Part shown: positions 1 through 64,000 of the stretch, piece by piece
How positions within the stretch are numbered: position 1 is the first letter of the stretch
Layout: each line of letters starts with the position of its first letter
Assembly (NCBI GenBank): GCA_017463185.1
Contig: JAFTPS010000003.1
Coordinates: forward strand, 27,113 to 91,112
DNA from: Alphaproteobacteria bacterium
GTDB taxonomy: Bacteria; Pseudomonadota; Alphaproteobacteria; Rs-D84
Length of the DNA: 64,000 nt
Direction: 5' to 3'
Translations under genes and position numbers: made by a program
The notes under the pieces: generated by a model
Told to the model about the DNA's origin: nothing
The model's database searches: none
The model's input: the letters and a program-made list of their open reading frames with translations, nothing else

Positions 1-1
1 A

Positions 2-802
2 AACATTTACAATAAATACGCGGGACGCGACACGCGATTCAAAATCATACGCCAGGAAAATTCTGGGCCCGCCAATGCGCGTAATCGCGGCTTAGGTATG
101 GCGCGTGGCGAATATGTACATTTTCACGATTGTGATGATTTTGTGGAACTGGATTATTATGAAAAAATGGTTGTGGCAATAAATCAAAGTGAGGCCGATA
201 TTATCTGTGGCGAGGTCAATGAACCAGGATATATGTTCCCAGATTTTAATCGTGTGCAAATCCTGGCGACATTAGAGGATAAAATCATAGTCCCCAAGGC
301 ACATTTGTTTCATGTTGTTTGGCGGTATGTGTATCGTCGTGAATTTTTAAGTGAACATAAATTACAATATCCCACCAATATGTTTATTGGCGAGGATACT
401 ATGTTTATGATGCGTACAACATACTATGCCAGGACAATTGCCACCGCCCCTGGTGCGGTTTATCACTGTGTCAGCGTGCCGACATCGCTGGGTAAAAATG
501 CCGGCAAAATTATGCGCGGACGCGCCAATGGTGATGCGCGTGAACACAGTGAATATGCCAAATTTATGGAACAAAGTGGTATGGCCCAGATTTTGAATCA
601 AATAAACCGCGGCAAAATTGTGGGGCGTACACGATATGAATTTCTGAAAATTCCATTTTTTATGAAAAAGTACTATTCCAATGGCGATATAAAATATTAT
701 GTACTGAATATTCCGCTGTTTATGCGGCGTCAGACGCACAATCGTATCCAGATTTTTATCTGTGGCATTTATGTGTTCCGAAAGTACACCCGCGGCGTAT
801 AA
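2..802 (+). CDS. glycosyltransferase family 2 protein (N-terminus cut by window edge)
   Basis: Frame open from nt 2; translation ...RFKIIRQENSGPANARNRGLGMARGEYVHFHDCDDF... shows GT2-type nucleotide-binding signature and DCDD (DxD-like); track ORF 98..802 is only the part after an internal ATG. Confidence 0.6.
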   Translation, partial: NIYNKYAGRDTRFKIIRQENSGPANARNRGLGMARGEYVHFHDCDDFVELDYYEKMVVAINQSEADIICGEVNEPGYMFPDFNRVQILATLEDKIIVPKAHLFHVVWRYVYRREFLSEHKLQYPTNMFIGEDTMFMMRTTYYARTIATAPGAVYHCVSVPTSLGKNAGKIMRGRANGDAREHSEYAKFMEQSGMAQILNQINRGKIVGRTRYEFLKIPFFMKKYYSNGDIKYYVLNIPLFMRRQTHNRIQIFICGIYVFRKYTRGV

Positions 803-831
803 GAATCCTGCGTATGCAGGATTCTTATACA

Positions 832-1611
832 TTATTCATAATAGCAATCGCCGTCGCTTATATCAAAATATCCAGTTTGGTCCTTGGCCGATGTCCCGTC
901 GGGCAGATAGCAATCGGCACTGGTTGTTTTGCTATATCCATTTGTTGTGGCAACGGCTGACGTAATCTCGCCCAGAGCTGAACAAGAAGTGCAATCCAGT
1001 AATGCGTAGTATGTTGATTCTGTTTGCACCAGGCCAGCGGCACTGTAAAAACCTGTGTTGCAGGTTGCCAAAGTTGTACCGTGATAATCGCAGATGCCGT
1101 CGGTGTTGCAACTTTTGTTGCGCCCTCCAAACAAAATTCCGGAATTATTTTGGTCTGCGGTCCAGCCTTCGCTGCCCGAACAAGTGGAACAACATTCAAT
1201 CTGTTCAAAATTTGTGATATTAAATGTTGTGCCTGATGCCTGGTACGGGTCAAAGTCTGTTGATATGTTCATATTACATAGTGTTGAATCCGCAAAAATT
1301 ATTTCCTGACACGGCGTCGTGCTGGTGAAACACAGTATTACACCATATTGAGGCTCGGACATATAATCATAAATGTCAAAAGCCCCACAAATTGGATAAT
1401 CGGTATATGGTGATGTAAAAGCAAGCAAGTCTGAACGGCAAACCGAGTATTCATTACAGCCTATTTTACCCCGATAACCGGAACTGCACATAGTTGTTTC
1501 GGCGCTGGACAATTCAGTGCTGGCACATGTTTTATAAAACATAACCGTTTGGTCCGCGCCCGCCACAAATGGCATGCCCAGGAACCCCGCGATTAGTAAA
1601 TATTTTTTCAT
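832..1611 (-). CDS. secreted cysteine-rich protein (signal peptide MKKYLLIAGFLGMPFVAGA)
   Basis: 259-aa ORF, N-terminal signal peptide, many Cys/Thr/Ser; RBS aaggagg 6 nt upstream; preceded by conserved leader element shared with two other Cys-rich protein genes. Confidence 0.5.
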   Translation of the reverse strand: MKKYLLIAGFLGMPFVAGADQTVMFYKTCASTELSSAETTMCSSGYRGKIGCNEYSVCRSDLLAFTSPYTDYPICGAFDIYDYMSEPQYGVILCFTSTTPCQEIIFADSTLCNMNISTDFDPYQASGTTFNITNFEQIECCSTCSGSEGWTADQNNSGILFGGRNKSCNTDGICDYHGTTLATCNTGFYSAAGLVQTESTYYALLDCTSCSALGEITSAVATTNGYSKTTSADCYLPDGTSAKDQTGYFDISDGDCYYE

Positions 1612-1760
1612 TCTTAAACCTCCTTTTCATTTTTTTGAATGAAAAAACCGTCGCAGAATTTAGACGGTTGGAGGTTCAGAACAATGATAAGATTGTATGG
1701 TGTATTCAGTATATTCCACCATCCTCCAACCATTTGTGGCTGGAAGTTATTTTTATTGCG
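1612..1760 (-). promoter_or_regulatory. conserved structured 5' leader (copy L1) with intrinsic-terminator hairpin upstream of Cys-rich secreted protein gene
   Basis: Sense (minus) strand: helix arm ggttggagg ... ~50 nt with conserved gaatatactgaata ... aacctccaacc, then hairpin ccgtctaaattctgcgacgg + tttttt 25 nt before RBS; same architecture at 27160-27365 and 33266-33470 with compensatory base changes. Confidence 0.45.
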
Positions 1761-2041
1761 AAGTGTTTATCGCAATACTTATCAGAGGTTCTGACACCCC
1801 GAAATAGCAATACGCCATTTCAAATAAAATGGTAGCATTATGGGGTATTAAAGTAAAGGCAAAAAAAACGCCGGGATTCAGATTGACAGCGGAATACAAC
1901 CCTAGTATAATATGCCTAATCCAAACCACCAATTGGATTAGGCATAAAAACACATTTGAAAACCTCAGGTTTCTGGGAGAAAACGACAAAATAAAAACCG
2001 CCGAATGCAAACGGTGGTTTAACTGACAAAAGGGGACGGCT

Positions 2042-2917
2042 ATGAAAAAGGTTGCGATATTGTATATAGCGCTGGGGCGTTATATTGTTTTTTGGAAAGA
2101 TTTTTTTGAATCGTGCCAGGCGAATTTATCCCCTTGTGAAAAGCATTATTTTATATGGACGGATAATACGGATTTTGATTACAGCGACATCCCCAATGTC
2201 ACGGTTATCCCCGCCCAGAAACGCGGCTGGCCGTATGATACACTGTTGCGGTTTGAAATGTTTTTGGGAATGGAAAAAGAATTAAAAAAATTTGATTACA
2301 TATATTTCTTTAATGCGAATTTTCAATTTGTTGCACCGGTGGATTTGGCGGAAATTACCCCGCGCGAATGGCATGACGGCCTGGTCGCGGGCAGTCATCC
2401 GGGACGCCGCGGCGATGTGCTGGCCGGTAATCCGGATTTGTTTGGCTATGAACGCCGTCCAGAATCAACCGCGTATGTCCCATTTGGCAAAGGCAAAGAT
2501 TATGTTTGTGGCGCATTTAATGGCGGAACAAGTGCAGCTTTCCTGACTATGTGTCAGGTGTTGGCGAAAAATGTCCAGATTGATTTGAAAAACGGCATTG
2601 TTGCGCGTGTGGACGATGAAAGTCATCTGAACGCGTATTTGATTGATAAAAAGTATTTATTGTGTGGGCGTGCCTATGGTTTCCCAGAAGGCAAGTTAAA
2701 GCACGTGAATCGTGTTGAAATGCCAATGATAAAGATTATTTCCCGGCACAAGGAAAGTCCAAAATATGGCGGTGTAAAATGGCTGCGTGGTCAGACAGAT
2801 AAAAAGATGCCCAACAATGCGTTTACGCGAAATATTATGCGACCGTTGTGCCACGGGGTCGCGCTGTTTATACCGATAAAAAAATATCGGTCACGGGTGC
2901 GCGGGTATTTTGGGTAA
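2042..2917 (+). CDS. glycosyltransferase family 6 (ABO/alpha-1,3-Gal(NAc)-transferase-like), bacterial NxN variant
   Basis: Strong similarity to ABO transferase blocks: FWKDFFES..., FGYERRPESTAYVPFGKGKDYVCGAFNGGT (cf. FTYERRPQSQAYIP..GGFFGGS), VDDESHLNAYLI (cf. WHDESHLNKYLL); DXD position reads FFNANF (NAN), as in metal-independent bacterial GT6. Confidence 0.75.
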   Translation: MKKVAILYIALGRYIVFWKDFFESCQANLSPCEKHYFIWTDNTDFDYSDIPNVTVIPAQKRGWPYDTLLRFEMFLGMEKELKKFDYIYFFNANFQFVAPVDLAEITPREWHDGLVAGSHPGRRGDVLAGNPDLFGYERRPESTAYVPFGKGKDYVCGAFNGGTSAAFLTMCQVLAKNVQIDLKNGIVARVDDESHLNAYLIDKKYLLCGRAYGFPEGKLKHVNRVEMPMIKIISRHKESPKYGGVKWLRGQTDKKMPNNAFTRNIMRPLCHGVALFIPIKKYRSRVRGYFG

Positions 2918-2957
2918 AGACCTTGACTTTTAATGGTTTTGTACATACCATATAGGT

Positions 2958-3767
2958 ATGACAAATAATAAAATGAATACTTTTTATCAGGATGCGATTA
3001 GAAGTCGCCGTGGCGATGCGACTAATATTCGCGAACCACGAATCCGTGGCTCTCAGCGCAATGTTTTGTTTGCAGATACGCCCGACGGTGCGCGTGTGTT
3101 TAAGTTCAGTTCGCCCGAATTAGTGGTCAAGGACGAAAAAATCAGTAATCAGTATAAAATGGCGGGGATTCCTGTGCCGAATATAACATCGCATCAGTAT
3201 CGTGGTCTGTCGTTTGAGGAATATCCGATAATCCCCGGTCGCACTTTGTACGAGGCTATTGGTGACGGCATCGGCGCCGATGATATTCGTCGCATTTATC
3301 GTCAGATTTTAGATAATTTTGCTAAAATGGCGCGGGTGCGGGCTGGGAGCCTGCCCCATGAAAATATCAATTTGGCGCACTATGTGGCGCGTGAGAATGT
3401 ATCAACGGCGAATAATCGCACGTTGGGCAATGTGATATGGATGCTGGTTTATCTGATGAACCTAGGTGCGGACAAGAATATAGGCCTGTTCCATTTTGAT
3501 ATCACACCCAAAAATGTGATTATATCGGACGACGGGCATTTGGCGGGCTTTATTGACATAGAAACGGTTGGCATTTGCAATAAAAACTTTGCGTTTGGGA
3601 TGATGGCGGCCAAGTATCAGCAACTGGGGTTTGATATAAATGAATTGGTTGATTACTATGAAAATATCACAGGCGACAAACTGAACCGCACACGGATTGC
3701 CACGATAAGCAATCTGAGCAATGCGGGCAAGGCATTTCTGTGGAAAAACGCACAGCGAAAGAGATAA
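2958..3767 (+). CDS. protein-kinase-like fold phosphotransferase (APH/choline-kinase-like)
   Basis: Brenner-type catalytic motif HFDITPKNVIISDDGHLAGFIDIE (HxDxxxxN...D); located in glycan locus next to GT6. Confidence 0.5.
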   Translation: MTNNKMNTFYQDAIRSRRGDATNIREPRIRGSQRNVLFADTPDGARVFKFSSPELVVKDEKISNQYKMAGIPVPNITSHQYRGLSFEEYPIIPGRTLYEAIGDGIGADDIRRIYRQILDNFAKMARVRAGSLPHENINLAHYVARENVSTANNRTLGNVIWMLVYLMNLGADKNIGLFHFDITPKNVIISDDGHLAGFIDIETVGICNKNFAFGMMAAKYQQLGFDINELVDYYENITGDKLNRTRIATISNLSNAGKAFLWKNAQRKR

Positions 3768-3906
3768 AATGTGGGGAATTTTTGTAAAAAAGTCCTTTGC
3801 CACCGATGGGGCAGGAAAAATCCCGCATTGCGGGATTGGTTGTTTTTGCTTAAATGCCATAAGGTCACTTGCTTTTTGTTGGCAAATAATTATAATAGTG
3901 TGCATT

Positions 3907-3983
3907 GCACCCGTGGCTTAACTGGATAGAGCATCGCCCTCCGAAGGCGGGGATTGCGCGTTCGAATCGCGCCGGGTGCGCCA
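3907..3983 (+). tRNA. tRNA-Arg (anticodon CCG)
   Basis: 77 nt cloverleaf: acceptor GCACCCG/CGGGTGC, anticodon stem TCGCC/GGCGG with loop CTCCGAA, T-arm GCGCG-TTCGAAT-CGCGC, discriminator G + encoded CCA. Confidence 0.8.
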
Positions 3984-4016
3984 TACTTCGCCAAGGCTTC
4001 GTATGGCGCGGCCACA
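3984..4016. repeat. conserved tRNA 3'-flank motif (acttcgc..gcttcgtatggcgcRgccaca), second copy at 38817-38859 after tRNA-Gly
   Basis: tacttcgccaaggcttcgtatggcgcggccaca after tRNA-Arg vs cacttcgcgtctgcgacgcttcgtatggcgcagccaca after tRNA-Gly. Confidence 0.4.
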
Positions 4017-4130
4017 ATCAGACCTTGATTTTTAGGGTGATTTATGGTATAATATTGACCGTGGATGCAGACAGACTGCGTCCGTTTTTTTATTTAAACA
4101 ACTGGTGACATAATGAAAAGGATTTTTTAT

Positions 4131-4628
4131 ATGTCACGACAAATTCAAATACGACGCGGAACAACCAGTGAACATGAAACATTTACCGGTGCAATTGGTG
4201 AAATCACAATGGATACGGATGCCAAGACCCTGCGGGTGCACGACGGGGAAACGGTGGGTGGCGTGCCGTTGGCGCGCGCCGACAGTGTGCCGGATATGAG
4301 TGGTGCGGACTATGTTGTTGCCTGGCAATCGCCAAGTGCAGAAAATAACTATACCTGGTATCGTAAATATAAATCCGGCTGGGTTGAACAAGGGGGATAT
4401 ACAAACAGCAGTACGGTCACCCTGCCCCTGGCTATGGCGGATACGCAATACAATATCCAGATTACCGGTGATGCAAAGTCAACCAATAACAATGTGTACA
4501 TTTTTGGGTGTCAAAGTCGTACGACAACCGGCTTTTCTATGCTGGGGAATGTTGTAAACGGCAGCAGCCAATCGTCAACCGCCAATGGCGCACAACGCTA
4601 TTGGTTTGTGTGTGGGTTTTCCGCATAA
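4131..4628 (+). CDS. phage tail-fibre-like protein with Mtd-N-like N-terminal domain
   Basis: N-terminus MSRQIQIRRGTTSEHETFTGAIGEITMDTDAKTLRVHDGETVGGVPLA closely matches the conserved N-terminal domain of Bordetella phage Mtd-type receptor-binding proteins (..QFRGGTTAQHATFTGAAREITVDTDKNTVVVHDGATAGGFPLA..); RBS aaagga before ATG 4131 (track start 4113 also possible). Confidence 0.5.
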   Translation: MSRQIQIRRGTTSEHETFTGAIGEITMDTDAKTLRVHDGETVGGVPLARADSVPDMSGADYVVAWQSPSAENNYTWYRKYKSGWVEQGGYTNSSTVTLPLAMADTQYNIQITGDAKSTNNNVYIFGCQSRTTTGFSMLGNVVNGSSQSSTANGAQRYWFVCGFSA

Positions 4629-4653
4629 AACTGGGCTTTCTTAGCCCAGTTTT
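4627..4653. terminator. bidirectional intrinsic terminator
   Basis: aaaactgggctttcttagcccagtttt between convergent genes. Confidence 0.6.
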
Positions 4654-6379
4654 ATCGTGTCGCGAATCCATTTTCGTCGCGCGGTGGAATTTTGAATAGT
4701 TGTCCCAGTTTGTGTTGTGTGGCATTATCGTCGGGCGCATAGACTAAATTTCCAGCCGTGGGAGAAAAAGTTAATTCACCAAATACTAATTTACCGTCTT
4801 TTGTTTCATAAAAATCAACACGAACAAAATCAAACGGTTCTGCCAGTTTTTCTGTAATTTCTATTAATTCGTTTAGAAAATCTGGACGTTCTATATCTGT
4901 TGAAATAATTCCCGCTATTCCATAATCAGACTGATTAAAGTCTAAATCAGACCAGTCGCGCGATTTTGTTTTTATCCGAATGTTATTGTGGCCATCCTGA
5001 TAACAGTTTAGGACTATAAATTCAACGCGCCCACCAAAACACCACATTTTATATTCAATATCTGTGCGAATGTCCACCATTTCACGGGCAATTACACGGG
5101 GTGGAATATATCTGTATTGCATTTCACAAAATAGTTCAGAATGATTATATAATAACCATTCTTTAACGGTTTGTTTTAGTTCCTGGGGAGAGAATTTTGT
5201 TTTATCAAAAACAAGTAAGTTTTGTCCGCTGCCCGCATTATAAGTAAGGACAAAAGATTGTGGTAATTTATCCAGTATAAACTCATCGCTGTTTTTATAG
5301 GTCGCATATAATTTTGGCAAATATTTATCACCAATTTTATCACAAACATATTTACGAACGGCCAGTTTGTCCGCACATTGTATTTTTAATGGTGTAACAT
5401 CAAACATACTGGCCCATATAACTTTGTCGCGAAATGTAGTTAGTTCCTCGGTCGGTAATTTGCCGGTGCGTTCATAAAAACGGTCGCGCAACAATATTGG
5501 CAACCGGTCCGCGCCGCAATAACGAACAATTTGTTGTCGGGACAGTGTATCAGAATAAACGATTGTTTGTTTCGTTGTCTGACGTCTTTTATAACTTAGT
5601 ATTTTTATACCGCAAAAGTATATATGGCGGCGACCATTTGGACAACGTTCTTTGTAAAATATTTTCATTGGAACCTTCCTGTGTTTGGTAATTTTATCTT
5701 GATTATGTGTTGCGATATATTGTAATTCAAAATCGCCGTTTGTTCTGTGTTCGCCCGGTGTTGGATACAGTGGGATTGTTTGCACCCCATATTTCCATGC
5801 GGCATAGTTATATGATAATTGGTCGCGCTTTGAATAGTTTTTTACCATATGCCACCATAAATTTAATGTTGATATGATTTCATTATGACGACGGAACATT
5901 ATATTTGTTTCACTCAGACCGTTGTTTTCAGGATATCCGTCGCGATGTAATTTTTTCATTTCGCGATTTACTATGTTTTTATGGTCTATGTGCAGGCGTT
6001 TTATTGTTTCTGCCTCGGCATAAATACAGTTGCGTTCAGGATGCATAGGAATTGCAATTTTAGTATTGTTTGCAATTAGTTTATTCGCTATATCAAATAT
6101 ATGATTGTTCAGGATTGATACATTTCCGTCCATCCATAAACTAATATCATATTCGGGAAACAGTATATGAGCATTGATTTTGTGCCAACGTGCGTTTTTA
6201 ACATTGCCATATTTATGACGCGCCAATTGGCGCACGACATATGGTCCAACATGTCCACACCGTATTAATTCGTGATTATCGGTGAACAGCACATAATCCC
6301 ACGATGGGTCAATGTATTTGTGTGTTGGCACGCTATCGTATCCGCCGGTAATACAAGTGTAGCATACTTTTTTGGTCAT
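4652..6379 (-). CDS. two-domain polysaccharide biosynthesis protein: N-terminal DUF616-type glycosyltransferase + C-terminal TupA-like ATP-grasp
   Basis: N-term CYTCITGGYD.. typical of DUF616/capsule GT family; C-term block (..KMWCFGGRVEFIVLNCYQDGHNNIRIKTKSRDWSDLDF..) resembles TupA-like ATP-grasp (teichuronopeptide-type amidoligase); 1-nt overlap with next gene. Confidence 0.5.
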   Translation of the reverse strand: MTKKVCYTCITGGYDSVPTHKYIDPSWDYVLFTDNHELIRCGHVGPYVVRQLARHKYGNVKNARWHKINAHILFPEYDISLWMDGNVSILNNHIFDIANKLIANNTKIAIPMHPERNCIYAEAETIKRLHIDHKNIVNREMKKLHRDGYPENNGLSETNIMFRRHNEIISTLNLWWHMVKNYSKRDQLSYNYAAWKYGVQTIPLYPTPGEHRTNGDFELQYIATHNQDKITKHRKVPMKIFYKERCPNGRRHIYFCGIKILSYKRRQTTKQTIVYSDTLSRQQIVRYCGADRLPILLRDRFYERTGKLPTEELTTFRDKVIWASMFDVTPLKIQCADKLAVRKYVCDKIGDKYLPKLYATYKNSDEFILDKLPQSFVLTYNAGSGQNLLVFDKTKFSPQELKQTVKEWLLYNHSELFCEMQYRYIPPRVIAREMVDIRTDIEYKMWCFGGRVEFIVLNCYQDGHNNIRIKTKSRDWSDLDFNQSDYGIAGIISTDIERPDFLNELIEITEKLAEPFDFVRVDFYETKDGKLVFGELTFSPTAGNLVYAPDDNATQHKLGQLFKIPPRDENGFATR

Positions 6380-7311
6380 TATATATTTTCTGCCTTTCGG
6401 AAAGATATTTTCAAAACAGGTATTTTATCAAAGATATAGGCTTTATAATTTTGAACAGAACGCAGGTTTTGATGATATATAGTACACAATGGAATTGATA
6501 AAAATGTAAAGCGAAAACATTTCTTATAATCAAAGCGTCGTGGGCTGTTATCCAGTGTAATATTATAACGATTGGCATTTGCAAAAACGGCATTTAGAAA
6601 ATCTGTATTTTGTGCATATGGAATTAGGTATTGGGTACCCTTTATGCGGCCTAAAGATGCTTTTTTAATGAAAGGAATTCCCTTTTTTAATGTTTCTAGT
6701 GGGTTGGCATAAATGATAAATCCAGCATCATTGCAACGGCTGTCTGAGTATGCGTATGATTTATAGCCGCGCTGTATTATAATACGCGATAGACGTATTT
6801 CGTATTTAAGAACAATGTTATCCTTGTCGTCTTGACGTTTTATATCGTTCATAAAATCATCAAAGAAATTTGATTGAAATATTTTTTGTGAGATTCCAAC
6901 AAACCAAGACTGAATATGTAATGGGATTATTTCGTCCGAATTACTGACCATACCAGTAAAATCCACGCCGCGGGATTCCAGGTCTTTTAATATTGGGCTT
7001 ATGTCATACAGTGGCCCCAGGACGGAATCATTTACCAAATACACCCAATCATAGTTTTCCAATATTTTGTTATCGCGGGCGTATTGATATGCGCGCTTGT
7101 ATGAACCAAAGTCATATTCCCCGTGGCGCGTCGCGGCGGCGTACAGCACATTTGGAATGCTTTTTATCTTGGCCAACTCGTTATCCGTTGTGTCGTTGTC
7201 CATTACAACAACTAAATCGCCCAGTCTTGATAATTCGCCCAGATAATATGTTAGCGTATCATCAACTGTGCCGTCGCGATCGTATGCAGCAAACAAAAAC
7301 AGACGTTTCAT
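6379..7311 (-). CDS. rhamnan-synthesis protein F (RgpF)-like glycosyltransferase
   Basis: N-term LFLFAAYDRDGTVDD...VVVMDNDTTD and overall pattern resemble RgpF family (PF05045-like); operonic with previous gene. Confidence 0.45.
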   Translation of the reverse strand: MKRLFLFAAYDRDGTVDDTLTYYLGELSRLGDLVVVMDNDTTDNELAKIKSIPNVLYAAATRHGEYDFGSYKRAYQYARDNKILENYDWVYLVNDSVLGPLYDISPILKDLESRGVDFTGMVSNSDEIIPLHIQSWFVGISQKIFQSNFFDDFMNDIKRQDDKDNIVLKYEIRLSRIIIQRGYKSYAYSDSRCNDAGFIIYANPLETLKKGIPFIKKASLGRIKGTQYLIPYAQNTDFLNAVFANANRYNITLDNSPRRFDYKKCFRFTFLSIPLCTIYHQNLRSVQNYKAYIFDKIPVLKISFRKAENI

Positions 7312-7460
7312 AATCCATTGCCCTTTTTGTACTAAATCGGGTGGGGTTCAAACAACTGGTGACGTTTTTACATCTGTGTGCGGTTGCACCGCCCCACCCG
7401 CGTGAAATTTAAAACCCCAGGGAATAAAATAAAACGCCACCTGATGTATATCCAAGGTGG

Positions 7461-7548
7461 CCGGGAAGTTAAGACTATCATACAAGCGAAATGACACCAC
7501 CGACCTTTGGAACGGAGTGTTCCTGTGGTATAATCGGTGGCTTCCCGG
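7461..7548. ncRNA. candidate structured RNA element, copy 1 of tandem pair
   Basis: gCCGGGAAGtt...gaaatgac-CCACCGA-...cggagtg..cctgtNgtat..-TCGGTGG-CTTCCCGGc; two nested helices; same architecture 234 nt downstream with compensatory substitutions. Confidence 0.35.
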
Positions 7549-7694
7549 CAAATAAAAAGCCGAGTTATAAAGAAATCGCTTGTAAGAGAGCCGTCTTACT
7601 GGCCCCGAACCCTATCCCTAAGGCTCGGCACAGATATTACAGGATAAATTTCATATTTTCAAGACATAAAAATAGTCGCCAATTAAAAAGGCGA

Positions 7695-7777
7695 CCGGGA
7701 AGTTAAGAAAATCACACGCTGAAATGACCCCACGGGCTTTCGGAGTGGGCCCTGTTGTATGGCCCGTGGCTTCCCGG
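7695..7777. ncRNA. candidate structured RNA element, copy 2 of tandem pair
   Basis: aCCGGGAAGtt...gaaatgac-CCACGGGC-...cggagtg..cctgtNgtat-GCCCGTGG-CTTCCCGGt; inner helix differs from copy 1 but stays complementary (covariation); closing pair g-c in copy 1 becomes a-t. Confidence 0.35.
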
Positions 7778-7971
7778 TGAATCCCGAGAACACTGACGCG
7801 CAAGGTGGTGCGCGTCACAACGTGTGGACTTTCTTACGGTCCAAACCCACATTTTACAATGCGGTTCAATCTGATGTTACACAATTGATTGGCTAATCGC
7901 AAGTCATAAATTGAACTTGCGGGATGTAATCTGTTCGGATACACTGAGTCCATAAAAGGAGATAAGAGCCC

Positions 7972-8427
7972 ATGCATAAGATTATGACTTTTTCCATGGT
8001 GTTGGGGTTATGTGCCTGTAACAGTGTTTATATGAAACCAAATTCGTTGGATGCTGGACACGTGGTTTATGCGGACCGTGGCGGGTATTCTATGCGCCGC
8101 AGTATCAAGGAAACAATGGAAAATCGTGGCTATCGCGTTGTTGTTGGGCGTGCCACTGTAAACGAGAATGCAACGGACGAGAGTATTAGCGTTGATATAG
8201 ATAAAAATATTATACCTGTTGATGTAAAATATGTAATCAAGGTCAATGAACGCAATGAGAAGTTCCGGCCGATTTGGTGTGTGTTTAATGGTTTCTGGTG
8301 GTGGAATTTTAATGTTTCAATCGCAAATCAGGAAACTGGTGACGAAATTGTGTCTTGGCGTGGACGCGGATGCGCGAACAGTTCTGTGCGTTTGTTGAAC
8401 AGGATACTGGATAAAGTCGAAAAATAA
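7972..8427 (+). CDS. lipoprotein (lipobox LGLCAC)
   Basis: Signal peptide + Cys lipobox; RBS aaaggaga; followed by intrinsic terminator. Confidence 0.55.
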   Translation: MHKIMTFSMVLGLCACNSVYMKPNSLDAGHVVYADRGGYSMRRSIKETMENRGYRVVVGRATVNENATDESISVDIDKNIIPVDVKYVIKVNERNEKFRPIWCVFNGFWWWNFNVSIANQETGDEIVSWRGRGCANSSVRLLNRILDKVEK

Positions 8428-8452
8428 AAATCCCCCAAACGGGGATTTTTTA
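8426..8452. terminator. bidirectional intrinsic terminator
   Basis: aaaaatcccccaaacggggatttttt. Confidence 0.65.
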
Positions 8453-8674
8453 ACGACGACGATATCCGTTATACTGGGCGGTGTTGCTGGAACGCTTAGA
8501 TAAATAGCGCGCTGCAATCAATAACAACCATTCCAATGATAAACCCGCCAACCCCAATAATGTCTGGGGAACAGTTTCCATCCAAAACAGAACATATACC
8601 AATTGAGCAATGAAAGAGATGTACAAAATACCAAATACGCCTGTAAAGAATACTTTTTTCACTTTTCCGAACAT
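8450..8674 (-). CDS. small membrane protein (two predicted TM helices)
   Basis: 74 aa, hydrophobic segments GVFGILYISFIAQLVYVLFW and LLGLAGLSLEWLLLIAA; RBS aaggaaagg. Confidence 0.4.
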   Translation of the reverse strand: MFGKVKKVFFTGVFGILYISFIAQLVYVLFWMETVPQTLLGLAGLSLEWLLLIAARYLSKRSSNTAQYNGYRRR

Positions 8675-9089
8675 TTTGCCTTTCCTTTGTATTATAAAAA
8701 ATTAAATGCCGGGTTTTCTGGTGCCAGGTCCCCGGCCGACCCCGCAATCGCTAAAGCGAATGTGGTCAACAATTGCCAACCATATTCAAAGCCATATTAG
8801 GCAGCCATTGCAAGGCGAACATTGTCGTTCGCAGCGATTCTATCGCCATTCAGTTTTTAGTTAGTGTTTTACGACAACCATGTCGGATTCAATCTTTTGC
8901 CTTTATTTCGCCTGTCGAATCTATGTCAGCCCCATTTGCAAATATGACATCAATCATATCAGTAAATGGTGGAGCTGTGGGGTACCGCCCCCCAGTCCAA
9001 AACGATTATTCCACAAAGACTTCAGAATCATCACCGTTTACACGGCCGTATTATTATAGGCTTTTGGACTGGAAATTGCAAGTTTTTAA

Positions 9090-10611
<1,522 letters not shown>

Positions 10612-10681
10612 TTTTTTGCTTTTTTGCCAATTGTCTGCTAAGATTTTTCCAGAAACAAAAATCATAAAGGAGAACTATACA

Positions 10682-11305
10682 ATGGTATCATTAAAAGGTA
10701 CACAGACAGAAAAAAATCTGTTGATTGCATTTGCTGGTGAATCCCAGGCGCGTAACCGCTATTGCTTTTATGCGTCTCAGGCAAAAAAGGAAGGGTATCA
10801 GGCGATTTCTAAAATCTTTTTGGAAACAGCAGAACAGGAAAAAGAACACGCATCCCGTTTGTTTAAATTTCTGGAAGGTGGCGATTTGGAAATTACAGCA
10901 TCTTTTCCAGCGGGCAAAATTGGTAATACTTTGGAAAATCTGAATGCCGCCGCATATGGCGAACACGAAGAAAATACCGATATGTATCCAAAATTTGCAC
11001 AAATTGCCGCCCAGGAAGGTTTTCCGGCAATTGCAGAAATTCTGAAAAACATCGGCTATGCGGAACGCTATCACGAATCTCGTTTCCGTGCATTGATTGA
11101 AGCAATTGAAAATGGTACTTTGTTCAAACAGGACAAAATCGTTATGTGGCGTTGCACAAACTGTGGTATGTGGCATATTGGGACCGAGGCCCCGAAAGTA
11201 TGCCCGGCGTGCCTGCACGAACAAGGGTATTTCATCAGCGAAGGCACTACATCCCGTTGCGACACGAACGAAGGTTTCTGTGAATATAGTGTGATTGATG
11301 AATAA
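10682..11305 (+). CDS. rbr: rubrerythrin (ferritin-like diiron domain + C-terminal rubredoxin-like CxxC..CxxC)
   Basis: MVSLKGTQTEKNLLIAFAGESQARNRY..EQEKEHA...YGEHEE...WRCTNCGMWHIGTEAPKVCPAC; RBS aaaggaga before 10682. Confidence 0.85.
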   Translation: MVSLKGTQTEKNLLIAFAGESQARNRYCFYASQAKKEGYQAISKIFLETAEQEKEHASRLFKFLEGGDLEITASFPAGKIGNTLENLNAAAYGEHEENTDMYPKFAQIAAQEGFPAIAEILKNIGYAERYHESRFRALIEAIENGTLFKQDKIVMWRCTNCGMWHIGTEAPKVCPACLHEQGYFISEGTTSRCDTNEGFCEYSVIDE

Positions 11306-11314
11306 AAAAACACA

Positions 11315-11340
11315 AACGCCCAATTGGGCGTTTATTTCTT
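11315..11340 (+). terminator. intrinsic terminator
   Basis: aaacgcccaattgggcgtttatttcttt. Confidence 0.6.
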
Positions 11341-11397
11341 TACTGTTTTTTAGGTTTTCATAAACCTTGAATATTTTATAAAACGTATTATATTTAT

Positions 11398-13161
11398 TTG
11401 GCAATGAAACAATATATTTTACCTCTTCGTGATTTGGTGGTGCATCCGGGGCTGACTGTGCCGGTGTACATTGATAATCCTGTGTCTGTATCGTGCCTGA
11501 AAGGGGCCGCGGCGGCGGACCGCCGTATTGTCTTGGTGCCACAGCACAGTTGGACCTATCCGACCACGCCCGACGACATTTACAATGTTGGCACGGTTGG
11601 CGACATTATCCAAGTTTTGCACATGCCCGATGGGGCGGTACATGCAATTGTTTGCACAACCGCGGCGGTCACGCTGGGGAATATAGAAGTGACAGATGGC
11701 CTGTTTACGGCGGACGCCACACCAATTGAAATTGCGACCGATGAAACCGCGCCGGAAACAATTGCGTTGCGTGATATGATTGCGGAAAATGTCCAGGCCA
11801 TGTCGTCGGTGCGTAAATTCAAAATGGATAAATTGCGCAGTGTGGTAAATAACTATCCCCTGCCCGCGTTTGTGGATTCTGTGGTTCAAATGATGGACAT
11901 TGATACCGATAATGCATTAAAGATTTTATGCGCGCCGTCATGGCGGGACAAATTGATTCTGTTGTTGGAACAGATTAAATTGATGGGTGAAACCGCTAAA
12001 ATAGAAGATTCTATAAATCGTCGTATTCACCAGCAAATGGAAAACGGCCGACGCGAAGCTATTTTACAGGAAAAAATGCGTGCCCTGCAAAAGGAAATGG
12101 GTGAAGACAGCGAGGAAATGGATTCCGAAAATATTCGCAAGCGGATTGTAAAATCGTCTATGCCGACCGAGGCCAAAGAAAAAGCAATGAGCGAATGGAA
12201 GCGTATGCGGTCGTTGTCGCCTATGTCAAATGAGGGCGGATTATTAAAAACATATTTAGACGAATTGTTGGCTATGCCATGGGGTAAAATGGACACAATT
12301 CCAATTGATTTGAATGTGGCGCGAAATGTTTTAGATTCCGAGCATTCCGGAATGACTGGCGTTAAAGAACGAATTTTGGAACACATTGCCGTTATGAAAA
12401 AAACTGGCGGCAACCAGGGCAGTATTTTATGTTTTGTTGGCGCACCGGGTGTGGGTAAGACTTCGCTGGGTAAATCAATTGCTGCGGCGTTGGGACGCAA
12501 GTATCAGCGAATTTCCCTGGGCGGTATTTCTGACGAGGCGCATTTCCGTGGTCATCGCAAGACCTATATTGGCGCACAGACTGGGCGTATTATGGATGCG
12601 TTAAAGCGTTGCAAAACAAACAATCCCGTGATTGTTCTGGATGAAATTGATAAAATGGGCCGCGATTGGCGTGGCGACCCGGAAAGTGCCCTGTTGGAAA
12701 TTCTGGACCCAGAACAGAACAAGACTTTCCGCGACCATTATTTAGAGGTGGATTTTGACCTGTCCAATGTGTTGTTTATTGCGACTGCAAACAGTCTGAA
12801 TTTATCCAATGCATTAAAGGACCGTATGGAAATTATTGAAATTCCGGGCTATTCAATTGATGATAAGGTTAAAATTGCACGTGAACATCTGATTGCGCGG
12901 GCAGCCCGTGATACTGGGTGGAATCCGGATGATATTGTAATCTTTGACGATGCAATTCGTCATATAATTCAAAACTATACATCCGAACAGGGGGTGCGTG
13001 AATTGCAACGTGAACTGACCGCGATTTTGCGTCGTGCATTGCTGGAAAACGATTGTGCGGATGTACGGACTGAATTTACCCCGGCCAAGATTGATGAATT
13101 GTTGTCGGTGCGTAAATCGGCCGGATTTTCCAAGAAAATTGGCTTTGGGGTACGGTTATGA
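11398..13161 (+). CDS. Lon-like ATPase: Lon N-domain + AAA+ module, no S16 protease domain
   Basis: LPLRDLVVHPGLTVPVYI (Lon N), Walker A GAPGVGKTSLGKSIA, Walker B VIVLDEIDKM, sensor/arginine finger regions align with E. coli Lon 1-585; ORF stops (..KIGFGVRL*) exactly where the protease domain would start and tsaB begins 4 nt earlier. Confidence 0.7.
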   Translation: MAMKQYILPLRDLVVHPGLTVPVYIDNPVSVSCLKGAAAADRRIVLVPQHSWTYPTTPDDIYNVGTVGDIIQVLHMPDGAVHAIVCTTAAVTLGNIEVTDGLFTADATPIEIATDETAPETIALRDMIAENVQAMSSVRKFKMDKLRSVVNNYPLPAFVDSVVQMMDIDTDNALKILCAPSWRDKLILLLEQIKLMGETAKIEDSINRRIHQQMENGRREAILQEKMRALQKEMGEDSEEMDSENIRKRIVKSSMPTEAKEKAMSEWKRMRSLSPMSNEGGLLKTYLDELLAMPWGKMDTIPIDLNVARNVLDSEHSGMTGVKERILEHIAVMKKTGGNQGSILCFVGAPGVGKTSLGKSIAAALGRKYQRISLGGISDEAHFRGHRKTYIGAQTGRIMDALKRCKTNNPVIVLDEIDKMGRDWRGDPESALLEILDPEQNKTFRDHYLEVDFDLSNVLFIATANSLNLSNALKDRMEIIEIPGYSIDDKVKIAREHLIARAARDTGWNPDDIVIFDDAIRHIIQNYTSEQGVRELQRELTAILRRALLENDCADVRTEFTPAKIDELLSVRKSAGFSKKIGFGVRL

Positions 13162-13700
13162 TTTTGCTGATAAATACATCTGGGGGAAATTTAGAATTTG
13201 TATTGGGCAATAAATACAAATCGGTTACTGTGGAAAAACAGTCAATCGCCCTGCCCGCTGAGTGCGAAAAATTCATTGATGAGTGTGGCGTAAAGTGGTC
13301 CGATTTACGGGCAATCGGTGTGGTTGTTGGTCCGGGCAGTTTTACAGGGATACGTTTGGGCATCGCGTATGCTAAGGGTTTGGCAATGGGATTGAATATT
13401 CCCATTGTGGGGATTAGTGCATTTGATTTGTATCTGGCCGAGACACCAGATGCGTTTGTAGCAATAGAATCGGGACGCGGTGACTTCTTTGTTGGGGCGG
13501 CGGATTTTGCGCCGTGTACTATGGGAATTGATGAATTGGAAACTAAACAGATGGAATGGCCCCGCACCGTCGGTCATCGGCCATTTGATTTGAAATTAGG
13601 CGTGCAAATAGTGGAACAAAAAATTGCCGCTGGTGATATAGCACCCGCGGTGCCAATGTATCTGCGCCCCAGTTATGCAGAAGAAAATAAAGGTAAATAA
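13158..13700 (+). CDS. tsaB: tRNA threonylcarbamoyladenosine biosynthesis protein TsaB
   Basis: ..AIGVVVGPGSFTGIRLGIAYAKGLA.. TsaB/YeaZ signature. Confidence 0.7.
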   Translation: MILLINTSGGNLEFVLGNKYKSVTVEKQSIALPAECEKFIDECGVKWSDLRAIGVVVGPGSFTGIRLGIAYAKGLAMGLNIPIVGISAFDLYLAETPDAFVAIESGRGDFFVGAADFAPCTMGIDELETKQMEWPRTVGHRPFDLKLGVQIVEQKIAAGDIAPAVPMYLRPSYAEENKGK

Positions 13701-13701
13701 T

Positions 13702-14013
13702 ATGACAAATATGTTTAAGAAATTCTTTTTGCCAGAATATCAACTGCAAGTTTTGGATACAATAAAAAAGTATACAATATATTGTACAGGGAATAATGAA
13801 TTTACAATCAGTGACAAAGGGGTATATATTTCCGTTGTGCGTATGGAAACCACAAATTCGCGTCATCCAATTCTTATCAGATTGTATATGAACGATTTTA
13901 ATAATGGTTCAGCGATTCCAATTGATACATACGAACATAATACAGAATTTGCCAATATGGTATATAATAAAATGTTAAATACATACAAAAAGAATAATCG
14001 CCGTGCTAGATAA
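13702..14013 (+). CDS. hypothetical protein
   Basis: 104-aa ORF between tsaB and rimI, Asn/Lys-rich, no known motif. Confidence 0.3.
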   Translation: MTNMFKKFFLPEYQLQVLDTIKKYTIYCTGNNEFTISDKGVYISVVRMETTNSRHPILIRLYMNDFNNGSAIPIDTYEHNTEFANMVYNKMLNTYKKNNRRAR

Positions 14014-14389
14014 TCTGGCAAATCTTCATAAACTTTGTTTCCCGGACAAGCCCTGGGCGGCGGAAGAGTTCGCGGATTTAAAAAAATCTGGATGTGAAAT
14101 TATCGCCAGTCAGAATGGCTTTATTGTTTATCGCGCTGTTGCTGATGAAGCAGAAATAATTACCATAGGGGTTCATCCAGAGGCTCGGCGGGGCGGAATT
14201 GCGGTCGCAATGCTTGGGATTATGGAAGCGGACTTGAAAAAACAGGGTGTGAAACATATATTTCTTGAGGTGGCGGCGGACAATTCGCCGGCCCGTGCGC
14301 TGTACGAACAGAATGGGTTTGTAAAAATTGGCGTGCGCCCAAAATATTATGACGGCATAGATGCCGTTATGATGAGGAAAGATATATGA
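14003..14389 (+). CDS. rimI: ribosomal-protein-alanine N-acetyltransferase (GNAT)
   Basis: GNAT motifs ..ITIGVHPEARRGGIAVAML.. and ..NSPARALYEQNGF..; classic tsaB-rimI adjacency. Confidence 0.65.
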   Translation: MLDNLANLHKLCFPDKPWAAEEFADLKKSGCEIIASQNGFIVYRAVADEAEIITIGVHPEARRGGIAVAMLGIMEADLKKQGVKHIFLEVAADNSPARALYEQNGFVKIGVRPKYYDGIDAVMMRKDI

Positions 14390-15468
14390 ACATAAAATAT
14401 ATTCCCAGCTCAGCCGGCGTTATCAAGGCTGTGGCACGTACAGATGAAAATATTTATGGCACGCAAGAGGTGGATAAAATCGTCCCGGGTGTTCCGGCGA
14501 TTGTTGTACTGGGTGGGGAATTGACCTATGTCCCGAGATTTGCTAATCATTATATAAAACAGATAAAACGTGTGTTGGCGGAAAATAATGTTAGCGGAAC
14601 AGATATATACTCGGTCTTTTATGAATTCGGGTCACGTGATGCGGCGTTGGAACGCATTCAAATGTTTCAAGCGGCACGACACAAAGTACAAAATTCAAAT
14701 CGTCCAGCAGATGTTGTTGCCTGCAAGATGCAACATATGCAGTCTACCGAGCCAACCGCAAATTATATAAAGCAATTGTATAAAGCTTTAATTCATCCAA
14801 TACTAGTATTGGACACCGCAGGTGTCCAACCGAATGTGGTGGCAACATTACAAAATGCATCAAAGTTGCGATTTTATTGCCATTCGCACGGCGCAGCTGT
14901 GGCACGAATGCTGGGCAATCTGATGCGAGACGAAATGTTAAATATGGGGTTCAAAGCATCTGATATAAAACAAATACAGCAAAGTATTGTGGTTATTCAG
15001 CACGGTCCAATTGTACCACTAGAATATCCGTATTTTACAACATTATCATTTATGTCGGCTTCGGATACCCGAATGAACTTTCATAACGCTTTTTCAAAAT
15101 ATGCATCAGAAAACAGCGAAAATATATACCCCAGTTATTTTCCCCAAGCGGGGGCGCATTTGTTTGTTGCGGGACAAATAAGCCGGAATTTTGGGAACGA
15201 ACACGATAATATCGGATTGGCAAAAGAAGAATTTCAAACCCTGACCGATGATGGCCGCATTATATTTGCCGCAGAAAGAAATGCGATTACAAACGCTGTA
15301 AAAACGGCTATTGCGGGTGTAAAAGTGCCATCTGTACGTGAATTAGTCAGTGGCCCAGGGGTTGATTTTAATGAACTGGTTTGTAATGGCGAATGGTTTT
15401 ATAAATTGATGATGACGGAACTTAAACAGTTGCGTCAACAAAATCTAAAACACGTGAATCAAAAATAA
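14386..15468 (+). CDS. hypothetical protein (possible alpha/beta-hydrolase-like CHSHG elbow)
   Basis: 360-aa ORF overlapping rimI stop by 4 nt; no firm family assignment. Confidence 0.35.
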   Translation: MNIKYIPSSAGVIKAVARTDENIYGTQEVDKIVPGVPAIVVLGGELTYVPRFANHYIKQIKRVLAENNVSGTDIYSVFYEFGSRDAALERIQMFQAARHKVQNSNRPADVVACKMQHMQSTEPTANYIKQLYKALIHPILVLDTAGVQPNVVATLQNASKLRFYCHSHGAAVARMLGNLMRDEMLNMGFKASDIKQIQQSIVVIQHGPIVPLEYPYFTTLSFMSASDTRMNFHNAFSKYASENSENIYPSYFPQAGAHLFVAGQISRNFGNEHDNIGLAKEEFQTLTDDGRIIFAAERNAITNAVKTAIAGVKVPSVRELVSGPGVDFNELVCNGEWFYKLMMTELKQLRQQNLKHVNQK

Positions 15469-16696
15469 CATCGCGTGGGCGCAGTGGTGCGGCTATGTGC
15501 ATATCCGATGCACGACGGGTACGCGACAGGGCCACGTATGTTTGACCGTGGGCGAACGCCCCACGTGAAATATCCACCACAACCGCATCCAGGGTTTTGC
15601 CCTGGGCCTTGTGTATGGTCATTGCATAACCTAAACTTAGCGGGAATTGTTTGTATGAACCGACCTCTGATTCCACCAGGCGGTCGTTTTCATCGCGCGA
15701 GTATTCTATCTTTTCCCATTTATCGGGCTTTACGGAAACCAATTCACGCGAATCCGACAATAATTGTACCACAATTTCACGCGCCCCCAGGCTTTTTATT
15801 ATTCCCATTGAGCCATTATGCCATTTATCGCCATTTTTTACAAAAACAACCAATGCGCCAACTTTTAATGTCAGGCTTAGTGGTGCGGGGACATCGCGTT
15901 CAGAAAAATTACCCGACAAGACACCATTGTATATAACCTCGGGCTCTGGAATCTGGGCCAGTCGCGATGCATTTATACGTTCGGCCACGGCACGAAACGG
16001 CGTGATAAGAACCGCGTTCGCGCGACGGGCCGCGTCATCTATGCGGCACGTATTGAAAAAATCCAGTGCGCCCGCATCATTTCCCCGCAATCGCACCAAA
16101 TTTTCCAACAGTGGCCCATCATTCTGGCGATAAACCAAATCAAAATTGTATTTTATAAAATCCGCGCGTTTGTACGCATTGCTGTCAAAAAAATATGCGT
16201 TTGGATGTCCGTATTCAGATGTATAGTACTGGGTTGCTTCGCGTGTGATAACGGGTGGCAATTGGAACAAATCACCAATTGCAACAATTTGGATTCCGCC
16301 AAACGGTTCATTGTTGCGTCGCGCCTGACGGGCCAGTATATCAATCGCATCCAGCAAATCAGGCGCAACCATTGATATTTCATCAATAATTAAAACATCG
16401 GTTGCATTCAGGATATTGCGGGTTTTAGCCTTTAATTTCAAAAATTCGGGCAGGATAAAATCACGCGGTTGAATCTGGAACAACGAATGAATCGTCTGTC
16501 CCCCTACATTCAGGGCCGAAACCGCCGTCGGGCAAGCACAAACTATGCGTTTTTTTGATGCTGCTTTCAGGTAATTTACAAATGTAGACTTTCCCGTTCC
16601 CGCCGGCCCCAGAATCAACAGATTTGAATTTGTGCGTTCCACGGCGTTAAACGCCGCCATTTGTGTTTCGCTTAAAATTTGGACCAATTCGCTCAT
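15422..16696 (-). CDS. Pif1/RecD-family ATP-dependent DNA helicase
   Basis: Walker A LILGPAGTGKST, Walker B LIIDEISMV, GDLFQLPPV motif; start MSELVQIL at 16696 chosen because longer track ORF would run through the tRNA-Met gene. Confidence 0.7.
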   Translation of the reverse strand: MSELVQILSETQMAAFNAVERTNSNLLILGPAGTGKSTFVNYLKAASKKRIVCACPTAVSALNVGGQTIHSLFQIQPRDFILPEFLKLKAKTRNILNATDVLIIDEISMVAPDLLDAIDILARQARRNNEPFGGIQIVAIGDLFQLPPVITREATQYYTSEYGHPNAYFFDSNAYKRADFIKYNFDLVYRQNDGPLLENLVRLRGNDAGALDFFNTCRIDDAARRANAVLITPFRAVAERINASRLAQIPEPEVIYNGVLSGNFSERDVPAPLSLTLKVGALVVFVKNGDKWHNGSMGIIKSLGAREIVVQLLSDSRELVSVKPDKWEKIEYSRDENDRLVESEVGSYKQFPLSLGYAMTIHKAQGKTLDAVVVDISRGAFAHGQTYVALSRTRRASDMHIAAPLRPRDVIFDSRVLDFVDATV

Positions 16697-16782
16697 AAAA
16701 TCTATGATTACATAAAAAGTTGATAAAGATAATAAAAAATTATCTTGCACGAAAATATAAAAGTATATATAATGTGCGCCGT

Positions 16783-16858
16783 GGGTTAGTAGCTCAGTGG
16801 TTAGAGCGGAGCGCTCATAACGCTTTGGTCGTGGGTTCAAGTCCTACCTAACCCACCA
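16783..16858 (+). tRNA. tRNA-Met (anticodon CAT; elongator or Ile-lysidine type)
   Basis: GGGTTAG...CTAACCC acceptor, anticodon stem AGCG/CGCT with loop CTCATAA, T-loop GGTTCAAGTCC, CCA encoded. Confidence 0.8.
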
Positions 16859-16863
16859 AGATT

Positions 16864-16893
16864 AAAAATCCGTCCCCTGGGCGGTTTTTTATT
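16864..16893 (+). terminator. intrinsic terminator after tRNA-Met
   Basis: aaaaatccgtcccctgggcggtttttt. Confidence 0.55.
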
Positions 16894-17026
16894 TATAAAT
16901 CCCGTATAGCCACTTATTTTTCTGTGTATGTTCATAAAAATACATGATTGATAAATATTCATATTATTTTTCCCTTGCGTAGGGTGCGGTAAATTTTCTA
17001 CCATTATTTACAAAAGAGAGGAAGTC

Positions 17027-20000
17027 ATGGAAAAAAAGCGCAGTTTCCTGGGATTTTTGGCAAGTTTATTTTTGGTATTTTTTACCGCCAATGCGTTCGC
17101 GGCGGGCTATTCGTGTCCTACATATAAGTTGTACACATCGTGTAGCGAGAATTATTTCTTGGCTGATACCGATGTGTCTGACAGTGCTACTTCGGCGGGA
17201 AATGCATGTTCGGCCTGTCCTGGAAATTCTACAAACACTGTTTCAACTGCGACATCCTGTACCTGTAAAACGGGGTATAGTGTTGGCGGTGCAACCACAA
17301 CGACTGGTACGGCGTGTTCGGCCAATACATACACCGTTACTTATAACAGTAACAAGCCAAGTGGTGCTTCTGGCACAATTAGTGGCAGCACAGCGAACAG
17401 CACTCATACATATGGCACGGCCAAGGCATTGACAACAAACGGGTACAGTTTGACCGGGTGGACGTTTGCAGGCTGGAATACCAAGGCGGACGGTACAGGT
17501 ACATCTTATGCAAATGGCGCAAGTGTAACGAACCTGACCAGTACTTATAATGGAACGGTCACGCTGTATGCGAAATGGACTGTGAATACATTGACCATAA
17601 ACTATAACACCAGCAGTGCAACCAGTGGTACGCCATCTGTGTCACAACAGACATGTTCTTATGACGGAGCATGTACAGCGGCAACCCAGGGTACTATGGT
17701 TAAAACCAAGATGGTGTTCCTTGGTTGGACCAAGACATCTGGTGGAACAACCGTTGATTATGCGGCGGATGCATCTATCAAGAACATAATCAGCAGTGGT
17801 TCAATAACACTGTATGCAGTGTGGAAAACGCCGACATGTTCTGCGACCAAGGGTACTGCGACGTTAAAGAGTGTAACCAACAACACGCCAGTGTGTACTA
17901 TTACCTGTTCTACTGGGTACACTCAGGGCGGTGGCACGAATGCAACTGGGACGTTTGAAGTAAACGGTTCTGCCGGTGCAACCAGTGCAAGTGGCACATG
18001 TAAAGCGATTACATTTACAGTTGCATACACCAAAGACCCAAGTTCTGCAACGGGTACGGTTCCAAGTAATCAGACATGTACGTATGATGGCACATGTACT
18101 GCGGCGACGAATCCATTCTCTCATACGGGCTATATGTTTAACAAGTGGTCTTGTACCGCCAGCAGTGGCAGTTGCGCCGCCAGCACATATGCATCGGGTG
18201 ATAGTCTGAAAAATGCAACATCTGTTGCAGGTGCGACGATTACTCTGAAATCTACTTGGGATGCGAACACCATTACCCTGAACTGGGCAAATGGCGGACA
18301 TGGTACAGCGCCGACCAGTCCCGCATCGTGTAAGTATGACAGCACATTCACCATGCCGGCCGCGATGACCGCAACGGGTTATACATTTAATAAGTGGTCT
18401 GTGAATGGCAAAACGTTCAATGCGGGTACAACCGGTGTTGCGTGTACCAGTGCCAATCTGGGGGTAAGCAGTGGAGCCGTCACAATTACAGGTACCTGGA
18501 CCGCAAACAACTATTCCATTAGCCTGGACAATGCAAGCGCGACAAATAATGGGACAGCGACCATTTACACCACATATAAAACAAATGTGTATTTGGACGA
18601 CGCGCGCAGCAAGGCTATGACAGCATCCGCGAATGCTATCACAGAACCGACGCGCGCGTACACGGTCACATATGATGGCAATGGTGGTTCGGTGTCCGCA
18701 ACCAGTGCGACGGCAACATATACATTCAATGGTTATTACAATACGTCCAGCAATGGCACACAATACATTAACTCAAACGGGAATATCACATCCGATGGTT
18801 TGAACGCAGCTAAGGATGTGGATGATAATACAACAACCTGGTACGCACAATGGACCAGTAAATCTGTGACATTGCCAACACCGACCAGAACGGGCTATAC
18901 ATTTAAAGGCTGGGCAGAATCCTCAACCGCGACCGGTGGAGATACGGGTTCATATACCCCGACCAAGAATGTCACATTATATGCAATCTGGTCGCAGAAT
19001 ACCTATGCTGTCGCCTATTCCTGTGGTGATGGAGCTGGGACCGCCCCCAGTTCCACGACCGCGACATATGACAACTCATTTACACCGGCGGCTAACACAT
19101 GCACACGCAGTGGATATAACTTTGCCGGATGGACGGTAAGTGGCACAAGTGATACCAAGACCGCAGGTTCGGCATTTACTTGGACATATACTGAGGGCAA
19201 AACATTTACCGCCAAATGGACAGCCGAGGGCGAGGCGGAAATCAACTATGTCACAAATGGTGGCACAATCAATGGTTCGTACATGGCGGCGTGTAATGTT
19301 GAAACAGCAACATTTAGTTTGCCGACAGATGTCACAAAACCGGGTTATACATTTAATGGATGGTACACCGCATCCACTGGTGGGACCAAGGTGACAAGTG
19401 TTGTAAAGGGCACATGCACATCCGCGCTGACATACTATGCACAATGGACCGCATGCGACAGCACAACCGCGGGTGCTTGTAATTGTACCAGCAGTCAATA
19501 TCCAGACAATGGGACATGTACAAATTGTTCGCACAGCTGTGCCAGCGTCACTGGATATACACTGGGTACATATAATGTATGTGAGGCGGAAACGGATTTA
19601 TGGTGTTATCGCAATTGTACAACCACTGATATTCCAAATTCTACCGGTGTGTCTGGGATTGTTACTAAGGGCGGAAAAATTTTATGTGCAGCAACGACGT
19701 GTGCAGATGATTTCTATATATCAGGCAGTGGCTGTCAGTCATGTCCAGAAAATGCGACATGCGGGGGCGAAGCCGAATGGTCATGTGATGAGGGATATAA
19801 AAAGACCGCCAATGGCCTGGGGTGTGAACCAAATACATACACCGTCACATTGAATGCGAATGGTGGTACGGGTGGGACTGCGTCCGTCACGGCAACTTAT
19901 AACAGCCTGTTGCAAACGGCGACTATGCCAGAGCGCGACAACTATAACTTCCTGGGGTACTATGATACGGATGCAACCACGGGTGGCAATCAGTATTATG

Positions 20001-23000
20001 ACGAGAGTGGTAAGCCGGTAAAGGCATGGACCACGGCGGCAAATGGCACATTGTATGCGCGTTGGGAATTGGGTGTATTTCCATGCACCGCGGGCAAAGC
20101 AGCCGACGGAACAACATGTACGCCGGGATATTACTGTCCGGGTGGAGATGTGACCGCGGGCAATGAATCCAGCGAAACCGCAGGATGTGAAATCAAATGT
20201 CCAAGTGCATCGGGCAAAACGATTAGTTCTGTTTCCGGCGCGACACTGAAAACCCAGTGTACAGCCGCGGGGGATGTAGATATTACAAATGAATCCACGA
20301 CAGTTGTGTCGGGGCGTGGTACCGAAACATGTAGTTGGAACGAAAGTACGGACTCATATTCACTCTCTTGCAATATCGTGCCGACATACTGCCAGGGTGG
20401 ATATTACAGACCGGCTGCGAACTCGCCATTCTGTAATGAGGTTGGCTATGGCTATTATCGTGGCGATAGCGAAGCCGTGACAACACGCAATGCGTGTTCG
20501 GCCCTGTCGGGTGCGTCGGGCGCGACAACATCAACCACGACATCCAGTGCGGCAACAGCATGTTTTAATATGTGTTTGCAGACGGTGACCACAGATGGCA
20601 ACGGGGTATTAAATCCGGTCAATGAAAACGAATTTTATAATGCAACGACCAAGACTATTGCGGCCTGCTCTTATACACTAAGTTGTAATACTGGGTATCG
20701 GGCGGCAAGTGATACAACATGCGAACCAGATGTTTTTGCGATTACACTGGACCACAATGGTGGCACGGGCAGCGTGAATACAATATATCTGAAATATAAC
20801 ACCGGATGGTATTCGGACAGCAATGCCACCAGCAAAATTACCAAGGTCACTTTGCCGACCCTGGCGGGCCAGACATGTTCGGGATATTTAAGTGGCAGCA
20901 CCGTTGTGATTGGTTCTACGGGTAATTTGACAACGAATTACACATTATTCTCGGACGACGCCACAATTAAAGCATCGTATGCCGATAATCCGTCAATCTC
21001 ATGTGCGGCGGGAACATATTATGCCGGTACGGGGACATCATGTACCAACTGTCCGGCGGGCAGTTATTGCGCGGGTGTTGAGGCAATTCAAGACACCGGT
21101 ACGGCCAGTGGTATTGCGACCTGTGAGGCGTTGAATGGCACATATACGGCCGCTGTGGATAAAAATGGTAATAAATTGACGGTGATGATTAGTTCGGCGA
21201 CAAAATCCGATGCGGCGGCGGACTGTTATGCGACAAATGTTGCCTATGCACCCGACCAATACACAGCGGGCAGTCAGACTTGTCAGTATGACGCAGGTAC
21301 TAAATCATATACCGCAAATTGCAGTGCGAAAACCGTTATTACCTGTGCGGGTGGTTATGCCCTGGCCAGCGGAACCGCCACAGTTTGCACGATTGTTGAT
21401 TTGGGATATTACAGCCCGGATAAAGAAACCTCTGCAACACGGTGTCCAGAAAATTCGGATACGGGTACACGCGGCACAACCCAGGAAAAGGGGCGCACCA
21501 GTGCCGAGGCCTGTATAATGGATGACCTGTGGTATGAAAATGATACCAGCGGTCAAAGACGGCAGTGTTTTTATTCGGCCGAGTCGGGCAAATATGACCG
21601 AAACTGTCCACAATCAACGATTGTGACCTGTATCGCGGGGTATTATTACGATGGTGTACAAACTGACAATTGCGTGCCGGTTGGGAATGGGTATTGGAGT
21701 CCGGCTCAATCCGAATGCTCGGGCGAATCCGCGCAGCCAACCGTTGCAGGTTGCTCAACCGAACGCAATTATTGTGGCACAGGTATAGATACCAAGGATG
21801 CCGACGGTAATATCACAAATACCGCGTCCAGCATCACATATTGCGTGGGCCTGTGCGAGGCGGGATATTACTGCGTCCCCGGCGAAGATGCACAAAAATG
21901 CCCCGCCGACTATCCAGACTCTCAGCCCGGCGCAACCAGTATTGATGAGTGTTATGTGGAAGCATCATGTTCGTGTATAGAAGATTCTTCTGTGTGTCCA
22001 GATAATGCTAATAGATGCACATATCGGACTTCTACTGTGACGGGGGTTTATTATTATGCAGACCCAGCCACTTGTGTCGCTAATCCAGAAGACCCAGAAA
22101 GCTCATATTGTCAGATTAACTCTTCATACTGCGCCGATGATTTTTATAGTAGATATTATACTATAACGGGTGAAGAGGTGTCTCGCAGTGAAACGAGTCG
22201 TTTTAGTTCAACCTGTGATAGTTGTTCAACGGTTTCTGCAGATTATCCATATGCATATTCTTATGAAAGCTATAAAGGTGTTAATGGGTGTTGGGCTTAC
22301 TGCGACTTTTACTGTGACGACCCAATTTGTCCACTAGACTCTGAAGGATATTGCGAATATGATAAATATATCATTTCCAAAGAAGGTAAGCTGTATTATC
22401 CGGGCGATGGTGAATGTACCGCGGCTTCCTCTTTGCAAGCAACTTGTTCCGTTACGAAAATTGGCTGTAATACAGGATATGAGTTTAATCCGAATGCCGC
22501 TGATTCAGATAGTATGTGCGAGTTGATTGTTGCTAAGGTCACGTTGAAAGTAAATGGTGGGGATGGGACAGATTCTGTGGTGTACCAGAAGTATGCAACA
22601 GGATGGTATTCAGATGAAGACGCGACAAGTTCTGTTTCCAGGCTTACAACACCAACGCGCACAAACTATTCGTTCTTGGGTTATTCCGCGGACGAAGAAG
22701 GAACAAATATTGTCCTGGCGGCGGATGGCATTTTGCCAGAGCCAGAATTGTTCACAGCCGATACGACATTGTATGCACAGTGGTCGCAGAATCTGGTAAC
22801 CTGTGAAGCGGGCAAGTACTATGATAGTGGCGTGCTGACCGAGTGTGTTGCACCATATTACTGCCCAGGTGAAGGAAATGTGGTTGTTGGTGGTACAGGC
22901 TGCCGTGAAACATGTCCAAATGGCGGGACCATTGATGAAGATGGCGCATCCAGCATCAACAGATGCCACAAGATTATCACGGATTCGTCAAAGAATTTCC

Positions 23001-26000
23001 CGAATGGTACGGCGCAATGGGATTGCTATTACACCAGCGGGACCGGCGATAATGCCCTGTACAGTACAAGTTGCACGGTTGTACCAAGAACCTGTAATCC
23101 TGGGTACTATCACGAGGGTAATAATGCTGTCGGATGTACAGTTGTGGAAGATAAATATTACAGTCCCGCCAATAAGTTGGACAAATATCTGTGTGAAGGT
23201 GGTGACGGGTCGGTACTGCCACGTGATAGCCAGGAAAATTGCTATGTATCCTGTGATTTGACCGCGGCGGATGTGCCACACAGCAAAACCGTGACACCCG
23301 ACAGCGAACAGGCCATGTATTCTGGTAGTGCATATGAAACATGTACATATACATTGACCTGTGACCCAGGATATACTGCGGTACCGGGTGCAAATCCACA
23401 ATGTAAGGCAAATGAATATACAATTACATTGGATAAAAACAAGGGCACGGGCAATATTGCGGACAGTGTACAATGCACATTTGACAGTGGGGCATGCGCC
23501 CTGCCCGCGACAAGTTCGCTGGTACGACCGGGATACAATGTAATTGCCAAGTGGTGTAAAAAGGACGACGGCACCGGTGATTGCTATGGCGCGGGGAACA
23601 CGATTACGGACAACATATCGGCAACGGGTACGGATGTGACGCTGTATGCGGTATGGCAACCGGCAGTATTCAAAATCATACTGAGTGCATCGGATGCAAC
23701 GGCAAATGGCGCACAGGGACCAGTGTATCTGAAATATGCAACGGGTTGGTATTCCGATGAATCGGCAAACACCCCGATAACCAGTTTGGGTACAAACCTG
23801 CCCCAAAAGACGGGATATGAATTTGCGGGCTATAAACTGGGCGACATTAGTATCATTGACGCAAATGGCGCATTGCAGACGAATGAAAATGCATTGAGCG
23901 CAACAACAGTGGATGCAACCGCAACGGCGGTGTGGTCGGCGGGCTTTACATCCTGTGCGGCGGGGACATACTATTCCGGAAATGGCAGTGTATGTTTGAC
24001 CTGTACGGAAAATAACTGGTGCCCAGGTGGCGACAAATTCGCAACCGATTCCGGCACGCCGGATGGACTGAATGCGTGTCCGAATGGCGGTTTGTCGGCG
24101 GGTGGCGAAAGCGCAACCAATGTTGGCGTGTGTTATAAGGAACAGTTGCCTTATACATCGGCCAGCACACACGCGACGGGAACCCAGACATGCTATTATG
24201 GTACAGATGATTATAATGCAAACTGTAAAGACATTGTGGTCACGGCATGTGGGGCGGGATACTATTATGTGTCAGGAACCGATTGCTCAGAGGTTGACGT
24301 AGACCATTATAGTGGCGCGGACGATATGAAACGCTATGCGTGTCCAAACGGTGGTGGCACGGGCAGTCTGACAACGGCCAGCGTGATAACTGAATGCTTT
24401 AAGACGGTTGACTTTACATCCGCGTCGGGCAATGGTACTGGAACCCAGGTATGTACATATACCAGTGGCGAAGGTGCGGATGCCAGATACGCAACCGAAT
24501 GTCGCGAACAGTATGTCAGTCATTGTAAGGGCGGTTATTACAAGACAACCGATGATGCGATTGACTGCGACAAGGTGGGCAAGAATAATTACAGCCCAGA
24601 GGGATCTGTAGCACGTGAGAAATGTCCAGATGGCGGGTTGACCGAATCCGAAACAGCGAATGCACCGACATTCTGTTATAAAACGGATACGCCGTATTCC
24701 AGCGAACACGGTCGGGGTATTCAGTTGTGTTATTACAACGCGGAAACAACCGTGTATGATACCGGGTGCAGCACAATCATAATGCATGAATGCGACGCAG
24801 GGTATTATTGGAAAAATGGCGACAAAGACTGTGAACCAGTTGACTATGGATTCTATGGACCAGTTGCAGATGTAAATAACAGCAACCGTCCAACCACACG
24901 CGATATGTGTCCGGATAACGGACTGACCAAAACAGACACCAGTGCGGATATATCAGAATGCTATCGCACGGATGTGGAATGCACGGTCAACAATGGTGTG
25001 GGTGAAGCGACCTGTAATTATGACGCGGATGCGGGCGCATATTCTGCGGAATGCGGCACATGTGCGGTGACGGGTTGTGGTGAAGGCTATTATTCAACCG
25101 ACGGCACAAACTGTGTTGAATGCCCAGCGGGCAGTATCTGCGACGGTAGCGATGACGATGGCGATGGAATCCCAGATGCCAAGACTTGTGCAAGCCTGAC
25201 CGGTGGTACGCATACCAAGTCTGACAGCGGTATAAGCGATGTAAACTATTGCTATACAGACTGTCCGATTGTTGAGAATGCAAACAGTGTGACGGGACGC
25301 GATTACTATGGCGCGACGGACACTTGCAAGATCAATTCCTGCCGGCCGGGGTATAAGTTGCAGAATTTCCAGTGTGTGGCGTGTGCCGAGGGCGAAATTT
25401 GCGATGGCTCGGTCAAAGACGAAGACGGCGACGGGAACCAGGACGAAGAACCTAAGACCTGTGCCGAATTGACCGGCGGCACGCACACAATGTCAGACGC
25501 AAAATCGGATAGCATAAACGACTGTTATCATATGTGCGAGGCATATGAACTGGATGGTGGCGAGGCCGTGCCAGTCAGTGAACGCGCCCAGTATCCAGAT
25601 GACTGCGAATTTGAAGGCATATCCGATACCGGAAATCCGTGCGATATTGTTGATGGACGCTGCGTTGAAACATCGTGCAATTCAAATTTTGAATTGATAA
25701 ACGGGTCGTGCAAGCCATGTAATCGTGAACACGCAATTACATATAAGCCAACGGGGAACTGTGTTGTGGAATCTTGCGCGACGGGGTATCATCCGAATGG
25801 CCAGGCCTGTGAAGATGATGTTGTGTCGTGCAGTGCACCGAATGCAATATCCGCGACGCGGGTATGGAATACCAAAAAGAACGCGTTTGGCGAATGTATT
25901 ATCACCGAATGCGACGACGGTTATCATTTGGCGGCAAATGCATGCCAGGCCGACGAACAACCGTGCGAGGTTGAACATGGTACCGGTATGCGCGAATGGA

Positions 26001-26326
26001 ACCATAAAACAAATACCTGGGGGGCGTGCATTGCCACCAGTTGCGAACCGGGATATACCAGCGACCGTTCTTTGACCAATGAACTGTCCAAACAGTGCGG
26101 ACGCTGCAACAATATGTACAGCGCGTTGGGAGAACTGGCCGCCAGCAGTTATGTAAGCGAATGTGAAATCGCATCGTGTATGTATCAGGGTGAAAAGTAC
26201 ACATTGGAAAACAATGAATGTATTCTGATATGTGATACGCGCAGCGATGAAACTGGCAGCCAAAAATGGAACGCATCGCGTGGCAAGTGTGAACGAACCT
26301 GTGCGGATGGGTATATTGAGTGGTAA
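17027..26326 (+). CDS. giant secreted surface/adhesin-like protein (3099 aa): signal peptide, Listeria-Bacteroides (Flg_new) repeats, ephrin-receptor/GCC2-like Cys modules, EGF-like Cys-rich C-terminus
   Basis: Signal peptide MEKKRSFLGFLASLFLVFFTANAFA; >10 repeats of ..GYTFxGWNTxxDGTGTxYxxGxxV..LYAxW; recurring CxAGxYYxGxGxxCxxCPxGxYCxG modules; DGDG Ca-binding-like stretches; RBS agagaggaag; terminator follows. Confidence 0.8.
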   Translation: MEKKRSFLGFLASLFLVFFTANAFAAGYSCPTYKLYTSCSENYFLADTDVSDSATSAGNACSACPGNSTNTVSTATSCTCKTGYSVGGATTTTGTACSANTYTVTYNSNKPSGASGTISGSTANSTHTYGTAKALTTNGYSLTGWTFAGWNTKADGTGTSYANGASVTNLTSTYNGTVTLYAKWTVNTLTINYNTSSATSGTPSVSQQTCSYDGACTAATQGTMVKTKMVFLGWTKTSGGTTVDYAADASIKNIISSGSITLYAVWKTPTCSATKGTATLKSVTNNTPVCTITCSTGYTQGGGTNATGTFEVNGSAGATSASGTCKAITFTVAYTKDPSSATGTVPSNQTCTYDGTCTAATNPFSHTGYMFNKWSCTASSGSCAASTYASGDSLKNATSVAGATITLKSTWDANTITLNWANGGHGTAPTSPASCKYDSTFTMPAAMTATGYTFNKWSVNGKTFNAGTTGVACTSANLGVSSGAVTITGTWTANNYSISLDNASATNNGTATIYTTYKTNVYLDDARSKAMTASANAITEPTRAYTVTYDGNGGSVSATSATATYTFNGYYNTSSNGTQYINSNGNITSDGLNAAKDVDDNTTTWYAQWTSKSVTLPTPTRTGYTFKGWAESSTATGGDTGSYTPTKNVTLYAIWSQNTYAVAYSCGDGAGTAPSSTTATYDNSFTPAANTCTRSGYNFAGWTVSGTSDTKTAGSAFTWTYTEGKTFTAKWTAEGEAEINYVTNGGTINGSYMAACNVETATFSLPTDVTKPGYTFNGWYTASTGGTKVTSVVKGTCTSALTYYAQWTACDSTTAGACNCTSSQYPDNGTCTNCSHSCASVTGYTLGTYNVCEAETDLWCYRNCTTTDIPNSTGVSGIVTKGGKILCAATTCADDFYISGSGCQSCPENATCGGEAEWSCDEGYKKTANGLGCEPNTYTVTLNANGGTGGTASVTATYNSLLQTATMPERDNYNFLGYYDTDATTGGNQYYDESGKPVKAWTTAANGTLYARWELGVFPCTAGKAADGTTCTPGYYCPGGDVTAGNESSETAGCEIKCPSASGKTISSVSGATLKTQCTAAGDVDITNESTTVVSGRGTETCSWNESTDSYSLSCNIVPTYCQGGYYRPAANSPFCNEVGYGYYRGDSEAVTTRNACSALSGASGATTSTTTSSAATACFNMCLQTVTTDGNGVLNPVNENEFYNATTKTIAACSYTLSCNTGYRAASDTTCEPDVFAITLDHNGGTGSVNTIYLKYNTGWYSDSNATSKITKVTLPTLAGQTCSGYLSGSTVVIGSTGNLTTNYTLFSDDATIKASYADNPSISCAAGTYYAGTGTSCTNCPAGSYCAGVEAIQDTGTASGIATCEALNGTYTAAVDKNGNKLTVMISSATKSDAAADCYATNVAYAPDQYTAGSQTCQYDAGTKSYTANCSAKTVITCAGGYALASGTATVCTIVDLGYYSPDKETSATRCPENSDTGTRGTTQEKGRTSAEACIMDDLWYENDTSGQRRQCFYSAESGKYDRNCPQSTIVTCIAGYYYDGVQTDNCVPVGNGYWSPAQSECSGESAQPTVAGCSTERNYCGTGIDTKDADGNITNTASSITYCVGLCEAGYYCVPGEDAQKCPADYPDSQPGATSIDECYVEASCSCIEDSSVCPDNANRCTYRTSTVTGVYYYADPATCVANPEDPESSYCQINSSYCADDFYSRYYTITGEEVSRSETSRFSSTCDSCSTVSADYPYAYSYESYKGVNGCWAYCDFYCDDPICPLDSEGYCEYDKYIISKEGKLYYPGDGECTAASSLQATCSVTKIGCNTGYEFNPNAADSDSMCELIVAKVTLKVNGGDGTDSVVYQKYATGWYSDEDATSSVSRLTTPTRTNYSFLGYSADEEGTNIVLAADGILPEPELFTADTTLYAQWSQNLVTCEAGKYYDSGVLTECVAPYYCPGEGNVVVGGTGCRETCPNGGTIDEDGASSINRCHKIITDSSKNFPNGTAQWDCYYTSGTGDNALYSTSCTVVPRTCNPGYYHEGNNAVGCTVVEDKYYSPANKLDKYLCEGGDGSVLPRDSQENCYVSCDLTAADVPHSKTVTPDSEQAMYSGSAYETCTYTLTCDPGYTAVPGANPQCKANEYTITLDKNKGTGNIADSVQCTFDSGACALPATSSLVRPGYNVIAKWCKKDDGTGDCYGAGNTITDNISATGTDVTLYAVWQPAVFKIILSASDATANGAQGPVYLKYATGWYSDESANTPITSLGTNLPQKTGYEFAGYKLGDISIIDANGALQTNENALSATTVDATATAVWSAGFTSCAAGTYYSGNGSVCLTCTENNWCPGGDKFATDSGTPDGLNACPNGGLSAGGESATNVGVCYKEQLPYTSASTHATGTQTCYYGTDDYNANCKDIVVTACGAGYYYVSGTDCSEVDVDHYSGADDMKRYACPNGGGTGSLTTASVITECFKTVDFTSASGNGTGTQVCTYTSGEGADARYATECREQYVSHCKGGYYKTTDDAIDCDKVGKNNYSPEGSVAREKCPDGGLTESETANAPTFCYKTDTPYSSEHGRGIQLCYYNAETTVYDTGCSTIIMHECDAGYYWKNGDKDCEPVDYGFYGPVADVNNSNRPTTRDMCPDNGLTKTDTSADISECYRTDVECTVNNGVGEATCNYDADAGAYSAECGTCAVTGCGEGYYSTDGTNCVECPAGSICDGSDDDGDGIPDAKTCASLTGGTHTKSDSGISDVNYCYTDCPIVENANSVTGRDYYGATDTCKINSCRPGYKLQNFQCVACAEGEICDGSVKDEDGDGNQDEEPKTCAELTGGTHTMSDAKSDSINDCYHMCEAYELDGGEAVPVSERAQYPDDCEFEGISDTGNPCDIVDGRCVETSCNSNFELINGSCKPCNREHAITYKPTGNCVVESCATGYHPNGQACEDDVVSCSAPNAISATRVWNTKKNAFGECIITECDDGYHLAANACQADEQPCEVEHGTGMREWNHKTNTWGACIATSCEPGYTSDRSLTNELSKQCGRCNNMYSALGELAASSYVSECEIASCMYQGEKYTLENNECILICDTRSDETGSQKWNASRGKCERTCADGYIEW

Positions 26327-26354
26327 AAAAATCCCGCCAATGGCGGGATTTTTA
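26327..26354 (+). terminator. intrinsic terminator of giant gene
   Basis: aaaaaatcccgccaatggcgggattttt. Confidence 0.7.
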
Positions 26355-26502
26355 TCGTCATTCGTCACTCGTCATTCGTATCTTTGTCATTGCGAGCGAA
26401 TGCGCCTGCCACACGAAGCTTTAGCGTAGTGTGGTGGCAATCCAGTAAATAGAATCATTATTATTTATAATTTTTCGTCAGAAAAATTGTCATTCCTGCG
26501 TA

Positions 26503-26547
26503 GGCGGTAATGACAAAAACGCAATGCGTTTTTGTAAAAAAAACACC
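26503..26547. repeat. dispersed hairpin-containing repeat (ggtaatgacaaaaaYgcaatgcRtttttgtaaaaaa), second copy 59682-59719
   Basis: Near-identical ~40-nt sequence at two intergenic sites, each adjacent to additional palindromes. Confidence 0.5.
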
Positions 26548-26583
26548 CCCTCCCGGGGGCGGGTAAAATCCGCATGGATGAGT

Positions 26584-27159
26584 TTAATTGCTATAATAGC
26601 AATTACTGGTGAATGTGTATGTGCCGGTAGTGTCGGACATAGATGAATTTGCCGGTATATAGCACGATGTGATGGCGGTACTGCCCGCGGCACTGGTGCC
26701 ATAAACGCCACCAGATGATGGGCAACGGGTACAGGTTGTGCCGTCACCATAATATCCCGCGCGACACTGATATTCACAGGCCGGAATTATCAGTTCATCG
26801 TTGCAACGTATTTGTTGCGTGTTTCCATAATCGGTCCAGGTGTTTTCTGGGCACAGATCTGGACAGGTTGGTGTTATTGGTTCTATTGGCGACAATGTTC
26901 TTGTACAGGTGCCGATTGTATAACTTTCGGTGCTGGATATAGTAATGGTTTCCGTGCTGCGGGTATAACCACTGGCACAGGTGTTGCAGTCCGTGTATGT
27001 GGCGGTGCCACAGTTGATAACGCGGTTAACATCACTGCATTCAGTTGTAGAGCCGCCGGTTGATTCAATAAAACACATGATTATGGTATCTAGGGCCCAT
27101 GCATTATGCGACAGACCAATCGCCCCCAAGACGATTGGGATAAAGATTTTTTGATTCAT
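26584..27159 (-). CDS. secreted cysteine-rich protein
   Basis: 191 aa, signal peptide MNQKIFIPIVLGAIGLSHNAWA, Cys/Thr-rich; RBS aggaga; preceded by conserved leader L2. Confidence 0.5.
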   Translation of the reverse strand: MNQKIFIPIVLGAIGLSHNAWALDTIIMCFIESTGGSTTECSDVNRVINCGTATYTDCNTCASGYTRSTETITISSTESYTIGTCTRTLSPIEPITPTCPDLCPENTWTDYGNTQQIRCNDELIIPACEYQCRAGYYGDGTTCTRCPSSGGVYGTSAAGSTAITSCYIPANSSMSDTTGTYTFTSNCYYSN

Positions 27160-27365
27160 TGTTTTCTATCTCCTGTTTTTTTATTTTTCAAATGAAAAAC
27201 CGCTGAAAAAAATTTTCAGGCGGTCAGGAGGTTAGTAACAATCTAACGAATTGCGTGCTTATTCAATATATTCGCAACCCTCCTGACCAGGGGTCAGGAG
27301 ATATTTCGTCGTAATAATAAAAAACAGCGCGTAAAGCGCGCCATAAGCATATATTCCGACGCGTT
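27160..27365 (-). promoter_or_regulatory. conserved structured 5' leader (copy L2) with terminator hairpin
   Basis: Sense strand: ctcctgacc-cct-ggtcaggagg / gttgcgaatatattgaataag... / aacctcctgacc / ccgcctgaaaatttttttcagcgg+ttttt, 35 nt before start codon; near-identical copy L3 and divergent covarying copy L1. Confidence 0.5.
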
Positions 27366-27477
27366 AGCAGAGGTTACTACGCCTCATCAACGGAATCCCC
27401 GTTGACGATATTAGTATATATAAAATCATAACGAGAAACAATAGATTTTTTGTATGCAAATGTGTAATATATAAAAT

Positions 27478-28635
27478 ATGAAAAATTATGATGTGATTAT
27501 TATTGGGGCGGGTGCAGCCGGGCTGAGTGCCGCGGGCACGGCGGTGGCACGTGGACGGCGGGTTGCGGTGCTGGAAATGGGTAATCAAATCGCACGCAAA
27601 GTTATGGTATCCGGTGGTGGGCGGTGCAATTTTACCAATATGGGTGCCACATACGATCGGTACTTTGGTAAAAATCGCGAATTTGTGCGGGGCGCACTAA
27701 GCCGCGTGTCACCACGCGATATTTTGAACTGGGTGGATGCACACGGCATAGAATCAACCGAAAAGTCCCCGGGACAATATTTTACCGCGGATGGTGCAAA
27801 AGGAATTGTTGAAGCTTTGCTGATGGATGCACGTGGCGCAGATATTATTACAAATTGTGTCGTACAAAGCGTGGAAAAATCCGATGATTTTTTTATAATT
27901 CGTACCACGCGTGGTGATTTTTGTTCGCAATCTGTTATTATCGCAACCGGCGGCACATCGTTCCCCAGCCTGGGGGTATCAGATGCAGGAATGCGATTTG
28001 CCAAACAATTTGGACATAAAATTGTCCCAGTTCGCCCCGCTTTGTGTTCATTGGTGGTGTCGGGCTTGCCAGCGACACTGGCGGGTGTGTCATTAAACGC
28101 AGAAATAAAAATTGGCAAAAGTATTGTATCGGATTCGCTTTTGTTCACACATTTTGGGATTGGCGGTCCGGCGGCATATCGTGCATCGCTGTACGATTTA
28201 TCGGGTGGAATTTATATCAATCTGATGCCAGGGGTGGATGTAGCGCAATGGTTGTGCGAACAAAAGCCCATCAATGGCCGTCGTACGGTGGCGAATATCC
28301 TGGGTGGTGCGTTACCCCAAAGTGTAGCTAAATGGATTGTGGGGATGGATTCGCGTCGCATTGCAGATATAAAGAATAATGAACTAAGTCAAATTGCGGG
28401 GCGGGTATCAGATATCTTTATCCCGGGTGATAAAATAAAATTACACGGTCTGGCCGCCGCAGAGGTGGTGCGTGGAGGCGTATCAACGCGCGATGTATCA
28501 TCCAAAACTATGGAATCAAAACTGTGTCCGGGTCTGTTCTTGGCGGGCGAGGTTCTGGACATAGTGGGTGACCTGGGCGGGTTTAATTTACATTGGGCGT
28601 GGGCCAGCGGACGTGTTGCAGGTGCAAACGCGTAA
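27478..28635 (+). CDS. HI0933-family NAD(FAD)-utilising flavoprotein
   Basis: MKNYDVIIIGAGAAGLSAA..VAVLEMGNQIARKVMVSGGGRCNFTN.. typical HI0933/YhiN family. Confidence 0.75.
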   Translation: MKNYDVIIIGAGAAGLSAAGTAVARGRRVAVLEMGNQIARKVMVSGGGRCNFTNMGATYDRYFGKNREFVRGALSRVSPRDILNWVDAHGIESTEKSPGQYFTADGAKGIVEALLMDARGADIITNCVVQSVEKSDDFFIIRTTRGDFCSQSVIIATGGTSFPSLGVSDAGMRFAKQFGHKIVPVRPALCSLVVSGLPATLAGVSLNAEIKIGKSIVSDSLLFTHFGIGGPAAYRASLYDLSGGIYINLMPGVDVAQWLCEQKPINGRRTVANILGGALPQSVAKWIVGMDSRRIADIKNNELSQIAGRVSDIFIPGDKIKLHGLAAAEVVRGGVSTRDVSSKTMESKLCPGLFLAGEVLDIVGDLGGFNLHWAWASGRVAGANA

Positions 28636-28663
28636 AAAAATCATCCCAGTGGGATGATTTTAA
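28634..28663 (+). terminator. intrinsic terminator
   Basis: aaaaaaatcatcccagtgggatgatttta. Confidence 0.6.
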
Positions 28664-28780
28664 AGAACAAATAGCAAAGGCAGAGAGCAGAAATTCGGCT
28701 TATTTATTGGGGTTTTATACCTATGTATTTATAAAAATTCCTTAGGTATCATTGTGGACGATACAAAAAGGGATTTACAT

Positions 28781-29671
28781 ATGAAACAAGAGATTTTTAT
28801 TGCGCGTGATGGTCGTCGCCTGGGGTGCAGTTTATGGGATGATGTTGCACATCCGCGCGGCGTAGTGCAAATTATTCACGGGATGGACGAATATGTAAAT
28901 CGCTATGACAGATTTGCAAAATTTCTGAATAAAAATGGATATATCGTTTTTGGCGATGACCATCGTGGACATGGGCGGACCGCAGGTAATGCCACCAAAG
29001 TTGGCAAGCCTGATGGCGACACTGATATTTTTTCAGCAACAGTTGATGATGAAATAGAAATTCTAAAATTTTTGAAACAAAAATATAAATTACCGGTTCT
29101 GTTATTCGGTCATGGATATGGCAGTTTTATAACCCAGCGAATTATGGAAAATACAAAACTGTGTACGGCGGGGGTGTGTCTGTCGGGTGGTGGACGGTAT
29201 TCGTTGGGTATGCTGTGGATGGGGATAATTGTTGCCTGGGTTGGGATGAAATTATGGGGTGCGAACGCATGTGCACGATTTATTGAATTTTGGTCGCCGG
29301 TACGCGGTAAATTAAAGGCTGCACATAAATTGACGCGCGACCCAGTCCAGGCAAACGTACGTGACACATCTGTTTGGCGTGGGGAATGTTTTGCGTATGG
29401 ATTTTATTATTCTTTGTTCAAAAATCTGATAAAATTAAATCAAGATGCCTGTCCGGAAACGCCGCTGTTGATAATTAGTGGTGGACGCGACATAGTCAAT
29501 CTGAACGGACGGTTGGCGGCATCGCTTTATCGGGCATACGGGGCGCGCGATATGAAAAATCTGACATTTTTAATTTATCCAGAGGCTAAACATGACCTGT
29601 TGTTGGATTTAGATTACCAAGATGTTCAAAATGATATTGTAGAATTTTTTAATCGCGCAATACGGAAATAA
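28781..29671 (+). CDS. alpha/beta-hydrolase fold protein (lysophospholipase/monoglyceride-lipase-like), nucleophile elbow reads GHGYGS
   Basis: VVQIIHGMDEYVNRYDRFAKFLNKNGYIVFGDDHRGHGRT.. and LLFGHGYGSFI (canonical GHSxG has Ser where Gly is found); ATG 28781 with RBS aaggga preferred over GTG 28754. Confidence 0.55.
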   Translation: MKQEIFIARDGRRLGCSLWDDVAHPRGVVQIIHGMDEYVNRYDRFAKFLNKNGYIVFGDDHRGHGRTAGNATKVGKPDGDTDIFSATVDDEIEILKFLKQKYKLPVLLFGHGYGSFITQRIMENTKLCTAGVCLSGGGRYSLGMLWMGIIVAWVGMKLWGANACARFIEFWSPVRGKLKAAHKLTRDPVQANVRDTSVWRGECFAYGFYYSLFKNLIKLNQDACPETPLLIISGGRDIVNLNGRLAASLYRAYGARDMKNLTFLIYPEAKHDLLLDLDYQDVQNDIVEFFNRAIRK

Positions 29672-29696
29672 AAATCCCGCCGGAGGCGGGGAATTA
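29672..29696. terminator. bidirectional intrinsic terminator
   Basis: aaaatcccgccggaggcggggaatt between convergent genes. Confidence 0.6.
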
Positions 29697-30002
29697 TTCC
29701 TCTACTAAAATCATGGTGTTGCCGTCTTCTACTATCATATCGGGGTCATCGGCCGTTGTTTTGCCACCCGTCCAGACATAGTACGAATATTTTGTTTCCG
29801 GTTGGGCCGCAATCTGAATCACGTGGCGGTCCGTTTCCAAGACCAAATCATTTCCGTTTGGTGTATCATACTTTATCACCGCACAATTTTCACCAATACA
29901 TTCATTGCCAGCATCCGCATAGGATGTGGATTCATCAGATGCCGTCCGACAACCCGCCAGAGCCAGCATAACAACCAATAAAGGTAATATAATCTTTTTC
30001 AT
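29694..30002 (-). CDS. small lipoprotein (lipobox LAGC)
   Basis: MKKIILPLLVVMLALAGC signal/lipobox. Confidence 0.5.
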   Translation of the reverse strand: MKKIILPLLVVMLALAGCRTASDESTSYADAGNECIGENCAVIKYDTPNGNDLVLETDRHVIQIAAQPETKYSYYVWTGGKTTADDPDMIVEDGNTMILVEE

Positions 30003-30084
30003 ACCATGTATTATATCACAAAATTCATATGAATAAAAATATATTTTATAGACAGATTTTTATAAGAAAATGTGTCTATTGCCA

Positions 30085-30112
30085 CTTGAAATGCTTTTCT
30101 GTTTAACTATAT
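30085..30112 (+). promoter_or_regulatory. possible heat-shock (sigma-32-like) promoter of dnaK
   Basis: cttgaaa -35-like box, 15-nt spacer, ctatat; -10 match to CCCCATNT is weak. Confidence 0.25.
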
Positions 30113-30145
30113 GGTGGGTAAGCAAAAAATTTTAAGGAGTAAAAA

Positions 30146-32041
30146 ATGGGAAAAGTATTAGGTATTGACCTGGGGACAACCAATTCAGCCATGGCGTTTA
30201 TGGATGGGGCAGACCCCAAAATTATTGAAAATGCCGAGGGTCAGCGTACCACACCGTCGGTCGTTGCACTGACATCGGGTGGCGAACAGTTGGTTGGTAT
30301 TACCGCCAAAAACCAGGCGGTGACTAATCCGGAAAATACAATTTATGAAATCAAGCGTTTGATGGGCTTGCGCTTTGACAGCCCCGCCGTTAAAGAAATC
30401 GCAGCGCGCGTACCATATAAAATCGTGGCGGGCGACAATGGCGACGCATGGGTAGAAATGGATGGCAAGAAATATGCACCGTCCCAGATTTCCGCTATGA
30501 TTTTGGCGAAATTAAAAAAGGACGCGGAAAGCTATTTGGGTGAAACGGTGACGGACGCAGTTATTACCGTGCCGGCGTACTTTAATGATTCCCAGCGTCA
30601 GGCAACCAAAGACGCTGGACGCATTGCGGGCCTGAATGTATTGCGTATTGTGAATGAACCAACGGCCGCTGCGTTGGCGTATGGTTTGGATAAAAACAAA
30701 GACGGCGTTATCGCGGTTTATGACCTGGGGGGTGGGACGTTTGACGTTTCTATTCTGGAAATCATTGATGGCGTGTTTGAGGTAAAATCCACAAATGGTG
30801 ATACCGCATTGGGTGGTTCGGACTTTGATGCACGTATTTTGGATTATCTGATTGCGGAATTCAAATCCCAGACAGGCATTGATTTATCTGGTGACAAATT
30901 AGCCTTGCAACGCTTAAAAGAGGCCGCAGAAAAAGCCAAAATTGAATTGTCGTCTAAGACATCAACTGATATCAACCTGCCCTTCTTGACTGCGGATGCA
31001 ACGGGTCCAAAACACTTTAATACAACATTATCACGCGCAAAGTTGGAATCCCTGGTTGGTGATTTGATTGAACGCACAATTGAACCGTGTAAAAAGGCTT
31101 TGAAAGATGCAGGTCTGGACAAATCACAAATCAACGAAGTTATCCTGGTTGGTGGTCAGACACGTATGCCAAAGGTTGCAGAAATAGTTAAAGAATTCTT
31201 TGGTCGCGAACCGCACAAAGGTGTGAACCCAGATGAAGTTGTTGGTATGGGTGCCGCAATTCAAGGTGGTGTATTAAAGGGCGATGTAAAAGACGTTCTG
31301 TTGTTGGATGTAACCCCACTGTCGCTGGGGATTGAAACTTTGGGTGGCGTGTTCACACGTCTGATTGATCGCAATACTACAATCCCAACCAAGAAATCAC
31401 AGGTGTTCAGTACCGCCGAAGATAATCAATCAGCCGTGACAATTCGTGTATTCCAGGGTGAACGCGATATGGCGGCGGACAACAAACTGTTGGGTCAGTT
31501 TAACCTGGAAGGAATTGCCCCTGCCCCACGTGGAATGCCACAGATTGAAGTTTCGTTTGATATTGACGCAAACGGTATTGTTCACGTATCTGCAAAAGAC
31601 AAAGGCACAGGTAAAGAACAGGCTATTTCAATTAAATCCGACGGCGGTTTGAGTGAAGATGAAATCAAACGTATGGTTGATGAAGCCGCAGCAAATGCCG
31701 AAGCGGATAAAAAGAAACGCGCCCTGGCCGAAGCGAAAAACACAGCTGAAACCGCTATATTCAGCATTGAAAAATCACTGAAAGAACATGGCGATAAAAT
31801 CAGCGAAGATGAAAAGAAAGCCATAGAAGAAGCCAAGCAAGAATTGGCGGACGAATTGGCAAAAGCAGACGCAACGGCAGAAAGCCTGAAAGAAAAAACA
31901 GACGCATTGTCTGAAAAGGCGATGAAGTTGGGCGAAGCGGTTTATAAAGCCGCCCAGGCCGAACAAGCCACCGCACAGGGCGAGTCAGAAAAGAAAAATG
32001 ACGACGGCAGCGTTGATGCAGACTTTTCTGAAAAGAAATAA
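30146..32041 (+). CDS. dnaK: chaperone DnaK (Hsp70)
   Basis: [18 protein letters not shown].., [12 protein letters not shown], full-length Hsp70; RBS aaggag; terminator after stop. Confidence 0.95.
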
Positions 32042-32068
32042 AAAATCCCCGAAAGGGGATTTTTTAAT
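32042..32068 (+). terminator. intrinsic terminator of dnaK
   Basis: aaaaatccccgaaaggggatttttt. Confidence 0.7.
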
Positions 32069-32114
32069 AGTAGCTGTGCAAAGTTCAATTATGGCAGCCA
32101 CTAATAAACAATAA

Positions 32115-32840
32115 CTAATTCCCCATACTGATTGTGGCGAACAAGGCGGTGCGAAATGTGGCGTTGTCCGCAAATTTTGTTGCGCAATTGGTGACACAAT
32201 TTGTATCACAATTTGTGGAAGTTGCAAATGTTGTGGCATATGCCCACTGGGATACGGCTGGCGACATTATTCGGCACCAACAATATAAATTTTCGGTGGC
32301 GGTATCACTTAGTTCAACCGCGAATATACTGTCGCCGACACTGCCGGTGCTGATACCACAATGCGATATACCATTGACCGTGGTGTTGCCCGTTTGTCCA
32401 GACCAATTTATTGTGTTTATAGATGGGGTAATTTTTGTTGTTGTGGCGTCCGGGTCAAGCACACCACACAATTTTAATTCGCTTGTGTGATATGTTGTAT
32501 TATTGTGTTTTATATGAATTGTATCCGTTGCCGTTCCCGCCACCAGATTTGCAAAACATTCTGTATCACCCAGTTTTATGTGTATTGATGGCGTTGTGTA
32601 TTGTTCCCGATAAAGTGATGTTGCGGTGTCTTGGCTTGTGCGTATTACCGTTGCACCAGCGGAACATGCCAAATCCGGCGAGTTTTCCGACGATACAACC
32701 CCCAGCGTTTGATGTGTACATATTGGCGACAGTTCAACCGCAGCATTTCGCGTGATTGCAATTGTCCCAGTTGGACAGATGGCGGCACGCACACCGTCAC
32801 AACAACACAGAACTATTAAAAAACTTAGCGTGCGATACAT
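32115..32840 (-). CDS. secreted cysteine-rich protein
   Basis: 241 aa, signal peptide MYRTLSFLIVLCCCDGVRA; 1-nt overlap with upstream paralog; Cys/Thr-rich. Confidence 0.5.
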   Translation of the reverse strand: MYRTLSFLIVLCCCDGVRAAICPTGTIAITRNAAVELSPICTHQTLGVVSSENSPDLACSAGATVIRTSQDTATSLYREQYTTPSIHIKLGDTECFANLVAGTATDTIHIKHNNTTYHTSELKLCGVLDPDATTTKITPSINTINWSGQTGNTTVNGISHCGISTGSVGDSIFAVELSDTATENLYCWCRIMSPAVSQWAYATTFATSTNCDTNCVTNCATKFADNATFRTALFATISMGN

Positions 32841-33265
32841 TATTCCAACAGGTTATTTAACATTGTTTTGCGAAAAGTTTGGTCCATATCGTTATCAAAT
32901 ATCATTCCGTTGCGACAACCGCGGGCGCAATTTTTTACACACATATTTGCGGACGTGTATGTATAGCGTGCAACCCATTTTGATATTGCTGGCACGGTCA
33001 TTTTACACCAGCAATACAGATTTTTACTGGTTGTACCACTGGTGCTGATATTAGTTGTACTGTCCGTATCGGCGGTGCCGGATGTTGATGCGCATCGGCC
33101 AACTATGTTGACGGTTGTGCCGTCGCAGTCAACGGTACAATCGGATGTACTATAACAATCATCGCTGGTAGTGCATACCGTGGACGCGGCCAATTTTATA
33201 CACTGGGTCAGGGCATGAACATTTGTGCAAAAAAATAAAATTACTGTGAATAAAAAAATTCTCAT
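32840..33265 (-). CDS. secreted cysteine-rich protein
   Basis: Start MRIFLFTVILFFCTNVHA at 33265 (RBS aagggat) preferred over track start 33301 which lies inside the leader; Cys-rich. Confidence 0.45.
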   Translation of the reverse strand: MRIFLFTVILFFCTNVHALTQCIKLAASTVCTTSDDCYSTSDCTVDCDGTTVNIVGRCASTSGTADTDSTTNISTSGTTSKNLYCWCKMTVPAISKWVARYTYTSANMCVKNCARGCRNGMIFDNDMDQTFRKTMLNNLLE

Positions 33266-33470
33266 ATCCCTTATGCCCCTGCCCCCGATTTTGTGCAGCA
33301 AAAGACCGCCGAAAAATTCAGACGGTCAGGAGGTTGGAAACAATTGTTGGAATTGTGTCGCTTATTCAGTATATTCGCAACCCTCCTGACCCCGGGTTCA
33401 GGAGATTTTTACGTCGCAATAATAAAAAATACGCACGGCGTGCGTAATAAGTATATATTCCGACGCCAAC
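33266..33470 (-). promoter_or_regulatory. conserved structured 5' leader (copy L3) with terminator hairpin
   Basis: Sense: ctcctgaacccggggtcaggagg / gttgcgaatatactgaataag... / aacctcctgacc / gaccgtctgaatttttcggcggtc+ttttgc. Confidence 0.5.
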
Positions 33471-33572
33471 AAAGGGTTTCCACACCCCAATACGACAATA
33501 CGTCATATCAAAGTGTATTCTAGCGTATTTTATATTTGTTGGCAAGAGAAAACGCCCATTTGGGCGTTTATA

Positions 33573-34652
33573 TTATTTAGTTTCACCAATATATATACCC
33601 AAATGTGGCGCAACATCCAACAGGGGGTCATCAGGCGACACATAAGCATTAGAGGTCAACAAATCTGGGATTTTTGGGTCACGAACCGTTTCGCCCGCCG
33701 CAACAAAATCCGACAATGCGACGGTTTTACACCCATTGCAATCCAGTGCCGTCATAACATATGTTTCACCATTATCAATTGCATGCAACGCACAATCCGC
33801 CAGGCGCGACGCCAGGATTCGGTCTGCGGCGGTTGTGTCACCAGCACGCTGGGTATGTTCTGGGAACGCGGTGCGATTGACTATACCAGCGGCGGTCAGT
33901 TTGCGTGAAATCATATCCGCAGGTTTCCCCGAGTGGCCTCGCAGGGATATACCCTCTGACACGATAATAACGCCATAGTCTGTTGGTGCATGCTTTATAT
34001 GGCGAACCAATGTGTCTATATCAAATTTAATTTCCGGGATTAAAATTGCCGTGGCCCCGACCGCAACACCGGCATTCAGGGCCAATTGCCCACAATCGCG
34101 CCCCATAGCCTGGACCACGAACCAGCGATGATGACTGCGTGCGGTCAGCATCAGTTGGTCGCAAAATCCGGTCAGTTGTTGCACCGCGGTATCAAATCCG
34201 ATTGTGCGGTCGGTCATAGGCATATCCATATCTATGGTTTTTGGGATACAGACCAATTGCAAATCACGATATGTTTCACGATTGGCCCATGCCAATGACA
34301 GACTGCCATTCCCACCAATCAAAATCAAAGCATCTAAATCCAATGCACGCAATCCACGATATAATTTTTTATTAAATGCCGCAATTCTTCCATTTTCGGC
34401 TGCGGTTTCAAAATTTAATGCACCAGCGTGACCATTGTGCAGAAAACTGCCCGCAAGGCGCGCGTTTTCAATCGGCAATGTATGTTCGTCAAATTCCAGT
34501 ATCCGTGGCGGATTTTCACATAATCCATCCGTCCCGTCCAGGATACCAACAACCGTCCAACCACGCAGTATTGCACCACGCACCACGCGATGAATAACCG
34601 TGTTCAGGCCACTGCAATCGCCACCAGTTGTCATAATTCCTATCTTTTTCAT
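33573..34652 (-). CDS. pfk: 6-phosphofructokinase family (PfkA-like)
   Basis: MKKIGIMTTGGDCSGLNTVI.., ..KTIDMDM.. (TIDxD), MGR motif; note GGNGS where GGDGS is usual. Confidence 0.8.
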   Translation of the reverse strand: MKKIGIMTTGGDCSGLNTVIHRVVRGAILRGWTVVGILDGTDGLCENPPRILEFDEHTLPIENARLAGSFLHNGHAGALNFETAAENGRIAAFNKKLYRGLRALDLDALILIGGNGSLSLAWANRETYRDLQLVCIPKTIDMDMPMTDRTIGFDTAVQQLTGFCDQLMLTARSHHRWFVVQAMGRDCGQLALNAGVAVGATAILIPEIKFDIDTLVRHIKHAPTDYGVIIVSEGISLRGHSGKPADMISRKLTAAGIVNRTAFPEHTQRAGDTTAADRILASRLADCALHAIDNGETYVMTALDCNGCKTVALSDFVAAGETVRDPKIPDLLTSNAYVSPDDPLLDVAPHLGIYIGETK

Positions 34653-34763
34653 ATTCCCCCCGTTTTTTCGTGTAGAATTATATCACAAATAAGTTGACAA
34701 AGAAATATATTTTGGAATAATTTGTCCAAGAAATATTTAATCTTATCCACCGGGGGTTTTAAT

Positions 34764-35906
34764 ATGGTAAAAAAGAATAACTCAAACACAAATATGGGAA
34801 GAACCAAGCGTTCAACCGATGATTTAATCAACGATGCAATTGCGCAACAAAATGATTGGCAGGAAAATCGCCGTGAATACACACGAGGATTTTTGAAGTC
34901 TTTGAATATGTTTGCGCGCAAATCCCCTGAAAATGAATCTGTGGACAAGGCCGAAATTGAAAAGGCGCGCAATCGTCGCACGGGTTTGGTGGCGTATTGG
35001 TTTCCTATTGCATGTGCAATAATTGTTATATTTATTGCAATTTGGGTTGCATTTATTCGCACAAATGCCCAGCCTCGCGTGGTGGTAGTGCCCGCAATCC
35101 CAGCCCCCGTCGTCCAAGAAATCAAACGCGATACAGTTCCGACATTTGATATTGTGCGTATTGAAAAAGACGGAAATATCGTTATTGCAGGTCGTTGGTT
35201 GCCACACCAGAATATATCAATTATGGTAAACAACAAAATTATTGCAACTGAACGCACAGATTACAGTGGCGAATTTGTCTATGCCCCGACCACACCGTTT
35301 GCACCAGGCAACTATACAATAGCCCTGTTGGGAACAGACCCGGAAATCAAATCAGACGATAAAGTTTTTATTTTTGTTTCCGACAAAGGACATGAAAATT
35401 CTATTTCCCTGTTGATGACCAAGGACGGCAGTACATTATTACAGGCCCCAACGATGCTGCACGATGGTGATTTGGTGGTATCAAAAATTGACTATCTGGA
35501 CACAGGGCGCATTGTGGTGACTGGCGATGCATTTCCGCGTCTGCGTGTGTCCATGGCATTGGATGGTAAATATATGGGTTTTGCGCGTGTTTCCGACCAT
35601 CGCCATTTTGGTTTGGGTGCGGATGTGGGCGAACTGGAATCGGGACGCGAATATGAATTGGCGGTACGTCTGCACGACGGGGATGGCCACGCGGTTGCAA
35701 CCGTAAAACATAATTTCGTTATGCCGGAAATGACGGGCGATGACGATACATTCTATACCGTGCGTCGCGGCGATTGCCTGTGGATTATTGCGCGCAATTT
35801 CCTGCGCCGTGGGGTATTATTCAGCATTATTGCCGAACGCAATAATATTGAAAATCCTGATCTGATTTACCCGAAACAATTATTGCAAATTCCAACAAAA
35901 AAATAA
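34764..35906 (+). CDS. membrane-anchored LysM domain protein
   Basis: N-terminal TM helix (WFPIACAIIVIFIAIWVAFI), C-terminal LysM (YTVRRGDCLWIIARNF...YPKQLLQIP); ATG 34764 with GGGGG RBS. Confidence 0.6.
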   Translation: MVKKNNSNTNMGRTKRSTDDLINDAIAQQNDWQENRREYTRGFLKSLNMFARKSPENESVDKAEIEKARNRRTGLVAYWFPIACAIIVIFIAIWVAFIRTNAQPRVVVVPAIPAPVVQEIKRDTVPTFDIVRIEKDGNIVIAGRWLPHQNISIMVNNKIIATERTDYSGEFVYAPTTPFAPGNYTIALLGTDPEIKSDDKVFIFVSDKGHENSISLLMTKDGSTLLQAPTMLHDGDLVVSKIDYLDTGRIVVTGDAFPRLRVSMALDGKYMGFARVSDHRHFGLGADVGELESGREYELAVRLHDGDGHAVATVKHNFVMPEMTGDDDTFYTVRRGDCLWIIARNFLRRGVLFSIIAERNNIENPDLIYPKQLLQIPTKK

Positions 35907-36745
35907 TGAATACGGATAAAATTAGTTTTGCTTTAAAAATTACCAATTGGTGCAATATGAATTGTACCCATTGCAGCGAATACAGCAATGCGCAAATTGC
36001 ACCAAATATTATGCCCTTGGACAAAGTTGAAAAATACATCGGGGAATTTAATGCAATACCAATGGACAAATGGGAATATATGGTCTTTACTGGGGGCGAG
36101 GCCATGGCCCCCTATTACCACAAACAGACAGAATATATTCCAAAGTGTTTAGATTTCGCCGGACAATTAAAAATGGCACCATTTATCAAGACAAATGGTG
36201 CGTGGGGCATCAATGATACGATGCGAACAAAAATTCTGCGTGATTGTGCGGGCGCGGCATACAGGAACGACATTTTATCATCATTGGATATATCGGTTGA
36301 TGAATTTCATAACAACACCAAAGCGGTTGTAAAAATTATCAATGATGTTGTACGCAGTGATTATCTGGCCCCAGCGGTACGGATATCATTGGTTGGACTA
36401 AACACTCGTAAATCACGAGTTGATTTTGCTAATCTAATAGAAACATTGCGTCAAACCGGATTAAAGGTTGAATGGCGTCAAGACGGTTTGTTGGTCGTCA
36501 CTGTACCTGGGGTTAGAGGTGTACGATTGTACTATGACTTGTGGACGAATGTCGCCAATGTAGGACGAGCAAAAGACAATGCACTGGGGACATATACCCC
36601 AAATGGTCAACCAGATTTTCAAACGGGACATTGTTTCCAGATTGATAATAACGACATTGCAACATTGAATTATTATCATCGCACCCCGGTCAATAACCGC
36701 CCGGTATTTGATGTTGTAAAAGAATTAGTCACAAAGACCAAATAG
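35906..36745 (+). CDS. radical SAM domain protein
   Basis: CNMNCTHC = CxxxCxxC cluster motif at N-terminus; 1-nt overlap with LysM gene. Confidence 0.55.
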   Translation: MNTDKISFALKITNWCNMNCTHCSEYSNAQIAPNIMPLDKVEKYIGEFNAIPMDKWEYMVFTGGEAMAPYYHKQTEYIPKCLDFAGQLKMAPFIKTNGAWGINDTMRTKILRDCAGAAYRNDILSSLDISVDEFHNNTKAVVKIINDVVRSDYLAPAVRISLVGLNTRKSRVDFANLIETLRQTGLKVEWRQDGLLVVTVPGVRGVRLYYDLWTNVANVGRAKDNALGTYTPNGQPDFQTGHCFQIDNNDIATLNYYHRTPVNNRPVFDVVKELVTKTK

Positions 36746-36753
36746 TTTTTATT

Positions 36754-37323
36754 ATGGACACAGAAAATCAAATTGATAAAGGCACAACACTGCAACAGCG
36801 TAACGCTGAATATTATGCACACAACAAGCAAACTATTATTCAACGTTCTAAAAATTACTATCAGAAAAACAAACAACTATTGCGCCCCAAACGCAGAACA
36901 TACGAGAAAAATTATCGCGAAAAACACAAAGATTATATCAAACAAAGAAAACATATCTGGGATACAGAAAACGCACAAGCCTGCAAGGAATATGCCGCAA
37001 AACGGTATCGCATAGTAAAGGAAATGACGCAACGGGCCGCGTTCGTATGTCCCAGTTTTGTATTCCTGAGTCAAGTACGCAAAACAAGTATAGAAACATA
37101 TAAATTGGCCTATGGGCAAAACGAACGTGTGATTCCTAAAATCGCAAAACTATGCCCTGCTTTGGAAAAAATGAGTCCTGGCATATGCCCGTTGGTTCGG
37201 CGCGACTTTGAAACAGTGGAACAAATGACAGAAGTTTGCCCAATGAAACGAGCGTTTTTAATTCCGCGGGCTGCGGATGCTATCACACAATGTGCCAGAA
37301 CTTTGCGTGAACAAATGCGTTAA
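36754..37323 (+). CDS. hypothetical basic protein
   Basis: 189-aa ORF, Lys/Arg-rich N-half, Cys pairs in C-half; third gene of LysM-rSAM cluster. Confidence 0.35.
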   Translation: MDTENQIDKGTTLQQRNAEYYAHNKQTIIQRSKNYYQKNKQLLRPKRRTYEKNYREKHKDYIKQRKHIWDTENAQACKEYAAKRYRIVKEMTQRAAFVCPSFVFLSQVRKTSIETYKLAYGQNERVIPKIAKLCPALEKMSPGICPLVRRDFETVEQMTEVCPMKRAFLIPRAADAITQCARTLREQMR

Positions 37324-37352
37324 AAATCCCACCATTTGGTGGGATTTTTTCT
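37324..37352. terminator. bidirectional intrinsic terminator
   Basis: aaaaatcccaccatttggtgggatttttt. Confidence 0.65.
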
Positions 37353-38604
37353 AATACCAGCCACGTAATTTCATTGCGGTGGCTACGCGTTTTATAGAGT
37401 GCATATAGGCAGCTTCACGCATAGAAACATTGTATTCACATTTGATTTTATAAATGGCATCAAACGCGTCACGCATTGCACGGTCTTCTTTGGTGGCTAC
37501 CTCGGCCTCGTCCCAGTAATAGCCATAACGATTCTGGACCCATTCAAAATACGAAACCGTGACCCCGCCCGCATTTGCCAAAATATCTGGCACAATGGTG
37601 ACGCCACGTTCGCTTAGTATTTTTTCACCGTCCAGTGTTGTTGGACCGTTTGCCCCCTCTACCACCAGATTGGTTTTAATCAATGGCGCAGTATCTTTGT
37701 TGATTGTGTTTTCCATAGCGCACGGACACAATACATCTACATCCAATCCCCAGAACTGGTCCGTGGTAATTTCTGTTGCGGATGGATATCCTTTGATACT
37801 GCCACCGTTTTCTGATTTAAATTTCATCAACGCGTCAATATCCAGGCCATTTTCATTATAAATTGTCGTATTCCATTCGGCAATGGCGACTATTTTTGCG
37901 CCCATATCGGCGGAACATTTTGCGGTGAATGAACCGACATTTCCAAATCCCTGGATTGCGATTTTTGCACCACGCATTTCTTTGCCCATCGTTTTCAGGG
38001 ATTCGCCGATAATAATTGAAATCCCCAGCCCGGTTGCCGGTGTGCGCCCCTGGGACCCCATAAGTTCAACGGGTTTGCCGGTAAAGGTTCCAAATGACTG
38101 TTCGCCAGACAATTTGATGTATTCATCAATAAACCATGCCATAATTTGACCGTTGGTATTTACGTCTGGGGCGGGAACATCCATCTTTTCGCCCAGGATT
38201 GGATAAATCGCATCAACATAACCACGGCACAGGCGTTCTAATTCGCCAGCAGACAAGGTCTTGGGGTCAACGATAATGCCGCCTTTGCCCCCGCCATATG
38301 GGATGCCGGTGACGGCGCATTTGAATGTCATCCAAATAGATAGGGCTGCAACCTCGTCCCGCGATACCATTGGATGGAAACGCACACCACCCTTAGATGG
38401 ACCAATCGCGGTGTTATGCTGGGCGCGAAAGCCCGTAAACACACGGACCGAGCCATCATCCATTTTTACAGGGATGGAAACTTCCAGCATTCTTTGCGGA
38501 TTTTTCAAAATTTCATACACATCGTTTGGCAGCCCCAATCGCTCGCATGCAACCTTTACGCGACTTTGCGCACCAATCAATGGATTTAAGTTTTCATTTG
38601 TCAT
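37351..38604 (-). CDS. gdhA: NAD(P)-dependent glutamate dehydrogenase
   Basis: ..GPSKGGVRFHPMVSRDEV..IPYGGGKGG.. GDH signature; start MTNENLNPL at 38604 with RBS aaggaag (track ORF extends spuriously upstream). Confidence 0.9.
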   Translation of the reverse strand: MTNENLNPLIGAQSRVKVACERLGLPNDVYEILKNPQRMLEVSIPVKMDDGSVRVFTGFRAQHNTAIGPSKGGVRFHPMVSRDEVAALSIWMTFKCAVTGIPYGGGKGGIIVDPKTLSAGELERLCRGYVDAIYPILGEKMDVPAPDVNTNGQIMAWFIDEYIKLSGEQSFGTFTGKPVELMGSQGRTPATGLGISIIIGESLKTMGKEMRGAKIAIQGFGNVGSFTAKCSADMGAKIVAIAEWNTTIYNENGLDIDALMKFKSENGGSIKGYPSATEITTDQFWGLDVDVLCPCAMENTINKDTAPLIKTNLVVEGANGPTTLDGEKILSERGVTIVPDILANAGGVTVSYFEWVQNRYGYYWDEAEVATKEDRAMRDAFDAIYKIKCEYNVSMREAAYMHSIKRVATAMKLRGWY

Positions 38605-38742
38605 AATGTTTTCTTCCTTTTGATATTGGACACTGTTCAATGTACGACCATACGATATAAAAAGCAAGGGGTGGGAAAATAAAAAAGTTTTGTTCTGGAC
38701 AAGTGTGTCAAATTATTATAAAATCACGCCCATATAAGTTCC

Positions 38743-38816
38743 GCGGGCGTGGTATAATGGCAGAACGAAAGCTTCCCAAGCTTTAGACGAGGGTTCGATT
38801 CCCTTCGCCCGCACCA
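38743..38816 (+). tRNA. tRNA-Gly (anticodon CCC)
   Basis: GCGGGCG...CGCCCGC acceptor, anticodon stem AAAGC/GCTTT with loop TTCCCAA, T-loop GGTTCGATTCC, CCA encoded. Confidence 0.8.
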
Positions 38817-38835
38817 CACTTCGCGTCTGCGACGC
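38817..38835. repeat. palindromic direct repeat cacttcgcgtctgcgacgc (left flank of GIY-YIG gene)
   Basis: Repeated at 39168-39185 (cactcgcgtctgcgacgc); core gcgtc-tgc-gacgc is self-complementary. Confidence 0.55.
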
Positions 38836-38916
38836 TTCGTATGGCGCAGCCACAGGGAAAGCTGAGCAGAAACGAGAAGTAGTGCCCTGCGAAGCCTTTG
38901 GCGAAGGGGGGCATAA

Positions 38917-39165
38917 ATGTATTATGTATATTTGATTCAAAGTAAAAACTTTCCAAATCAACGTTATATAGGTTATACAGAAGATTTGAAACAACGACTA
39001 AAAGAACATAATGCAGGAATGTCAACACATACTAAAAAATATGCTCCATGGGACCTGATAACATATGTCGCTTTTTCAAACAAATATGCAGCATTAGATT
39101 TTGAAACTTATTTGAATAAAGGTTCAGGACACGCGTTTGCCAACAAACGTTTATGGACGAAATGA
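38917..39165 (+). CDS. GIY-YIG nuclease superfamily protein (YhbQ/UPF0213-like)
   Basis: MYYVYLIQSKNFPNQRYIGYTEDLKQRLKEHN = canonical GIY-YIG motif; 82 aa. Confidence 0.7.
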   Translation: MYYVYLIQSKNFPNQRYIGYTEDLKQRLKEHNAGMSTHTKKYAPWDLITYVAFSNKYAALDFETYLNKGSGHAFANKRLWTK

Positions 39166-39167
39166 TG

Positions 39168-39185
39168 CACTCGCGTCTGCGACGC
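39168..39185. repeat. second copy of palindromic direct repeat flanking GIY-YIG gene
   Basis: cactcgcgtctgcgacgc; followed by terminator aaacgcccaaacgggcgttttt. Confidence 0.55.
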
Positions 39186-39220
39186 AGCGCAAATACGAAA
39201 CGCCCAAACGGGCGTTTTTG

Positions 39221-39754
39221 TTATATTGTATGCTCGGATTTGGTCTTTGCCATTTGTACGGTTGGCGAAACATCCGATGGCGCGGCCATTTGTGCAACCT
39301 TAGACTGGGCCATTTCCCATTTGCGACGTGGCTCGCCAATAATTTTGTCATAAAATGCATCAACGATAAAATCAAATGCCGGGATGTCTGTTGGTAATTT
39401 TATCGGGGCGATATTGCGCGGGTCGCTGCCACGAATAGCTTTGTCAAACTGACCCTCGGTCAATTGCGCACCATATTCAAAAATCTCACATAATGGGCCG
39501 GCAACATCTGGTCCAACTTCCATACTTTCAAATCCCATTATATTATAGATACGGGCACCCGCCCCTTTTCCATTGTTATAGAAAACTATTTTAGATAATC
39601 CAGACTGTACACGGTAATATGCGCCCTCAGGTTCGTCTGCAACGCGCCGGTCATTTTTATCAATTCGCTCGCCAATTTTTACGATTGCGCGTTTTGATGT
39701 TTCCTGTTTGCGCAACAGCTTCTGTAATTCGTATATTTTATCTATATTTGCCAT
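39221..39754 (-). CDS. hypothetical protein
   Basis: 177-aa ORF with RBS aaagggaaa; no recognisable domain. Confidence 0.35.
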   Translation of the reverse strand: MANIDKIYELQKLLRKQETSKRAIVKIGERIDKNDRRVADEPEGAYYRVQSGLSKIVFYNNGKGAGARIYNIMGFESMEVGPDVAGPLCEIFEYGAQLTEGQFDKAIRGSDPRNIAPIKLPTDIPAFDFIVDAFYDKIIGEPRRKWEMAQSKVAQMAAPSDVSPTVQMAKTKSEHTI

Positions 39755-40069
39755 AGCATATTTCCCTTTTTATACATAATAAAACCGCCATACGGAATCT
39801 GGCGGTCGGGGAGTTGCTAAATCAGTGTATTAGTGATTCTGTCGCTTTCGGGTTGTCCCTGTTGTATAGCAAACAGCTCCCCGACTTATACAAGTCAGGG
39901 ATAAATCACGATACAAAACCATCGGAATGACATCAGATAACGATGCCATTAACAATTTTGCACCGAATACACTGGGCCTAGCACAGCCCCGAACCCATAT
40001 CCCTATGGATTCAATTCATAGTTTATCACTAAATTTCAGAAATGTAAATTGAATATATTGTTTGATGTT

Positions 40070-41155
40070 TTACTCAAACACGCTTTTGACATCTGTCATT
40101 ATATCACCGGCGCGTTTGTCGGATATGCCGACACGATGTGCGACCGCCAACATATCGGCACCTGTGATGTCTATGCCTTTGCCATTTACAGATGTTGTGT
40201 GTTCCCAAATTCCAGGTGTTCGGGTTAAGTCAAAGACAGGGGAAACATGCCAATCACCGTCATCATATAAAAATGCAAAATTTTTGGTGTGGTCATCGGT
40301 ATTGTTTATCCAAATGTTAAACACCATAAGGCGGAACATTTTTTCAACTTCAACCATATTACGGGTTAATTTCGCAGTCAAAGACAATAAATCAGAATAA
40401 TCAACCACAGGTTGTGTATGGTCTGCGTCCAACAGACCTGCTGCAGAAATCATAAAGACTTTATCGCCATTTGGTTTGCGGTCAAAACGCCGAACCCCAA
40501 AGTATTTTCCATTAAACAATCTATGTTCTGGTGTATCTAGGCCCGCTTTGATTGCAGATTCCATAATATTAAATTCTTGGGCACCAATATCTATTGGGTC
40601 TGTTCGGGCAGGAAATTTGATAATCCAATCCATACCATCAACTTTGCGGAATATTTTTGGACGTGTTCCACCGGACGAGCCACCAATACGAAACAATTCT
40701 TCGGTGATTTTATCTTCTGTGGTTATTGCATTGTCTTCAATGATTTTTCTGACCTGAATTGCAATGTCGTCCAGTTCGGAATCTTTGTATTCTGCAATCA
40801 TTTCAGCAGCAGGTTCAAATTCCAATGCCCCAGGCCCATTTTTACCAACGATTGCCAATCTGTCCAATACAGAAATGCTGTTCGGTGCAATTCCACGCCG
40901 CTGTAATTCACGATTTACCAATAATTGTCCCCAACTGTCTGGCAAAGAATCATTAAAAACACCAAACACACCGTCAAATGGATTGCGATTTGCAATAAAT
41001 ACGCGCTTTTCCAATGGTAATTTAAATGGTGATATACTAAAACCATTTTCCAGCCAACCTGCGTCATATTCAAATGCCATAAGGTTATCAGGGGTCAATG
41101 CCAAACGCCCAACCACCATGTCATGATATTTAACCGTCAGAATTTTATTTTGCAT
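40070..41155 (-). CDS. hipA: HipA-family serine/threonine kinase toxin
   Basis: HipA N-domain (..FDGVFGVFNDSLPDSWG..), catalytic NTDDHTKNFAF motif; start MQNKIL at 41155 overlaps hipB stop by 11 nt. Confidence 0.8.
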   Translation of the reverse strand: MQNKILTVKYHDMVVGRLALTPDNLMAFEYDAGWLENGFSISPFKLPLEKRVFIANRNPFDGVFGVFNDSLPDSWGQLLVNRELQRRGIAPNSISVLDRLAIVGKNGPGALEFEPAAEMIAEYKDSELDDIAIQVRKIIEDNAITTEDKITEELFRIGGSSGGTRPKIFRKVDGMDWIIKFPARTDPIDIGAQEFNIMESAIKAGLDTPEHRLFNGKYFGVRRFDRKPNGDKVFMISAAGLLDADHTQPVVDYSDLLSLTAKLTRNMVEVEKMFRLMVFNIWINNTDDHTKNFAFLYDDGDWHVSPVFDLTRTPGIWEHTTSVNGKGIDITGADMLAVAHRVGISDKRAGDIMTDVKSVFE

Positions 41156-41426
41156 GTTCGCCACCGTCCCGTACAACATCAAATATAGACTGATAATTTT
41201 TACGCACAAACAGGTTGTCAAAATCGCCTTCGTATCCCAGCGCCTGCGATAACTTAATCAGTGCAGTTAATGATATTTCCCCGGTTCGTTCAAATCGCTT
41301 GATTGAGCCCAAAGATACCCCAGAACGCTGGACCAATGTCATTTGCGACATCTTGGCGGTGCGTCGAACGGTACGGAACCTGTCTTTTATTCTGGTTTTG
41401 ATAGATAATATATTATCTATATTCAT
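41145..41426 (-). CDS. hipB: HTH XRE-family antitoxin HipB
   Basis: 93-aa Cro/C1-type HTH (..MSQMTLVQRSGVSLGSIKRFERTGE..) immediately upstream of and overlapping hipA. Confidence 0.65.
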   Translation of the reverse strand: MNIDNILSIKTRIKDRFRTVRRTAKMSQMTLVQRSGVSLGSIKRFERTGEISLTALIKLSQALGYEGDFDNLFVRKNYQSIFDVVRDGGEHAK

Positions 41427-41638
41427 TGTTTGTGCCTGTGTTTAGATATTATATTGTCTATAATTATAATGCAGCGTTGTAGATTTTGCAATAAAAAATC
41501 ATACAAAATCGTTTACAAACGACGGAAAACACGATAAATTATAAAAGCGCCAAGCAAAGTGTCAGGCAAACTGATAAAAACTGCTGAAAATCGGGTTGAA
41601 ATGGGCAGAAAAATGCCAAAAATGGCGTAAACACAGTC

Positions 41639-41654
41639 CCCTTCGCCCGCACCA
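41639..41654 (+). repeat. 16-nt duplicate of tRNA-Gly 3' end (cccttcgcccgcacca): candidate attR of tRNA-Gly islet
   Basis: Identical to 38801-38816; 2.8 kb downstream of the tRNA. Confidence 0.5.
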
Positions 41655-41751
41655 AAAATAGAGCCGACCATTGTGGTCGGATTTATTTTTGGGTTGCCTC
41701 AACAAAAATATCCCCGAACGAGTCGCGCCAGCAGCGGGACGGTTTGGATTT

Positions 41752-43092
41752 TTAAAACTTTTGACGCATAGTAAATTCTGCGCTGAATTTATCAAATTCA
41801 CGTTGCCAAATGTTTGAATCGCGATGCGTGTATCCCAATACTATCGTTGGAACAAATCCCCAAATATCAAATTTGTTATTAGACAAAGATACAGAATAGC
41901 GCTGGGTAAAATCGTGTTCTGTTATTTGTGAAAAACGACCATTATGCACAACCCATTTGTCGTCATCGTATGCTGTCCAATAAAAGTATGGTTCGGCATA
42001 TATGTGAAAACCAAAGGGTAATTCCACCCCCAGTCCAACACCAAATCCAGGTTGCCAATATGAATATTCGGGGGCATTTGCAGATTCGCGTAATACACCA
42101 ACGCGCGCCGCGGCATACAATCGCGCATTAAATGAATAAGAAAATCTCAATTGCGATGAATATGTATTACCAGTCAGGAAATCATCATATAAATCGTATG
42201 AATTATTCAAGTATTGCAAGTATAGACCACCAGATAATTTTCGGGTAAAGTCATAGTTCAAATCCAGTTTTGCACCGACCGACCAATTATATCGTTCCCA
42301 ACCATACCAACGACGATTCCAGACACCGGCCAACCAAATATCCCCACGTTTCCATATATATCGCGGGCCCGAACCAACCGACAGGTATAAATCGTCATAA
42401 TCAGAAATATCATAAATATTGCTGTATATAAACGCGTCTGATTTCCATCGCCAATGGTCGGACAGTTTGAATTCATAATTTCCACCCAATGAAAAATTAT
42501 AACCAATTGCAGATTCTGGGGCGCTTAAATCACGACACATTGGTCCAAACATTGTGTTTACACACTCGGTCCCACCAACCGCATTATTTATATTATTATC
42601 TGGTGCAGCACCAAAATTAAACCAAACATTCCAATTTTTATTTTGGCGCACAATCCACCGGTAATAGTTCATTACTTTACGCACATTATCCGGTAAATCC
42701 GCCCCCGCCATAGCCAGTCGCAAATGATAATCCGCCCGATACCATTGTTTTGTGTGCATATAACAAATTGCCAATTCAAAACGGATACGCGCCAAATCAG
42801 GCTGCTCGTCCAATATTTTATGAAATATTTTTATCGCGGTATTATAATCACCACGACGCGCCGCAATTTGCCCAAGTAAAAACCATCGTTCAATTTCCAA
42901 TGCAGGATTACCTGTTTGCGGAACGGTTATCAATATTTGTTCTGCTTTGTCGTAGTTACCAGCGTCTACAAAATTACCCGCCAACTGTATAACCTGAATT
43001 GTATCCAATTGTATGGTTTTTGTATTGTCCGTTTCTGCCCAGACAAAGCCAGGCAGAAACAACAGGCAAAGAATGATAGCCAGACGTTTCAT
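41752..43092 (-). CDS. surface lipoprotein assembly modulator (Slam, DUF560-like): signal peptide + TPR region + C-terminal beta-barrel
   Basis: Signal peptide MKRLAIILCLLFLPGFVWA, TPR-like ~150 aa, aromatic-rich alternating beta-strand region ending ..FTMRQKF (terminal Phe); 3 nt downstream of a GGSGGG-type lipoprotein gene, as in Neisseria SLP-Slam pairs. Confidence 0.6.
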   Translation of the reverse strand: MKRLAIILCLLFLPGFVWAETDNTKTIQLDTIQVIQLAGNFVDAGNYDKAEQILITVPQTGNPALEIERWFLLGQIAARRGDYNTAIKIFHKILDEQPDLARIRFELAICYMHTKQWYRADYHLRLAMAGADLPDNVRKVMNYYRWIVRQNKNWNVWFNFGAAPDNNINNAVGGTECVNTMFGPMCRDLSAPESAIGYNFSLGGNYEFKLSDHWRWKSDAFIYSNIYDISDYDDLYLSVGSGPRYIWKRGDIWLAGVWNRRWYGWERYNWSVGAKLDLNYDFTRKLSGGLYLQYLNNSYDLYDDFLTGNTYSSQLRFSYSFNARLYAAARVGVLRESANAPEYSYWQPGFGVGLGVELPFGFHIYAEPYFYWTAYDDDKWVVHNGRFSQITEHDFTQRYSVSLSNNKFDIWGFVPTIVLGYTHRDSNIWQREFDKFSAEFTMRQKF

Positions 43093-43095
43093 TGA

Positions 43096-44808
43096 TTATC
43101 TGGTTCCACCAAAGCCCAATTCAACATTTATATTACCGTCACCGCCATTGTCATTAGGACGCCAATTTCCATTATCGTTGACCCATTCCCAGTCAGAAGA
43201 ATTATCCAGGCTATAACGCATTGTTGCGGTGGCTTCAGTTGGGGTGTTATTATCCCCATAATATCCAGCAGTAAATGCCATAGTTTCAGAATCCTTGCTG
43301 ATTAGGTTGCCTTGGTTATCAAATTCAGGTACAACATTATTGTCGCTGGTCAACCCAGATGCTGATGTCACAAGTGTAAAATCATATGTTCGCAAGCTGC
43401 CATCGCCATCAACATCAAATGTTTTTGTTACACGGTCATTATCGTTTGTTTTACCATCACCATTTCTGTCACCAAAAACAACCAATTTATTTGTACCATC
43501 TGCGGATTGCACAGCTTGAATTTTATACCAATTGTCTGAAAAATCTGCGGTTAGTGTTTGGGTGCCTGTATTATCAAATACCAATGTAGCATTGGTATCG
43601 GTCATCATATCGTCTGTCAACGGCACATCAATACCATTTCCATTATATGCCAAACCATCGCGATATCTGACATCTGCAAATGCGGTTCCTGTAAATGTTA
43701 TACTGCCATCATTTGCCAATGTTTTCATATCTTCATTTGATATTTTCTTGGACGCATATCCACCAGCAAAAGGAGTAATCATAACACCCCAAGCATCCAA
43801 AAATTCTCGCACTTCCTGTTTACCTGCATCGTTCAATCCTGTTGTGGCAAACGTTGCGTTTTTAAAATCATTTTTCATGATACCAAAATCGGCATATTTC
43901 AGTCCCAGTTGTTTGCCATAACTGATATATTCGTCATACAATTCAAGATTGATGCTGCCACTAGCGTCGGTTATATTTTCTGTGGATACAATATTTGCAT
44001 CTGGATCTTCGTCGTTCATTTGACTCAAAGGAATCATACTTGCTTGGACAAAGATATTTGTATTATCCCGACGCACAATCACACCATCTGTATCATCATC
44101 AACTGGATATTCAGGCGAACCATCGTCATCATATCTCGTAAAACTGACAGAACCATCATCGTTATGAACCAGATAATCTGGATATTCATACGATACAATT
44201 TTACCATTTTTATCAACATTAAACTTGATTCTTTGCATTTGTGATGTGTATAAGTCCACACCATCCAATGTCATAATTTCTGTTCTTTGTTGCAGGTCTG
44301 CCAACGTTTTTTCAAAATTACTTTCCTTGATACGGCGTGCGGTCTCGGTTGCGTCACCACCGACAAAGCAATACATATCATCCATCAGCTTCAATGCAGA
44401 TTTAATTTTGTTTTTATCCAATTTTGATTTGTTGAACATTTCAACAATATCGCTTTCAGATGTTGTGTCTTCAACCAGCCAAGCCGCCAAATCAATCAAT
44501 TCACGCGCTGTGTCATATTCTGTATCCCCTGTTGGGGTTTTAGGCACAAACGCCCCGCGGGTTGTCGCAACACGTGATAAATTTACATCAGCCGCATAAT
44601 CACCCAATTTATGCGCAACATAACGTGCAACCTGATATTCACTGTTTGAAACCATACCTGTAATTTCTGAATTACTGGTCGCAACCGTATCAACAAATGA
44701 AGAGTTTGGAACAACTGGTTTTTCAAGCATCGCTGGGGCAGAACCACCACCTGAACCGCCACAAGCCGCCAATGCCAAAACAGAGGTTAAAAATGCAATT
44801 TTTTTCAT
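43096..44808 (-). CDS. surface lipoprotein (SLP-type; lipobox LAACGGSGGGS)
   Basis: MKKIAFLTSVLALAACGGSGGGSAP: lipobox followed by flexible Gly/Ser linker typical of Slam-dependent surface lipoproteins; 570 aa. Confidence 0.55.
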   Translation of the reverse strand: MKKIAFLTSVLALAACGGSGGGSAPAMLEKPVVPNSSFVDTVATSNSEITGMVSNSEYQVARYVAHKLGDYAADVNLSRVATTRGAFVPKTPTGDTEYDTARELIDLAAWLVEDTTSESDIVEMFNKSKLDKNKIKSALKLMDDMYCFVGGDATETARRIKESNFEKTLADLQQRTEIMTLDGVDLYTSQMQRIKFNVDKNGKIVSYEYPDYLVHNDDGSVSFTRYDDDGSPEYPVDDDTDGVIVRRDNTNIFVQASMIPLSQMNDEDPDANIVSTENITDASGSINLELYDEYISYGKQLGLKYADFGIMKNDFKNATFATTGLNDAGKQEVREFLDAWGVMITPFAGGYASKKISNEDMKTLANDGSITFTGTAFADVRYRDGLAYNGNGIDVPLTDDMMTDTNATLVFDNTGTQTLTADFSDNWYKIQAVQSADGTNKLVVFGDRNGDGKTNDNDRVTKTFDVDGDGSLRTYDFTLVTSASGLTSDNNVVPEFDNQGNLISKDSETMAFTAGYYGDNNTPTEATATMRYSLDNSSDWEWVNDNGNWRPNDNGGDGNINVELGFGGTR

Positions 44809-44940
44809 TTAATATCCTTTCTGGAATATGTTGTGAATGTTTTCACAAAGCAATAATTAAATCAACCGCTTTTGCGCATCTTACCAATGCACCAGGTCCA
44901 TAGAGAAAGAAAAAAACAAAAAACTTTACAAACAGGAAAT

Positions 44941-45003
44941 CCAAACTGCAACACCAACATAAAAATAAAACGCCCGCATGGGGCGTTTGATTTTTGTGGC
45001 GGA
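44941..45003. repeat. 63-nt direct repeat (copy A) = tRNA-Ser 3'-end (8 nt) + 3' flank incl. terminator hairpin; candidate attL
   Basis: caaactgcaacaccaacataaaaataaaacgcccgcatggggcgtttgatttttgtggcggag; 60/63 identical to 56115-56177 which ends inside tRNA-Ser. Confidence 0.6.
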
Positions 45004-45132
45004 GTATGATTTTATTACGAACCCTCGCATACAAATTCCAATTTTACAGGGAATTTACAGGGATTTGTCCACTATAAAACTCTTGTATTTTTCATATAAA
45101 ATCCTATATGCAATAATAAAGGATAAATAGAC

Positions 45133-45810
45133 ATGAATATTGATGACATTATAAACGCATTTTATAAACTGCATGATTATAAGGGAAAATTCAGATTTAA
45201 TACCCCAGAATATATCAGTTTCCATAGGAATCTCACGGATTTTATCTATGAAAACCACCTGGAAGATACTATGTATTGGAAGAAAATATCCGACAATTTA
45301 TTGTATACAGCAACGGAATATATGACACTGCGAGAAGCTGGCATTATATCAAAAAATCTAGAACTTTTACGACGCCATATTTTACAGACTCGAGACGAAC
45401 CTTTCTGGAAGTATATCCATCCTTTGTTATCGCCAATAACACAACCAAAATTCCAAGCACAACAATATGCCGATTGTGTAGAATCTGCATTCAAGGAAAT
45501 TAACTCTAGGTTAAAAGAGTTATATCTTAAATTGCGAAATACGGAACTAGACGGCAGCACCCTAATGAATCATGTATTTTCGCCTAATAACCCGGTGTTA
45601 ACTTTTGAGAACATAGAAACACAGACTGGCAAAGATGTCCAAATTGGATATATGAACATATTTGCTGGCGCAATGACAGGCATAAGAAACCCCAAGGCAC
45701 ACGGAAATCAGATTATATCGAAGGACATGGCTATAAAGCGATTGATTTTTGCTAGTTTATTAATGGACAAAATAGATGAAGCCATATCGTATTCCAACAT
45801 AGAAGAATGA
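45133..45810 (+). CDS. hypothetical protein, possibly TIGR02391/Hypoth_Ymh family (abortive-infection-like)
   Basis: C-terminal ..FAGAMTGIRNPKAHGNQ.. resembles conserved RNxxAHG block of Ymh family; assignment from memory, low certainty. Confidence 0.35.
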   Translation: MNIDDIINAFYKLHDYKGKFRFNTPEYISFHRNLTDFIYENHLEDTMYWKKISDNLLYTATEYMTLREAGIISKNLELLRRHILQTRDEPFWKYIHPLLSPITQPKFQAQQYADCVESAFKEINSRLKELYLKLRNTELDGSTLMNHVFSPNNPVLTFENIETQTGKDVQIGYMNIFAGAMTGIRNPKAHGNQIISKDMAIKRLIFASLLMDKIDEAISYSNIEE

Positions 45811-45908
45811 TTATATCGCAATAAAGCCGATGTGCTATCTGGGAAAAATATTGACTTTCTGGGAATTATCTGGTAACATCTGGGAAAAATTATAAAAAGA
45901 GTATAAAG

Positions 45909-46967
45909 ATGCCAAATAACCGCGATATTATGATTACACCAGAAATACTGAACGGTATTGCCGAGATTGATGCGTTTAATGGTGCGTGGACCGGTGGGGC
46001 GGTAAAACTGTCCGCGGATGAACTGCGTGTTATGCGCAGGGTCGCAACGATTGAATCTGTTGGCTCATCCAATCGCATAGAAGGCAACCGTATGACAGAT
46101 GCAGAGATTGAAGTGCTATTCGCTAATATCAATCGTCAGTCATTTGCCACACGTGATGAGCAGGAAGTTGCAGGCTATTCAGATGTAATCAATACCATAT
46201 TTGAAAACTATGCGTCTATACCGCTTAGCGAGAATTATATTAAGCAGTTGCATAAAATATTATTGAATTACTCTGACAAGGACACCCGCCATCGTGGGGA
46301 ATATAAAAAAGACAGTAATCGTGTTGCCGCTTTTGATGCAAACGGTAATGAAATCGGTTCTATATTCGAAACCGCTATACCATTTGATACTCCACGTCTG
46401 ATGAGCGAAACAGTAAAATGGGTCAATGACGCATTGGCAGACAAGTTCTTTCACCCTATTATTGCTATTGGGGTATTTGTGATACACTTTCTGTCCATCC
46501 ACCCATTTACCGATGGAAACGGGCGTCTGTCACGCGCATTGACTGTTATGCTGATGCTGAAAAGTGGATACACATATATGCCATATGCATCTATGGAATC
46601 TATTATAGAAGCAACCAAGGACGCATACTATCGTGCATTACGCGGCACACAAAAAAACATCTGGGGCGACAAAATCAATTATGAACCTTGGCTGACTTTC
46701 TTTGTTCGTGCCTTGGTTGCACAAAAGCGCCAATTGGAAGATAAAATTGCGAAGGCACGTGGCACAAGTGCCGCAAAATTATCATCTACTCAGAATGAGA
46801 TTCTGAAACTGTTTTATAAAGCACCAGAATTGACCATGTCACAGATTATATCTGCGATGGATAAAAATCCAGAAACCATTCGCAAGGCGGTACAGGCACT
46901 GGTAAAACGAGGACACATATCAAAGCAAGGCACGACCCGTGGCGTGTTTTACACTTTGCATAAATAA
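45909..46967 (+). CDS. fic: Fic/Doc family protein
   Basis: Canonical Fic motif HPFTDGNGRLSRAL; C-terminal winged-helix-like region. Confidence 0.8.
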   Translation: MPNNRDIMITPEILNGIAEIDAFNGAWTGGAVKLSADELRVMRRVATIESVGSSNRIEGNRMTDAEIEVLFANINRQSFATRDEQEVAGYSDVINTIFENYASIPLSENYIKQLHKILLNYSDKDTRHRGEYKKDSNRVAAFDANGNEIGSIFETAIPFDTPRLMSETVKWVNDALADKFFHPIIAIGVFVIHFLSIHPFTDGNGRLSRALTVMLMLKSGYTYMPYASMESIIEATKDAYYRALRGTQKNIWGDKINYEPWLTFFVRALVAQKRQLEDKIAKARGTSAAKLSSTQNEILKLFYKAPELTMSQIISAMDKNPETIRKAVQALVKRGHISKQGTTRGVFYTLHK

Positions 46968-47055
46968 CCCATAGCCCGCTGCAAAAACAGCGGGGATAAT
47001 TTCTATATTCTTTGCGGCCTACGCGGAATGGATTAATCATCTATGAAGAACGTAT

Positions 47056-47883
47056 ACCATAGCTCGCATTTCAAATCGTCTTTGATATAATTATGGCGTC
47101 AACGATTCGCCACAATCGCGCGTTATAGGTTGCTTCTCAAATCGTCTTTGATATAATTACAGTTGTTGAATATATGCCCGGCAAGACGTTATAGGTTGCT
47201 TCTCAAATCGTCTTTGATATAATACATGTGTTTATACATGGTTGCCTCTGCGCGTTATAGGTTGCTTCTCAAATCGTCTTTGATATAATGCAGATAATTA
47301 AAAATAGCAGTTGCAATCAGTTATAGGTTGCTTCTCAAATCGTCTTTGATATAATAAACGTTGACAATGATTTAGGAGTTGGTGCGTTATAGGTTGCTTC
47401 TCAAATCGTCTTTGATATAATTGTCTTGCGACCCAATGCATACGCACCAGCGTTATAGGTTGCTTCTCAAATCGTCTTTGATATAATACAACTTGAATTG
47501 CCGTTACACAGTACATAGTTATAGGTTGCTTCTCAAATCGTCTTTGATATAATAAACGTTGAAAATGATTTAGGAGTTGGGGCGTTATAGGTTGCTTCTC
47601 AAATCGTCTTTGATATAATGCCCGGTTCTTGTCAACCCTAACGCATTCGGTTATAGGTTGCTTCTCAAATCGTCTTTGATATAATGACCATATATCTTTG
47701 ATGCCGAATTGGAAAGTTATAGGTTGCTTCTCAAATCGTCTTTGATATAATAAGGGGCGTGAAGACTATGGAAGATTTGTTGTTATAGGTTGCTTCTCAA
47801 ATCGTCTTTGATATAATCGTGATGTATGTAAATCGCAACGCGGGTGCGTTATAGGTTGCTTCTCAAATCGTCTTTGATATAAT
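47056..47883 (+). CRISPR. CRISPR array, 13 repeats (first degenerate) of 36 nt GTTATAGGTTGCTTCTCAAATCGTCTTTGATATAAT, 30-nt spacers
   Basis: Perfect 66-nt periodicity from 47122; repeats at 47122, 47188, 47254, 47320, 47386, 47452, 47518, 47584, 47650, 47716, 47782, 47848; degenerate repeat 47056-47091 keeps 3' 21 nt; each repeat ends in extended -10 box TGATATAAT. Confidence 0.95.
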
Positions 47884-47987
47884 AGACACACAAAAAAACC
47901 GCTGATATTCTGCGGTTTTTTGTGTCTATACCGTCAAAAAAATACGTCTGTTTTTGATAAATTCTATTGATTCGTTTTATTTTTTTC

Positions 47988-48317
47988 TTAAAACATCAAC
48001 ATCTGTTGCGTGCCGATTTTTTCGGCAACTGGTGGTGAACCAACCAAGAAAAACATATCTGCAAATTGCTTTTCTGTGACAGTTAACACACGAACCGACC
48101 CTGATGGTGGTGCCAAGTGACGCAAACGCTGAACATGCTTGTCAACTGCAGCAGCCCCTTTGACCATGCGAGAATATATAGAGAACTGCATCATATAATA
48201 CCCGTCGTTTAACAAATCGTTTCTGAACCGTGTGGCTGCATGGCGTTCACGCCGTGTACCAACCGGCAAATCAAAAAATACTAGTATTCGCATAAACTTT
48301 TCCCCTGATTGATACAT
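47988..48317 (-). CDS. cas2: CRISPR-associated endoribonuclease Cas2
   Basis: ..MRILVFFDLPVGTRRERHAATRFRNDLLNDGYYMMQFSIYSR.. Cas2 fold; alternative start MRIL at 48293. Confidence 0.8.
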   Translation of the reverse strand: MYQSGEKFMRILVFFDLPVGTRRERHAATRFRNDLLNDGYYMMQFSIYSRMVKGAAAVDKHVQRLRHLAPPSGSVRVLTVTEKQFADMFFLVGSPPVAEKIGTQQMLMF

Positions 48318-48318
48318 A

Positions 48319-49233
48319 TTAGTTATCCGTATTTACAATTTTAGGCGCAGATGTAATACAAGGTAATTTTAAGGCTTGTAAATCCTTGGCCTTGAAAGAT
48401 GACGCAATTGATTCTGAATACAACGGTATCGCATTCATAATAGAATGCCGCATACCATTAAACGTGCAACTGTGCAACAAGACAGATACTAATTGTCGCT
48501 TGATATCCGGCGTCAATTTGTCTGCGTCGCCAAAATCCATATTAAACACAATATAATCCAGAAAAGGACGCCACGGTTCAATCAAATCATCAGCCAGACA
48601 AAAATTATCCAGCTTATTGCAATGATGTATACCATAAAACGGCAACATACCCGCGCCAACAATACTGCGCGCGACACATCCACGCAAAATCGCATAACCA
48701 TAATCCAGCGCATGATTGCGAATATCATTGTCATTACTGCGATTGAAATTTTCCCATAATGCCGACCAATAAATACGCGCAGCAACCCCTTCTAGGTTTT
48801 GAGCGTCGCCTGATTTAACATTATCTGCCAAAATATCTAGCTTTTTATACACAGCATTGTCGCACAGTCGTAATACCGCAGATTGATTGCGAATTTTTTG
48901 CACAACGATATTTTGCCACATACGTTTGCGCAGTGGCTGCGACGTTTCTATCTGAGCCCAGGCAGTTTCTGTGTAGCGTGAATTTTTATGAAACGGAAAG
49001 AACGCGCCATTCGGCATATGCGATGCATCACAGGAAAATACAACAGCGCCGTTTTCCGCCAACGACGACAATAATGTGGACGTTATCTGAATTTGCGGTG
49101 ACTCTAAAATGACGACAGAAATATCTTCTAGTGGGACGTTTTGTGTTTCACCACTGTCTGCCGTCCAGTTTAATTGTTTATTCCTGACACAAATCCGCGA
49201 CGGTTTGGACAGGGTAAGAATGCGCCAAGACAT
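48319..49233 (-). CDS. cas1: CRISPR-associated endonuclease Cas1 (type II)
   Basis: 304 aa, Cas1 conserved residues, between cas9 and cas2. Confidence 0.85.
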   Translation of the reverse strand: MSWRILTLSKPSRICVRNKQLNWTADSGETQNVPLEDISVVILESPQIQITSTLLSSLAENGAVVFSCDASHMPNGAFFPFHKNSRYTETAWAQIETSQPLRKRMWQNIVVQKIRNQSAVLRLCDNAVYKKLDILADNVKSGDAQNLEGVAARIYWSALWENFNRSNDNDIRNHALDYGYAILRGCVARSIVGAGMLPFYGIHHCNKLDNFCLADDLIEPWRPFLDYIVFNMDFGDADKLTPDIKRQLVSVLLHSCTFNGMRHSIMNAIPLYSESIASSFKAKDLQALKLPCITSAPKIVNTDN

Positions 49234-49286
49234 TTGAATGCCCCGTATTTGTATCCTTTCCCCCAGTCCAAATGTTATATAGTGCG

Positions 49287-52208
49287 TTATTTTTTATTTA
49301 CAACTGGCATACGCTTTTCCGGCAATTTTACATCGCGTATCGCCCCCAACACAGTGACAAAGCACTTTTTTATTTCGGTGCACATTCCGACTGATTTTTT
49401 AACAACTTGGATATTTTTATTATCTTGGCGATATAATATAAAATTTGTTCCATGGTCCATTTGGGTTATGTATCCTTCATACTCTTCGTCTGTACGGGTT
49501 TTGATTTTTATATAATCATCTTTGTGCAGGGTGCAGACGAATTCTGCATCGGGGACAATGAATTTTGTATCATCCCCAGACACAGTATCTGATACAAATA
49601 TCGGCACACAGGTGTATTTGCCTGTGTTCGTCCGCCAAATATCAAAACGAAACATATCGCCACGAACAGCGTTGCCAAAACGTATTTTTATACTGCCCTT
49701 GGCCCCCATTGTATTTTTCCCTTTCTTGGTGCGATACGATCTGGGATTTATATAAATCGTTTCGTTATGCGCAGATCCTGTGGCGTTGCAACGTGGTGGA
49801 CGCGAAACTGTAATCATATCCAACGCAGCCAGCACATCATTACGGAAAGTAGGCCATGGCGACTGTATGGCAGTTTTTAATTTTTTATACCATGCTTCGC
49901 CATTTTCGCCTATTAACCTGCCCTTGTTCTCAAACTTGCCAGACAAGGTTGACAGATAACGAACCATTTCTTGGGTAGCGCAAGCAATTACTATGGCATC
50001 TTGGGCATGATGTTTATCAGACTCTTCGCGGTTCTTGCTTAGCCCCCATTGATGACGAAGATAGTCCGTCAACGCCCCCGTACGAACCAGCACACGCATT
50101 TTGCCGTCATTTGTTGTTGACCATTTTATGCCTTGGGTCAAGTACTGGGCTGCAAAACGTGCAATCGTTGCATTGTCGTTCGCATTGCGGGCAATAAAGT
50201 CATTTTGTTCATCGCTGCTTTGTGGCAAATCTGTGTTTGTCAGTTTTCTGAACTTGGCCATATTATGATAACCGCGTGCACGCAGAGTCATTTCATAAAA
50301 CTGATTAGCATCCAAATATTCAGACGGGGTTTTGCTGCCTTTGGCCTGATTACAGGCGCGACAGACCAATACTTTGTTAGATTGCGAATTGTCCAATGAA
50401 CGTGAGTACGGCAAGATATGATCAATTTCATACGCATCCCAATTATTCGCATCAATAGATGCGCCACAATATGGACATTGACAATGCTGCTCCATATACA
50501 GTTTGTATTTTTTGGCATTTTTACCATGTTCTTGAAGCGCCGCTTCGTTCGCGGCACGATTTCGTTCATTTTCTTTTTGTAATAGTGCCAATTCTTTGGG
50601 GGACTTTTTTAATTCACGCCCTATCTCCAAATGAATTCTGTCAGGTGTGCCATAGCGATACACCATCGCATTATAAACACGACGTAATTGTGACAATGTA
50701 CGACGTGCCACAGGCGATGTTAAGCGTTTGCCCAGAACCGACCAATCTATCTGGCGCAACATGCCGTCTGCAACATCATCAGACATATCAATAAAACTAT
50801 CGCCTGTGCTGCGATGGTCCCAATCATTTATTTTGCACGCATCGGCATACGTTTTGCCCGCACGCATTTCTGGGATAAGTTTGTTTAATGCAGACAACGA
50901 TAAATTCAAAAATTCAGACGTACTTAGTTGTGAAATCGCATCTGCGTGTTCAGGCAAGAATTCAGACACTCCTTTTTTTATGCGTCCTGGCGTTTTCTCG
51001 GTCGCCAAAACTTCATATATTTTATCCATCAAAGCGATGTTATTGGTATACGGCAACAAGGTATGATAGCCACTAAACTTGCTAAACACGACTTTTTCAA
51101 CATCTGCAATTTTTGGTTCAACCCAAATTTTTTGTTCTTTGTCGTATTTACGTGAATAATTCAGTGCCTTGAACCGATACTCGTCATCAAATTGTAATAA
51201 TTTACGGACATCCGAATATTTTAAACCTGTTTTCTTTTTGTATAATTCTGCCAAAACTAATTCTATTTGGTCAGGCGTCAAACCGTTTTGATTGCACGTT
51301 GATAACGCCACAAACAACTGGGCAGATGGCGCCCCCTTGGGCGCAACAGGTTCACCGGTAAATTTGCACGCCCCACGCATAGATGCAACAGAACGATATA
51401 ATGGCGAATCTGATTCATTGAACTTGCGCTGACGCGAGGCAATCGGATACCACGCATCAAATACCGCAGTAAAATCATTGCCAAACGTTTTTTGTGCCGC
51501 CAATATCATTCGTGCTTCACGGAAAATTTCAGAACGAGGAATGGAATTTGTATAGGTGGATTCTTCACTTGTTTTTGCCTCGCCCTTTGCGCTGATTTTT
51601 GTGATGGTCTTTTTTTGGTTGCGCATTTGAGCCGGATTTTTTGCATACAAAACCTGACATAATGTTTTGTTGTCGCCCGATTGGCGCAACAAAGCCAGAT
51701 TATCCGCAATACAACCAATCGCCTTTAACTCTTCTTTGGCATCTGGGCTGTCTGTATCCGCTGTTTTAGCCACATCAACAGGATATGTAATATCGTCATA
51801 CCCACGATGCTTGGCCAAATGGTATAAAACACGACCTGTTTCACGTGGTGTTAATTTCCGCTGAAACGCATCAACCGCACGCAAACGCCAGATGTTTATA
51901 TCTGTGTCACGGTTTAGATAAAAATTATTGTGACCGTTTTTCTTGGGCTCTGGAATGTCTATTAAATTTGCAGATCGCAACAATGCACGAATTTGACGCA
52001 TACGCAACGCACGATGACGTAGGCGACGCCGCATACCACGGGCAACACGTCTGTCAGCGGCATTTGTCGCAGCAGTAAAGCAGCGTACGCCACACCCCAA
52101 GATTTTACTGCCCACAAAACCTTGATTTTCGTCTACTGTGTCTGACATTTCTATTGTAGCCCACCCAATACTGGCGACCCCTAAATCAAAACCGAATATT
52201 CTAGCCAT
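49287..52208 (-). CDS. cas9: Cas9, compact type II-C (973 aa)
   Basis: RuvC-I MARIFGFDLGVASIGWATIE; HNH ..YEIDHILPYSRSLDNSQSNKVLVCRACNQAKGS..; arginine-rich bridge helix after RuvC-I. Confidence 0.95.
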   Translation of the reverse strand: MARIFGFDLGVASIGWATIEMSDTVDENQGFVGSKILGCGVRCFTAATNAADRRVARGMRRRLRHRALRMRQIRALLRSANLIDIPEPKKNGHNNFYLNRDTDINIWRLRAVDAFQRKLTPRETGRVLYHLAKHRGYDDITYPVDVAKTADTDSPDAKEELKAIGCIADNLALLRQSGDNKTLCQVLYAKNPAQMRNQKKTITKISAKGEAKTSEESTYTNSIPRSEIFREARMILAAQKTFGNDFTAVFDAWYPIASRQRKFNESDSPLYRSVASMRGACKFTGEPVAPKGAPSAQLFVALSTCNQNGLTPDQIELVLAELYKKKTGLKYSDVRKLLQFDDEYRFKALNYSRKYDKEQKIWVEPKIADVEKVVFSKFSGYHTLLPYTNNIALMDKIYEVLATEKTPGRIKKGVSEFLPEHADAISQLSTSEFLNLSLSALNKLIPEMRAGKTYADACKINDWDHRSTGDSFIDMSDDVADGMLRQIDWSVLGKRLTSPVARRTLSQLRRVYNAMVYRYGTPDRIHLEIGRELKKSPKELALLQKENERNRAANEAALQEHGKNAKKYKLYMEQHCQCPYCGASIDANNWDAYEIDHILPYSRSLDNSQSNKVLVCRACNQAKGSKTPSEYLDANQFYEMTLRARGYHNMAKFRKLTNTDLPQSSDEQNDFIARNANDNATIARFAAQYLTQGIKWSTTNDGKMRVLVRTGALTDYLRHQWGLSKNREESDKHHAQDAIVIACATQEMVRYLSTLSGKFENKGRLIGENGEAWYKKLKTAIQSPWPTFRNDVLAALDMITVSRPPRCNATGSAHNETIYINPRSYRTKKGKNTMGAKGSIKIRFGNAVRGDMFRFDIWRTNTGKYTCVPIFVSDTVSGDDTKFIVPDAEFVCTLHKDDYIKIKTRTDEEYEGYITQMDHGTNFILYRQDNKNIQVVKKSVGMCTEIKKCFVTVLGAIRDVKLPEKRMPVVNKK

Positions 52209-52313
52209 TTATGCCCCCTTGGGTTATGTTATACATTATATAGTGCAAATGTGAATAAATGCAAATTTTATCCGAGACTTGATTTTTATGATTAGTTGGT
52301 TATAATACGGGTA

Positions 52314-52425
52314 TAGAAATCTTTATTCAACGGACGATTTGAGAAGCAACCGTTTATATAATAAAGAATATTTTCTGTGGAGTAACAATTTAAGTATCTC
52401 CGGGGGCTTCGGCCCCGTTTTTATT
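52314..52425 (+). ncRNA. tracrRNA (predicted)
   Basis: Anti-repeat GACGATTTGAGAAGCAACC (52333-52351) is exact reverse complement of repeat nt 7-25; sigma70-like promoter ttgatt-16-tataat at 52279-52306; ends in hairpin ccgggggcttcggccccg + ttttt; divergent from cas9. Confidence 0.6.
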
Positions 52426-52441
52426 AAAAAGGCATAAAAAT

Positions 52442-52906
52442 ATGGCGAAGCTATTTCTGATATGTGGATTTTTGGGTGCGGGCAAAACGACTGTTTCAAA
52501 ACAACTGGCGAAACAATATAACGCAGAATATATGAACGTTGATAGCCATGTGACGCAACTGTTTGCGCGGGACGAATATGAACACAATTGGGAAAAATGT
52601 TTTAGCATAGCAGAAGATGATTTGTGGCAAAAAATTAAACTGTGTGCCCAGTCAGACACTGATGTTGTTTTCGATGTCGGATTTTGGACACGTAAATCGC
52701 GCGACATGGCTAGCGCACGAGCCAGACAAATCGGGATGACGCCAATTGTATATTATGTTTATGCCCCAGACGAAATATTAAAGAAACGTATCGCGCAACG
52801 TTCTGGCCGAATTGCAGAAAATAACATCAAAAACTTTGACACAATCAAACAAATGTTTGAAAACCCCCAAGTAGATGAAGATTTTGTGCAAGTTGATAAT
52901 TTTTAA
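52442..52906 (+). CDS. P-loop kinase (AAA_33/zeta-toxin-like NTPase fold)
   Basis: Walker A LICGFLGAGKTTVSKQLA; 154 aa. Confidence 0.5.
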   Translation: MAKLFLICGFLGAGKTTVSKQLAKQYNAEYMNVDSHVTQLFARDEYEHNWEKCFSIAEDDLWQKIKLCAQSDTDVVFDVGFWTRKSRDMASARARQIGMTPIVYYVYAPDEILKKRIAQRSGRIAENNIKNFDTIKQMFENPQVDEDFVQVDNF

Positions 52907-53106
52907 TACCACACGACGCTTGACCGTTTTTTTGCGGAAATTATTGGCAAGAATCTCTGCGGGATAACTTATCTATTTCTTGAAACAAAACTTTTTGCGG
53001 GCTTACTGTCCATTGTTTTATCTAAGTCAAATTTTGACGGGTACAATGATATTTTATGATTGCATTTAGAAAATTCCATATCAGAATAATAAAAAAGGAC
53101 GAATTA

Positions 53107-53613
53107 TGAGAAAGACACCCCTGCTTGATGACATAACAAATGTTTATTTAGAAAAATTGAAAAAGCTTTATAATGCACCCCCGTTGCTTTTTATACGTTT
53201 ATTGAAACACTAATACAAAAACCACTTGTTGGGCTGACCTTTTCAAACAAGACATAATGTGTAAAATTACCAGAAAGAAAAAATATATCCCGCAATAATT
53301 TGGCATCCGTACTACGAGGTCTTTATCCTGAGCAATCAGGAAACATTGCTAAATCAAGAAACCTTAAAAAAATACATTGATTTAATTACAGATGAGGTCA
53401 TTTTCCACAAATCATCCTTGTTGCCGCAAACAAATATAATATGAAAACCATCTTATCCCAATTGACTGATATTTTGCCGGCAAAAACAGACAGCATGAAC
53501 TATAATCTATCTGTTATTACGGATGCGGAATTTAATCAAGCGTACGCCGCCGCAAAAGGCGCCGCCATTAAAGAGGCATTAACAAAAATCAGCCGTCTAA
53601 AAAAACAAGTTTA
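53107..53613 (+). pseudogene. decayed gene (multiple frameshifts/stops)
   Basis: Four short ORF fragments in different frames (MRKTPLLDDITNVYLEKLKKLYNAPPLL..., ...NNLASVLRGLYPEQ..., ...MKTILSQLTDILPAKTDSMNYNLSVITDAEF...) span a 700-bp stretch with no intact gene. Confidence 0.25.
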
Positions 53614-54303
53614 ATCTTTGTACTTGGGTGGGATTTCAAGATACAGACACTGAAATTTCTCACCAGACACATTAGAAACCATCAAAAAGTCTCGCCATTC
53701 AAAGTCATATGTGTTTTTGATATCTAAGTCAGGACGAGTTTTTTGTATTTCTGCAATTCTTTGTTCGGAGCAGCGATTTGTCGACTTCCATTTTTTCTCG
53801 CCTCGCTCATGCGTACCGCCCTCTATAGAAAAATTTGAGTAAATTGTGTTTTCATGTGCTTTCTTATAATTCGGTGCATTTGTTAAAAAAATACATACGC
53901 CCGCTTCGCACTCGTTCTTCTCTATCAAACATTCGGTTCTATTAATATCTGCCCAAAAGTCATACGCCCCAAAATCGTAAGCACTATGATCTTTTAATAG
54001 CGCACAAGCAAGCTTGCTATCATCATCAATACTTGGCGCATGTTTTATTGATTGCGTTTTGTATTTTAATTCAATTATATATTTTTTACCGTTATCTTTT
54101 ATTAAAATATCCGCATAAATATGATCACCTTTGGTCGTCTTAACTGTATCAGGTTTTTTGATCGGATATTCCAATCTAACATTACCAGGGAACTTTTCTT
54201 CCAGCACCATTGCAAATGAATGTTGAAAATCTGCCTCGGACACAAAAACACGTTTTTCTAAATCGTTAAATGCTTCTTTTATCTTTTTTAATACATCACT
54301 CAT
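53611..54303 (-). CDS. PD-(D/E)xK nuclease-like protein
   Basis: ..YADILIKDNGKKYIIELKYK.. fits D-x(n)-ExK catalytic core. Confidence 0.4.
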   Translation of the reverse strand: MSDVLKKIKEAFNDLEKRVFVSEADFQHSFAMVLEEKFPGNVRLEYPIKKPDTVKTTKGDHIYADILIKDNGKKYIIELKYKTQSIKHAPSIDDDSKLACALLKDHSAYDFGAYDFWADINRTECLIEKNECEAGVCIFLTNAPNYKKAHENTIYSNFSIEGGTHERGEKKWKSTNRCSEQRIAEIQKTRPDLDIKNTYDFEWRDFLMVSNVSGEKFQCLYLEIPPKYKD

Positions 54304-54312
54304 ACCACACCC

Positions 54313-54573
54313 TTATTTCAACAAATCAGCACATTCATGCAGTTTTATCGCATGCTTATAACTGATTTCAAACTTACGCTGAACATCTGTTATGTTTGGT
54401 TCTTTTTCAAGAATATAGCTTATTGCATTTTTTTGCAAGTCTATGTAATCGGCATACTTGGTTGCCAGTCCATCTACTAATTTGGTCACACCGTCTTCTG
54501 AAATATATGCTGGATGAATACGTTCTGGCTGTTGCGATCGTATACTATATACCGCATCACCGTACGACCACAA
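54313..54573 (-). CDS. small hypothetical protein (partner of nuclease-like gene)
   Basis: 86-aa ORF 9 nt upstream of nuclease-like gene. Confidence 0.3.
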   Translation of the reverse strand: MWSYGDAVYSIRSQQPERIHPAYISEDGVTKLVDGLATKYADYIDLQKNAISYILEKEPNITDVQRKFEISYKHAIKLHECADLLK

Positions 54574-55137
54574 AGTTAAAGCATTGGCATCCGCCCCAAG
54601 AATTTTTTTTCAACTCATTTTTTGGCATATCAAATACAAATCGTGTATCAAAGCATGATGCGTGCAGACGGTTTTCGTGAGATGTCCTGGTATCTGTTCC
54701 AGTGGACCGGCAAAATACGCCCAATTGCACCGAAGGAATTGGTCAGTACCTATAACAGCATTTTGAAAGACATCATCCTGAACAGCCAGTCTGGCAAGTA
54801 AGTCATTTTTGGTCTGGGTCGATTTTTCTAATTTAATTTTGCTGAAATACCTGTTAAAGTTGCTTTGTAAGCAAAGCCCCCAATTCAGAACGAGAAAAGG
54901 GAGGTCTGTTTTCGTAGCACCTAGGGTTGAGTAAAACTCCCTTTTGCATCTTTGCTTGCGTTCCTGCGAGAGGGCGAATTCTAATAATACCAGTCATCGC
55001 AGACGGTCACCAAATCTGCTGTCACGAAAGTTATATAACGACAAAGGCATACGTTTTGTTAACCAACACGCATGCTCCAAAGATAAGGTCGGCCCATATT
55101 ACTATGCGACACGGGGGGCTATCTGCCAGCTGCACAG

Positions 55138-55359
55138 GTGGACGAAATAACCATGTCTATTGTAGCCGAATTTCTGGGCAGCGATATGAGCGCCCTGCGC
55201 CATATTTATAAACACCTGTCGCTGGCATATCTGAACCCAGAAGTCGTAAATCATATATTGAGTAATCAATGTCATATATCTGTTCGCGATATGTTGGACA
55301 AGGCATCACGCAGCAATGACTTTGCTGAACGGAAAAGGTTATTTACCGCCTATTTATAA
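55138..55359 (+). pseudogene. possible tyrosine-recombinase C-terminal remnant
   Basis: ..ALRHIYKHLSLAYLNPEVVNHILSNQCHISV.. loosely resembles integrase box II (LRH..A..L...G......LGH) but lacks catalytic Tyr; preceded by ~550 bp without ORFs. Confidence 0.2.
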
Positions 55360-55407
55360 TTGCATTTTATTACCTCGCTTTTTATAATCATATAAAGTGA
55401 GGTTGAT

Positions 55408-55824
55408 ATGAAAATAGCATTTTTGATTTTTCCTTTATTTCTTGTTGCCTGTGCGGAACAATCTTTTATACAGAAGATAAGTGCACCATCAGAAACAATC
55501 CACAATGAAAAGTGTGCAGAGATTCAAAAATATAGAATTTTTCAAGTTATTGATAATGGTTCATTGGCCATGGCTTGCGAAAACACATATGGCATTGAAT
55601 CGTGTATGGGCTTAACTGTGTTTATTCCAAAAGAAAAAGGTAAAATATATTATGACGACATGATTGTCGGACCATCAACTGATAAGTGCATAACCTATGC
55701 TGATGTTTATCGCTATACAACAAATCGTGGTGATACTAAAACAGTTCCAAAAATCAAATTTGAAAACAAAGACATTCCAAACCCCGCTTTTGTAGAATGG
55801 GAAAAAACACAATCTAATCAATAA
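55408..55824 (+). CDS. lipoprotein (lipobox LVAC)
   Basis: MKIAFLIFPLFLVACAEQ signal/lipobox; RBS gaggt. Confidence 0.5.
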   Translation: MKIAFLIFPLFLVACAEQSFIQKISAPSETIHNEKCAEIQKYRIFQVIDNGSLAMACENTYGIESCMGLTVFIPKEKGKIYYDDMIVGPSTDKCITYADVYRYTTNRGDTKTVPKIKFENKDIPNPAFVEWEKTQSNQ

Positions 55825-55982
55825 AATTGCCACGGTGGTTTTGGCCATTGTATGTAAGTGGTGGGGATATTCGGTTATTTGATAACTTCGTTGTACATAC
55901 TGGTAACCTTGCGGGGGAAAAGTGGCGGAAGTGTGGCTAAAAACAAAGCCCCGACAGATATTGTCGGGTTTTTGATTATTTC

Positions 55983-55996
55983 TGGCGGAGACGAAG
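55983..55996. repeat. 14-nt partial copy of tRNA-Ser 3' end (tggcggagacgaag)
   Basis: Identical to 56170-56183; third occurrence of tggcggag with 45001 and the tRNA itself. Confidence 0.4.
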
Positions 55997-56114
55997 TATT
56001 CCCTCGCCCCGCGGATGGCGGGGCTGCGGGGCATTCCTGACGGTTTGACGATGTTTCACTTGTCAAACCTACTCATTGTCGAACCCGGCAATCATAGATT
56101 GCGAACGTTTCGTC

Positions 56115-56177
56115 CACACTGCAACATCAACACAAAAATAAAACGCCCGCATGGGGCGTTTGATTTTTGTGGCGGAG
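56115..56177. repeat. 63-nt direct repeat (copy B) overlapping tRNA-Ser 3' end; candidate attR
   Basis: cacactgcaacatcaacacaaaaataaaacgcccgcatggggcgtttgatttttgtggcggag. Confidence 0.6.
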
Positions 56178-56260
56178 ACGAAGGGATTCGAACCCTTGAT
56201 ACCCTTGCGAGTATACTACATTTCCAATGTAGCGCACTAGACCAACTATGCGACGTCTCC
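56170..56260 (-). tRNA. tRNA-Ser (anticodon GGA)
   Basis: Reverse complement GGAGACG...CTACA-TTGGAAA-TGTAG...long variable arm TATACTCGCAAGGGTATC...AAGGG-TTCGAAT-CCCTT-CGTCTCC-G-CCA (91 nt). Confidence 0.8.
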
Positions 56261-56278
56261 GGGTCTGTTGCTTTATGT

Positions 56279-56650
56279 TTATTCGGTGGCAGTCTCTGCC
56301 GCCTCAGCCGCGGTGATTGTTCCTGGTTCTTCGGTGGACAGGGTGGCTTCCAACTCCGCATCAATTTCACGTAGTAATGGGTCTTCGCTGCCAATTTCCA
56401 GGGATTCTTCGCCCGCGTCGGACACTGGTGCCTCTTTATACGACTGGACAAATTCGTGGCGGATGGCATTCACATCCAATTTACCGCTGGCGATTTCACG
56501 CAGGGCAACAACAGTCAATTTGTCATCGTCTTTATCAACCACAGGTTCGGCACCGCCATTCAAATCACGAACACGCTGAGATGCCAGCATTCCCAGTTCA
56601 TAACGGCTTTCTACGTATGGTAATGTATCAGAATTTGTTGTACGTGCCAT
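56279..56650 (-). CDS. rpoZ: DNA-directed RNA polymerase subunit omega with acidic C-terminal extension
   Basis: MARTTNSDTLPYVESRYELGMLASQRVRDLNGGAEP..KLTVVALREIASGKLD matches RpoZ core; start MARTT at 56650. Confidence 0.8.
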   Translation of the reverse strand: MARTTNSDTLPYVESRYELGMLASQRVRDLNGGAEPVVDKDDDKLTVVALREIASGKLDVNAIRHEFVQSYKEAPVSDAGEESLEIGSEDPLLREIDAELEATLSTEEPGTITAAEAAETATE

Positions 56651-56710
56651 CATTAAATCCTTTGTTGAAATCATTTTTAGTCAGGTTATAATGCCTTATG
56701 GACGGTAAAA

Positions 56711-57958
56711 ATGCAAGCAGAAAATAACAAAAATAATATAAAAACATTATCTTTTGGATGCAGGTTGAACGCGTTAGAGTCTGAAAAGATTAAAAATATG
56801 CTATTCTCGGTAATTGATACGGCTGTTGTTGTCAACACCTGTGCCGTCACGGCCGAGGCGGAACGCCAATCGGGCCAACAGGTACGAAAAATCGCACGCG
56901 AAAATCCAAACGTGCCAATATTTGTGACAGGTTGCGCCGCAACGCGCAATCGGGAACTGTTTTGTGATATTCCGAATACCATAGTGGTGGCAAATTCAGA
57001 CAAAATGAAACTAAGCGCGTATATTGATGGGCTAAATGCCCGCCCCTGCGGAATTGAAAACCCGGAAATCGTGCGTTTTCATCAGGCGGATGAAAAACTG
57101 TCCAAAAAATTTATTCAGATTCAAAATGGCTGCAATCACGACTGTACATATTGTATTACGCGCCTGTTGCGGGGGCGGTCTGAATCATTTGAATACGCAA
57201 ATATTCTTGGTGATGTGCAACAGGCGGTAAAAAACGGATTTTATGAAATTGTTTTAACAGGGGTTGATTTGGCATCGTATGTAAAGCAAATTGATGGCAA
57301 ACCGTTTTTAATATCGGACCTGTGTCGGAAATTGTTGGCGGATGTGCCGGGGATACGGCGGTTGCGTCTGTCGTCGGTGGACCCAGCGGTACCAGACATT
57401 GACCGTGTAATTGATTTAATCCTGGCCGAGTCGCGTATGATGCCACATTTACATTTTTCTATGCAGTCCGGTTCGGACGCCATACTGAAATCAATGCGGC
57501 GGCGACATACGGCACAGCGCGTGTGTGATTTGGTGGCGCGTGGTGCGGGTCGGATTACATTCAGTTGGGATATAATCTGTGGATTTCCAGGGGAAACGGA
57601 TGAATTGTTTAATGAAACACTGCAATTAGTACAAGAAACAAAACCGATAAAAATTCATGCGTTTCCGTTTTCGCCCCGGCCTGGAACCGTGGCAGCAGAT
57701 ATGCCTAATCAGGTCAATCGCGCGATTTCCAAGGAACGCGTACGAATTATCAGTGATATGGCAAATAAAAATCGTGCCGAATTTATGCAGGCGCAAATTG
57801 GAAAAGTCGTTCAAGTGTTAGTAGAAGAAAACAACACCGCCCGCGACCCGCATGACATTGCCGTACGAATTGAGGGGCAACCAATTGCCGCCCGTACAGT
57901 TTGCGATGTAAAACTGATTGACATAAAAGACGATTATTTTATTGGCAATAACTGTTGA
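56711..57958 (+). CDS. mtaB: MiaB/RimO-family radical-SAM methylthiotransferase, MtaB-like
   Basis: UPF0004 N-domain (TLSFGCRLNALESE), radical SAM CNHDCTYC, C-terminal TRAM-like region. Confidence 0.75.
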   Translation: MQAENNKNNIKTLSFGCRLNALESEKIKNMLFSVIDTAVVVNTCAVTAEAERQSGQQVRKIARENPNVPIFVTGCAATRNRELFCDIPNTIVVANSDKMKLSAYIDGLNARPCGIENPEIVRFHQADEKLSKKFIQIQNGCNHDCTYCITRLLRGRSESFEYANILGDVQQAVKNGFYEIVLTGVDLASYVKQIDGKPFLISDLCRKLLADVPGIRRLRLSSVDPAVPDIDRVIDLILAESRMMPHLHFSMQSGSDAILKSMRRRHTAQRVCDLVARGAGRITFSWDIICGFPGETDELFNETLQLVQETKPIKIHAFPFSPRPGTVAADMPNQVNRAISKERVRIISDMANKNRAEFMQAQIGKVVQVLVEENNTARDPHDIAVRIEGQPIAARTVCDVKLIDIKDDYFIGNNC

Positions 57959-58015
57959 CATTTCTTTTTTTTGTATTATATTTAGAGGTGTAAAACATTA
58001 TAAAAGGAGATTAAA

Positions 58016-58387
58016 ATGTTATCATCTAGTAATAAAACAGCAAATAAAAATCTTTTACACGGTTGGGAATTTCATATGTTCGGTAGCCCAGCTGACTTTG
58101 AGAAAGAACAAAACGAAGTAATTAAAAAAATGGAAAAAGCGGCTTCGGCAGAAGAACAAGCACAAATTTGGAATGCTTGGGAAATGCGTGTTAATGGATT
58201 TAAGAAAAAAATGCGCACTCTTTTTATAGGTGCTCCAGCAGCCGTAGTTATATTTGCTGCAGTTTTGGGTTTAGGTGTGACAAATGCAGAACCGATTGCA
58301 ACAGAACGTGCTAAAATAGTAAAAAAGGTATCTAATAGTTTTAATACTATTATGAATAAGGCTAAAACAATGCAATTTACAAGATAA
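58016..58387 (+). CDS. hypothetical membrane protein
   Basis: 123 aa, one TM segment (LFIGAPAAVVIFAAVLGLGV); RBS aaaggag; terminator aaaaaatgcgccactggcgcatttttt follows. Confidence 0.4.
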   Translation: MLSSSNKTANKNLLHGWEFHMFGSPADFEKEQNEVIKKMEKAASAEEQAQIWNAWEMRVNGFKKKMRTLFIGAPAAVVIFAAVLGLGVTNAEPIATERAKIVKKVSNSFNTIMNKAKTMQFTR

Positions 58388-58640
58388 AAGTAAAAAAATG
58401 CGCCACTGGCGCATTTTTTAATGTTCAGTGTTCAGTGTTCAGTTGTAATAGACATAAAAAGTTATTAGTCATTGGTCATTAGGTATTAGTAAAATTAGTT
58501 CTCCTACTGTGGAGGAGTACGGCGAAGCCGGTAGGTGGTCTTTTTTATTTACATATAAATTCTGTGATTATTATCAAAGCCCCCGTCGCTATGCGCCCCC
58601 CTCCACAGGAGGGAAACTTGTACTTGAGCTAAAAAACTTA

Positions 58641-59288
58641 TCATCGTTGGCGGGTGAACACAATATATTCCGGCAGGACTTTGTTTTTTATAAAAAAGTC
58701 TGTGTTGGGCATGCCCCACCATCGCTTGGTACTGTTGAGCATTTCCGGTGCAAATATAAATTCAGCATCCGCCAAAGTTTGCTGATTTACAACCGCGCGC
58801 GCAGTAATGGGGACCGGTGTGGTTGGATTTTTGTCATGAGATTCCGGAATTACCGTATTTGGCGACATATACAAATACCCAGATTTTGTTATTGGCGCGC
58901 GATACCAAGCCGGCGACACACAAAAACCGTTATAGATAACCAAACGATGTTTTTTAGCACAGAAAATATAGAAGGCCTTGCCCTGCATCTGGTCGCATTG
59001 TTCGCGATGCATTCGCACCAGGCAAAACCGCAACGCTGTACATAAATCGCCCATATGCACAACATTGCCACCAAAATATGATGTGCGTGGTTCCAACATA
59101 TCCACCCCCGGTTCCAGTTTTACGGGAGAGCCGTGAAATACCCATTTGTCTTCAAGGCTGTAATTCACCATATCGGCCAAGGAAACTTCACCAAACACTG
59201 GGGCATTGGCTGTGGGTATCGGGGCACAATCAGATATCAGTGTGTTTTTTGTAAAAATCCGACGCAGAAAGTCAAACATAGCAAACAC
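58641..59288 (-). CDS. hypothetical protein embedded in repeat-dense DNA
   Basis: 215-aa ORF flanked on both sides by cattagt/ggttagtg micro-repeats and palindromes; no family recognised. Confidence 0.35.
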   Translation of the reverse strand: MFAMFDFLRRIFTKNTLISDCAPIPTANAPVFGEVSLADMVNYSLEDKWVFHGSPVKLEPGVDMLEPRTSYFGGNVVHMGDLCTALRFCLVRMHREQCDQMQGKAFYIFCAKKHRLVIYNGFCVSPAWYRAPITKSGYLYMSPNTVIPESHDKNPTTPVPITARAVVNQQTLADAEFIFAPEMLNSTKRWWGMPNTDFFIKNKVLPEYIVFTRQR

Positions 59289-59681
59289 AATAGCAAAAAT
59301 TCCCGCCCCGTCAATGGATAATTAGTGGTTAGTGTAAGTGGTTAGTGGTGGAAGGCATTAGTTATTGGTCATTAGTCATTAGTGTATTCTTCTTTATACA
59401 AGGTTTATTATAGCCACCCCTCGGCTCGCGGTACGCTCGCCACTCCCCGCCAAGGGCGGTGAGAATTAAAGGCATAGATTAGTGGTGAGCCGTAAGTGGT
59501 TAGTGGCGGCGGGCATTAGTTATTGGTCATTAGTTATTAGTTGTTAGTGTGTTTTCTTATTGTCATCCCGTGGCTTGACCACGGGACCCAGGTTATAGAA
59601 TCTTTTTTATAGTAATATATATTCCTTATATTATAAATTTTAGGGTCTAAGAAATTTTATAGACCCTATTACCGCGATGGC

Positions 59682-59719
59682 TGGTAATGACAAAAATGCA
59701 ATGCATTTTTGTAAAAAAG
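59682..59719. repeat. second copy of dispersed hairpin repeat (see 26503)
   Basis: ggtaatgacaaaaatgcaatgcatttttgtaaaaaa. Confidence 0.5.
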
Positions 59720-59747
59720 TCAAGGGGCGGTGAGAATTATATGTTAT

Positions 59748-60065
59748 TTATCGCAGACCTTTGGCACGGCAACAGGCCGAGGCCGCAGATTTCCAATCGG
59801 AATATTCCCGGGACGGGTTGCGCAGGTCACGCCAGCCCTGCCAACCGGAACATTTTTTTGCGGTGCCTTGCCCCGAACATTTTGCATAACGGCGCAGGGA
59901 ACAAGTCTGATTTGAAACCTTGCCAGTATCGGTGGTGCATTTTACAACAACATTCTGGTTGCGAGCGTCGTTTTTACCCAGTTCCTTAGACGATAGAACC
60001 TGGTATGCGTTGGCGGACGCAATTGTCGTGATTATCATCAGTGCAGCCAGAAATATTTTCTTCAT
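59748..60065 (-). CDS. small secreted cysteine-containing protein
   Basis: Signal peptide MKKIFLAALMIITTIASANA; RBS aaaggggg. Confidence 0.4.
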   Translation of the reverse strand: MKKIFLAALMIITTIASANAYQVLSSKELGKNDARNQNVVVKCTTDTGKVSNQTCSLRRYAKCSGQGTAKKCSGWQGWRDLRNPSREYSDWKSAASACCRAKGLR

Positions 60066-60128
60066 AATGCCCCCTTTGCGATTTCATTATAATTATAGGG
60101 AAAGAGACCATAAAAAACAATGGGATTT

Positions 60129-61238
60129 TTATCGTGATAGCGGCTCGGTCGTTGGCGTATGGCAACCATTGTCGCGTATTAGGCGGATTCGGTTCATCCA
60201 ACCTTTTAAGAAAACCTTGTTATTGCCACGGTGCGAGACATCTATCATATATTGCTGTTGGTCGTCCATATAATCCCGATGCAGGTCGCCGGGATAGTTT
60301 TCAACCGCACGAACGATTTCATCGTCTATTTTATTACGCTCAGGCAAGTCCAAAACACGACACAGATGGCGAATACCGGTGACGGGGCCCGCCGCCCAGC
60401 CGAACATAAATACATCGCCACGAATCTGGTCCGGCAGACGGTCCAGACCATATGCGGAATAATATTTACGGAAAGCAATATTTTCAGCATCGGCACGGGT
60501 GATATTGCGGACGTCTATCTCTGGGTTATTATTCTGGGAAATGCCATAACAGGTGTATCCACCACTGTCGCTGGGGTGATTGCCACAACCGCCCTCGGTC
60601 CGGAAAGTGGTAATCATAGCCTTTTCAAATGCGGGGTCGCGGGATTCATATTGACCACTGGTTAAAATCTGGTTCACAAAATGCTTACTGCGCTGGGGCG
60701 GTGTACATGGCCCGTCGTGAATACGTACACTGGCCACAACGGGCACCCCAAGCATACTGTATCCCACAACATTAGCCGCCACAGCCGGGGCCGATGGTGC
60801 AGATGGGGCGGTGTGTTCGGTTGGCTGTGTCAGTTGAGCGGGCGTTGGGGTGGATGAACCATTACCAATTGCGACAAGCGACTCCGTCAAGCCCGGGGTT
60901 TGTGGGCATTTTTTATCATCCGTTGGGTATTTATCGCAATATTGCGCATCGGACATTGTAGCTAGGTCGGATTGACGCTGGGCCTCGGCCCGTGAGACAA
61001 GACGGGTTAGATAGGCTTCCTCGGATTCTATGGCCATTGTTTTATATGCAGATGTGCCGGCGTATGGGGCATAGCCATCGCGCTTGGCATCCATACGTTC
61101 AACAAATGAGGTGTCGGATTTATCCGTCGGGAACGCAACTGGTTTTAACAACGACAATGCATCCGCGTCCATAGCAATACCCGAAAGCAATAAAAATAAT
61201 AACGCTTTAATTTTCATTTGTTGTCCACGGTTCATCAT
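60129..61238 (-). CDS. secreted peptidoglycan hydrolase, GH108-family muramidase + PG_binding_3-like C-terminal domain
   Basis: ..TEGGCGNHPSDSGGYTCYGISQNNNPE.. (GH108 EGG...D.GG.T.YGI signature), C-terminal ..NKVFLKGWMNRIRLI..; signal peptide MKIKALLFLLLSGIAMDA. Confidence 0.6.
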   Translation of the reverse strand: MMNRGQQMKIKALLFLLLSGIAMDADALSLLKPVAFPTDKSDTSFVERMDAKRDGYAPYAGTSAYKTMAIESEEAYLTRLVSRAEAQRQSDLATMSDAQYCDKYPTDDKKCPQTPGLTESLVAIGNGSSTPTPAQLTQPTEHTAPSAPSAPAVAANVVGYSMLGVPVVASVRIHDGPCTPPQRSKHFVNQILTSGQYESRDPAFEKAMITTFRTEGGCGNHPSDSGGYTCYGISQNNNPEIDVRNITRADAENIAFRKYYSAYGLDRLPDQIRGDVFMFGWAAGPVTGIRHLCRVLDLPERNKIDDEIVRAVENYPGDLHRDYMDDQQQYMIDVSHRGNNKVFLKGWMNRIRLIRDNGCHTPTTEPLSR

Positions 61239-62877
61239 TCATAATTAAATAGTATAATTCTGGGTTTTCTGTGCCTGGATTACGCAAGACCGGGCGCACA
61301 ACAAAAATATCTACATTACACGGAGAATTCGTATCATTTTGAGCTTCTGATAAATCCTGGTGAAATTTAGCGGCAAAATCCATTGCCTGTAAATAGGCAG
61401 CATCATCGTCGTTTACACTGACCGAATCGCCGGCCCACATCAGCCACATTCCGTGATTTACCACATTTTCTTGGCCCTGTAAATCATCGGCAGACAATAA
61501 CAACAATGGTGCAAAATCAACACCGCTGGTAAATTCACCGGTACTGGTTTCTGTCCAATCATACATACCACCAATAAAGTTTAATGCACCATAGATTGCA
61601 CCACCAGTGGCTTCTAATTTTCCCAACATACCGATATTGTGCATAGTGGAATCAAACAACCAATCCCGTACCCGTGCAGACATTTGTGAACTGCGTGCCA
61701 CTTTCGCACCAGCACGAATTTTTTTGTTTCCTGTTATTGCGGCACGACCAGCCCGCGCCAAGCGCGCAACAATATTTCCACGCTGGGCAGGACGCGCGAT
61801 ACGCATTCCCCGTAACGCACGCCGATATTGATTTAACTCAGAAAAACTTTTAGTTGCATCACGATATTTTTTGACATCTGAATTGGCTTCTAGGGTGCGA
61901 ATGGTATCACGTGTACGTTCCAGTTCACGGGTTTTGTCCGCAATTTTGGTGGCATCTGCAACCTTGTCCAAAGCTTTGATTTCATCAGCCAGACGGGATG
62001 CCGTAGATGTGGCTTTGATATAATCGCGGACAGCATCTATTTTGGACAAATCGCGAATAGTCGTGGTCAGATTTTTTAACACACGTGCCGCACGAGCTGA
62101 TTTTGTAGCCCCAGAAATTACCAGTCCACCACCCATTGTTGCCACAGTAATAACCACATCAAGAGCAATTTCCAAATATGAAATCCACTGTAAGTTGACA
62201 TCACCAGCAACATAATAATCATTGCTGTCATCATCAATATTTACGGTCCGTTTTACCGTATCGTTTATTGTGGTATTGCGGGATACAGCACTGCGATCCG
62301 TACAATTACCACCAGAACCGGACGGGAACAATGAATCAATATTATCGCGTATATAATTTAATGAAATTGTGTTGTTTTTTTGTGGTCCAACAAATTCGTC
62401 CAGTGCACCTGATTCTGTTACCATAATCGCGTACCAAGCAGGTTCAGTATTAGTCCAAATTGCATCGTCGCCCGCGGCACCAATTCGTGGATTATCCCCA
62501 CCCGACGGCAGTGTTCGCTTGCCCGCCAGTGTTAAACGCTGTTTCAAAATCTTGGGCTGGGTTTCATAATTCACAATAATTTCACGCCCCGTAGAAAAGG
62601 TATATTTTATCGGCATAAATTTAATTGTGTCCGTATCAACAGCACCCGCAATTTCGGGACAAGCCAACACCGCCCGCAATGTATCAGGGGACGCAAATGT
62701 ATTATAAATCCAGGATTGTATTTTTGTTTCGTGATCATCAGCACTGACCGCCTGTGCTGTATTTGCCAAAGCATTGGCAAACGCAGCCGTTGCACACTCA
62801 GTGCCATTGGGCAAAATATCCGCCCACCCCACCCCCGGCATCAATAACGCAAATAAGATTAGTATTTTTTTAATCAT
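61207..62877 (-). CDS. large secreted protein with central coiled-coil region
   Basis: Signal peptide MIKKILILFALLMPGVGWA (start 62877); Arg/Ala-rich heptad-like segment ..LADEIKALDKVADATKIADKTRELERTRDTIRTLEAN.. Confidence 0.45.
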   Translation of the reverse strand: MIKKILILFALLMPGVGWADILPNGTECATAAFANALANTAQAVSADDHETKIQSWIYNTFASPDTLRAVLACPEIAGAVDTDTIKFMPIKYTFSTGREIIVNYETQPKILKQRLTLAGKRTLPSGGDNPRIGAAGDDAIWTNTEPAWYAIMVTESGALDEFVGPQKNNTISLNYIRDNIDSLFPSGSGGNCTDRSAVSRNTTINDTVKRTVNIDDDSNDYYVAGDVNLQWISYLEIALDVVITVATMGGGLVISGATKSARAARVLKNLTTTIRDLSKIDAVRDYIKATSTASRLADEIKALDKVADATKIADKTRELERTRDTIRTLEANSDVKKYRDATKSFSELNQYRRALRGMRIARPAQRGNIVARLARAGRAAITGNKKIRAGAKVARSSQMSARVRDWLFDSTMHNIGMLGKLEATGGAIYGALNFIGGMYDWTETSTGEFTSGVDFAPLLLLSADDLQGQENVVNHGMWLMWAGDSVSVNDDDAAYLQAMDFAAKFHQDLSEAQNDTNSPCNVDIFVVRPVLRNPGTENPELYYLIMNDEPWTTNEN

Positions 62878-64000
62878 CAATACGCAATCCGTCAATCAAT
62901 AATCCCGTTGCGCCATTTCCTGTTGGCATCAGGGTGGACGGGTCATACAACGGTGCACCGATATACATATCTATATCGTCTTCGTTCCAATCACAATTAC
63001 CCTTATTCTTTACATCGGATTCTATTTTTGCCTTGGCGGCGGCCCATTTATCATTTGTTGTTATAAAGACATCACCCGCCATTGGCAACCCTGTACTGGG
63101 GATTTCACGCAGGACATAATTATTTTCTTCGTCTATGCACAGGTTCTTGCCGAATATGGGTTTGAAAACCTTGGTATTCAAATCATCGGTGGGACTGCCC
63201 AGGGAATCTTTGGTACAGGATAAATAACAACCCTCGCCCTGGTCTGTGTCGGTGCAATTCATTATCTGTGGATTAAAACCAGATTCCAGAAAACTGTACA
63301 CACTTCCCACAGCACCCGCAACAGCAATAGGTGTAGAAATGGCAAATTTTGTTAAAGCGGTTGCTAATGCTTTGCTGGCGGCGGCCTGTTCAGCGGTCAA
63401 AGCAGCAACGGCGGCATTTAATTCCGCAGTGGCAGCACCCGCGGCCCCAGCAGCCTCGGCGGCGGCGGCTTTTTTGGCCGCGGTACGGGCCGCGGCTTTG
63501 GCCGCTTTGTCATCAATTAAATCCAGGGCTGCTTTACCAGCATCTGACGCAACAGAACCACTGGTTATCCGGGCCTGAATTTCAGTTTTTAACATTTTGT
63601 CCGTGACGCGTTTTGCCCCCGCGCGTTTCAAATCCGCTTTTACTGTCGCGACGGTGGCATTTTTTGCAACAGCCTGGGATGCGGCTTTGAGCGCAGCCTC
63701 AGACGCGGCAACTTTGGCTGCGGCTTCTGTGACGGCTTGTTTTGCTGCTGCCTCGGCTGCAATTTTAGCAGATGTTTTACCGGCAATATCAACCCCCAGT
63801 TTTTTTGCGGTGGCCTCTATTACAGTGGCCTTGATTCCCTTCTTCACACCAATCTTGGTTAAATTTTTCGCCCCTTGAACAACGGCTGTTTTTCCAGCCT
63901 GGACCGCGACGCCACCAGAGCCATATGAAAATACAGCCGCAACAATTGTGGCAACCCATAGGGCGGCATCAATAGCAGCCTGATAGGAACGATTGTTTTC
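62870..64000 (-). CDS. Ala/Lys-rich low-complexity envelope protein, 5' end beyond window
   Basis: Frame stays open upstream of track start (63847 is GTG) to window edge, encoding a TM-like segment ..AALWVATIVAAVFSYGSGGVAV..; N-half AAKxA repeats. Confidence 0.45.
   Translation of the reverse strand, partial: ENNRSYQAAIDAALWVATIVAAVFSYGSGGVAVQAGKTAVVQGAKNLTKIGVKKGIKATVIEATAKKLGVDIAGKTSAKIAAEAAAKQAVTEAAAKVAASEAALKAASQAVAKNATVATVKADLKRAGAKRVTDKMLKTEIQARITSGSVASDAGKAALDLIDDKAAKAAARTAAKKAAAAEAAGAAGAATAELNAAVAALTAEQAAASKALATALTKFAISTPIAVAGAVGSVYSFLESGFNPQIMNCTDTDQGEGCYLSCTKDSLGSPTDDLNTKVFKPIFGKNLCIDEENNYVLREIPSTGLPMAGDVFITTNDKWAAAKAKIESDVKNKGNCDWNEDDIDMYIGAPLYDPSTLMPTGNGATGLLIDGLRIDD

Follow-up and report, generated by a model that had tools for sequence, protein, structure and literature searches.

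A tRNA-Gly-anchored, non-autonomous islet made of three separable modules in an uncultured gut alphaproteobacterium

In the genome of an uncultured gut alphaproteobacterium, the last 16 nucleotides of a tRNA-Gly(CCC) gene recur 2.8 kb further on, which raises the questions of how the DNA enclosed by both copies came to lie there, what kind of element it represents and whether it could move again. A first-pass annotation had described this DNA as one islet carrying a GIY-YIG nuclease gene, a hypothetical gene and a hipB-hipA pair, lacking an integrase and being either decayed or mobilised in trans. We have analyzed this locus (38817-41654; 2,838 bp) within the whole stretch of 64 kb that was available, hereafter the window (Table 1). 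The ORFs and their domains agree with the cargo initially listed, and the islet is a real insertion in the tRNA-Gly 3′ end, with boundaries, empty sites in relatives and a modular organization that can be directly observed.

Table 1. Features of the tRNA-Gly islet and its borders (window coordinates)
Feature	Coordinates	Strand	Source
Promoter-like site of tRNA-Gly(CCC)	38696-38724		promoter scan
tRNA-Gly(CCC), intact	38743-38816	+	ARAGORN; Rfam tRNA 64.3 bits
Core O, left copy (attL core), T-stem 3′ strand to CCA	38801-38816	+	exact repeat
Islet left end P′: palindromic hairpin CACTTCGCGTCTGCGACGC, copy 1	38817-38835	+	
GIY-YIG cassette, 350 bp (5′ UTR, ORF, hairpin copy 2)	38836-39185	+	
GIY-YIG ORF, 82 aa	38917-39165	+	PF01541 E=9e-16, residues 1-68
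Hairpin copy 2 at cassette 3′ end	39168-39185	+	
Bidirectional terminator hairpin common to tRNA/GIY-YIG transcript and ORF177	39197-39218		terminator scan
ORF177, orphan protein, 177 aa	39221-39754	-	
Promoter and ~235-nt structured leader RNA, then ORF177 RBS	39755-40048	-	
Leader RNA upstream of ORF177	39755-40013	-	
Leader terminator hairpin with U-tract	39805-39785	-	
sRNA-Xcc1-like core of leader	39886-39796	-	Rfam RF02221
Leader promoter (TATAAT)	40048-40020	-	promoter scan
hipA, short HipA-family kinase toxin (predicted), 361 aa	40070-41155	-	
hipB-like HTH antitoxin/repressor (predicted), 93 aa	41145-41426	-	HTH_3, HTH_31
hipB promoter-like sites	41491-41463, 41565-41538	-	promoter scan
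Islet right arm P, phased A-tracts and GAAAATSG-like repeats, abuts O	41567-41638	+	
Core O, right copy (attR core)	41639-41654	+	exact repeat
Displaced native tRNA-Gly terminator (hairpin 41664-41680 and T-tract)	41655-41692	+	terminator scan; homology to relatives
Ancestral sequence remnant past terminator, 5′ part of ~150-nt element of relatives	41693-41750	+	

Regarding the boundaries, the 16-nt repeat that we call core O (CCCTTCGCCCGCACCA) occurs exactly twice in the window, both times on the forward strand, and the two copies are identical as first reported. By chance, 0.04 matches are expected with up to two mismatches allowed, and none of 100 shuffled sequences contained two or more. 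The repeat is exactly 16 nt long, the preceding base being a T at the tRNA (38800) and a C at the distal copy (41638). The distal copy is followed by a terminator whose homologue comes immediately after the CCA end of tRNA-Gly in 10 of the 19 ‘Candidatus Enterousia’-like species compared, all with an unoccupied site (L003, L004, L005, L006, L008, L011, L012, L015, L017 and L019). The unoccupied tRNA-Gly site whose search had been proposed is thus found in more than half of the relatives, as well as in a further contig (L107), in which the CCA end is followed by a native-type terminator. For about 60 nt beyond the terminator, the window still aligns with L006, L011 and L017, including ..GAGTCGCGCCAGC..GGTTYGG; the ~150-nt element to which this remnant belongs follows tRNA terminators and matches no Rfam family.

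Far from synteny being shared by all relatives, a possibility raised by the first-pass annotation, the islet cargo genes are absent from 19 of 19 species, in all of which GDH adjoins tRNA-Gly. Within 10 kb of this tRNA, no homologue of ORF177, HipA, HipB, Slam or SLP was found in these species. Within the species itself, all of the ~15 contigs are occupied by the islet, none of them showing an empty site or a circular or tandem junction. The composition of the islet is not atypical against its flanks (GC of 0.38-0.44 inside versus 0.40-0.46 outside) and its cargo homologues derive from the same clade. Additional copies of the tRNA-Gly 3′ end are present 94-183 nt downstream of the gene in five relatives (L001, L006, L012, L015 and L017), and the site is therefore in recurrent use. 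In phages of other proteobacteria, the 47 nt at the 3′ end of tRNA-Gly are present, and searches of the islet DNA against phages and plasmids gave matches only via the tRNA.

We consider it probable that the islet is acquired DNA which entered by conservative site-specific recombination, forming a non-autonomous, CIME-like mosaic of three modules. Strand exchange would have taken place in the terminal 16 nt of tRNA-Gly(CCC), between T-stem and CCA. The incoming DNA would have brought its own copy of the core; owing to this copy the tRNA would have stayed intact (attL, i.e., tRNA 3′ end and hairpin P′), and the 3′ end initially present, along with the native terminator, would have been pushed 2.8 kb downstream (attR, i.e., arm P, 16-mer and terminator). 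The predicted junctions are ...GGTTCGATTCCCTTCGCCCGCACCAAAAATAGAGCCGACC for the empty attB site and ...GGCGTAAACACAGTCCCCTTCGCCCGCACCACACTTCGCGTCTGCG for a circular or tandem attP. Scans with Pfam, PHROGs and NCBIfam gave no recombinase domain in the four islet ORFs, in line with the first-pass annotation, nor in the other window ORFs scanned, and no integrase was identified downstream of tRNA-Gly in the 19 relatives. Because no integrase using core O was identified anywhere searched, the islet recombinase can only be inferred. As no recombinase is encoded, the islet is therefore non-autonomous, and any further movement would require an integrase acting in trans, so that ‘decayed or mobilised in trans’ was the right class of explanation.

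The picture of one coherent element, by contrast, did not hold, since the islet combines, as a mosaic, three modules that are each seen in isolation elsewhere. The first one is the small GIY-YIG gene with its own flanking repeat (18/19 nt), the second one consists of a promoter, a ~235-nt leader with its terminator, ORF177 and a final terminator, and the third one combines hipBA with the conserved arm P beside core O. Three pig-gut contigs (L109-L111) share the segment running from 41654 to 40026 (O, arm P, hipB and hipA) at about 90% nucleotide identity, a value that also applies to arm P, and beyond it they carry other cargo including an AAA_13 and a resolvase gene; L109 has two core O copies in tandem. 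In L107, the ORF177 cassette has a type I R-M system as its neighbour and lies beyond the terminator, outside the att-bounded interval; therefore, at least this module moves by another route. Finally, a contig of only 2.7 kb from another strain (L108) joins an arm P (82% identity, with an Abi-like gene as neighbour), a core O (15/16), the hairpin P′ and ORF177. This P-O-P′ junction is what either tandem accretion or excision would produce, and it is compatible with a tandem array as well as with an excised circle. The CACTTCGCGTCTGCGACGC hairpin thus follows O in L108 as well, and related hairpins do so in L002, L006 and L133. A search for the P-O junction pattern (AAAATNGCNT-N10-CCCTTCGCCCGCACC) returned no match in metagenome and viral contig collections.

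Such separate occurrences are what stepwise accretion at a hot spot would predict. According to this scenario, hipBA, the right core O and arm P arrived in one event, and the ORF177 and GIY-YIG cassettes later, for instance by recombination between short stretches that are conserved (hairpins, terminators, leaders) or by repair following nuclease cleavage, without the 2.8-kb unit ever having been one circle. Besides ORF177 in L107 and hipBA with arm P in L109-L111, the GIY-YIG gene stands alone in L002, and its cassette, which has its own repeat, is precisely missing in L108; mini-insertions with tRNA 3′-end duplicates, seen in five relatives, at tRNA-Ser and at tRNA-Gln, point in the same direction. 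We nonetheless regard this scenario as rather unlikely, for L108 links P′ and ORF177 via O to an arm P, and therefore both islet ends behave as ends of att-bounded units. It would still need at least one O-mediated event and largely refines, rather than excludes, entry by site-specific recombination.

The identity of the two core O copies (16/16), the conservation of arm P (82-90%) in three elements whose cargo differs, the P-O-P′ junction in L108 and the tandem O copies in L109 would also suit an active mobilisable element with functional attL and attR sites, served by a tyrosine integrase from elsewhere in the genome or from a co-resident element. Such activity is highly improbable given that no integrase was found in the window ORFs scanned or identified downstream of tRNA-Gly in the 19 relatives and that every same-species contig is occupied. 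A 199-aa serine recombinase encoded beside hipBA in L110 was rejected as evidence for the recombinase of the islet. Close homologues of this protein number at least 7,948, and neither the window nor the tRNA-Gly loci of the 19 relatives contain it. Copies with 98% identity exist in unrelated contexts without hipBA, which also speaks against an active element.

The GIY-YIG cassette of the islet has a distribution of its own. Single-domain GIY-YIG proteins include those of the YhbQ/UPF0213 type, and the islet protein likewise consists of the catalytic domain only, with no separate DNA-binding domain. The cassette is bordered by a direct repeat, of which 15 nt are exact (18/19 nt in full), and L108, an otherwise matching contig, lacks precisely this cassette and retains one hairpin copy. 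In 2.3 Mb of loci examined, all six homologues are co-oriented with a tRNA gene (Gly in four cases, Gln and Val in the others) and lie 91-316 nt downstream of it; in L002 the gene is alone between tRNA-Gly and the terminator. In the window, a fragment of the cassette left end is found after tRNA-Arg (3984-4016). The bidirectional terminator hairpin that closes the cassette and ORF177 transcripts is kept in L107 and L108, and transcription of the GIY-YIG gene probably starts at the promoter of the tRNA.

This strict linkage invites a homing scenario, in which the GIY-YIG nuclease, or an HNH nuclease of the relatives, cuts beside the tRNA and repair copies the cassette with linked DNA. T4 SegB, a GIY-YIG homing endonuclease located within a tRNA gene cluster (PMC2330249), provides a precedent, and tRNA-Gly has an HNH endonuclease gene as its direct neighbour in L009, L013, L017 and L019; the six tRNA-linked homologues and the fragment after tRNA-Arg would fit as well. 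Homing makes no 16-nt target duplicate 2.8 kb away, though, the 82-aa protein has no DNA-binding domain, and L108 possesses the O-P′ junction and ORF177 without any GIY-YIG gene. It would at most account for the 350-bp cassette, and as an explanation of the entire islet it is extremely improbable. The islet gene resembles free-standing GIY-YIG genes such as T4 segB by its catalytic domain and strict physical tRNA linkage, and differs from the SegB and YhbQ types by its small size (82 aa) without a DNA-binding domain, its hairpin-repeat flanks and its invariable position just downstream of, and co-oriented with, a tRNA. A minimal GIY-YIG gene with such a tRNA linkage is not catalogued in the literature searched.

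Regarding the third module, the end of the hipB-like gene overlaps the start of hipA by 11 nt, and HipA contains both expected domains (HipA_C, PF07804, E=4e-41; Couple_hipA, PF13657, E=5e-18) with intact catalytic motifs DDHTKNF and PVFDL when aligned to HipT(Lp) (8ezr). In these respects, i.e., an HTH gene overlapping a downstream HipA kinase gene, both domains and the catalytic motif, the pair is similar to HipBA type II toxin-antitoxin systems. It differs from the solved HipA and HipT structures in that the predicted toxin is short (361 aa) and distant (best E=8e-9); its scores with the NCBIfam equivalog models fall well short of the cut-off, and the hipB-like protein has weak matches to the NCBIfam HipB and Y4mF models. 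Most likely, hipBA stabilises the islet by post-segregational addiction, and it may contribute to defence as well.

The hypothetical gene of the first-pass annotation is present (ORF177), but its large and conserved structured leader RNA had been missed. ORF177 has no family match in four libraries, and its apparent matches to giant proteins were discarded as Ig-like/YDG repeat noise. The leader folds with an MFE z of -6.5 and scores 38.8 bits against sRNA-Xcc1 (RF02221), under the gathering score of 53 (E=1.8e-5 on 401 nt); its 3′ core (39886-39796) covers the full model, positions 1-87, at this sub-threshold score, and the gathering score was reached by none of the 20 metagenomic leader relatives tested. 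In the consensus fold of 74 relatives, the 3′ hairpin region is placed in a long-range helix and not in the sRNA-Xcc1 arrangement of a closing helix around two hairpins. The alignment of these 74 sequences reveals strong covariation, with 95.6% of cells pairing, as compared with 43-55% when the alignment is slid, and 430 double-change cells. The family has at least 80 metagenomic members, consisting of self-contained promoter-leader-terminator units. Found both in gut alphaproteobacteria and on mobile DNA, these units precede highly varied accessory genes (57 unrelated ORF clusters, about half of them with signal peptides).

sRNA-Xcc1 itself is a Xanthomonas integron cassette sRNA that is also found upstream of symE and, in APSE phages, of an ORF6N gene; its distantly related cases thus have the toxin gene symE and the ORF6N gene downstream. 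The leader is like it in preceding a variable accessory gene on mobile DNA and unlike it in that a larger RNA (~235 nt), containing a long-range helix with covariation, surrounds the core; this RNA is preceded by a TATAAT promoter of its own and ends with a terminator immediately upstream of the RBS. Invariant G-rich and C-rich segments of the leader can form two mutually exclusive pairings that overlap the base of the terminator stem, and on this ground the leader would be a transcription-attenuation switch. We tentatively propose, with somewhat less than even confidence, that the leader represents an undescribed cis-regulatory RNA class or attenuation switch and that the GIY-YIG gene is a mobile cassette specialised for transcribed tRNA trailers. 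The idea that the long-range helix reflects DNA inverted repeats of an invertible promoter was rejected. The helix is rich in G-U pairs (e.g., GU:45 and GU:17 at two positions) and has hardly any non-standard pairs, among which the A-C mismatches required by the opposite strand would fall; furthermore, the TATAAT box is outside the repeats. A linkage between leaders and tRNAs was not convincing either: a tRNA precedes 12 of 89 leaders by at most 1.5 kb, a proportion close to that anticipated from the density of tRNAs in the area. This family, which extends the enigmatic sRNA-Xcc1 and is not catalogued in Rfam or the literature searched, is the most novel by-product of the present analysis.

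As a whole, the islet is of an ordinary kind, i.e., a tRNA-anchored non-autonomous islet. Integrative elements and genomic islands targeting tRNA genes were reportedly sorted by Williams in 2002 according to the sublocation used, one class being that of the T-loop. Inserts of this class are delimited by a direct repeat (16-20 nt) that begins in the T-arm. The islet shares with it this bounding repeat, the insertion in a tRNA 3′ end which the element restores, leaving the gene intact, the displaced terminator and the empty sites in relatives. It differs in its mosaic, modular make-up, its length of only 2.8 kb, its base composition, which does not stand out, and the lack of an integrase beside the tRNA or elsewhere inside. 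A second comparison is offered by cis-mobilisable elements (CIMEs) and by the accretion arrays formed where ICEs attach, such as those of ICESt1/ICESt3 in Streptococcus thermophilus. Like CIMEs, the islet is att-flanked and devoid of recombination and transfer genes, so that its movement, if any, needs a recombinase in trans, and the tandem arrangements split by core copies, seen in L109 and possibly in L108, recall accretion arrays. Unlike the ICESt1/ICESt3 case, the att site is a tRNA gene and not fda, and no partner ICE or integrase was identified.

The value of this islet is hence that of an example in which empty sites, a putative tandem junction and separable modules are well resolved, and of an entry point to a covarying leader RNA family and a tRNA-linked minimal GIY-YIG gene. 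It illustrates that tRNA 3′ ends serve as landing pads even in the ~1-Mb genomes of uncultured gut alphaproteobacteria, and that modules related to defence and addiction (hipBA, the Abi-like gene, the type I R-M system and the AAA_13 gene) are shuffled at these sites.

Finally, the SLP-Slam pair had been proposed to be sandwiched between two tRNA-anchored insertions. No copy of the tRNA-Ser 3′ end exists near 45 kb to support the second one, the sole other copy being located at 55983-55996, 187 nt from tRNA-Ser. The view of this region as a plasticity zone is nevertheless borne out, none of the relatives having Slam or SLP within 10 kb of tRNA-Gly and the orientation of the tRNA-Gly/GDH unit being opposite to theirs.

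The window holds exactly two perfect copies of the 16-nt core O (CCCTTCGCCCGCACCA, the 3'-terminal 16 nt of tRNA-Gly(CCC)): 38801-38816 and 41639-41654. At up to 2 mismatches, 0.04 matches are expected by chance, and two copies were obtained in 0 of 100 shuffles; the repeat is limited to 16 nt, the preceding bases being different. The exact duplicate of the tRNA 3' end claimed by the first-pass annotation is thus confirmed, and the enclosed ORFs match its description of the cargo as a GIY-YIG gene, a hypothetical gene and hipBA (see the table). We compared this locus with that of uncultured Alphaproteobacteria of the gut, using 19 MAGs under the label 'Candidatus Enterousia' or a similar one; their glutamate dehydrogenase (GDH) is 80-88% identical to the one of the window. 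tRNA-Gly(CCC) adjoins GDH in all of them and, in 10 of the 19 (L003, L004, L005, L006, L008, L011, L012, L015, L017 and L019), the tRNA CCA is directly followed by AAAAT..CCGRCC..GYCGG..TTTATTTTT, a terminator hairpin which in the window is found 3' of the second O (41655-41692), the alignment continuing there for ~60 nt past the terminator. The tRNA 3' end is also joined straight to the native terminator in L107, a Logan metagenomic contig from another sample, while tblastn found no relatives of ORF177 (the orphan 177-aa protein), HipA, HipB, Slam or SLP (the lipoprotein paired with Slam) within 10 kb of tRNA-Gly in the 19 species. The unoccupied site by which the insertion was to be judged therefore exists. 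With this direct junction in relatives and L107, and those genes absent from the tRNA-Gly loci of all 19 species, the ancestral order is tRNA then terminator, the islet (38817-41654) having been inserted between them with duplication of O. It is one more case of a kind already known.

Features of the islet, of related loci and of the rest of the window (window positions unless a locus is named)
Feature	Position	Strand	Remarks
tRNA-Gly(CCC)	38743-38816	+	ARAGORN and Rfam
GIY-YIG cassette	38836-39185		module (i); flanks CACTTCGCGTCTGCGACGC and CACT-CGCGTCTGCGACGC (repeat family D11)
GIY-YIG gene	38917-39165	+	82 aa
Leader + ORF177	~39198-40048		module (ii)
Orphan ORF177	39221-39754	-	177 aa
hipBA + arm P + O	40026-41654		module (iii)
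hipA	40070-41155	-	361 aa; HipA_C + Couple_hipA domains
hipB-like HTH gene	41145-41426	-	overlaps hipA
GIY-YIG loci	window 38836-39185; L002 3926-4291; L006 9223-9587; L010 9454-9792; L133 7765-8281; L169 5267-5605		single-domain
Leader loci	window 39755-40048 (-); L105 7750-8000; L108 1-259 and 1862-2108; L117-L236		~235-nt structured RNA
GC-rich post-terminator element	window 55983-56169 (-); L003, L006, L011, L012, L015, L017 after tRNA-Gly; L133 7765-7950		
199-aa serine recombinase	L110 4317-4916	-	copies also L237-L240
Slam (SlipAM/TPR_Slam) gene + 570-aa lipoprotein pair	41752-44808	-	absent from tRNA-Gly loci of 19/19 relatives
Hypoth_Ymh gene; Fic gene	45133-45810; 45909-46967		near CRISPR-Cas locus
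Type II CRISPR-Cas locus, compact	47988-52208	-	Cas9 973 aa 49287-52208; Cas1 48319-49233; Cas2 109 aa 47988-48317
ORF with Mtd_N (major tropism determinant N-terminal) domain	4113-4628	+	directly after tRNA-Arg
Permuted alphaproteobacterial tmRNA	8707-9085	-	RF01849, 161.8 bits; tag peptide AANDNVRLAMAA
Giant ORF	17027-26326	+	3,099 aa; after tRNA-Met

As the first-pass annotation had stated, the islet has no integrase: Pfam, PHROGs, NCBIfam and PADLOC scans identified no recombinase in its ORFs, nor did Pfam scans in the other window ORFs scanned. Downstream of tRNA-Gly in the relatives, the ORFs comprise a conserved LysM/PFK/DnaK block together with further small genes, including those of HNH endonucleases and GIY-YIG proteins; no integrase was identified among them. 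These HNH endonuclease genes (157-196 aa, WDH..GG..N..PM..CN..KG motif) adjoin tRNA-Gly as the first downstream ORF in L009, L013, L017 and L019. A 199-aa serine recombinase encoded beside hipBA in pig-gut contigs was not counted as the one of the islet because it has thousands of close homologues (at least 7,948 at E<=1e-40, many of them 77-85% identical across Alphaproteobacteria MAGs) and 98% identical copies in unrelated contexts, some adjoining genes for a glycosyltransferase and an aminotransferase; this enzyme may act as a global invertase. In the explanation that we consider probable, an integrase would have mediated a crossover in the T-stem-to-CCA segment, the incoming DNA carrying its own copy of that segment; among tRNA integration sites, this corresponds to the class with T-loop sublocation (Williams 2002). 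As it is devoid of a recombinase in cis, the islet would now be a CIME-like remnant, remodelled afterwards by gain and loss of cassettes and probably stabilized by hipBA. That it is still active and mobilized in trans seems improbable. Regarding its ends, the metagenomic contig L108 has the order Abi-like gene, right arm P (87 nt, 82% identical to window 41567-41653), an abutting 15/16 copy of O, left-end hairpin P' and ORF177 cassette, a P-O-P' junction such as would be expected if att-bounded elements stood in tandem or if one had been excised as a circle. Arm P contains phased A-tracts and GAAAATSG-like repeats and may hold putative recombinase or bending-protein sites.

The earlier interpretation holds for a real tRNA-Gly insertion without integrase but not for a single element, the islet being a mosaic assembled from three modules. 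L108 matches window 40012->39171 at 92% identity, directly beyond which come the hairpin and O; precisely the GIY-YIG cassette is missing, and one hairpin copy is left. In L002, a GIY-YIG gene (73% identical) is placed precisely between the CCA end of the tRNA and its native terminator, and O is not repeated there. Across 2.3 Mb of loci, each of the six independent GIY-YIG homologues follows a tRNA (Gly-CCC x4, Gln-CTG, Val-TAC) at a distance of 91-316 nt and in the same orientation; the proteins have 80-82 aa, except for a truncated 65-aa copy in L010, and in four of the six (window, L002, L006 and L133) the gene has in front of it a conserved hairpin and then the motif TTCGTATGGCGCAGCC. The GIY-YIG gene is likely co-transcribed with tRNA-Gly because no terminator separates them, the next one being located at 39197-39218. 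Nuclease-driven homing would explain at most this cassette and is, for the whole islet, very improbable. In the window, the tRNA-Arg(CCG) trailer (3984-4016) carries TACTTCGCCAAGGCTTCGTATGGCGCGGCCACA, which agrees with the cassette's left end at 20 of 21 positions; no GIY-YIG gene follows it, and this fragment may be the footprint of a lost cassette.

ORF177 has only three homologues among 5.8e9 proteins and nine among 1.84e9 representatives. At the protein level, it shares 99% identity with P0001 of L107 and L108, for a DNA identity of 92-95%, which suggests purifying selection; in L107, its cassette has type I R-M genes as neighbours and is located past the terminator of the tRNA. The third module is ~90% identical at the nucleotide level in the pig-gut contigs L109-L111, whose sequence differs from there on and encodes an AAA_13 protein and a resolvase. 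HipA relatives (70-79% identity) are common in the clade in unrelated contexts, and the catalytic motifs DDHTKNF and PVFDL are intact. A purely stepwise accretion of these modules, to which we give a modest chance, would refine the integrase-mediated explanation rather than contradict it.

The tRNA-Gly site is in repeated use. In L001, L006, L012, L015 and L017, the tRNA 3' end (16-20 nt) recurs 94-183 nt downstream of tRNA-Gly, two copies of O lie 69 nt apart in L109, and the 3' 47 nt of tRNA-Gly are present in phages of other proteobacteria in the manner of attP sites. At the tRNA-Ser of the window (3'-end copy a 14-mer, 55983-55996) and the tRNA-Gln of L133, the layout is tRNA, terminator, ~150-nt element, tRNA 3'-end copy and second terminator. 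A homologous GC-rich element of ~110-150 nt was observed 3' of the terminators of different tRNAs (Ser, Gly, Gln), usually ending with a copy of the last 14-20 nt of its own tRNA, after which comes another terminator. No Rfam family matches this element, which may represent either an attP remnant devoid of cargo or the gene of a small RNA.

Together with the tRNA-trailing GIY-YIG cassette, the leader, a structured RNA upstream of ORF177, is the part of the islet worth follow-up. Rfam gave one sub-threshold match just upstream of ORF177 (sRNA-Xcc1, RF02221, 38.8 bits vs a gathering score of 53; 39886-39796, minus strand), and this gathering score was reached by none of the 20 metagenomic leaders tested. 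The conserved region is far larger, with ~260 nt being 71-79% identical before different ORFs in L105 and L108, the latter having two copies. A core-pattern scan of metagenomes yielded at least 120 loci, in which nhmmer identified 89 leaders, 81 with the 5' extension; the family has at least 80 metagenomic members. An ORF starts 37-75 nt after each leader, and these ORFs form 57 unrelated clusters, about half with signal-peptide or lipobox starts. In a 74-sequence alignment, the order runs from a TATAAT box through a 5' hairpin and a long-range helix to the Xcc1-like core, after which come a hairpin with a U-tract (CCGCC..GGCGG) and an RBS. Covariation support is strong: 95.6% of cells are paired vs 43-55% with partners slid, with 430 double-change cells vs 52-81 and a covariation score of 0.519 vs at most 0.12, neither the percentage paired nor the score being reached in 500 shuffles. 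Frequent G-U pairs and almost no non-standard pairs argue against DNA inverted repeats and favor an RNA structure; the window leader folds at -99.4 kcal/mol (z=-6.5). The invariant pairing GUCGGGG / CUCCCCGAC (Xcc1 closing helix) shares positions with the lowest three base pairs of the terminator stem, making an attenuation switch plausible, and competes with CCCUGAC/GUCGGGG combined with 5'-GGGG/CCCC. sRNA-Xcc1 itself has been described in Xanthomonas integron cassettes, where it precedes the toxin gene symE (bioRxiv 10.1101/2025.06.18.660453), and in APSE phages, where it lies upstream of an ORF6N gene (PMC7313666). Of the Logan contigs, which come from several samples, L084, L085, L088, L106 and L107 all end inside the leader at the equivalent of 39885/39886, and L102 at 39985; these shared breaks fit a multi-copy 5' half of the leader in these genomes.

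Finally, the relatives have the order DnaK>, PFK<, LysM>, tRNA-Gly<, GDH> vs DnaK>, PFK<, LysM>, rSAM>, orf189>, GDH<, tRNA-Gly>, islet in the window, so that the tRNA-Gly/GDH unit is inverted (30146-38816 vs L002-L018). The tRNA alone is flipped in L012, L014 and L016, and rearrangement breakpoints therefore cluster at tRNA-Gly. Everything right of this unit (Slam, SLP, the Ymh-domain gene, Fic and the type II CRISPR-Cas9) is absent from the tRNA-Gly loci of the relatives, which supports the proposed plasticity zone; for the tRNA-Ser-anchored island said to start 3.3 kb further on, no boundary was found near 45 kb. In L229, a leader-preceded ORF has an N-terminus similar to that of the window lipoprotein.

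What the first reader, a model, noticed from the sequence alone, without database searches (positions are those of the whole stretch)
38817..39185. Miniature element: GIY-YIG nuclease gene flanked by 18-bp palindrome-containing direct repeats, inserted right after tRNA-Gly
cacttcgcgtctgcgacgc (38817-38835) and cactcgcgtctgcgacgc (39168-39185) bracket an 82-aa GIY-YIG ORF (38917-39165). The repeat core gcgtc-tgc-gacgc is a hairpin. A standalone GIY-YIG gene between hairpin-forming direct repeats is reminiscent of small homing or selfish nuclease cassettes, or of hairpin-guided elements.
Basis: seen in the sequence. Interest (0 to 1): 0.55.

Follow-up and report, generated by a model that had tools for sequence, protein, structure and literature searches.

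The report
tRNA-tail element carrying GIY-YIG nuclease
The repeats and the small nuclease gene are real, but they are one copy of a widespread family I could not find described: a folded ~100-base element that sits exactly after the CCA end of tRNA and tmRNA genes in many bacterial phyla and sometimes carries an 80-residue SLX1-like nuclease gene.

Summary
In detail: tRNA-Gly(CCC), an 18/19-nt repeat, an 82-aa GIY-YIG ORF, and the repeat again. The interpretation needs revising. Repeat 1 is not a target duplication or terminal repeat. It is the first hairpin of a conserved ~100-nt structured leader that starts immediately after CCA.

- **Association with tRNAs:** In 69 of 80 genome loci encoding this protein family, a tRNA of 12 identities or a tmRNA ends 82-381 nt upstream on the same strand.
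- **Structure:** Leader helices show compensatory changes. The first two leader bases covary with two internal segments that also pair with CCA. The last hairpin covers the ribosome-binding site.
- **Insertion:** Close relatives have the same tRNA-Gly/GDH site empty (L088-L090) or filled without a second repeat (L094). One (L091) has a decayed remnant. Repeat 2 is therefore a partial second leader copy.
- **ORF-less copies:** A leader-first search shows these outnumber ORF-carrying copies about 4:1, including inside tRNA clusters and rRNA spacers.
- **The protein:** It is a stand-alone SLX1/UPF0213-type nuclease domain.
- **Prior description:** No Rfam family, plasmid or phage copy, or paper was found.

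How it moves is inferred, not shown.

The parts
38696..38724 (+). Promoter-like site (TGGACA-17-TAAAAT) upstream of tRNA-Gly. It is the presumed promoter of the whole tRNA-leader-ORF unit.
   Evidence: consensus scan only; function is inferred.
38743..38816 (+). tRNA-Gly(CCC) with encoded CCA. The element starts at the next base.
   Evidence: The same tRNA is conserved next to GDH in relatives.
38817..38916 (+). Conserved structured leader.
   Evidence: alignment of 38 leaders; RNAalifold: 8 of 13 pairs compensatory; P1 and junction covariation; covariance model R1, 68.3 bits, E=3.5e-18; fold -41 kcal/mol, z=-2.7.
38917..39165 (+). 82-aa stand-alone GIY-YIG nuclease of the SLX1/HIGLE/UPF0213 type. 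Conserved positions corresponding to the catalytic motif are Y5, Y17, R27, H31 and E63.
39168..39185 (+). Repeat 2: a partial second copy of the leader's first 19 nt with a one-base deletion. Most likely a remnant of an older or ORF-less copy displaced from the tRNA.
   Evidence: Analogous remnants occur in L091 and in L009, L014, L047, L052, L073 and L083.
39197..39218 (+). Intrinsic-terminator-like hairpin with a T-run. It is the only terminator-like site found between the tRNA promoter and the convergent 177-aa gene.
3984..4016 (+). ORF-less fragment of the same element directly after the CCA of tRNA-Arg(CCG): TACTTCGCCAAGGCTTCGTATGGCGCGGCCACA (segments a, b and P3 only).
   Evidence: (E=4.8e-6).
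26392..26438 (+). Orphan a'/P4-like leader remnant, not next to a tRNA. Its 27-nt stretch GCCACACGAAGCTTTAGCGTAGTGTGG is identical to the P4 region of the L166 cassette.

Best explanation
**What it is (well supported).** Window 38817-39167 is one copy of a compact selfish cassette family. Each full copy has a ~100-nt structured leader fused directly to the CCA end of a tRNA or tmRNA gene, followed by an 80-aa SLX1/UPF0213-type GIY-YIG nuclease gene. ORF-less, leader-only derivatives are several times more common.

**How it is expressed (inferred from sequence).** The cassette sits between the tRNA and the tRNA's terminator, so it would be transcribed from the tRNA promoter.

**What the leader does.** It folds into helices P1, P2, P3 and P4. 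Its 5' end, together with the tRNA's terminal CA or CCA, can pair with two internal segments: a' (GCGAAG-prefix'-TG) and b (CTTCG-prefix'-TGG). I infer that this pairing marks the tRNA/element junction for precise cleavage, so that the tRNA stays functional. I also infer that P4 keeps translation of the nuclease low by covering the ribosome-binding site.

**How it spreads (inferred, not shown).** The structure-specific nuclease breaks DNA at hairpin or branched structures at tRNA 3' ends or at resident leader copies. Repair then copies the element in, in a homing-like way, and leader-only copies are carried along in trans.

**What repeat 2 is.** It is the 5' stump of an older or ORF-less copy pushed away from the tRNA. 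It is not an element terminus.
For: **Position.** In 69 of 80 genome loci a tRNA (Gln, Pro, Val, Ser, Leu, Thr, Ala, Asp, Arg, Glu, Asn, plus Gly in the window) or a tmRNA lies on the same strand, ending 82-381 nt before the ORF, most often ~92-115 nt. The leader starts at the base after CCA. Most loci without a called tRNA still have a tRNA 3' fragment before the leader.

**Structure.**
- P2 and P4 show compensatory changes.
- P1 is 8-21 bp, with many compensated variants such as CTACGC/GCGTAG, CGTCGC/GCGACG and GACTTCGC/GCGAAGTC.
- The two bases after CCA are the exact reverse complement of the two variable bases in motif b in 40 of 42 leaders (permutation mean 9, maximum 18 in 2000) and in a' in 19 of 19, across 8 prefix types.
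- The same holds in 34 of 43 independently found copies, against 5 of 39 control matches.

**Insertion and decay.**
- Empty orthologous sites: L088-L090.
- Filled site in identical flanks with no duplication: L094.
- Internally deleted remnant: L091.
- Tandem arrays have an intact copy nearest the tRNA and a 3'-truncated copy further away.
- Two more fragments lie in this window.

**ORF-less copies.** 35 of 43 leader copies have no GIY-YIG ORF within 900 nt. Some lie between tRNAs and in 16S-23S spacers.

**Protein.** Pfam GIY-YIG. Closest solved relatives are UPF0213 BH0048 and SLX1/HIGLE. The model has pLDDT 91. There are 3171 clusters at 50% identity with E<=1e-10, and all 150 listed are 78-166 aa.

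**Transcription unit.** A promoter-like site lies before the tRNA, and the only terminator-like site lies after repeat 2.
Against: - No enzyme known to join DNA (integrase, transposase, reverse transcriptase) is present, and GIY-YIG nucleases only cut. The insertion chemistry is unexplained.
- An 80-aa catalytic domain has no obvious way to recognise a sequence.
- No target duplication is seen at the clean filled/empty pair.
- The ORF's G+C (~33-38%) follows the host rather than the G+C-rich leader. The family is absent from plasmids and phages and nearly absent from viral contigs. Both points fit long residence and mostly vertical descent rather than frequent transfer.
- Counts of G-U against A-C mismatches do not settle whether P1 acts as RNA or DNA.
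- In this window and in L094, motif b has one mismatch to the prefix.
- P4 is kept in ORF-less copies, so hiding the ribosome-binding site cannot be its only role.
- Taxonomic labels of metagenome bins may be wrong in some cases; for example L079 has the same tRNA end as Caulobacteraceae loci.
Confidence: 0.55

Rival explanations
1. Nuclease gene as a secondary invader. The leader-only element is the primary unit at tRNA tails, whether selfish or useful. The GIY-YIG ORF is a homing-endonuclease-like passenger that cuts ORF-less leader copies and copies itself in just after P4, much as homing endonuclease genes colonise group I introns.
For: - ORF-less leaders outnumber ORF-carrying ones about 4:1 and are complete (P1-P4) in tRNA clusters and rRNA spacers.
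- The ORF always starts shortly after P4, a median of 13 nt.
- Partial leader copies flank the ORF in about 15% of loci, which would supply homology on both sides.
- P4 is maintained without a ribosome-binding site in ORF-less copies.
Against: - Leader and ORF occur together across many phyla with matching leader subtypes.
- The protein has no recognisable DNA-binding domain to target a leader sequence.
- It leaves unexplained how the leader itself reaches tRNA ends.
- The ORF-less sample comes from one sequence pattern and one leader subclass.
Confidence: 0.25
2. This is a discrete mini-element whose ends are the 18-bp hairpin-containing direct repeats. It would be inserted by a target duplication or by hairpin-directed recombination, as in IS200/IS605 elements or integron cassettes.
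For: - An exact 15-mer brackets the ORF.
- A solo 15-nt copy remains in L091, as an excision footprint might look.
- The leader has a guide-like segment complementary to its own junction, formally like IS608 guide/cleavage-site pairing.
Against: - L094 has the cassette in the same flanks with no second repeat.
- The length and start of the downstream copy vary from 18 nt to a full tandem copy.
- Repeat 1 is conserved element sequence at other tRNAs, so it is not a duplicated target.
- There is no Y1 (HUH-type) transposase or integrase in the cassette.
- The left boundary is CCA, not the repeat.
Confidence: 0.07
3. Host function, not mobile. The leader is a beneficial tRNA 3'-trailer processing or stability module, and the small nuclease is an ordinary DNA-repair gene (COG2827) that happens to use tRNA promoters.
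For: - The ORF composition matches the host.
- The family is absent from plasmids and phages.
- One Caulobacter COG2827 gene is reported to have an SOS box (PMC1839093).
- Leader-only copies inside rRNA and tRNA operons are evidently tolerated.
Against: - Presence and absence differ among close relatives at one orthologous site.
- The element sits at a different tRNA in nearly every lineage.
- There are tandem copies, truncated pseudogenes and scattered fragments.
- The same leader subtype occurs in different phyla.
Confidence: 0.08
4. RNA-level element. The leader is a small ribozyme or processing signal that cleaves at, or becomes joined to, the mature tRNA 3'-OH. New copies would arise through an RNA intermediate, which would explain why the junction is exactly after CCA.
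For: - The junction is at the mature 3' end for every tRNA identity and for tmRNA.
- Orientation is strictly the same as the tRNA.
- The structure begins at the first base of the element, as in HDV-like ribozymes at the 5' ends of R2 elements. That comparison is from my own knowledge.
- P4 shows more G-U than A-C mismatches, 8 against 3.
Against: - No reverse transcriptase is present.
- No Rfam ribozyme family matches 11 leaders even at permissive thresholds.
- All neighbouring tRNA genes encode CCA anyway, so the junction does not discriminate between models.
- P1 pairs across the proposed cleavage site, unlike HDV-like ribozymes.
Confidence: 0.05

Closest known systems
SLX1 / HIGLE / UPF0213 (YhbQ, BH0048; COG2827) branch of the GIY-YIG nuclease superfamily
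   Same: Best sequence and fold matches are 1zg2 (E=3e-9) and SLX1/HIGLE (E 3e-7 to 1e-4 by profile search; Foldseek TM 0.65-0.76, 28-36% identity). The conserved Tyr/Tyr/Arg/His/Glu positions are present.
   Different: It is only the ~80-aa catalytic core. It has no RING or PHD domain and no SLX4-type partner. It carries a family-specific C-terminal motif, YLKSGSGHAFANKRLW. It is tied to a structured leader and to tRNA 3' ends, which I could not find reported for this branch (8 literature searches).
Free-standing GIY-YIG homing endonuclease genes of phages (T4 Seg proteins, e.g. SegB in the tRNA gene cluster)
   Same: A small selfish nuclease gene sits between genes, next to tRNA genes, and is presumed to spread by break-induced copying (PMC13096335 and PMC2988022, listed).
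   Different: From my own knowledge, Seg proteins and I-TevI are over 200 aa and have DNA-binding domains. This protein has none. It is chromosomal and absent from phage records. It has a conserved leader fused to CCA and abundant ORF-less derivatives.
tRNA/tmRNA-targeting genomic islands and prophages (tyrosine-integrase elements)
   Same: The same target class, the 3' end of tRNA and tmRNA genes. Occasional 14-18-nt duplications of the tRNA 3' end occur nearby (L034, L062, L091, L098).
   Different: No integrase is present. The element is ~100-350 bp. The junction is after CCA rather than inside the gene. There is no fixed attachment sequence, since any tRNA identity is used. The clean filled/empty pair shows no duplication.
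IS200/IS605 elements (hairpin ends, guide/cleavage-site base pairing, insertion 3' of a tetranucleotide)
   Same: A subterminal hairpin (P3) is preceded by a segment complementary to the junction CCA+prefix. Insertion is always 3' of a fixed short sequence, with no target duplication.
   Different: There is no Y1/HUH transposase or TnpB. A bare CCA motif cannot explain restriction to tRNA ends. GIY-YIG enzymes are not known to form covalent DNA intermediates (my own knowledge).
MITE/REP-type small structured repeats with an autonomous partner (e.g. REP elements and their associated tyrosine transposases)
   Same: Many short, structured, non-coding copies coexist with fewer protein-coding copies of the same element.
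   Different: Copies are not dispersed in intergenic DNA but fixed at tRNA 3' ends in one orientation. The partner protein is a GIY-YIG nuclease, not a transposase.
R2-type elements co-transcribed with a host RNA gene and released by a 5' HDV-like ribozyme; group I introns carrying homing endonuclease genes
   Same: The element lies in a highly transcribed stable-RNA gene unit, has an RNA structure starting at its first base, and carries a nuclease gene downstream of the structured RNA.
   Different: There is no reverse transcriptase and no match to any ribozyme or intron family. The element is 3' of the RNA gene rather than inside it.

Membership tests
GIY-YIG nuclease superfamily (Pfam PF01541) | Sequence match to the GIY-YIG domain above the curated cut-off | tested here: met
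   58.3 bits against a cut-off of 22.6, E=9.3e-16.
GIY-YIG nuclease superfamily (Pfam PF01541) | Conserved catalytic-motif residues (two Tyr, Arg, His/Asn, Glu) | tested here: met
   Y5, Y17, H31, N32 and E63 are invariant and R27 is conserved in at least 90% of 28 diverse members. Assigning these positions to catalysis is by analogy with solved GIY-YIG enzymes.
GIY-YIG nuclease superfamily (Pfam PF01541) | Alpha/beta GIY-YIG fold | tested here: met
   AlphaFold2 model with pLDDT 91.2. Foldseek top hits are HIGLE, Slx1 and UPF0213, followed more weakly by the UvrC N-terminal domain and I-TevI.
GIY-YIG nuclease superfamily (Pfam PF01541) | Nuclease activity | not testable with these tools
   Needs biochemistry.
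Homing endonuclease gene (free-standing) | The enzyme cleaves the allele that lacks the gene, at or near the insertion site | not testable with these tools
   Only presence/absence alleles are shown.
Homing endonuclease gene (free-standing) | A sequence-specific DNA-binding module in addition to the catalytic domain | tested here: not met
   The protein is 80-82 aa and the GIY-YIG domain covers residues 1-68. The model is a single compact domain.
IS200/IS605 | Y1 (HUH) transposase TnpA, or TnpB, encoded by or associated with the element | tested here: not met
   The only ORF is GIY-YIG.
IS200/IS605 | Subterminal hairpins at both ends with guide/cleavage-site pairing | tested here: inconclusive
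   At the left end there is junction/guide-like pairing and a hairpin. No conserved structure lies at the right end, which is simply the stop codon.
Integron gene cassette | An attC recombination site at the 3' end of the cassette and an integron integrase | tested here: not met
   There is no conserved 3' site and no integrase near the cassette.
tRNA-targeting integrative element | A tyrosine or serine integrase and direct repeats of the tRNA 3' end at both borders | tested here: not met
   No integrase is present. tRNA-end repeats occur in only 3 of 72 loci and not in the window or L094.
   Repeat 1 is identical at other tRNAs in other organisms. L094 has no flanking repeat.
Any Rfam RNA family (ribozymes, leaders, tRNA-like) | Covariance-model match to the leader | tested here: not met
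   No hit on the leader at gathering thresholds or at E<=10 in the window, nor at E<=5 on 10 further leaders.
T-box-like sensing of the tRNA 3' end | A UGGN element whose N covaries with the tRNA discriminator base | tested here: not met
   Motif b is TGGC with both ACCA and GCCA tRNA ends.

The most novel reading that the evidence does not exclude
The leader is a nucleic-acid guide. Its b and a' segments pair with CCA plus the element's own first bases and define the cut or join point at the 3' end of any tRNA-like gene. The 80-aa SLX1-like nuclease, which has no DNA-binding domain, acts on the resulting branched or hairpin structure. This would be a new class of mobile element that targets tRNA 3' ends using neither transposase, integrase nor reverse transcriptase, with leader-only copies as its non-autonomous partners.
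Probability: 0.2. Interest if true: 0.9.

Novelty: new variant of a known kind. Interest (0 to 1): 0.75.

Why it matters
- **A new annotation for a common gene.** Thousands of "GIY-YIG nuclease family protein" genes (3171 clusters at 50% identity) and many short tRNA trailers in Alphaproteobacteria, Verrucomicrobia, Deltaproteobacteria, Dependentiae and other phyla would be explained as one element family.
- **A possible new route to tRNA 3' ends.** tRNA and tmRNA gene ends are classic integration hot spots for integrase-bearing islands. This element uses the same address with a 100-350-bp unit and no integrase, which points to a different way of recognising or exploiting tRNA 3' ends.
- **A testable RNA or DNA structure.** The leader shows clear covariation and pairs across the tRNA/element junction. 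That allows direct experiments on tRNA 3' processing, on translational masking, and on what a minimal SLX1-like nuclease cuts.
- **Practical use.** ORF-less copies inside rRNA spacers and tRNA operons matter for annotation, for interpreting spacer-length variation, and for detecting genomic islands at tRNA genes.

Tried and rejected
1. **Target-site duplication or terminal direct repeats.** Rejected using L094, the variable downstream copies, and the identity of repeat 1 at other tRNAs.
2. **Known RNA families.** Nothing matched the leader at gathering thresholds or at permissive E-values.
3. **Plasmid, phage or virus carriage.** No tblastn hit in 72,556 plasmids or 50,697 phages, and 2 hits in 2.9 million viral contigs.
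4. **Right-flank synteny for the empty-site test.** The 177-aa neighbour is nearly an orphan, so I used GDH on the left instead.
5. **T-box-like discriminator covariation.** Not seen.
6. **Does CCA belong to the element?** All neighbouring tRNA genes without the element also encode CCA, so the test was uninformative.
7. **RNA or DNA, from G-U against A-C mismatch counts.** P4 gave 8 against 3 and P1 gave 2 against 3, which is inconclusive.
8. **tRNA 3'-end duplications as a general signature.** Found in only 3 of 72 loci.
9. **Defence-system and NCBIfam models.** Only sub-threshold hits.
10. **Literature.** Eight searches and two papers read found no description of tRNA-linked GIY-YIG cassettes or of this trailer element. 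Subscription-only papers are not covered.
11. **One MAFFT alignment for all leader classes.** P1 and P3 fell out of register, so I tested them with anchored, non-circular scripts instead.
Full report
**1. The observation**

The window is ~44% G+C and alphaproteobacterial: it holds a permuted alpha-type tmRNA at 8707-9085, and the GDH gene is labelled as from an Alphaproteobacteria metagenome bin. tRNA-Gly(CCC) is at 38743-38816. It is followed at once by CACTTCGCGTCTGCGACGC (38817-38835). An 82-aa ORF lies at 38917-39165, and CACTCGCGTCTGCGACGC at 39168-39185.

The shared exact 15-mer and the 13-nt palindrome occur only at these two places in 64 kb. The ORF is a GIY-YIG domain (Pfam E=9.3e-16).

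**2. The protein family and where it sits**

The protein has hundreds of 80-aa relatives at 56-76% identity. Strongly conserved positions include Y5, Y17, R27, H31, N32 and E63, plus a C-terminal YLKSGSGHAFANKRLW motif. A full-library profile search gives 3171 clusters at 50% identity with E<=1e-10, and all 150 listed are 78-166 aa.

The closest solved relatives are UPF0213 BH0048 and the nuclease domain of SLX1/HIGLE, by sequence and by fold (pLDDT 91; Foldseek TM 0.65-0.76). It is a bare SLX1-type catalytic core.

In one genome per species, 562 loci were confirmed among the first 600 candidates. The best 80 come from Alphaproteobacteria, Verrucomicrobia, Deltaproteobacteria, Dependentiae/TM6, candidate-phyla-radiation (CPR) bacteria, Nitrospirales, Tectomicrobia and Acidobacteria.

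In 69 of those 80 loci a tRNA or tmRNA lies on the same strand, ending 82-381 nt upstream, most often ~92-115 nt:

| RNA gene upstream | Cassettes |
|---|---|
| tRNA-Ser | 23 |
| tmRNA | 10 |
| tRNA-Gln | 8 |
| tRNA-Leu | 8 |
| tRNA-Pro | 6 |
| tRNA-Ala | 4 |
| tRNA-Val | 3 |
| tRNA-Asp | 2 |
| tRNA-Arg | 2 |
| tRNA-Glu | 2 |
| tRNA-Thr | 1 |
| tRNA-Asn | 1 |

The counts sum to 70 because L029 has two cassettes. Most of the remaining loci are cut by a contig end or have a degraded tRNA 3' fragment directly before the leader.

**3. The leader**

The spacer is a conserved element that begins at the base after CCA. Its order is:
- a 2-5-nt variable prefix
- CTTCGC (segment a)
- GCTTCG-prefix'-TGG(C) (motif b), which opens hairpin P3
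- a variable stretch
- GCGAAG-prefix'-TG (segment a')
- hairpin P4, GCCCTCC-GAAGC-loop-GCGAAG-GAGGGC, ending a median 13 nt before the start codon

*Support for the helices:*
- RNAalifold supports P2 and P4, with 8 of 13 pairs showing double compensatory changes.
- P1 (a with a') is 8-21 bp and has many compensated variants. It can extend two pairs into the tRNA's terminal CA.
- In a test that defines each motif without using complementarity, the two bases after CCA are the exact reverse complement of the two variable bases of b in 40 of 42 leaders (permutation mean 9, maximum 18 of 2000) and of a' in 19 of 19. Eight prefix types are represented: CA, CC, GC, TC, TG, GA, AC and TT. Related sequences inflate such counts, but eight independently compensated types are hard to explain otherwise.

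The window and L094 are the two exceptions, with TA instead of TG. P4's 3' strand carries GGAGG or AGGAG in 28 of 52 ORF-carrying copies, so it can mask the ribosome-binding site.

No Rfam family matches the leader in the window or in 10 other loci. The window leader folds at -41 kcal/mol (z=-2.7). That single-sequence minimum-energy fold keeps P1, P3 and P4 but not P2.

**4. Is it an insertion?**

GDH homologues at 82-88% identity identify relatives that keep the divergent tRNA-Gly(CCC)/GDH pair.
- **Empty sites (L088, L089, L090):** CCA is followed directly by a short trailer and terminator, with no cassette and no 18-mer.
- **Filled site (L094):** The synteny is the same as in L090 and L091 (PFK, LysM, radical-SAM, tRNA-Gly, GDH, S16, RimM, TrmD, L19), but the cassette is present. 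It reads CCA|CACTTCGCGTCAGAGACGC...ATG...TGGAAATAA|AACCCGG and runs into the terminator, with no flanking duplication and no second repeat.
- **Decayed site (L091):** This very close relative of L094 keeps only 15 nt of the leader's 5' end and ~13 nt resembling the ORF's 3' end. These sit behind a second copy of the last 18 nt of the tRNA, about 190 nt from the intact tRNA.

The cassette is therefore gained or lost among close relatives. Its left border is CCA and its right border is the stop codon, within a few bases. Short solo pieces of the leader's 5' end are decay products.

**5. What repeat 2 is**

In 10 of 70 loci examined, a partial leader copy follows the ORF, usually starting within 0-17 nt of the stop codon. 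The copy retains the leader from position 0-12 in most cases, and 18 nt to the full length of it is kept. In the tandem arrays of L073 and L083, the copy nearest the tRNA is intact and the distal one is cut off 26-37 codons into the ORF. In L029 it is instead the first cassette's ORF that is degenerate, after ~34 residues.

Window repeat 2 fits this series as the shortest case. Its sequence is element sequence, and the first repeat (CACTTCGCGTCTGCGACGC) is identical at tRNA-Gln in L022, L025 and L032 and at tRNA-Leu in L166. It therefore cannot be a duplicated target.

**6. The leader without the gene**

Covariance model R1 finds two more pieces in the window: a 33-nt a/b/P3 fragment directly after tRNA-Arg(CCG) (3984-4016), and an a'/P4 remnant at 26392-26438.

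I also ran a leader-first pattern search of metagenome contigs. It returned 82 matches:
- 43 are preceded by CCA plus 2 nt, and 33 of those directly follow a called tRNA or tmRNA of 13 kinds.
- 34 of the 43 show the prefix/b complementarity, against 5 of 39 for the other matches.
- Only 8 of the 43 have a GIY-YIG ORF within 900 nt.

Complete ORF-less elements lie between tRNAs in tRNA clusters (L106, L112, L131, L154). They also lie after tRNA-Ile and tRNA-Ala in 16S-23S spacers (L146, L161, L180).

**7. Transcription context**

A promoter-like site precedes the tRNA (38696-38724). The only terminator-like site is at 39197-39218, after repeat 2. In L094 the terminator follows the stop codon by 2 nt. 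The cassette thus sits between a tRNA and its terminator. Co-transcription is inferred, not shown.

**8. Mechanism: what is shown and what is inferred**

*Shown:*
- the position after CCA
- strict co-orientation with the tRNA
- the conserved helices, and pairing potential across the junction
- a GIY-YIG domain of the SLX1 type with the conserved motif residues intact
- gain/loss polymorphism, decay and tandem copies
- the excess of ORF-less copies

*Inferred:*
- (a) The junction pairing marks the site where the precursor is cut, so the tRNA keeps a correct 3' end.
- (b) P4 limits translation.
- (c) The nuclease, whose relatives cut branched and hairpin DNA (my own knowledge of SLX1), makes breaks at leader or tRNA-end structures, and repair copies the element. 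This would leave partial leader duplications as scars and mobilise leader-only copies.

*Against frequent mobility:* the ORF's G+C follows the host, and the family is absent from plasmids and phages and nearly absent from viral contigs.

How DNA is joined exactly after CCA for any tRNA, with no integrase, transposase or reverse transcriptase, remains unexplained.

**9. Comparison with known systems**

- It is a member of the GIY-YIG superfamily, SLX1/UPF0213 branch: domain, conserved residues and fold were all tested and met.
- It behaves like a free-standing homing endonuclease gene or a MITE with an autonomous partner, and it shares its address with integrase-borne tRNA islands.
- It fails the defining features of each. 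There is no DNA-binding module, transposase, integrase, attC site or regular target duplication, and no Rfam ribozyme or intron match.
- Eight literature searches found no description. A 2007 Caulobacter paper notes three small COG2827 genes, one with an SOS box, but makes no link to tRNAs.

**10. Verdict**

The finding is real and more interesting than proposed, but for a different reason. The repeats are a by-product. The substance is a widespread tRNA-tail element with an optional SLX1-like nuclease gene, which I could not find described.

Confidence by claim:
- about 0.85 that this is a tRNA-3'-end-specific inserted element family
- 0.55 for the full explanation, including expression and spread
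- 0.2 for the most novel reading, a guide-directed new class of mobile element

Noticed in passing
window 3984-4016 (after tRNA-Arg 3907-3983): An ORF-less fragment of the same leader (TACTTCGCCAAGGCTTCGTATGGCGCGGCCACA) is fused to the CCA of tRNA-Arg(CCG). Its prefix TA matches its own motif b (TA-TGG). That is the same b sequence as in the tRNA-Gly cassette, where it mismatches the CA prefix.
   Followed up: partly
window 26392-26438: An orphan a'/P4-like hairpin (GCGAGCGAATG...GCCACACGAAGCTTTAGCGTAGTGTGG) follows a terminator and is not next to any tRNA. The 27-nt stretch covering P4 is identical to that of the cassette at tRNA-Leu in metagenome locus L166. Nearby are GTCATT-type short repeats and a second hairpin, GTCATTCCTGCGTAGGCGGTAATGAC.
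   Followed up: partly
window ~37351-45000 compared with L088-L094: The GDH/tRNA-Gly block is inverted relative to LysM and radical-SAM when compared with all relatives examined. The right flank holds an orphan 177-aa gene, a HipA-like toxin gene with a small partner, and a SLAM-like gene with TPR repeats, instead of rpsP-rimM-trmD-rplS. One breakpoint coincides with the cassette and repeat 2.
   Followed up: partly
L091 2590-2800; L098 3677-3870; L062 2565-2870; L034 3290-3340; L013 ~1400: There are 14-18-nt duplications of the tRNA 3' end. In L091, L098 and L062 a 100-210-nt insert separates the intact tRNA from a second tRNA-end copy plus the leader. In L034 and L013 the tRNA-end copy lies ~50 nt after the ORF, so that it brackets the cassette.
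   Followed up: partly
L091 2755-2792 and L034 3311-3346: A nearly identical trailer plus terminator (AAAATCAAAyCGGCCwTGTGCCGrTTTTATTTTTGG) follows tRNA-Gly in one organism and a tRNA-Gln 3' fragment in another. This suggests the piece also moves or recombines between tRNA loci.
   Followed up: no
L146 5472-5590 and 5661-5760; L161; L180: Complete ORF-less leader elements follow tRNA-Ile and tRNA-Ala inside 16S-23S rRNA spacers.
   Followed up: partly
L069, L080, L083, L085, L087 (leaders): These are permuted leader architectures. The b/P3 module lies after P4 instead of inside the P1 loop, yet it still carries the complement of the prefix.
   Followed up: no
L016, L021, L034, L035, L081 (leaders of 176-245 nt): The leader, or part of it, is duplicated in tandem upstream of a single ORF.
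   Followed up: no
window 38900-39199: The ORF has ~33-38% G+C, against ~55% for the leader and 44% for the window. Coding sequence appears to have drifted to host composition while the leader stays G+C-rich.
   Followed up: no
L079 (labelled Parcubacteria) compared with L045 and L056 (Caulobacterales): All three have identical last 12 nt of tRNA-Leu and near-identical leaders. The contig may be mis-binned, so some cross-phylum labels should be read with care.
   Followed up: no
window 39165-39225: A weak sub-threshold Rfam match to STnc350 (26 bits against a gathering score of 60, E=0.013) spans repeat 2 and the terminator. It is probably driven by the terminator hairpin.
   Followed up: no

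Follow-up and report, generated by a model that had tools for sequence, protein, structure and literature searches.

Lipoproteins that depend on Slam to reach the cell surface are familiar mainly from Neisseria, Moraxella, Haemophilus and Pasteurella, where they act as virulence factors and serve as vaccine antigens. The Slam proteins of Neisseria, Moraxella and Pasteurella (Slam1/Slam2, PmSlam) carry a signal peptide, a periplasmic TPR domain, a DUF560 barrel and a C-terminal Phe, and their genes are located beside the gene of a lipoprotein with a TbpB-like barrel. An N-terminal domain and DUF560 are present in all Slams of Hooda 2017 (PMC5449769), and a T11SS sequence similarity network with clusters 1A, 1B and 1C is available (Grossman 2021, PMC8406197).

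The same protein architecture and the same gene arrangement were found in a lipoprotein-Slam gene pair on the minus strand of the 64-kb window (the whole stretch of DNA that was analysed, to which all positions refer), in this case in an uncultured, genome-reduced gut alphaproteobacterium. The pair very probably constitutes a two-gene operon, one gene encoding the outer-membrane translocon Slam (type 11 secretion system) and the other the cognate surface lipoprotein, and the reading of the pair given in an earlier note on this DNA is supported. Slam-cargo systems are already known in kind; what is new is the sequence family of the cargo, which has not been described previously.

Homologue and contig searches placed the host, for which a proteobacterium had been proposed, in the Alphaproteobacteria. 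It is a Candidatus Enterousia-like bacterium of the order Rs-D84, belonging to an uncultured animal-gut lineage, and is not Neisseria-like, unlike the organisms of the TbpB/fHbp comparison made in the earlier note. Members of the Ca. Enterousia lineage have reduced genomes of less than 1 Mb without standard transporters and must scavenge (PMC12306168), and the host is probably partner-dependent. The same Slam machinery is retained in a gut alphaproteobacterium with a genome of this size.

Gene structure and the Slam protein

The lipoprotein gene, encoding the predicted Slam cargo of 570 amino acids, is located at positions 43096-44808 (minus strand) in the ORF list. It is followed by the gene of the Slam/type 11 secretion outer-membrane protein (41752-43092, minus strand; 446 amino acids), and the stop-to-start gap between the two genes was read as 3 nt ('aga taa tca atg'). 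Both protein lengths, the 3-nt distance and the mature lipoprotein N-terminus CGGSGGGSAP had been given in the earlier note and agree with the ORF translation and the sequence read; the strand, which the earlier note left out, is minus. Both ORFs can be regarded as real genes and not as chance ORFs, because homology searches returned 74 homologues of the lipoprotein and 583 of the Slam protein. NCBI gives the close homologues of the latter the name 'surface lipoprotein assembly modifier'.

A Sec-type signal peptide was judged by inspection to occupy residues 1-19 of the Slam protein (43036-43092, minus strand), the N-terminus reading MKRLAIILCLLFLPGFVWA and then ETD. The periplasmic TPR region (about residues 20-145; 42658-43035, minus strand) was matched by the Pfam models TPR_19 (42.6 bits, cutoff 25), TPR_2 (29.4, cutoff 27) and TPR_14 (27.6, cutoff 23.5). 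Pfam placed the repeats at residues 68-120, and matches to consensus-TPR structures in the PDB covered residues 67-120. The TPR_Slam model scored 32.7, slightly below its cutoff of 35.2, which sets the protein somewhat apart from the Neisseria, Moraxella and Pasteurella Slams; TPR_Slam was recorded as a match for an 87%-identical Slam homologue in locus L005. The DUF560/SlipAM beta-barrel domain extends over residues 154-446 (41755-42633, minus strand). Here PF04575 (SlipAM, formerly DUF560) matched residues 154-435 with 98.8 bits against a cutoff of 22, covering model positions 1-277 of 288. The C-terminus is ...FTMRQKF with Phe as the last residue, and a Q[KR]F end is kept in 12 loci.

Judged from these sequence matches, the second gene product is a clear Slam/type 11 secretion outer-membrane protein. 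All parts of the Slam architecture described in the earlier note (signal peptide, N-terminal TPRs, DUF560 barrel domain and C-terminal Phe) were recovered, the DUF560/Slam profile search that it had suggested gave the PF04575 match, and the protein fell into no BamA- or LptD-type family, the unrelated outer-membrane protein families named there as the alternative.

Domains and predicted fold of the lipoprotein

The ORF translation of the lipoprotein begins with MKKIAFLTSVLALAAC followed by GGSGGGSAP. The first 16 residues (44761-44808, minus strand) were read from the sequence as signal peptide and lipobox. The lipobox is LAAC (residues 13-16), with Cys16 as the lipidation site and Gly at position +2, and Cys16 is invariant across 67 family members, in agreement with a signal peptidase II lipobox. 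A Gly/Ser/Pro-rich flexible tether (residues 17-39; 44692-44760, minus strand) was delimited from pLDDT and the family alignment; pLDDT is below 50 for residues 1-29 of the predicted structure, and the tether is the N-terminal block with the most gaps and the most variation. The alpha-helical N-domain (residues 40-180; 44269-44691, minus strand) is the best-conserved part of the lipoprotein in the family alignment, and the search for a structural relative of this domain found none. The remaining beta module (residues 181-570; 43099-44268, minus strand) is predicted to consist of a TbpB-like handle and a C-terminal barrel. Its loops are variable and rich in indels, and its terminal strand, ...ELGFGGTR, is conserved in the family as ...GFGG[TK][RK].

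According to the predicted structure, the fold of the lipoprotein is that of known Neisseria-type surface lipoproteins, the best structural matches being TbpB, HphA, HpuA, LbpB and hemophilin. The TbpB-like character claimed in the earlier note therefore holds for structure, including the modelled handle and barrel at the C-terminus, and does not hold for sequence, where no TbpB_B_D or fHbp signature was found. Searches of Pfam and NCBIfam with the lipoprotein gave nothing at E<=1, and Pfam scans of individual members detected no cargo domain in the query and 66 relatives, nor in 40 wider family members. Both PF01298 (TbpB_B_D) and the fHbp/GNA1870 lipoprotein C signature were absent from the query and the relatives scanned. 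A phmmer search of the PDB gave nothing at E<=10, and a PDB profile search with alignment A1 returned only noise (PilP signal peptide, PD-1; E>0.04). Sequence homology to fHbp/TbpB had been suspected from the motifs TFTGTAFA, ATLVFD...TLTADF, YYGD..PTEA and GFGG. Comparison of alignments A1 and A4 with an fHbp sequence by hhalign gave a probability below 1%, and no claim of sequence homology is made.

Several differences from known cargoes were observed. Identity to the TbpB C-lobe/TbpB_B_D handle-barrel (PDB 5kkx, 3v8u) is only 12-14%. In contrast to the two lobes of TbpB and LbpB, the lipoprotein has one handle-barrel module and a helical N-terminal half. The fold is shared with fHbp, NHBA and PmSLP-1/fIbp in the absence of sequence similarity, but the lipoprotein is far larger and carries a conserved helical domain of 140 residues that those proteins lack. 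The features of hemophilin/HphA (soluble, SPI signal, haem-binding N-terminal clamp) are not those of the lipoprotein. Known cargoes conserve the C-terminal barrel, whereas here the helical N-domain is conserved most, which counts against the reading of the lipoprotein as a cargo.

A similar architecture is described by Grossman et al. 2025 (PMC12282271) for predicted T11SS cargoes with a helical effector, in which the effector at the N-terminus is followed by a beta 'pedestal' or handle and, at the C-terminus, by an 8-stranded barrel, an order that the structural model of the lipoprotein appears to share. The helical part of the lipoprotein is predicted to be a compact globular domain and not a repeat helix like that of Pls. 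The cargo catalogue of that work was built from BLASTp similarity to known cargo at E<0.05; the lipoprotein family has no such similarity, and the supplementary text, as far as available, gave no Enterousia entry. The pair offers a concrete, clonable system in which the roles of fold and sequence in cargo recognition by Slam could be probed.

Diversity of the lipoprotein family

The 74 lipoprotein homologues were found at E<=1e-3, and one of them, from an NCBI MAG, is 100% identical. At 50% identity the family falls into at least 669 clusters, and Pfam has no model for it. In the helical domain, three members (P0035, P0037 and P0040) share 84-86% identity with the query, but their beta part reaches only 14-29%. 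The reverse was seen in P0012, P0018 and P0020, where the beta part is similar to the query and the helical domain is divergent. Tandem paralogues are present in loci L001, L004, L005 and L014. The family is mosaic in build: the helical N-domain is conserved and the beta module variable. Its paralogues have multiplied and diversified in the host lineage, and cargo catalogues based on similarity would miss them.

The mosaic identity patterns, the tandem paralogues, the indel-rich loops and the number of clusters would also be expected of a variable surface coat or decoy, which serves antigenic or phage-receptor variation through recombination between paralogues and is not mainly a specific ligand binder. 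This explanation is doubtful. The strong conservation of the helical domain argues for a specific and constrained function, and neither repeats nor switching machinery were observed next to the lipoprotein gene. Moreover, a variable coat is compatible with a Slam and its cognate surface lipoprotein and does not exclude them.

A wider interpretation can be put forward tentatively, as a possibility. The cargo may found a very large surface-lipoprotein family that is limited, among the members seen, to gut Alphaproteobacteria with reduced genomes (Rs-D84/Ca. Enterousia). In this family the helical domain, having no solved relatives, may attach to a host cell or a partner microbe, and the beta module may be exchanged among paralogues to vary the surface. 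If so, the Slam system would serve an obligately dependent gut symbiont as its chief interface and would not be an iron-piracy device of a pathogen.

Linkage of the lipoprotein and Slam genes

The lipoprotein-Slam pair recurs in 11 other loci with differing flanks. A family member is located directly upstream of Slam in the window and in L005, L008, L010, L012, L014, L016, L020, L024, L026 and L027, with a spacing of 0-12 nt in 10 of the 11 adjacent pairs and about 120 nt in L027. Across the linked loci cargo identity drops to 25-30%, and Slam identity is 59-87%. Clustering of neighbouring genes identified the lipoprotein and Slam as the only gene families common to the differently flanked loci. 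GTDB contigs were searched with a profile of the 16-sequence alignment A2; of the 19 loci that could be assessed, 9 had an adjacent Slam, and one further locus had a Slam at a distance of up to 5.5 kb. Adjacency of cargo and Slam is frequent and not obligatory, because no Slam was found within 10 kb of the family member in 9 of these 19 loci. Slam adjacency was also observed in the metagenome loci L005-L009.

Family members without an adjacent Slam, about half of those in the GTDB loci, and the lack of sequence similarity to known cargo domains could indicate an ordinary periplasm-facing outer-membrane lipoprotein, with a meaningless Slam adjacency and a Slam that exports some other cargo. Such an explanation is very unlikely in view of the tight spacing, which is kept in many genomic contexts down to 25% cargo identity. 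In addition, the modelled fold is that of known cargoes, and no alternative candidate cargo is conserved near Slam. The protein of L027 was aligned to the query by BLASTP over the beta module only (residues 296-569) and nevertheless has a Slam about 120 nt downstream, and this pattern fits the beta module as the Slam-linked part. One MAG, CAMOGA01, has one pair (L011) and one orphan paralogue (L021), an arrangement which would be consistent with one Slam for several cargoes, as for Neisseria Slam1.

No conserved third gene (TonB-dependent receptor, TonB or regulator) was found near the pair across 12 loci. Neither a TonB-dependent receptor nor a TonB gene was present among the scanned ORFs of the window, and no TonB-dependent receptor was found in the related loci. 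Unlike TbpB, the lipoprotein has no TbpA-like TonB-dependent partner at its locus. These results argue against the lipoprotein being the accessory half of a bipartite nutrient receptor of the TbpB/HpuA type, or a lipidated hemophore, which captures iron, haem or some other nutrient for delivery to a TonB-dependent transporter whose gene lies at another place. The top structural matches and a reduced-genome host that has no standard transporters and depends on scavenging (PMC12306168) would suit a role of this kind, but it is improbable: the N-terminal half is helical instead of forming a second handle-barrel lobe, and fHbp, NHBA and PmSLP have the same fold yet are no nutrient receptors. In every locus the pair stands without a TonB-dependent receptor, and the cargo is therefore read as a stand-alone binding protein like fHbp, NHBA, PmSLP and NilC, and may be an adhesin or a binder of host or partner factors. 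It is also a candidate surface protein for the host or partner interaction of uncultured bacteria with reduced genomes.

Proposed secretion pathway

Slam most likely places the lipoprotein on the cell surface by a pathway modelled on those that have been characterised in Neisseria and Moraxella (Hooda 2017, PMC5449769; Huynh 2022, PMC9090332). The lipoprotein would be exported by Sec, lipidated at Cys16 and transported to the outer membrane by the Lol pathway; as the +2 residue is Gly, it should carry no inner-membrane retention signal. The adjacent Slam would recognise the TbpB-like C-terminal barrel module with its conserved last strand and move the lipoprotein across the outer membrane. The lipid would then anchor it in the outer leaflet, and the tether would keep the helical domain and the variable beta module clear of the surface.

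Flanking signals of the operon

The 5' intergenic region of the operon (44809-44967, minus strand) contains an AAGGA ribosome-binding site at 44819-44815 (minus strand), read from the sequence, and a putative promoter. A -35-like hexamer, TTGATT (44865-44860, minus strand), is shared with the region upstream of the L010 orthologue, and GGTTGATTT is conserved in the alignment of the two upstream regions. A promoter scan gave a site count no higher than in shuffled sequence, and the promoter is therefore proposed from the conservation with L010 only. An Rfam search of positions 41300-45300 for riboswitches and leader RNAs gave no match at E<=0.1. An antisense ORF within the lipoprotein gene (43532-43921, plus strand), conserved in the neighbour clustering, was read as a shadow of the coding sequence and not as a gene. 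Terminator-like hairpins flank the pair on both sides on the minus strand: one, from a hairpin scan, upstream of the pair at 44988-44968, and the other, CCGACC-ACAAT-GGTCGG followed by a T-run, at the end of the operon at 41664-41680.

Organization of the gene pair

Both open reading frames described in the earlier note were present on the minus strand: the upstream gene (43096-44808) encodes the lipoprotein of 570 aa and the downstream gene (41752-43092) the outer-membrane protein of 446 aa. The junction, aga taa tca atg, contained the 3-nt spacer as claimed. An AAGGA ribosome-binding site was observed 5' of the lipoprotein gene. Terminators consisting of a hairpin and a T-run were located at 44988-44968 on the upstream side and at 41680-41664 on the downstream side; the upstream one is part of the distal copy of a 65-nt repeat. 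Because terminators bracket the pair on both sides, it looks like a self-contained two-gene operon. No Rfam match to a structured RNA was found at 41300-45300.

The downstream gene

The 446-aa protein starts with a Sec-type signal peptide (…GFVWA-ETD) and ends in …RQKF. In Pfam the protein matched PF04575 SlipAM, the new name of DUF560, with a score of 98.8 bits (cutoff 22) over residues 154-435 and model positions 1-277 of 288. Several TPR models scored above their own cutoffs at residues 68-120 and the TPR_Slam model narrowly below (32.7 against 35.2), and sequence matches in the PDB were to consensus TPR proteins only (residues 67-120). A protein database search returned 583 homologues at E<=1e-5; among the 120 matches listed, identity was 59-88%, nearly all carried PF04575 and PF24575, and the named ones were NCBI 'surface lipoprotein assembly modifier [Alphaproteobacteria bacterium]'. 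Judged by these matches the second gene of the pair is a Slam gene, as had been proposed, and automatic annotation would name it as such. Its architecture fits exactly that of the Slams of Hooda et al. (2017, PMC5449769), defined by a TPR N-domain plus DUF560. Slams were reported there from all classes of Proteobacteria, so finding one in an alphaproteobacterium is in itself no novelty.

The lipoprotein and its family

The lipoprotein starts MKKIAFLTSVLALAAC-GGSGGGSAP. This is a classical lipobox (L-A-A-C) with Gly at +2 and a Gly/Ser tether behind it, which bears out the Gly-rich mature start claimed for it. No match was found in Pfam, NCBIfam or PDB sequences. Searching 5.8 billion proteins gave 74 relatives. 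All came from metagenomes and none had a Pfam domain; one, 100% identical, belongs to an NCBI MAG with the label 'Alphaproteobacteria bacterium'. An AlphaFold2 model built on an alignment of 67 family sequences was confident (mean pLDDT 84.3, pTM 0.83). In it, residues 1-39 form a disordered tether, about 40-180 a helical domain, 181-284 a beta-rich region, and 285-570 long beta hairpins that reach the final residue. By its modelled fold the product of the first gene is a TbpB-type lipoprotein, and its sequence family is new. The suggested TbpB-like relation held for the fold and failed as a sequence match; the family is kin to known cargo by fold only, and the helical domain is without a structural relative.

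An exhaustive profile search at E<=1e-3 placed 669 clusters (50% identity) in the family, many of about 340 aa and matching only the beta module (residues 181-570). Pfam domains were found in none of 40 sampled members. The helical domain was the most conserved part of the alignment, with a mean identity of 59% versus 28% and 35% in the beta regions, and indels were concentrated at residues 221-240, 261-280, 321-340 and 461-480. Three members (P0035, P0037 and P0040) shared 84-86% identity with the lipoprotein in the helical domain and 14-29% in the remainder, whereas the pattern was reversed in P0012, P0018 and P0020 (55-65% in the helical domain, 60-73% in the beta part). Since the domain identities are incongruent between these two sets, the sequences imply that helical and beta modules recombine. 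Two or three tandem paralogues were present at four relatives' loci (L001 3715-7833, L004 3665-7542, L005 4605-7722, L014 4394-7029), with signal peptide, CGGG tether and GFG-type C-terminus in common. No Slam was found near those of L001 and L004 within the fetched 6-kb flanks.

Linkage of the two genes

Relatives 83% and 67% identical to the lipoprotein were encoded directly 5' of a Slam on metagenome contigs with flanks unrelated to those in the window, and one such pair adjoins resolvase and integrase genes. In a GTDB scan with one genome per species, 20 loci were recovered; every one came from an uncultured alphaproteobacterium, and several of these carried the name Candidatus Enterousia. 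Slam adjacency was scored over all fetched loci with HMMs for both proteins. Among the 19 assessable GTDB loci, a Slam was immediately downstream of the family member in nine, 5.5 kb away in one, and absent within 10 kb in nine. Pairing was kept down to 25-30% cargo identity (loci L026 and L027), with Slam identity at 59-87%. Set beside both the nine loci without a nearby Slam and this retained pairing, a periplasmic lipoprotein that is not a Slam substrate appears highly improbable; the lipoprotein is very probably the cargo of the adjacent Slam. The L027 protein gave a BLASTP alignment confined to the beta module (residues 296-569) and yet has a Slam about 120 nt downstream, which points to the beta module as the putative Slam-linked part. 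The MAG CAMOGA01 holds both a pair and an orphan paralogue, which fits one Slam serving several cargoes.

Proposed pathway and role

A pathway may be drawn by analogy with the established model for the Slams of Neisseria and Moraxella (PMC5449769; PMC9090332). The lipoprotein would be exported by Sec, lipidated at Cys16 and delivered by Lol and a chaperone. Slam would then recognise its C-terminal barrel or specificity motif, the lipoprotein would cross via the Slam barrel, and the lipid anchor would flip to the outer leaflet.

Neighbour clustering of 12 loci with differing flanks gave only two common gene families, lipoprotein and Slam; no TonB-dependent receptor, TonB or regulator travelled with the pair. 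A nutrient-receptor role, despite the TbpB-like fold, is unlikely; it and the non-cargo periplasmic lipoprotein are the leading alternatives. Having no receptor partner, the cargo most resembles the stand-alone surface lipoproteins fHbp, NHBA, PmSLP and NilC, whose binding partners are host factors or glycans. On this likeness a stand-alone binder with a binding or adhesion role is tentatively proposed. The conserved helical domain would act as effector, and the variable beta module would serve both for targeting and as a variable surface.

The pair is a system of known kind and the novelty lies in its cargo, whose large family has no Pfam model and possesses a conserved helical domain. The host lineage is one where Slam biology has gone undiscussed; the type 11 secretion system cargo catalogue (Grossman et al. 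2025, PMC12282271) had no Enterousia entry in the text searched, and the BLAST-based criterion of that catalogue would miss this family.

Host and genomic context

The proteobacterial host proposed earlier was narrowed to Alphaproteobacteria near Ca. Enterousia (order Rs-D84) by a permuted tmRNA, MAG labels and taxonomy lookup. The tmRNA gene (8706-9059, minus strand; tag peptide AANDNVRLAMAA) is of the two-piece type, which fits alphaproteobacterial origin. The Ca. Enterousia group comprises animal-gut bacteria with genomes mostly below 1 Mb, which have neither a TCA cycle nor respiration and are without standard transporters (PMC12306168).

The operon is flanked by two apparent insertions. 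A 2.8-kb islet (38817-41654) is marked by exact 16-nt repeats (38801-38816 and 41639-41654) corresponding to the tRNA-Gly(ccc) 3' end, the second copy lying just 3' of the Slam terminator. It carries a gene for a GIY-YIG nuclease (38917-39165), a 177-aa ORF that has no annotation and a HipA kinase/HTH (HipB-like) toxin-antitoxin pair (40070-41426, minus strand). On the other side, an 11.2-kb segment (45005-56112) lies between 65-nt direct repeats, 95% identical, at 44940-45004 and 56113-56177, the latter overlapping the tRNA-Ser(gga) 3' end and terminator. It contains Ymh-family (45133-45810) and Fic (45909-46967) genes along with a CRISPR array of 66-nt period (about 47055-47883), cas2, cas1 and a compact cas9 of 973 aa (49287-52208). 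No integrase was identified in the segment, which looks like a tRNA-associated island bearing a type II CRISPR-Cas system.

Elsewhere in the window, a lysozyme-like gene of GH108 type (60129-61238, minus strand), whose product has a signal peptide, is located some 15 kb from the operon and adjoins a 562-aa secreted protein (61207-62895) without a Pfam match; GH108-type genes also occur near family members in L001 (7880-8869) and L004 (7589-8566). A glycosyltransferase family 6 gene (PF03414; 2042-2917, plus strand) lies amid other glycosyltransferase, RgpF and TupA-like genes. The ABO blood-group transferases belong to the family 6 enzymes, and the gene may be a sign that a gut symbiont mimics host glycans. 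A 3099-aa ORF (17027-26326, plus strand) encodes a giant putative surface protein that has Listeria-Bacteroides repeat domains (PF09479, 164.9 bits) as well as a signal peptide; it takes up about 1% of a roughly 1-Mb genome, and GC is locally raised there to about 0.47-0.51.
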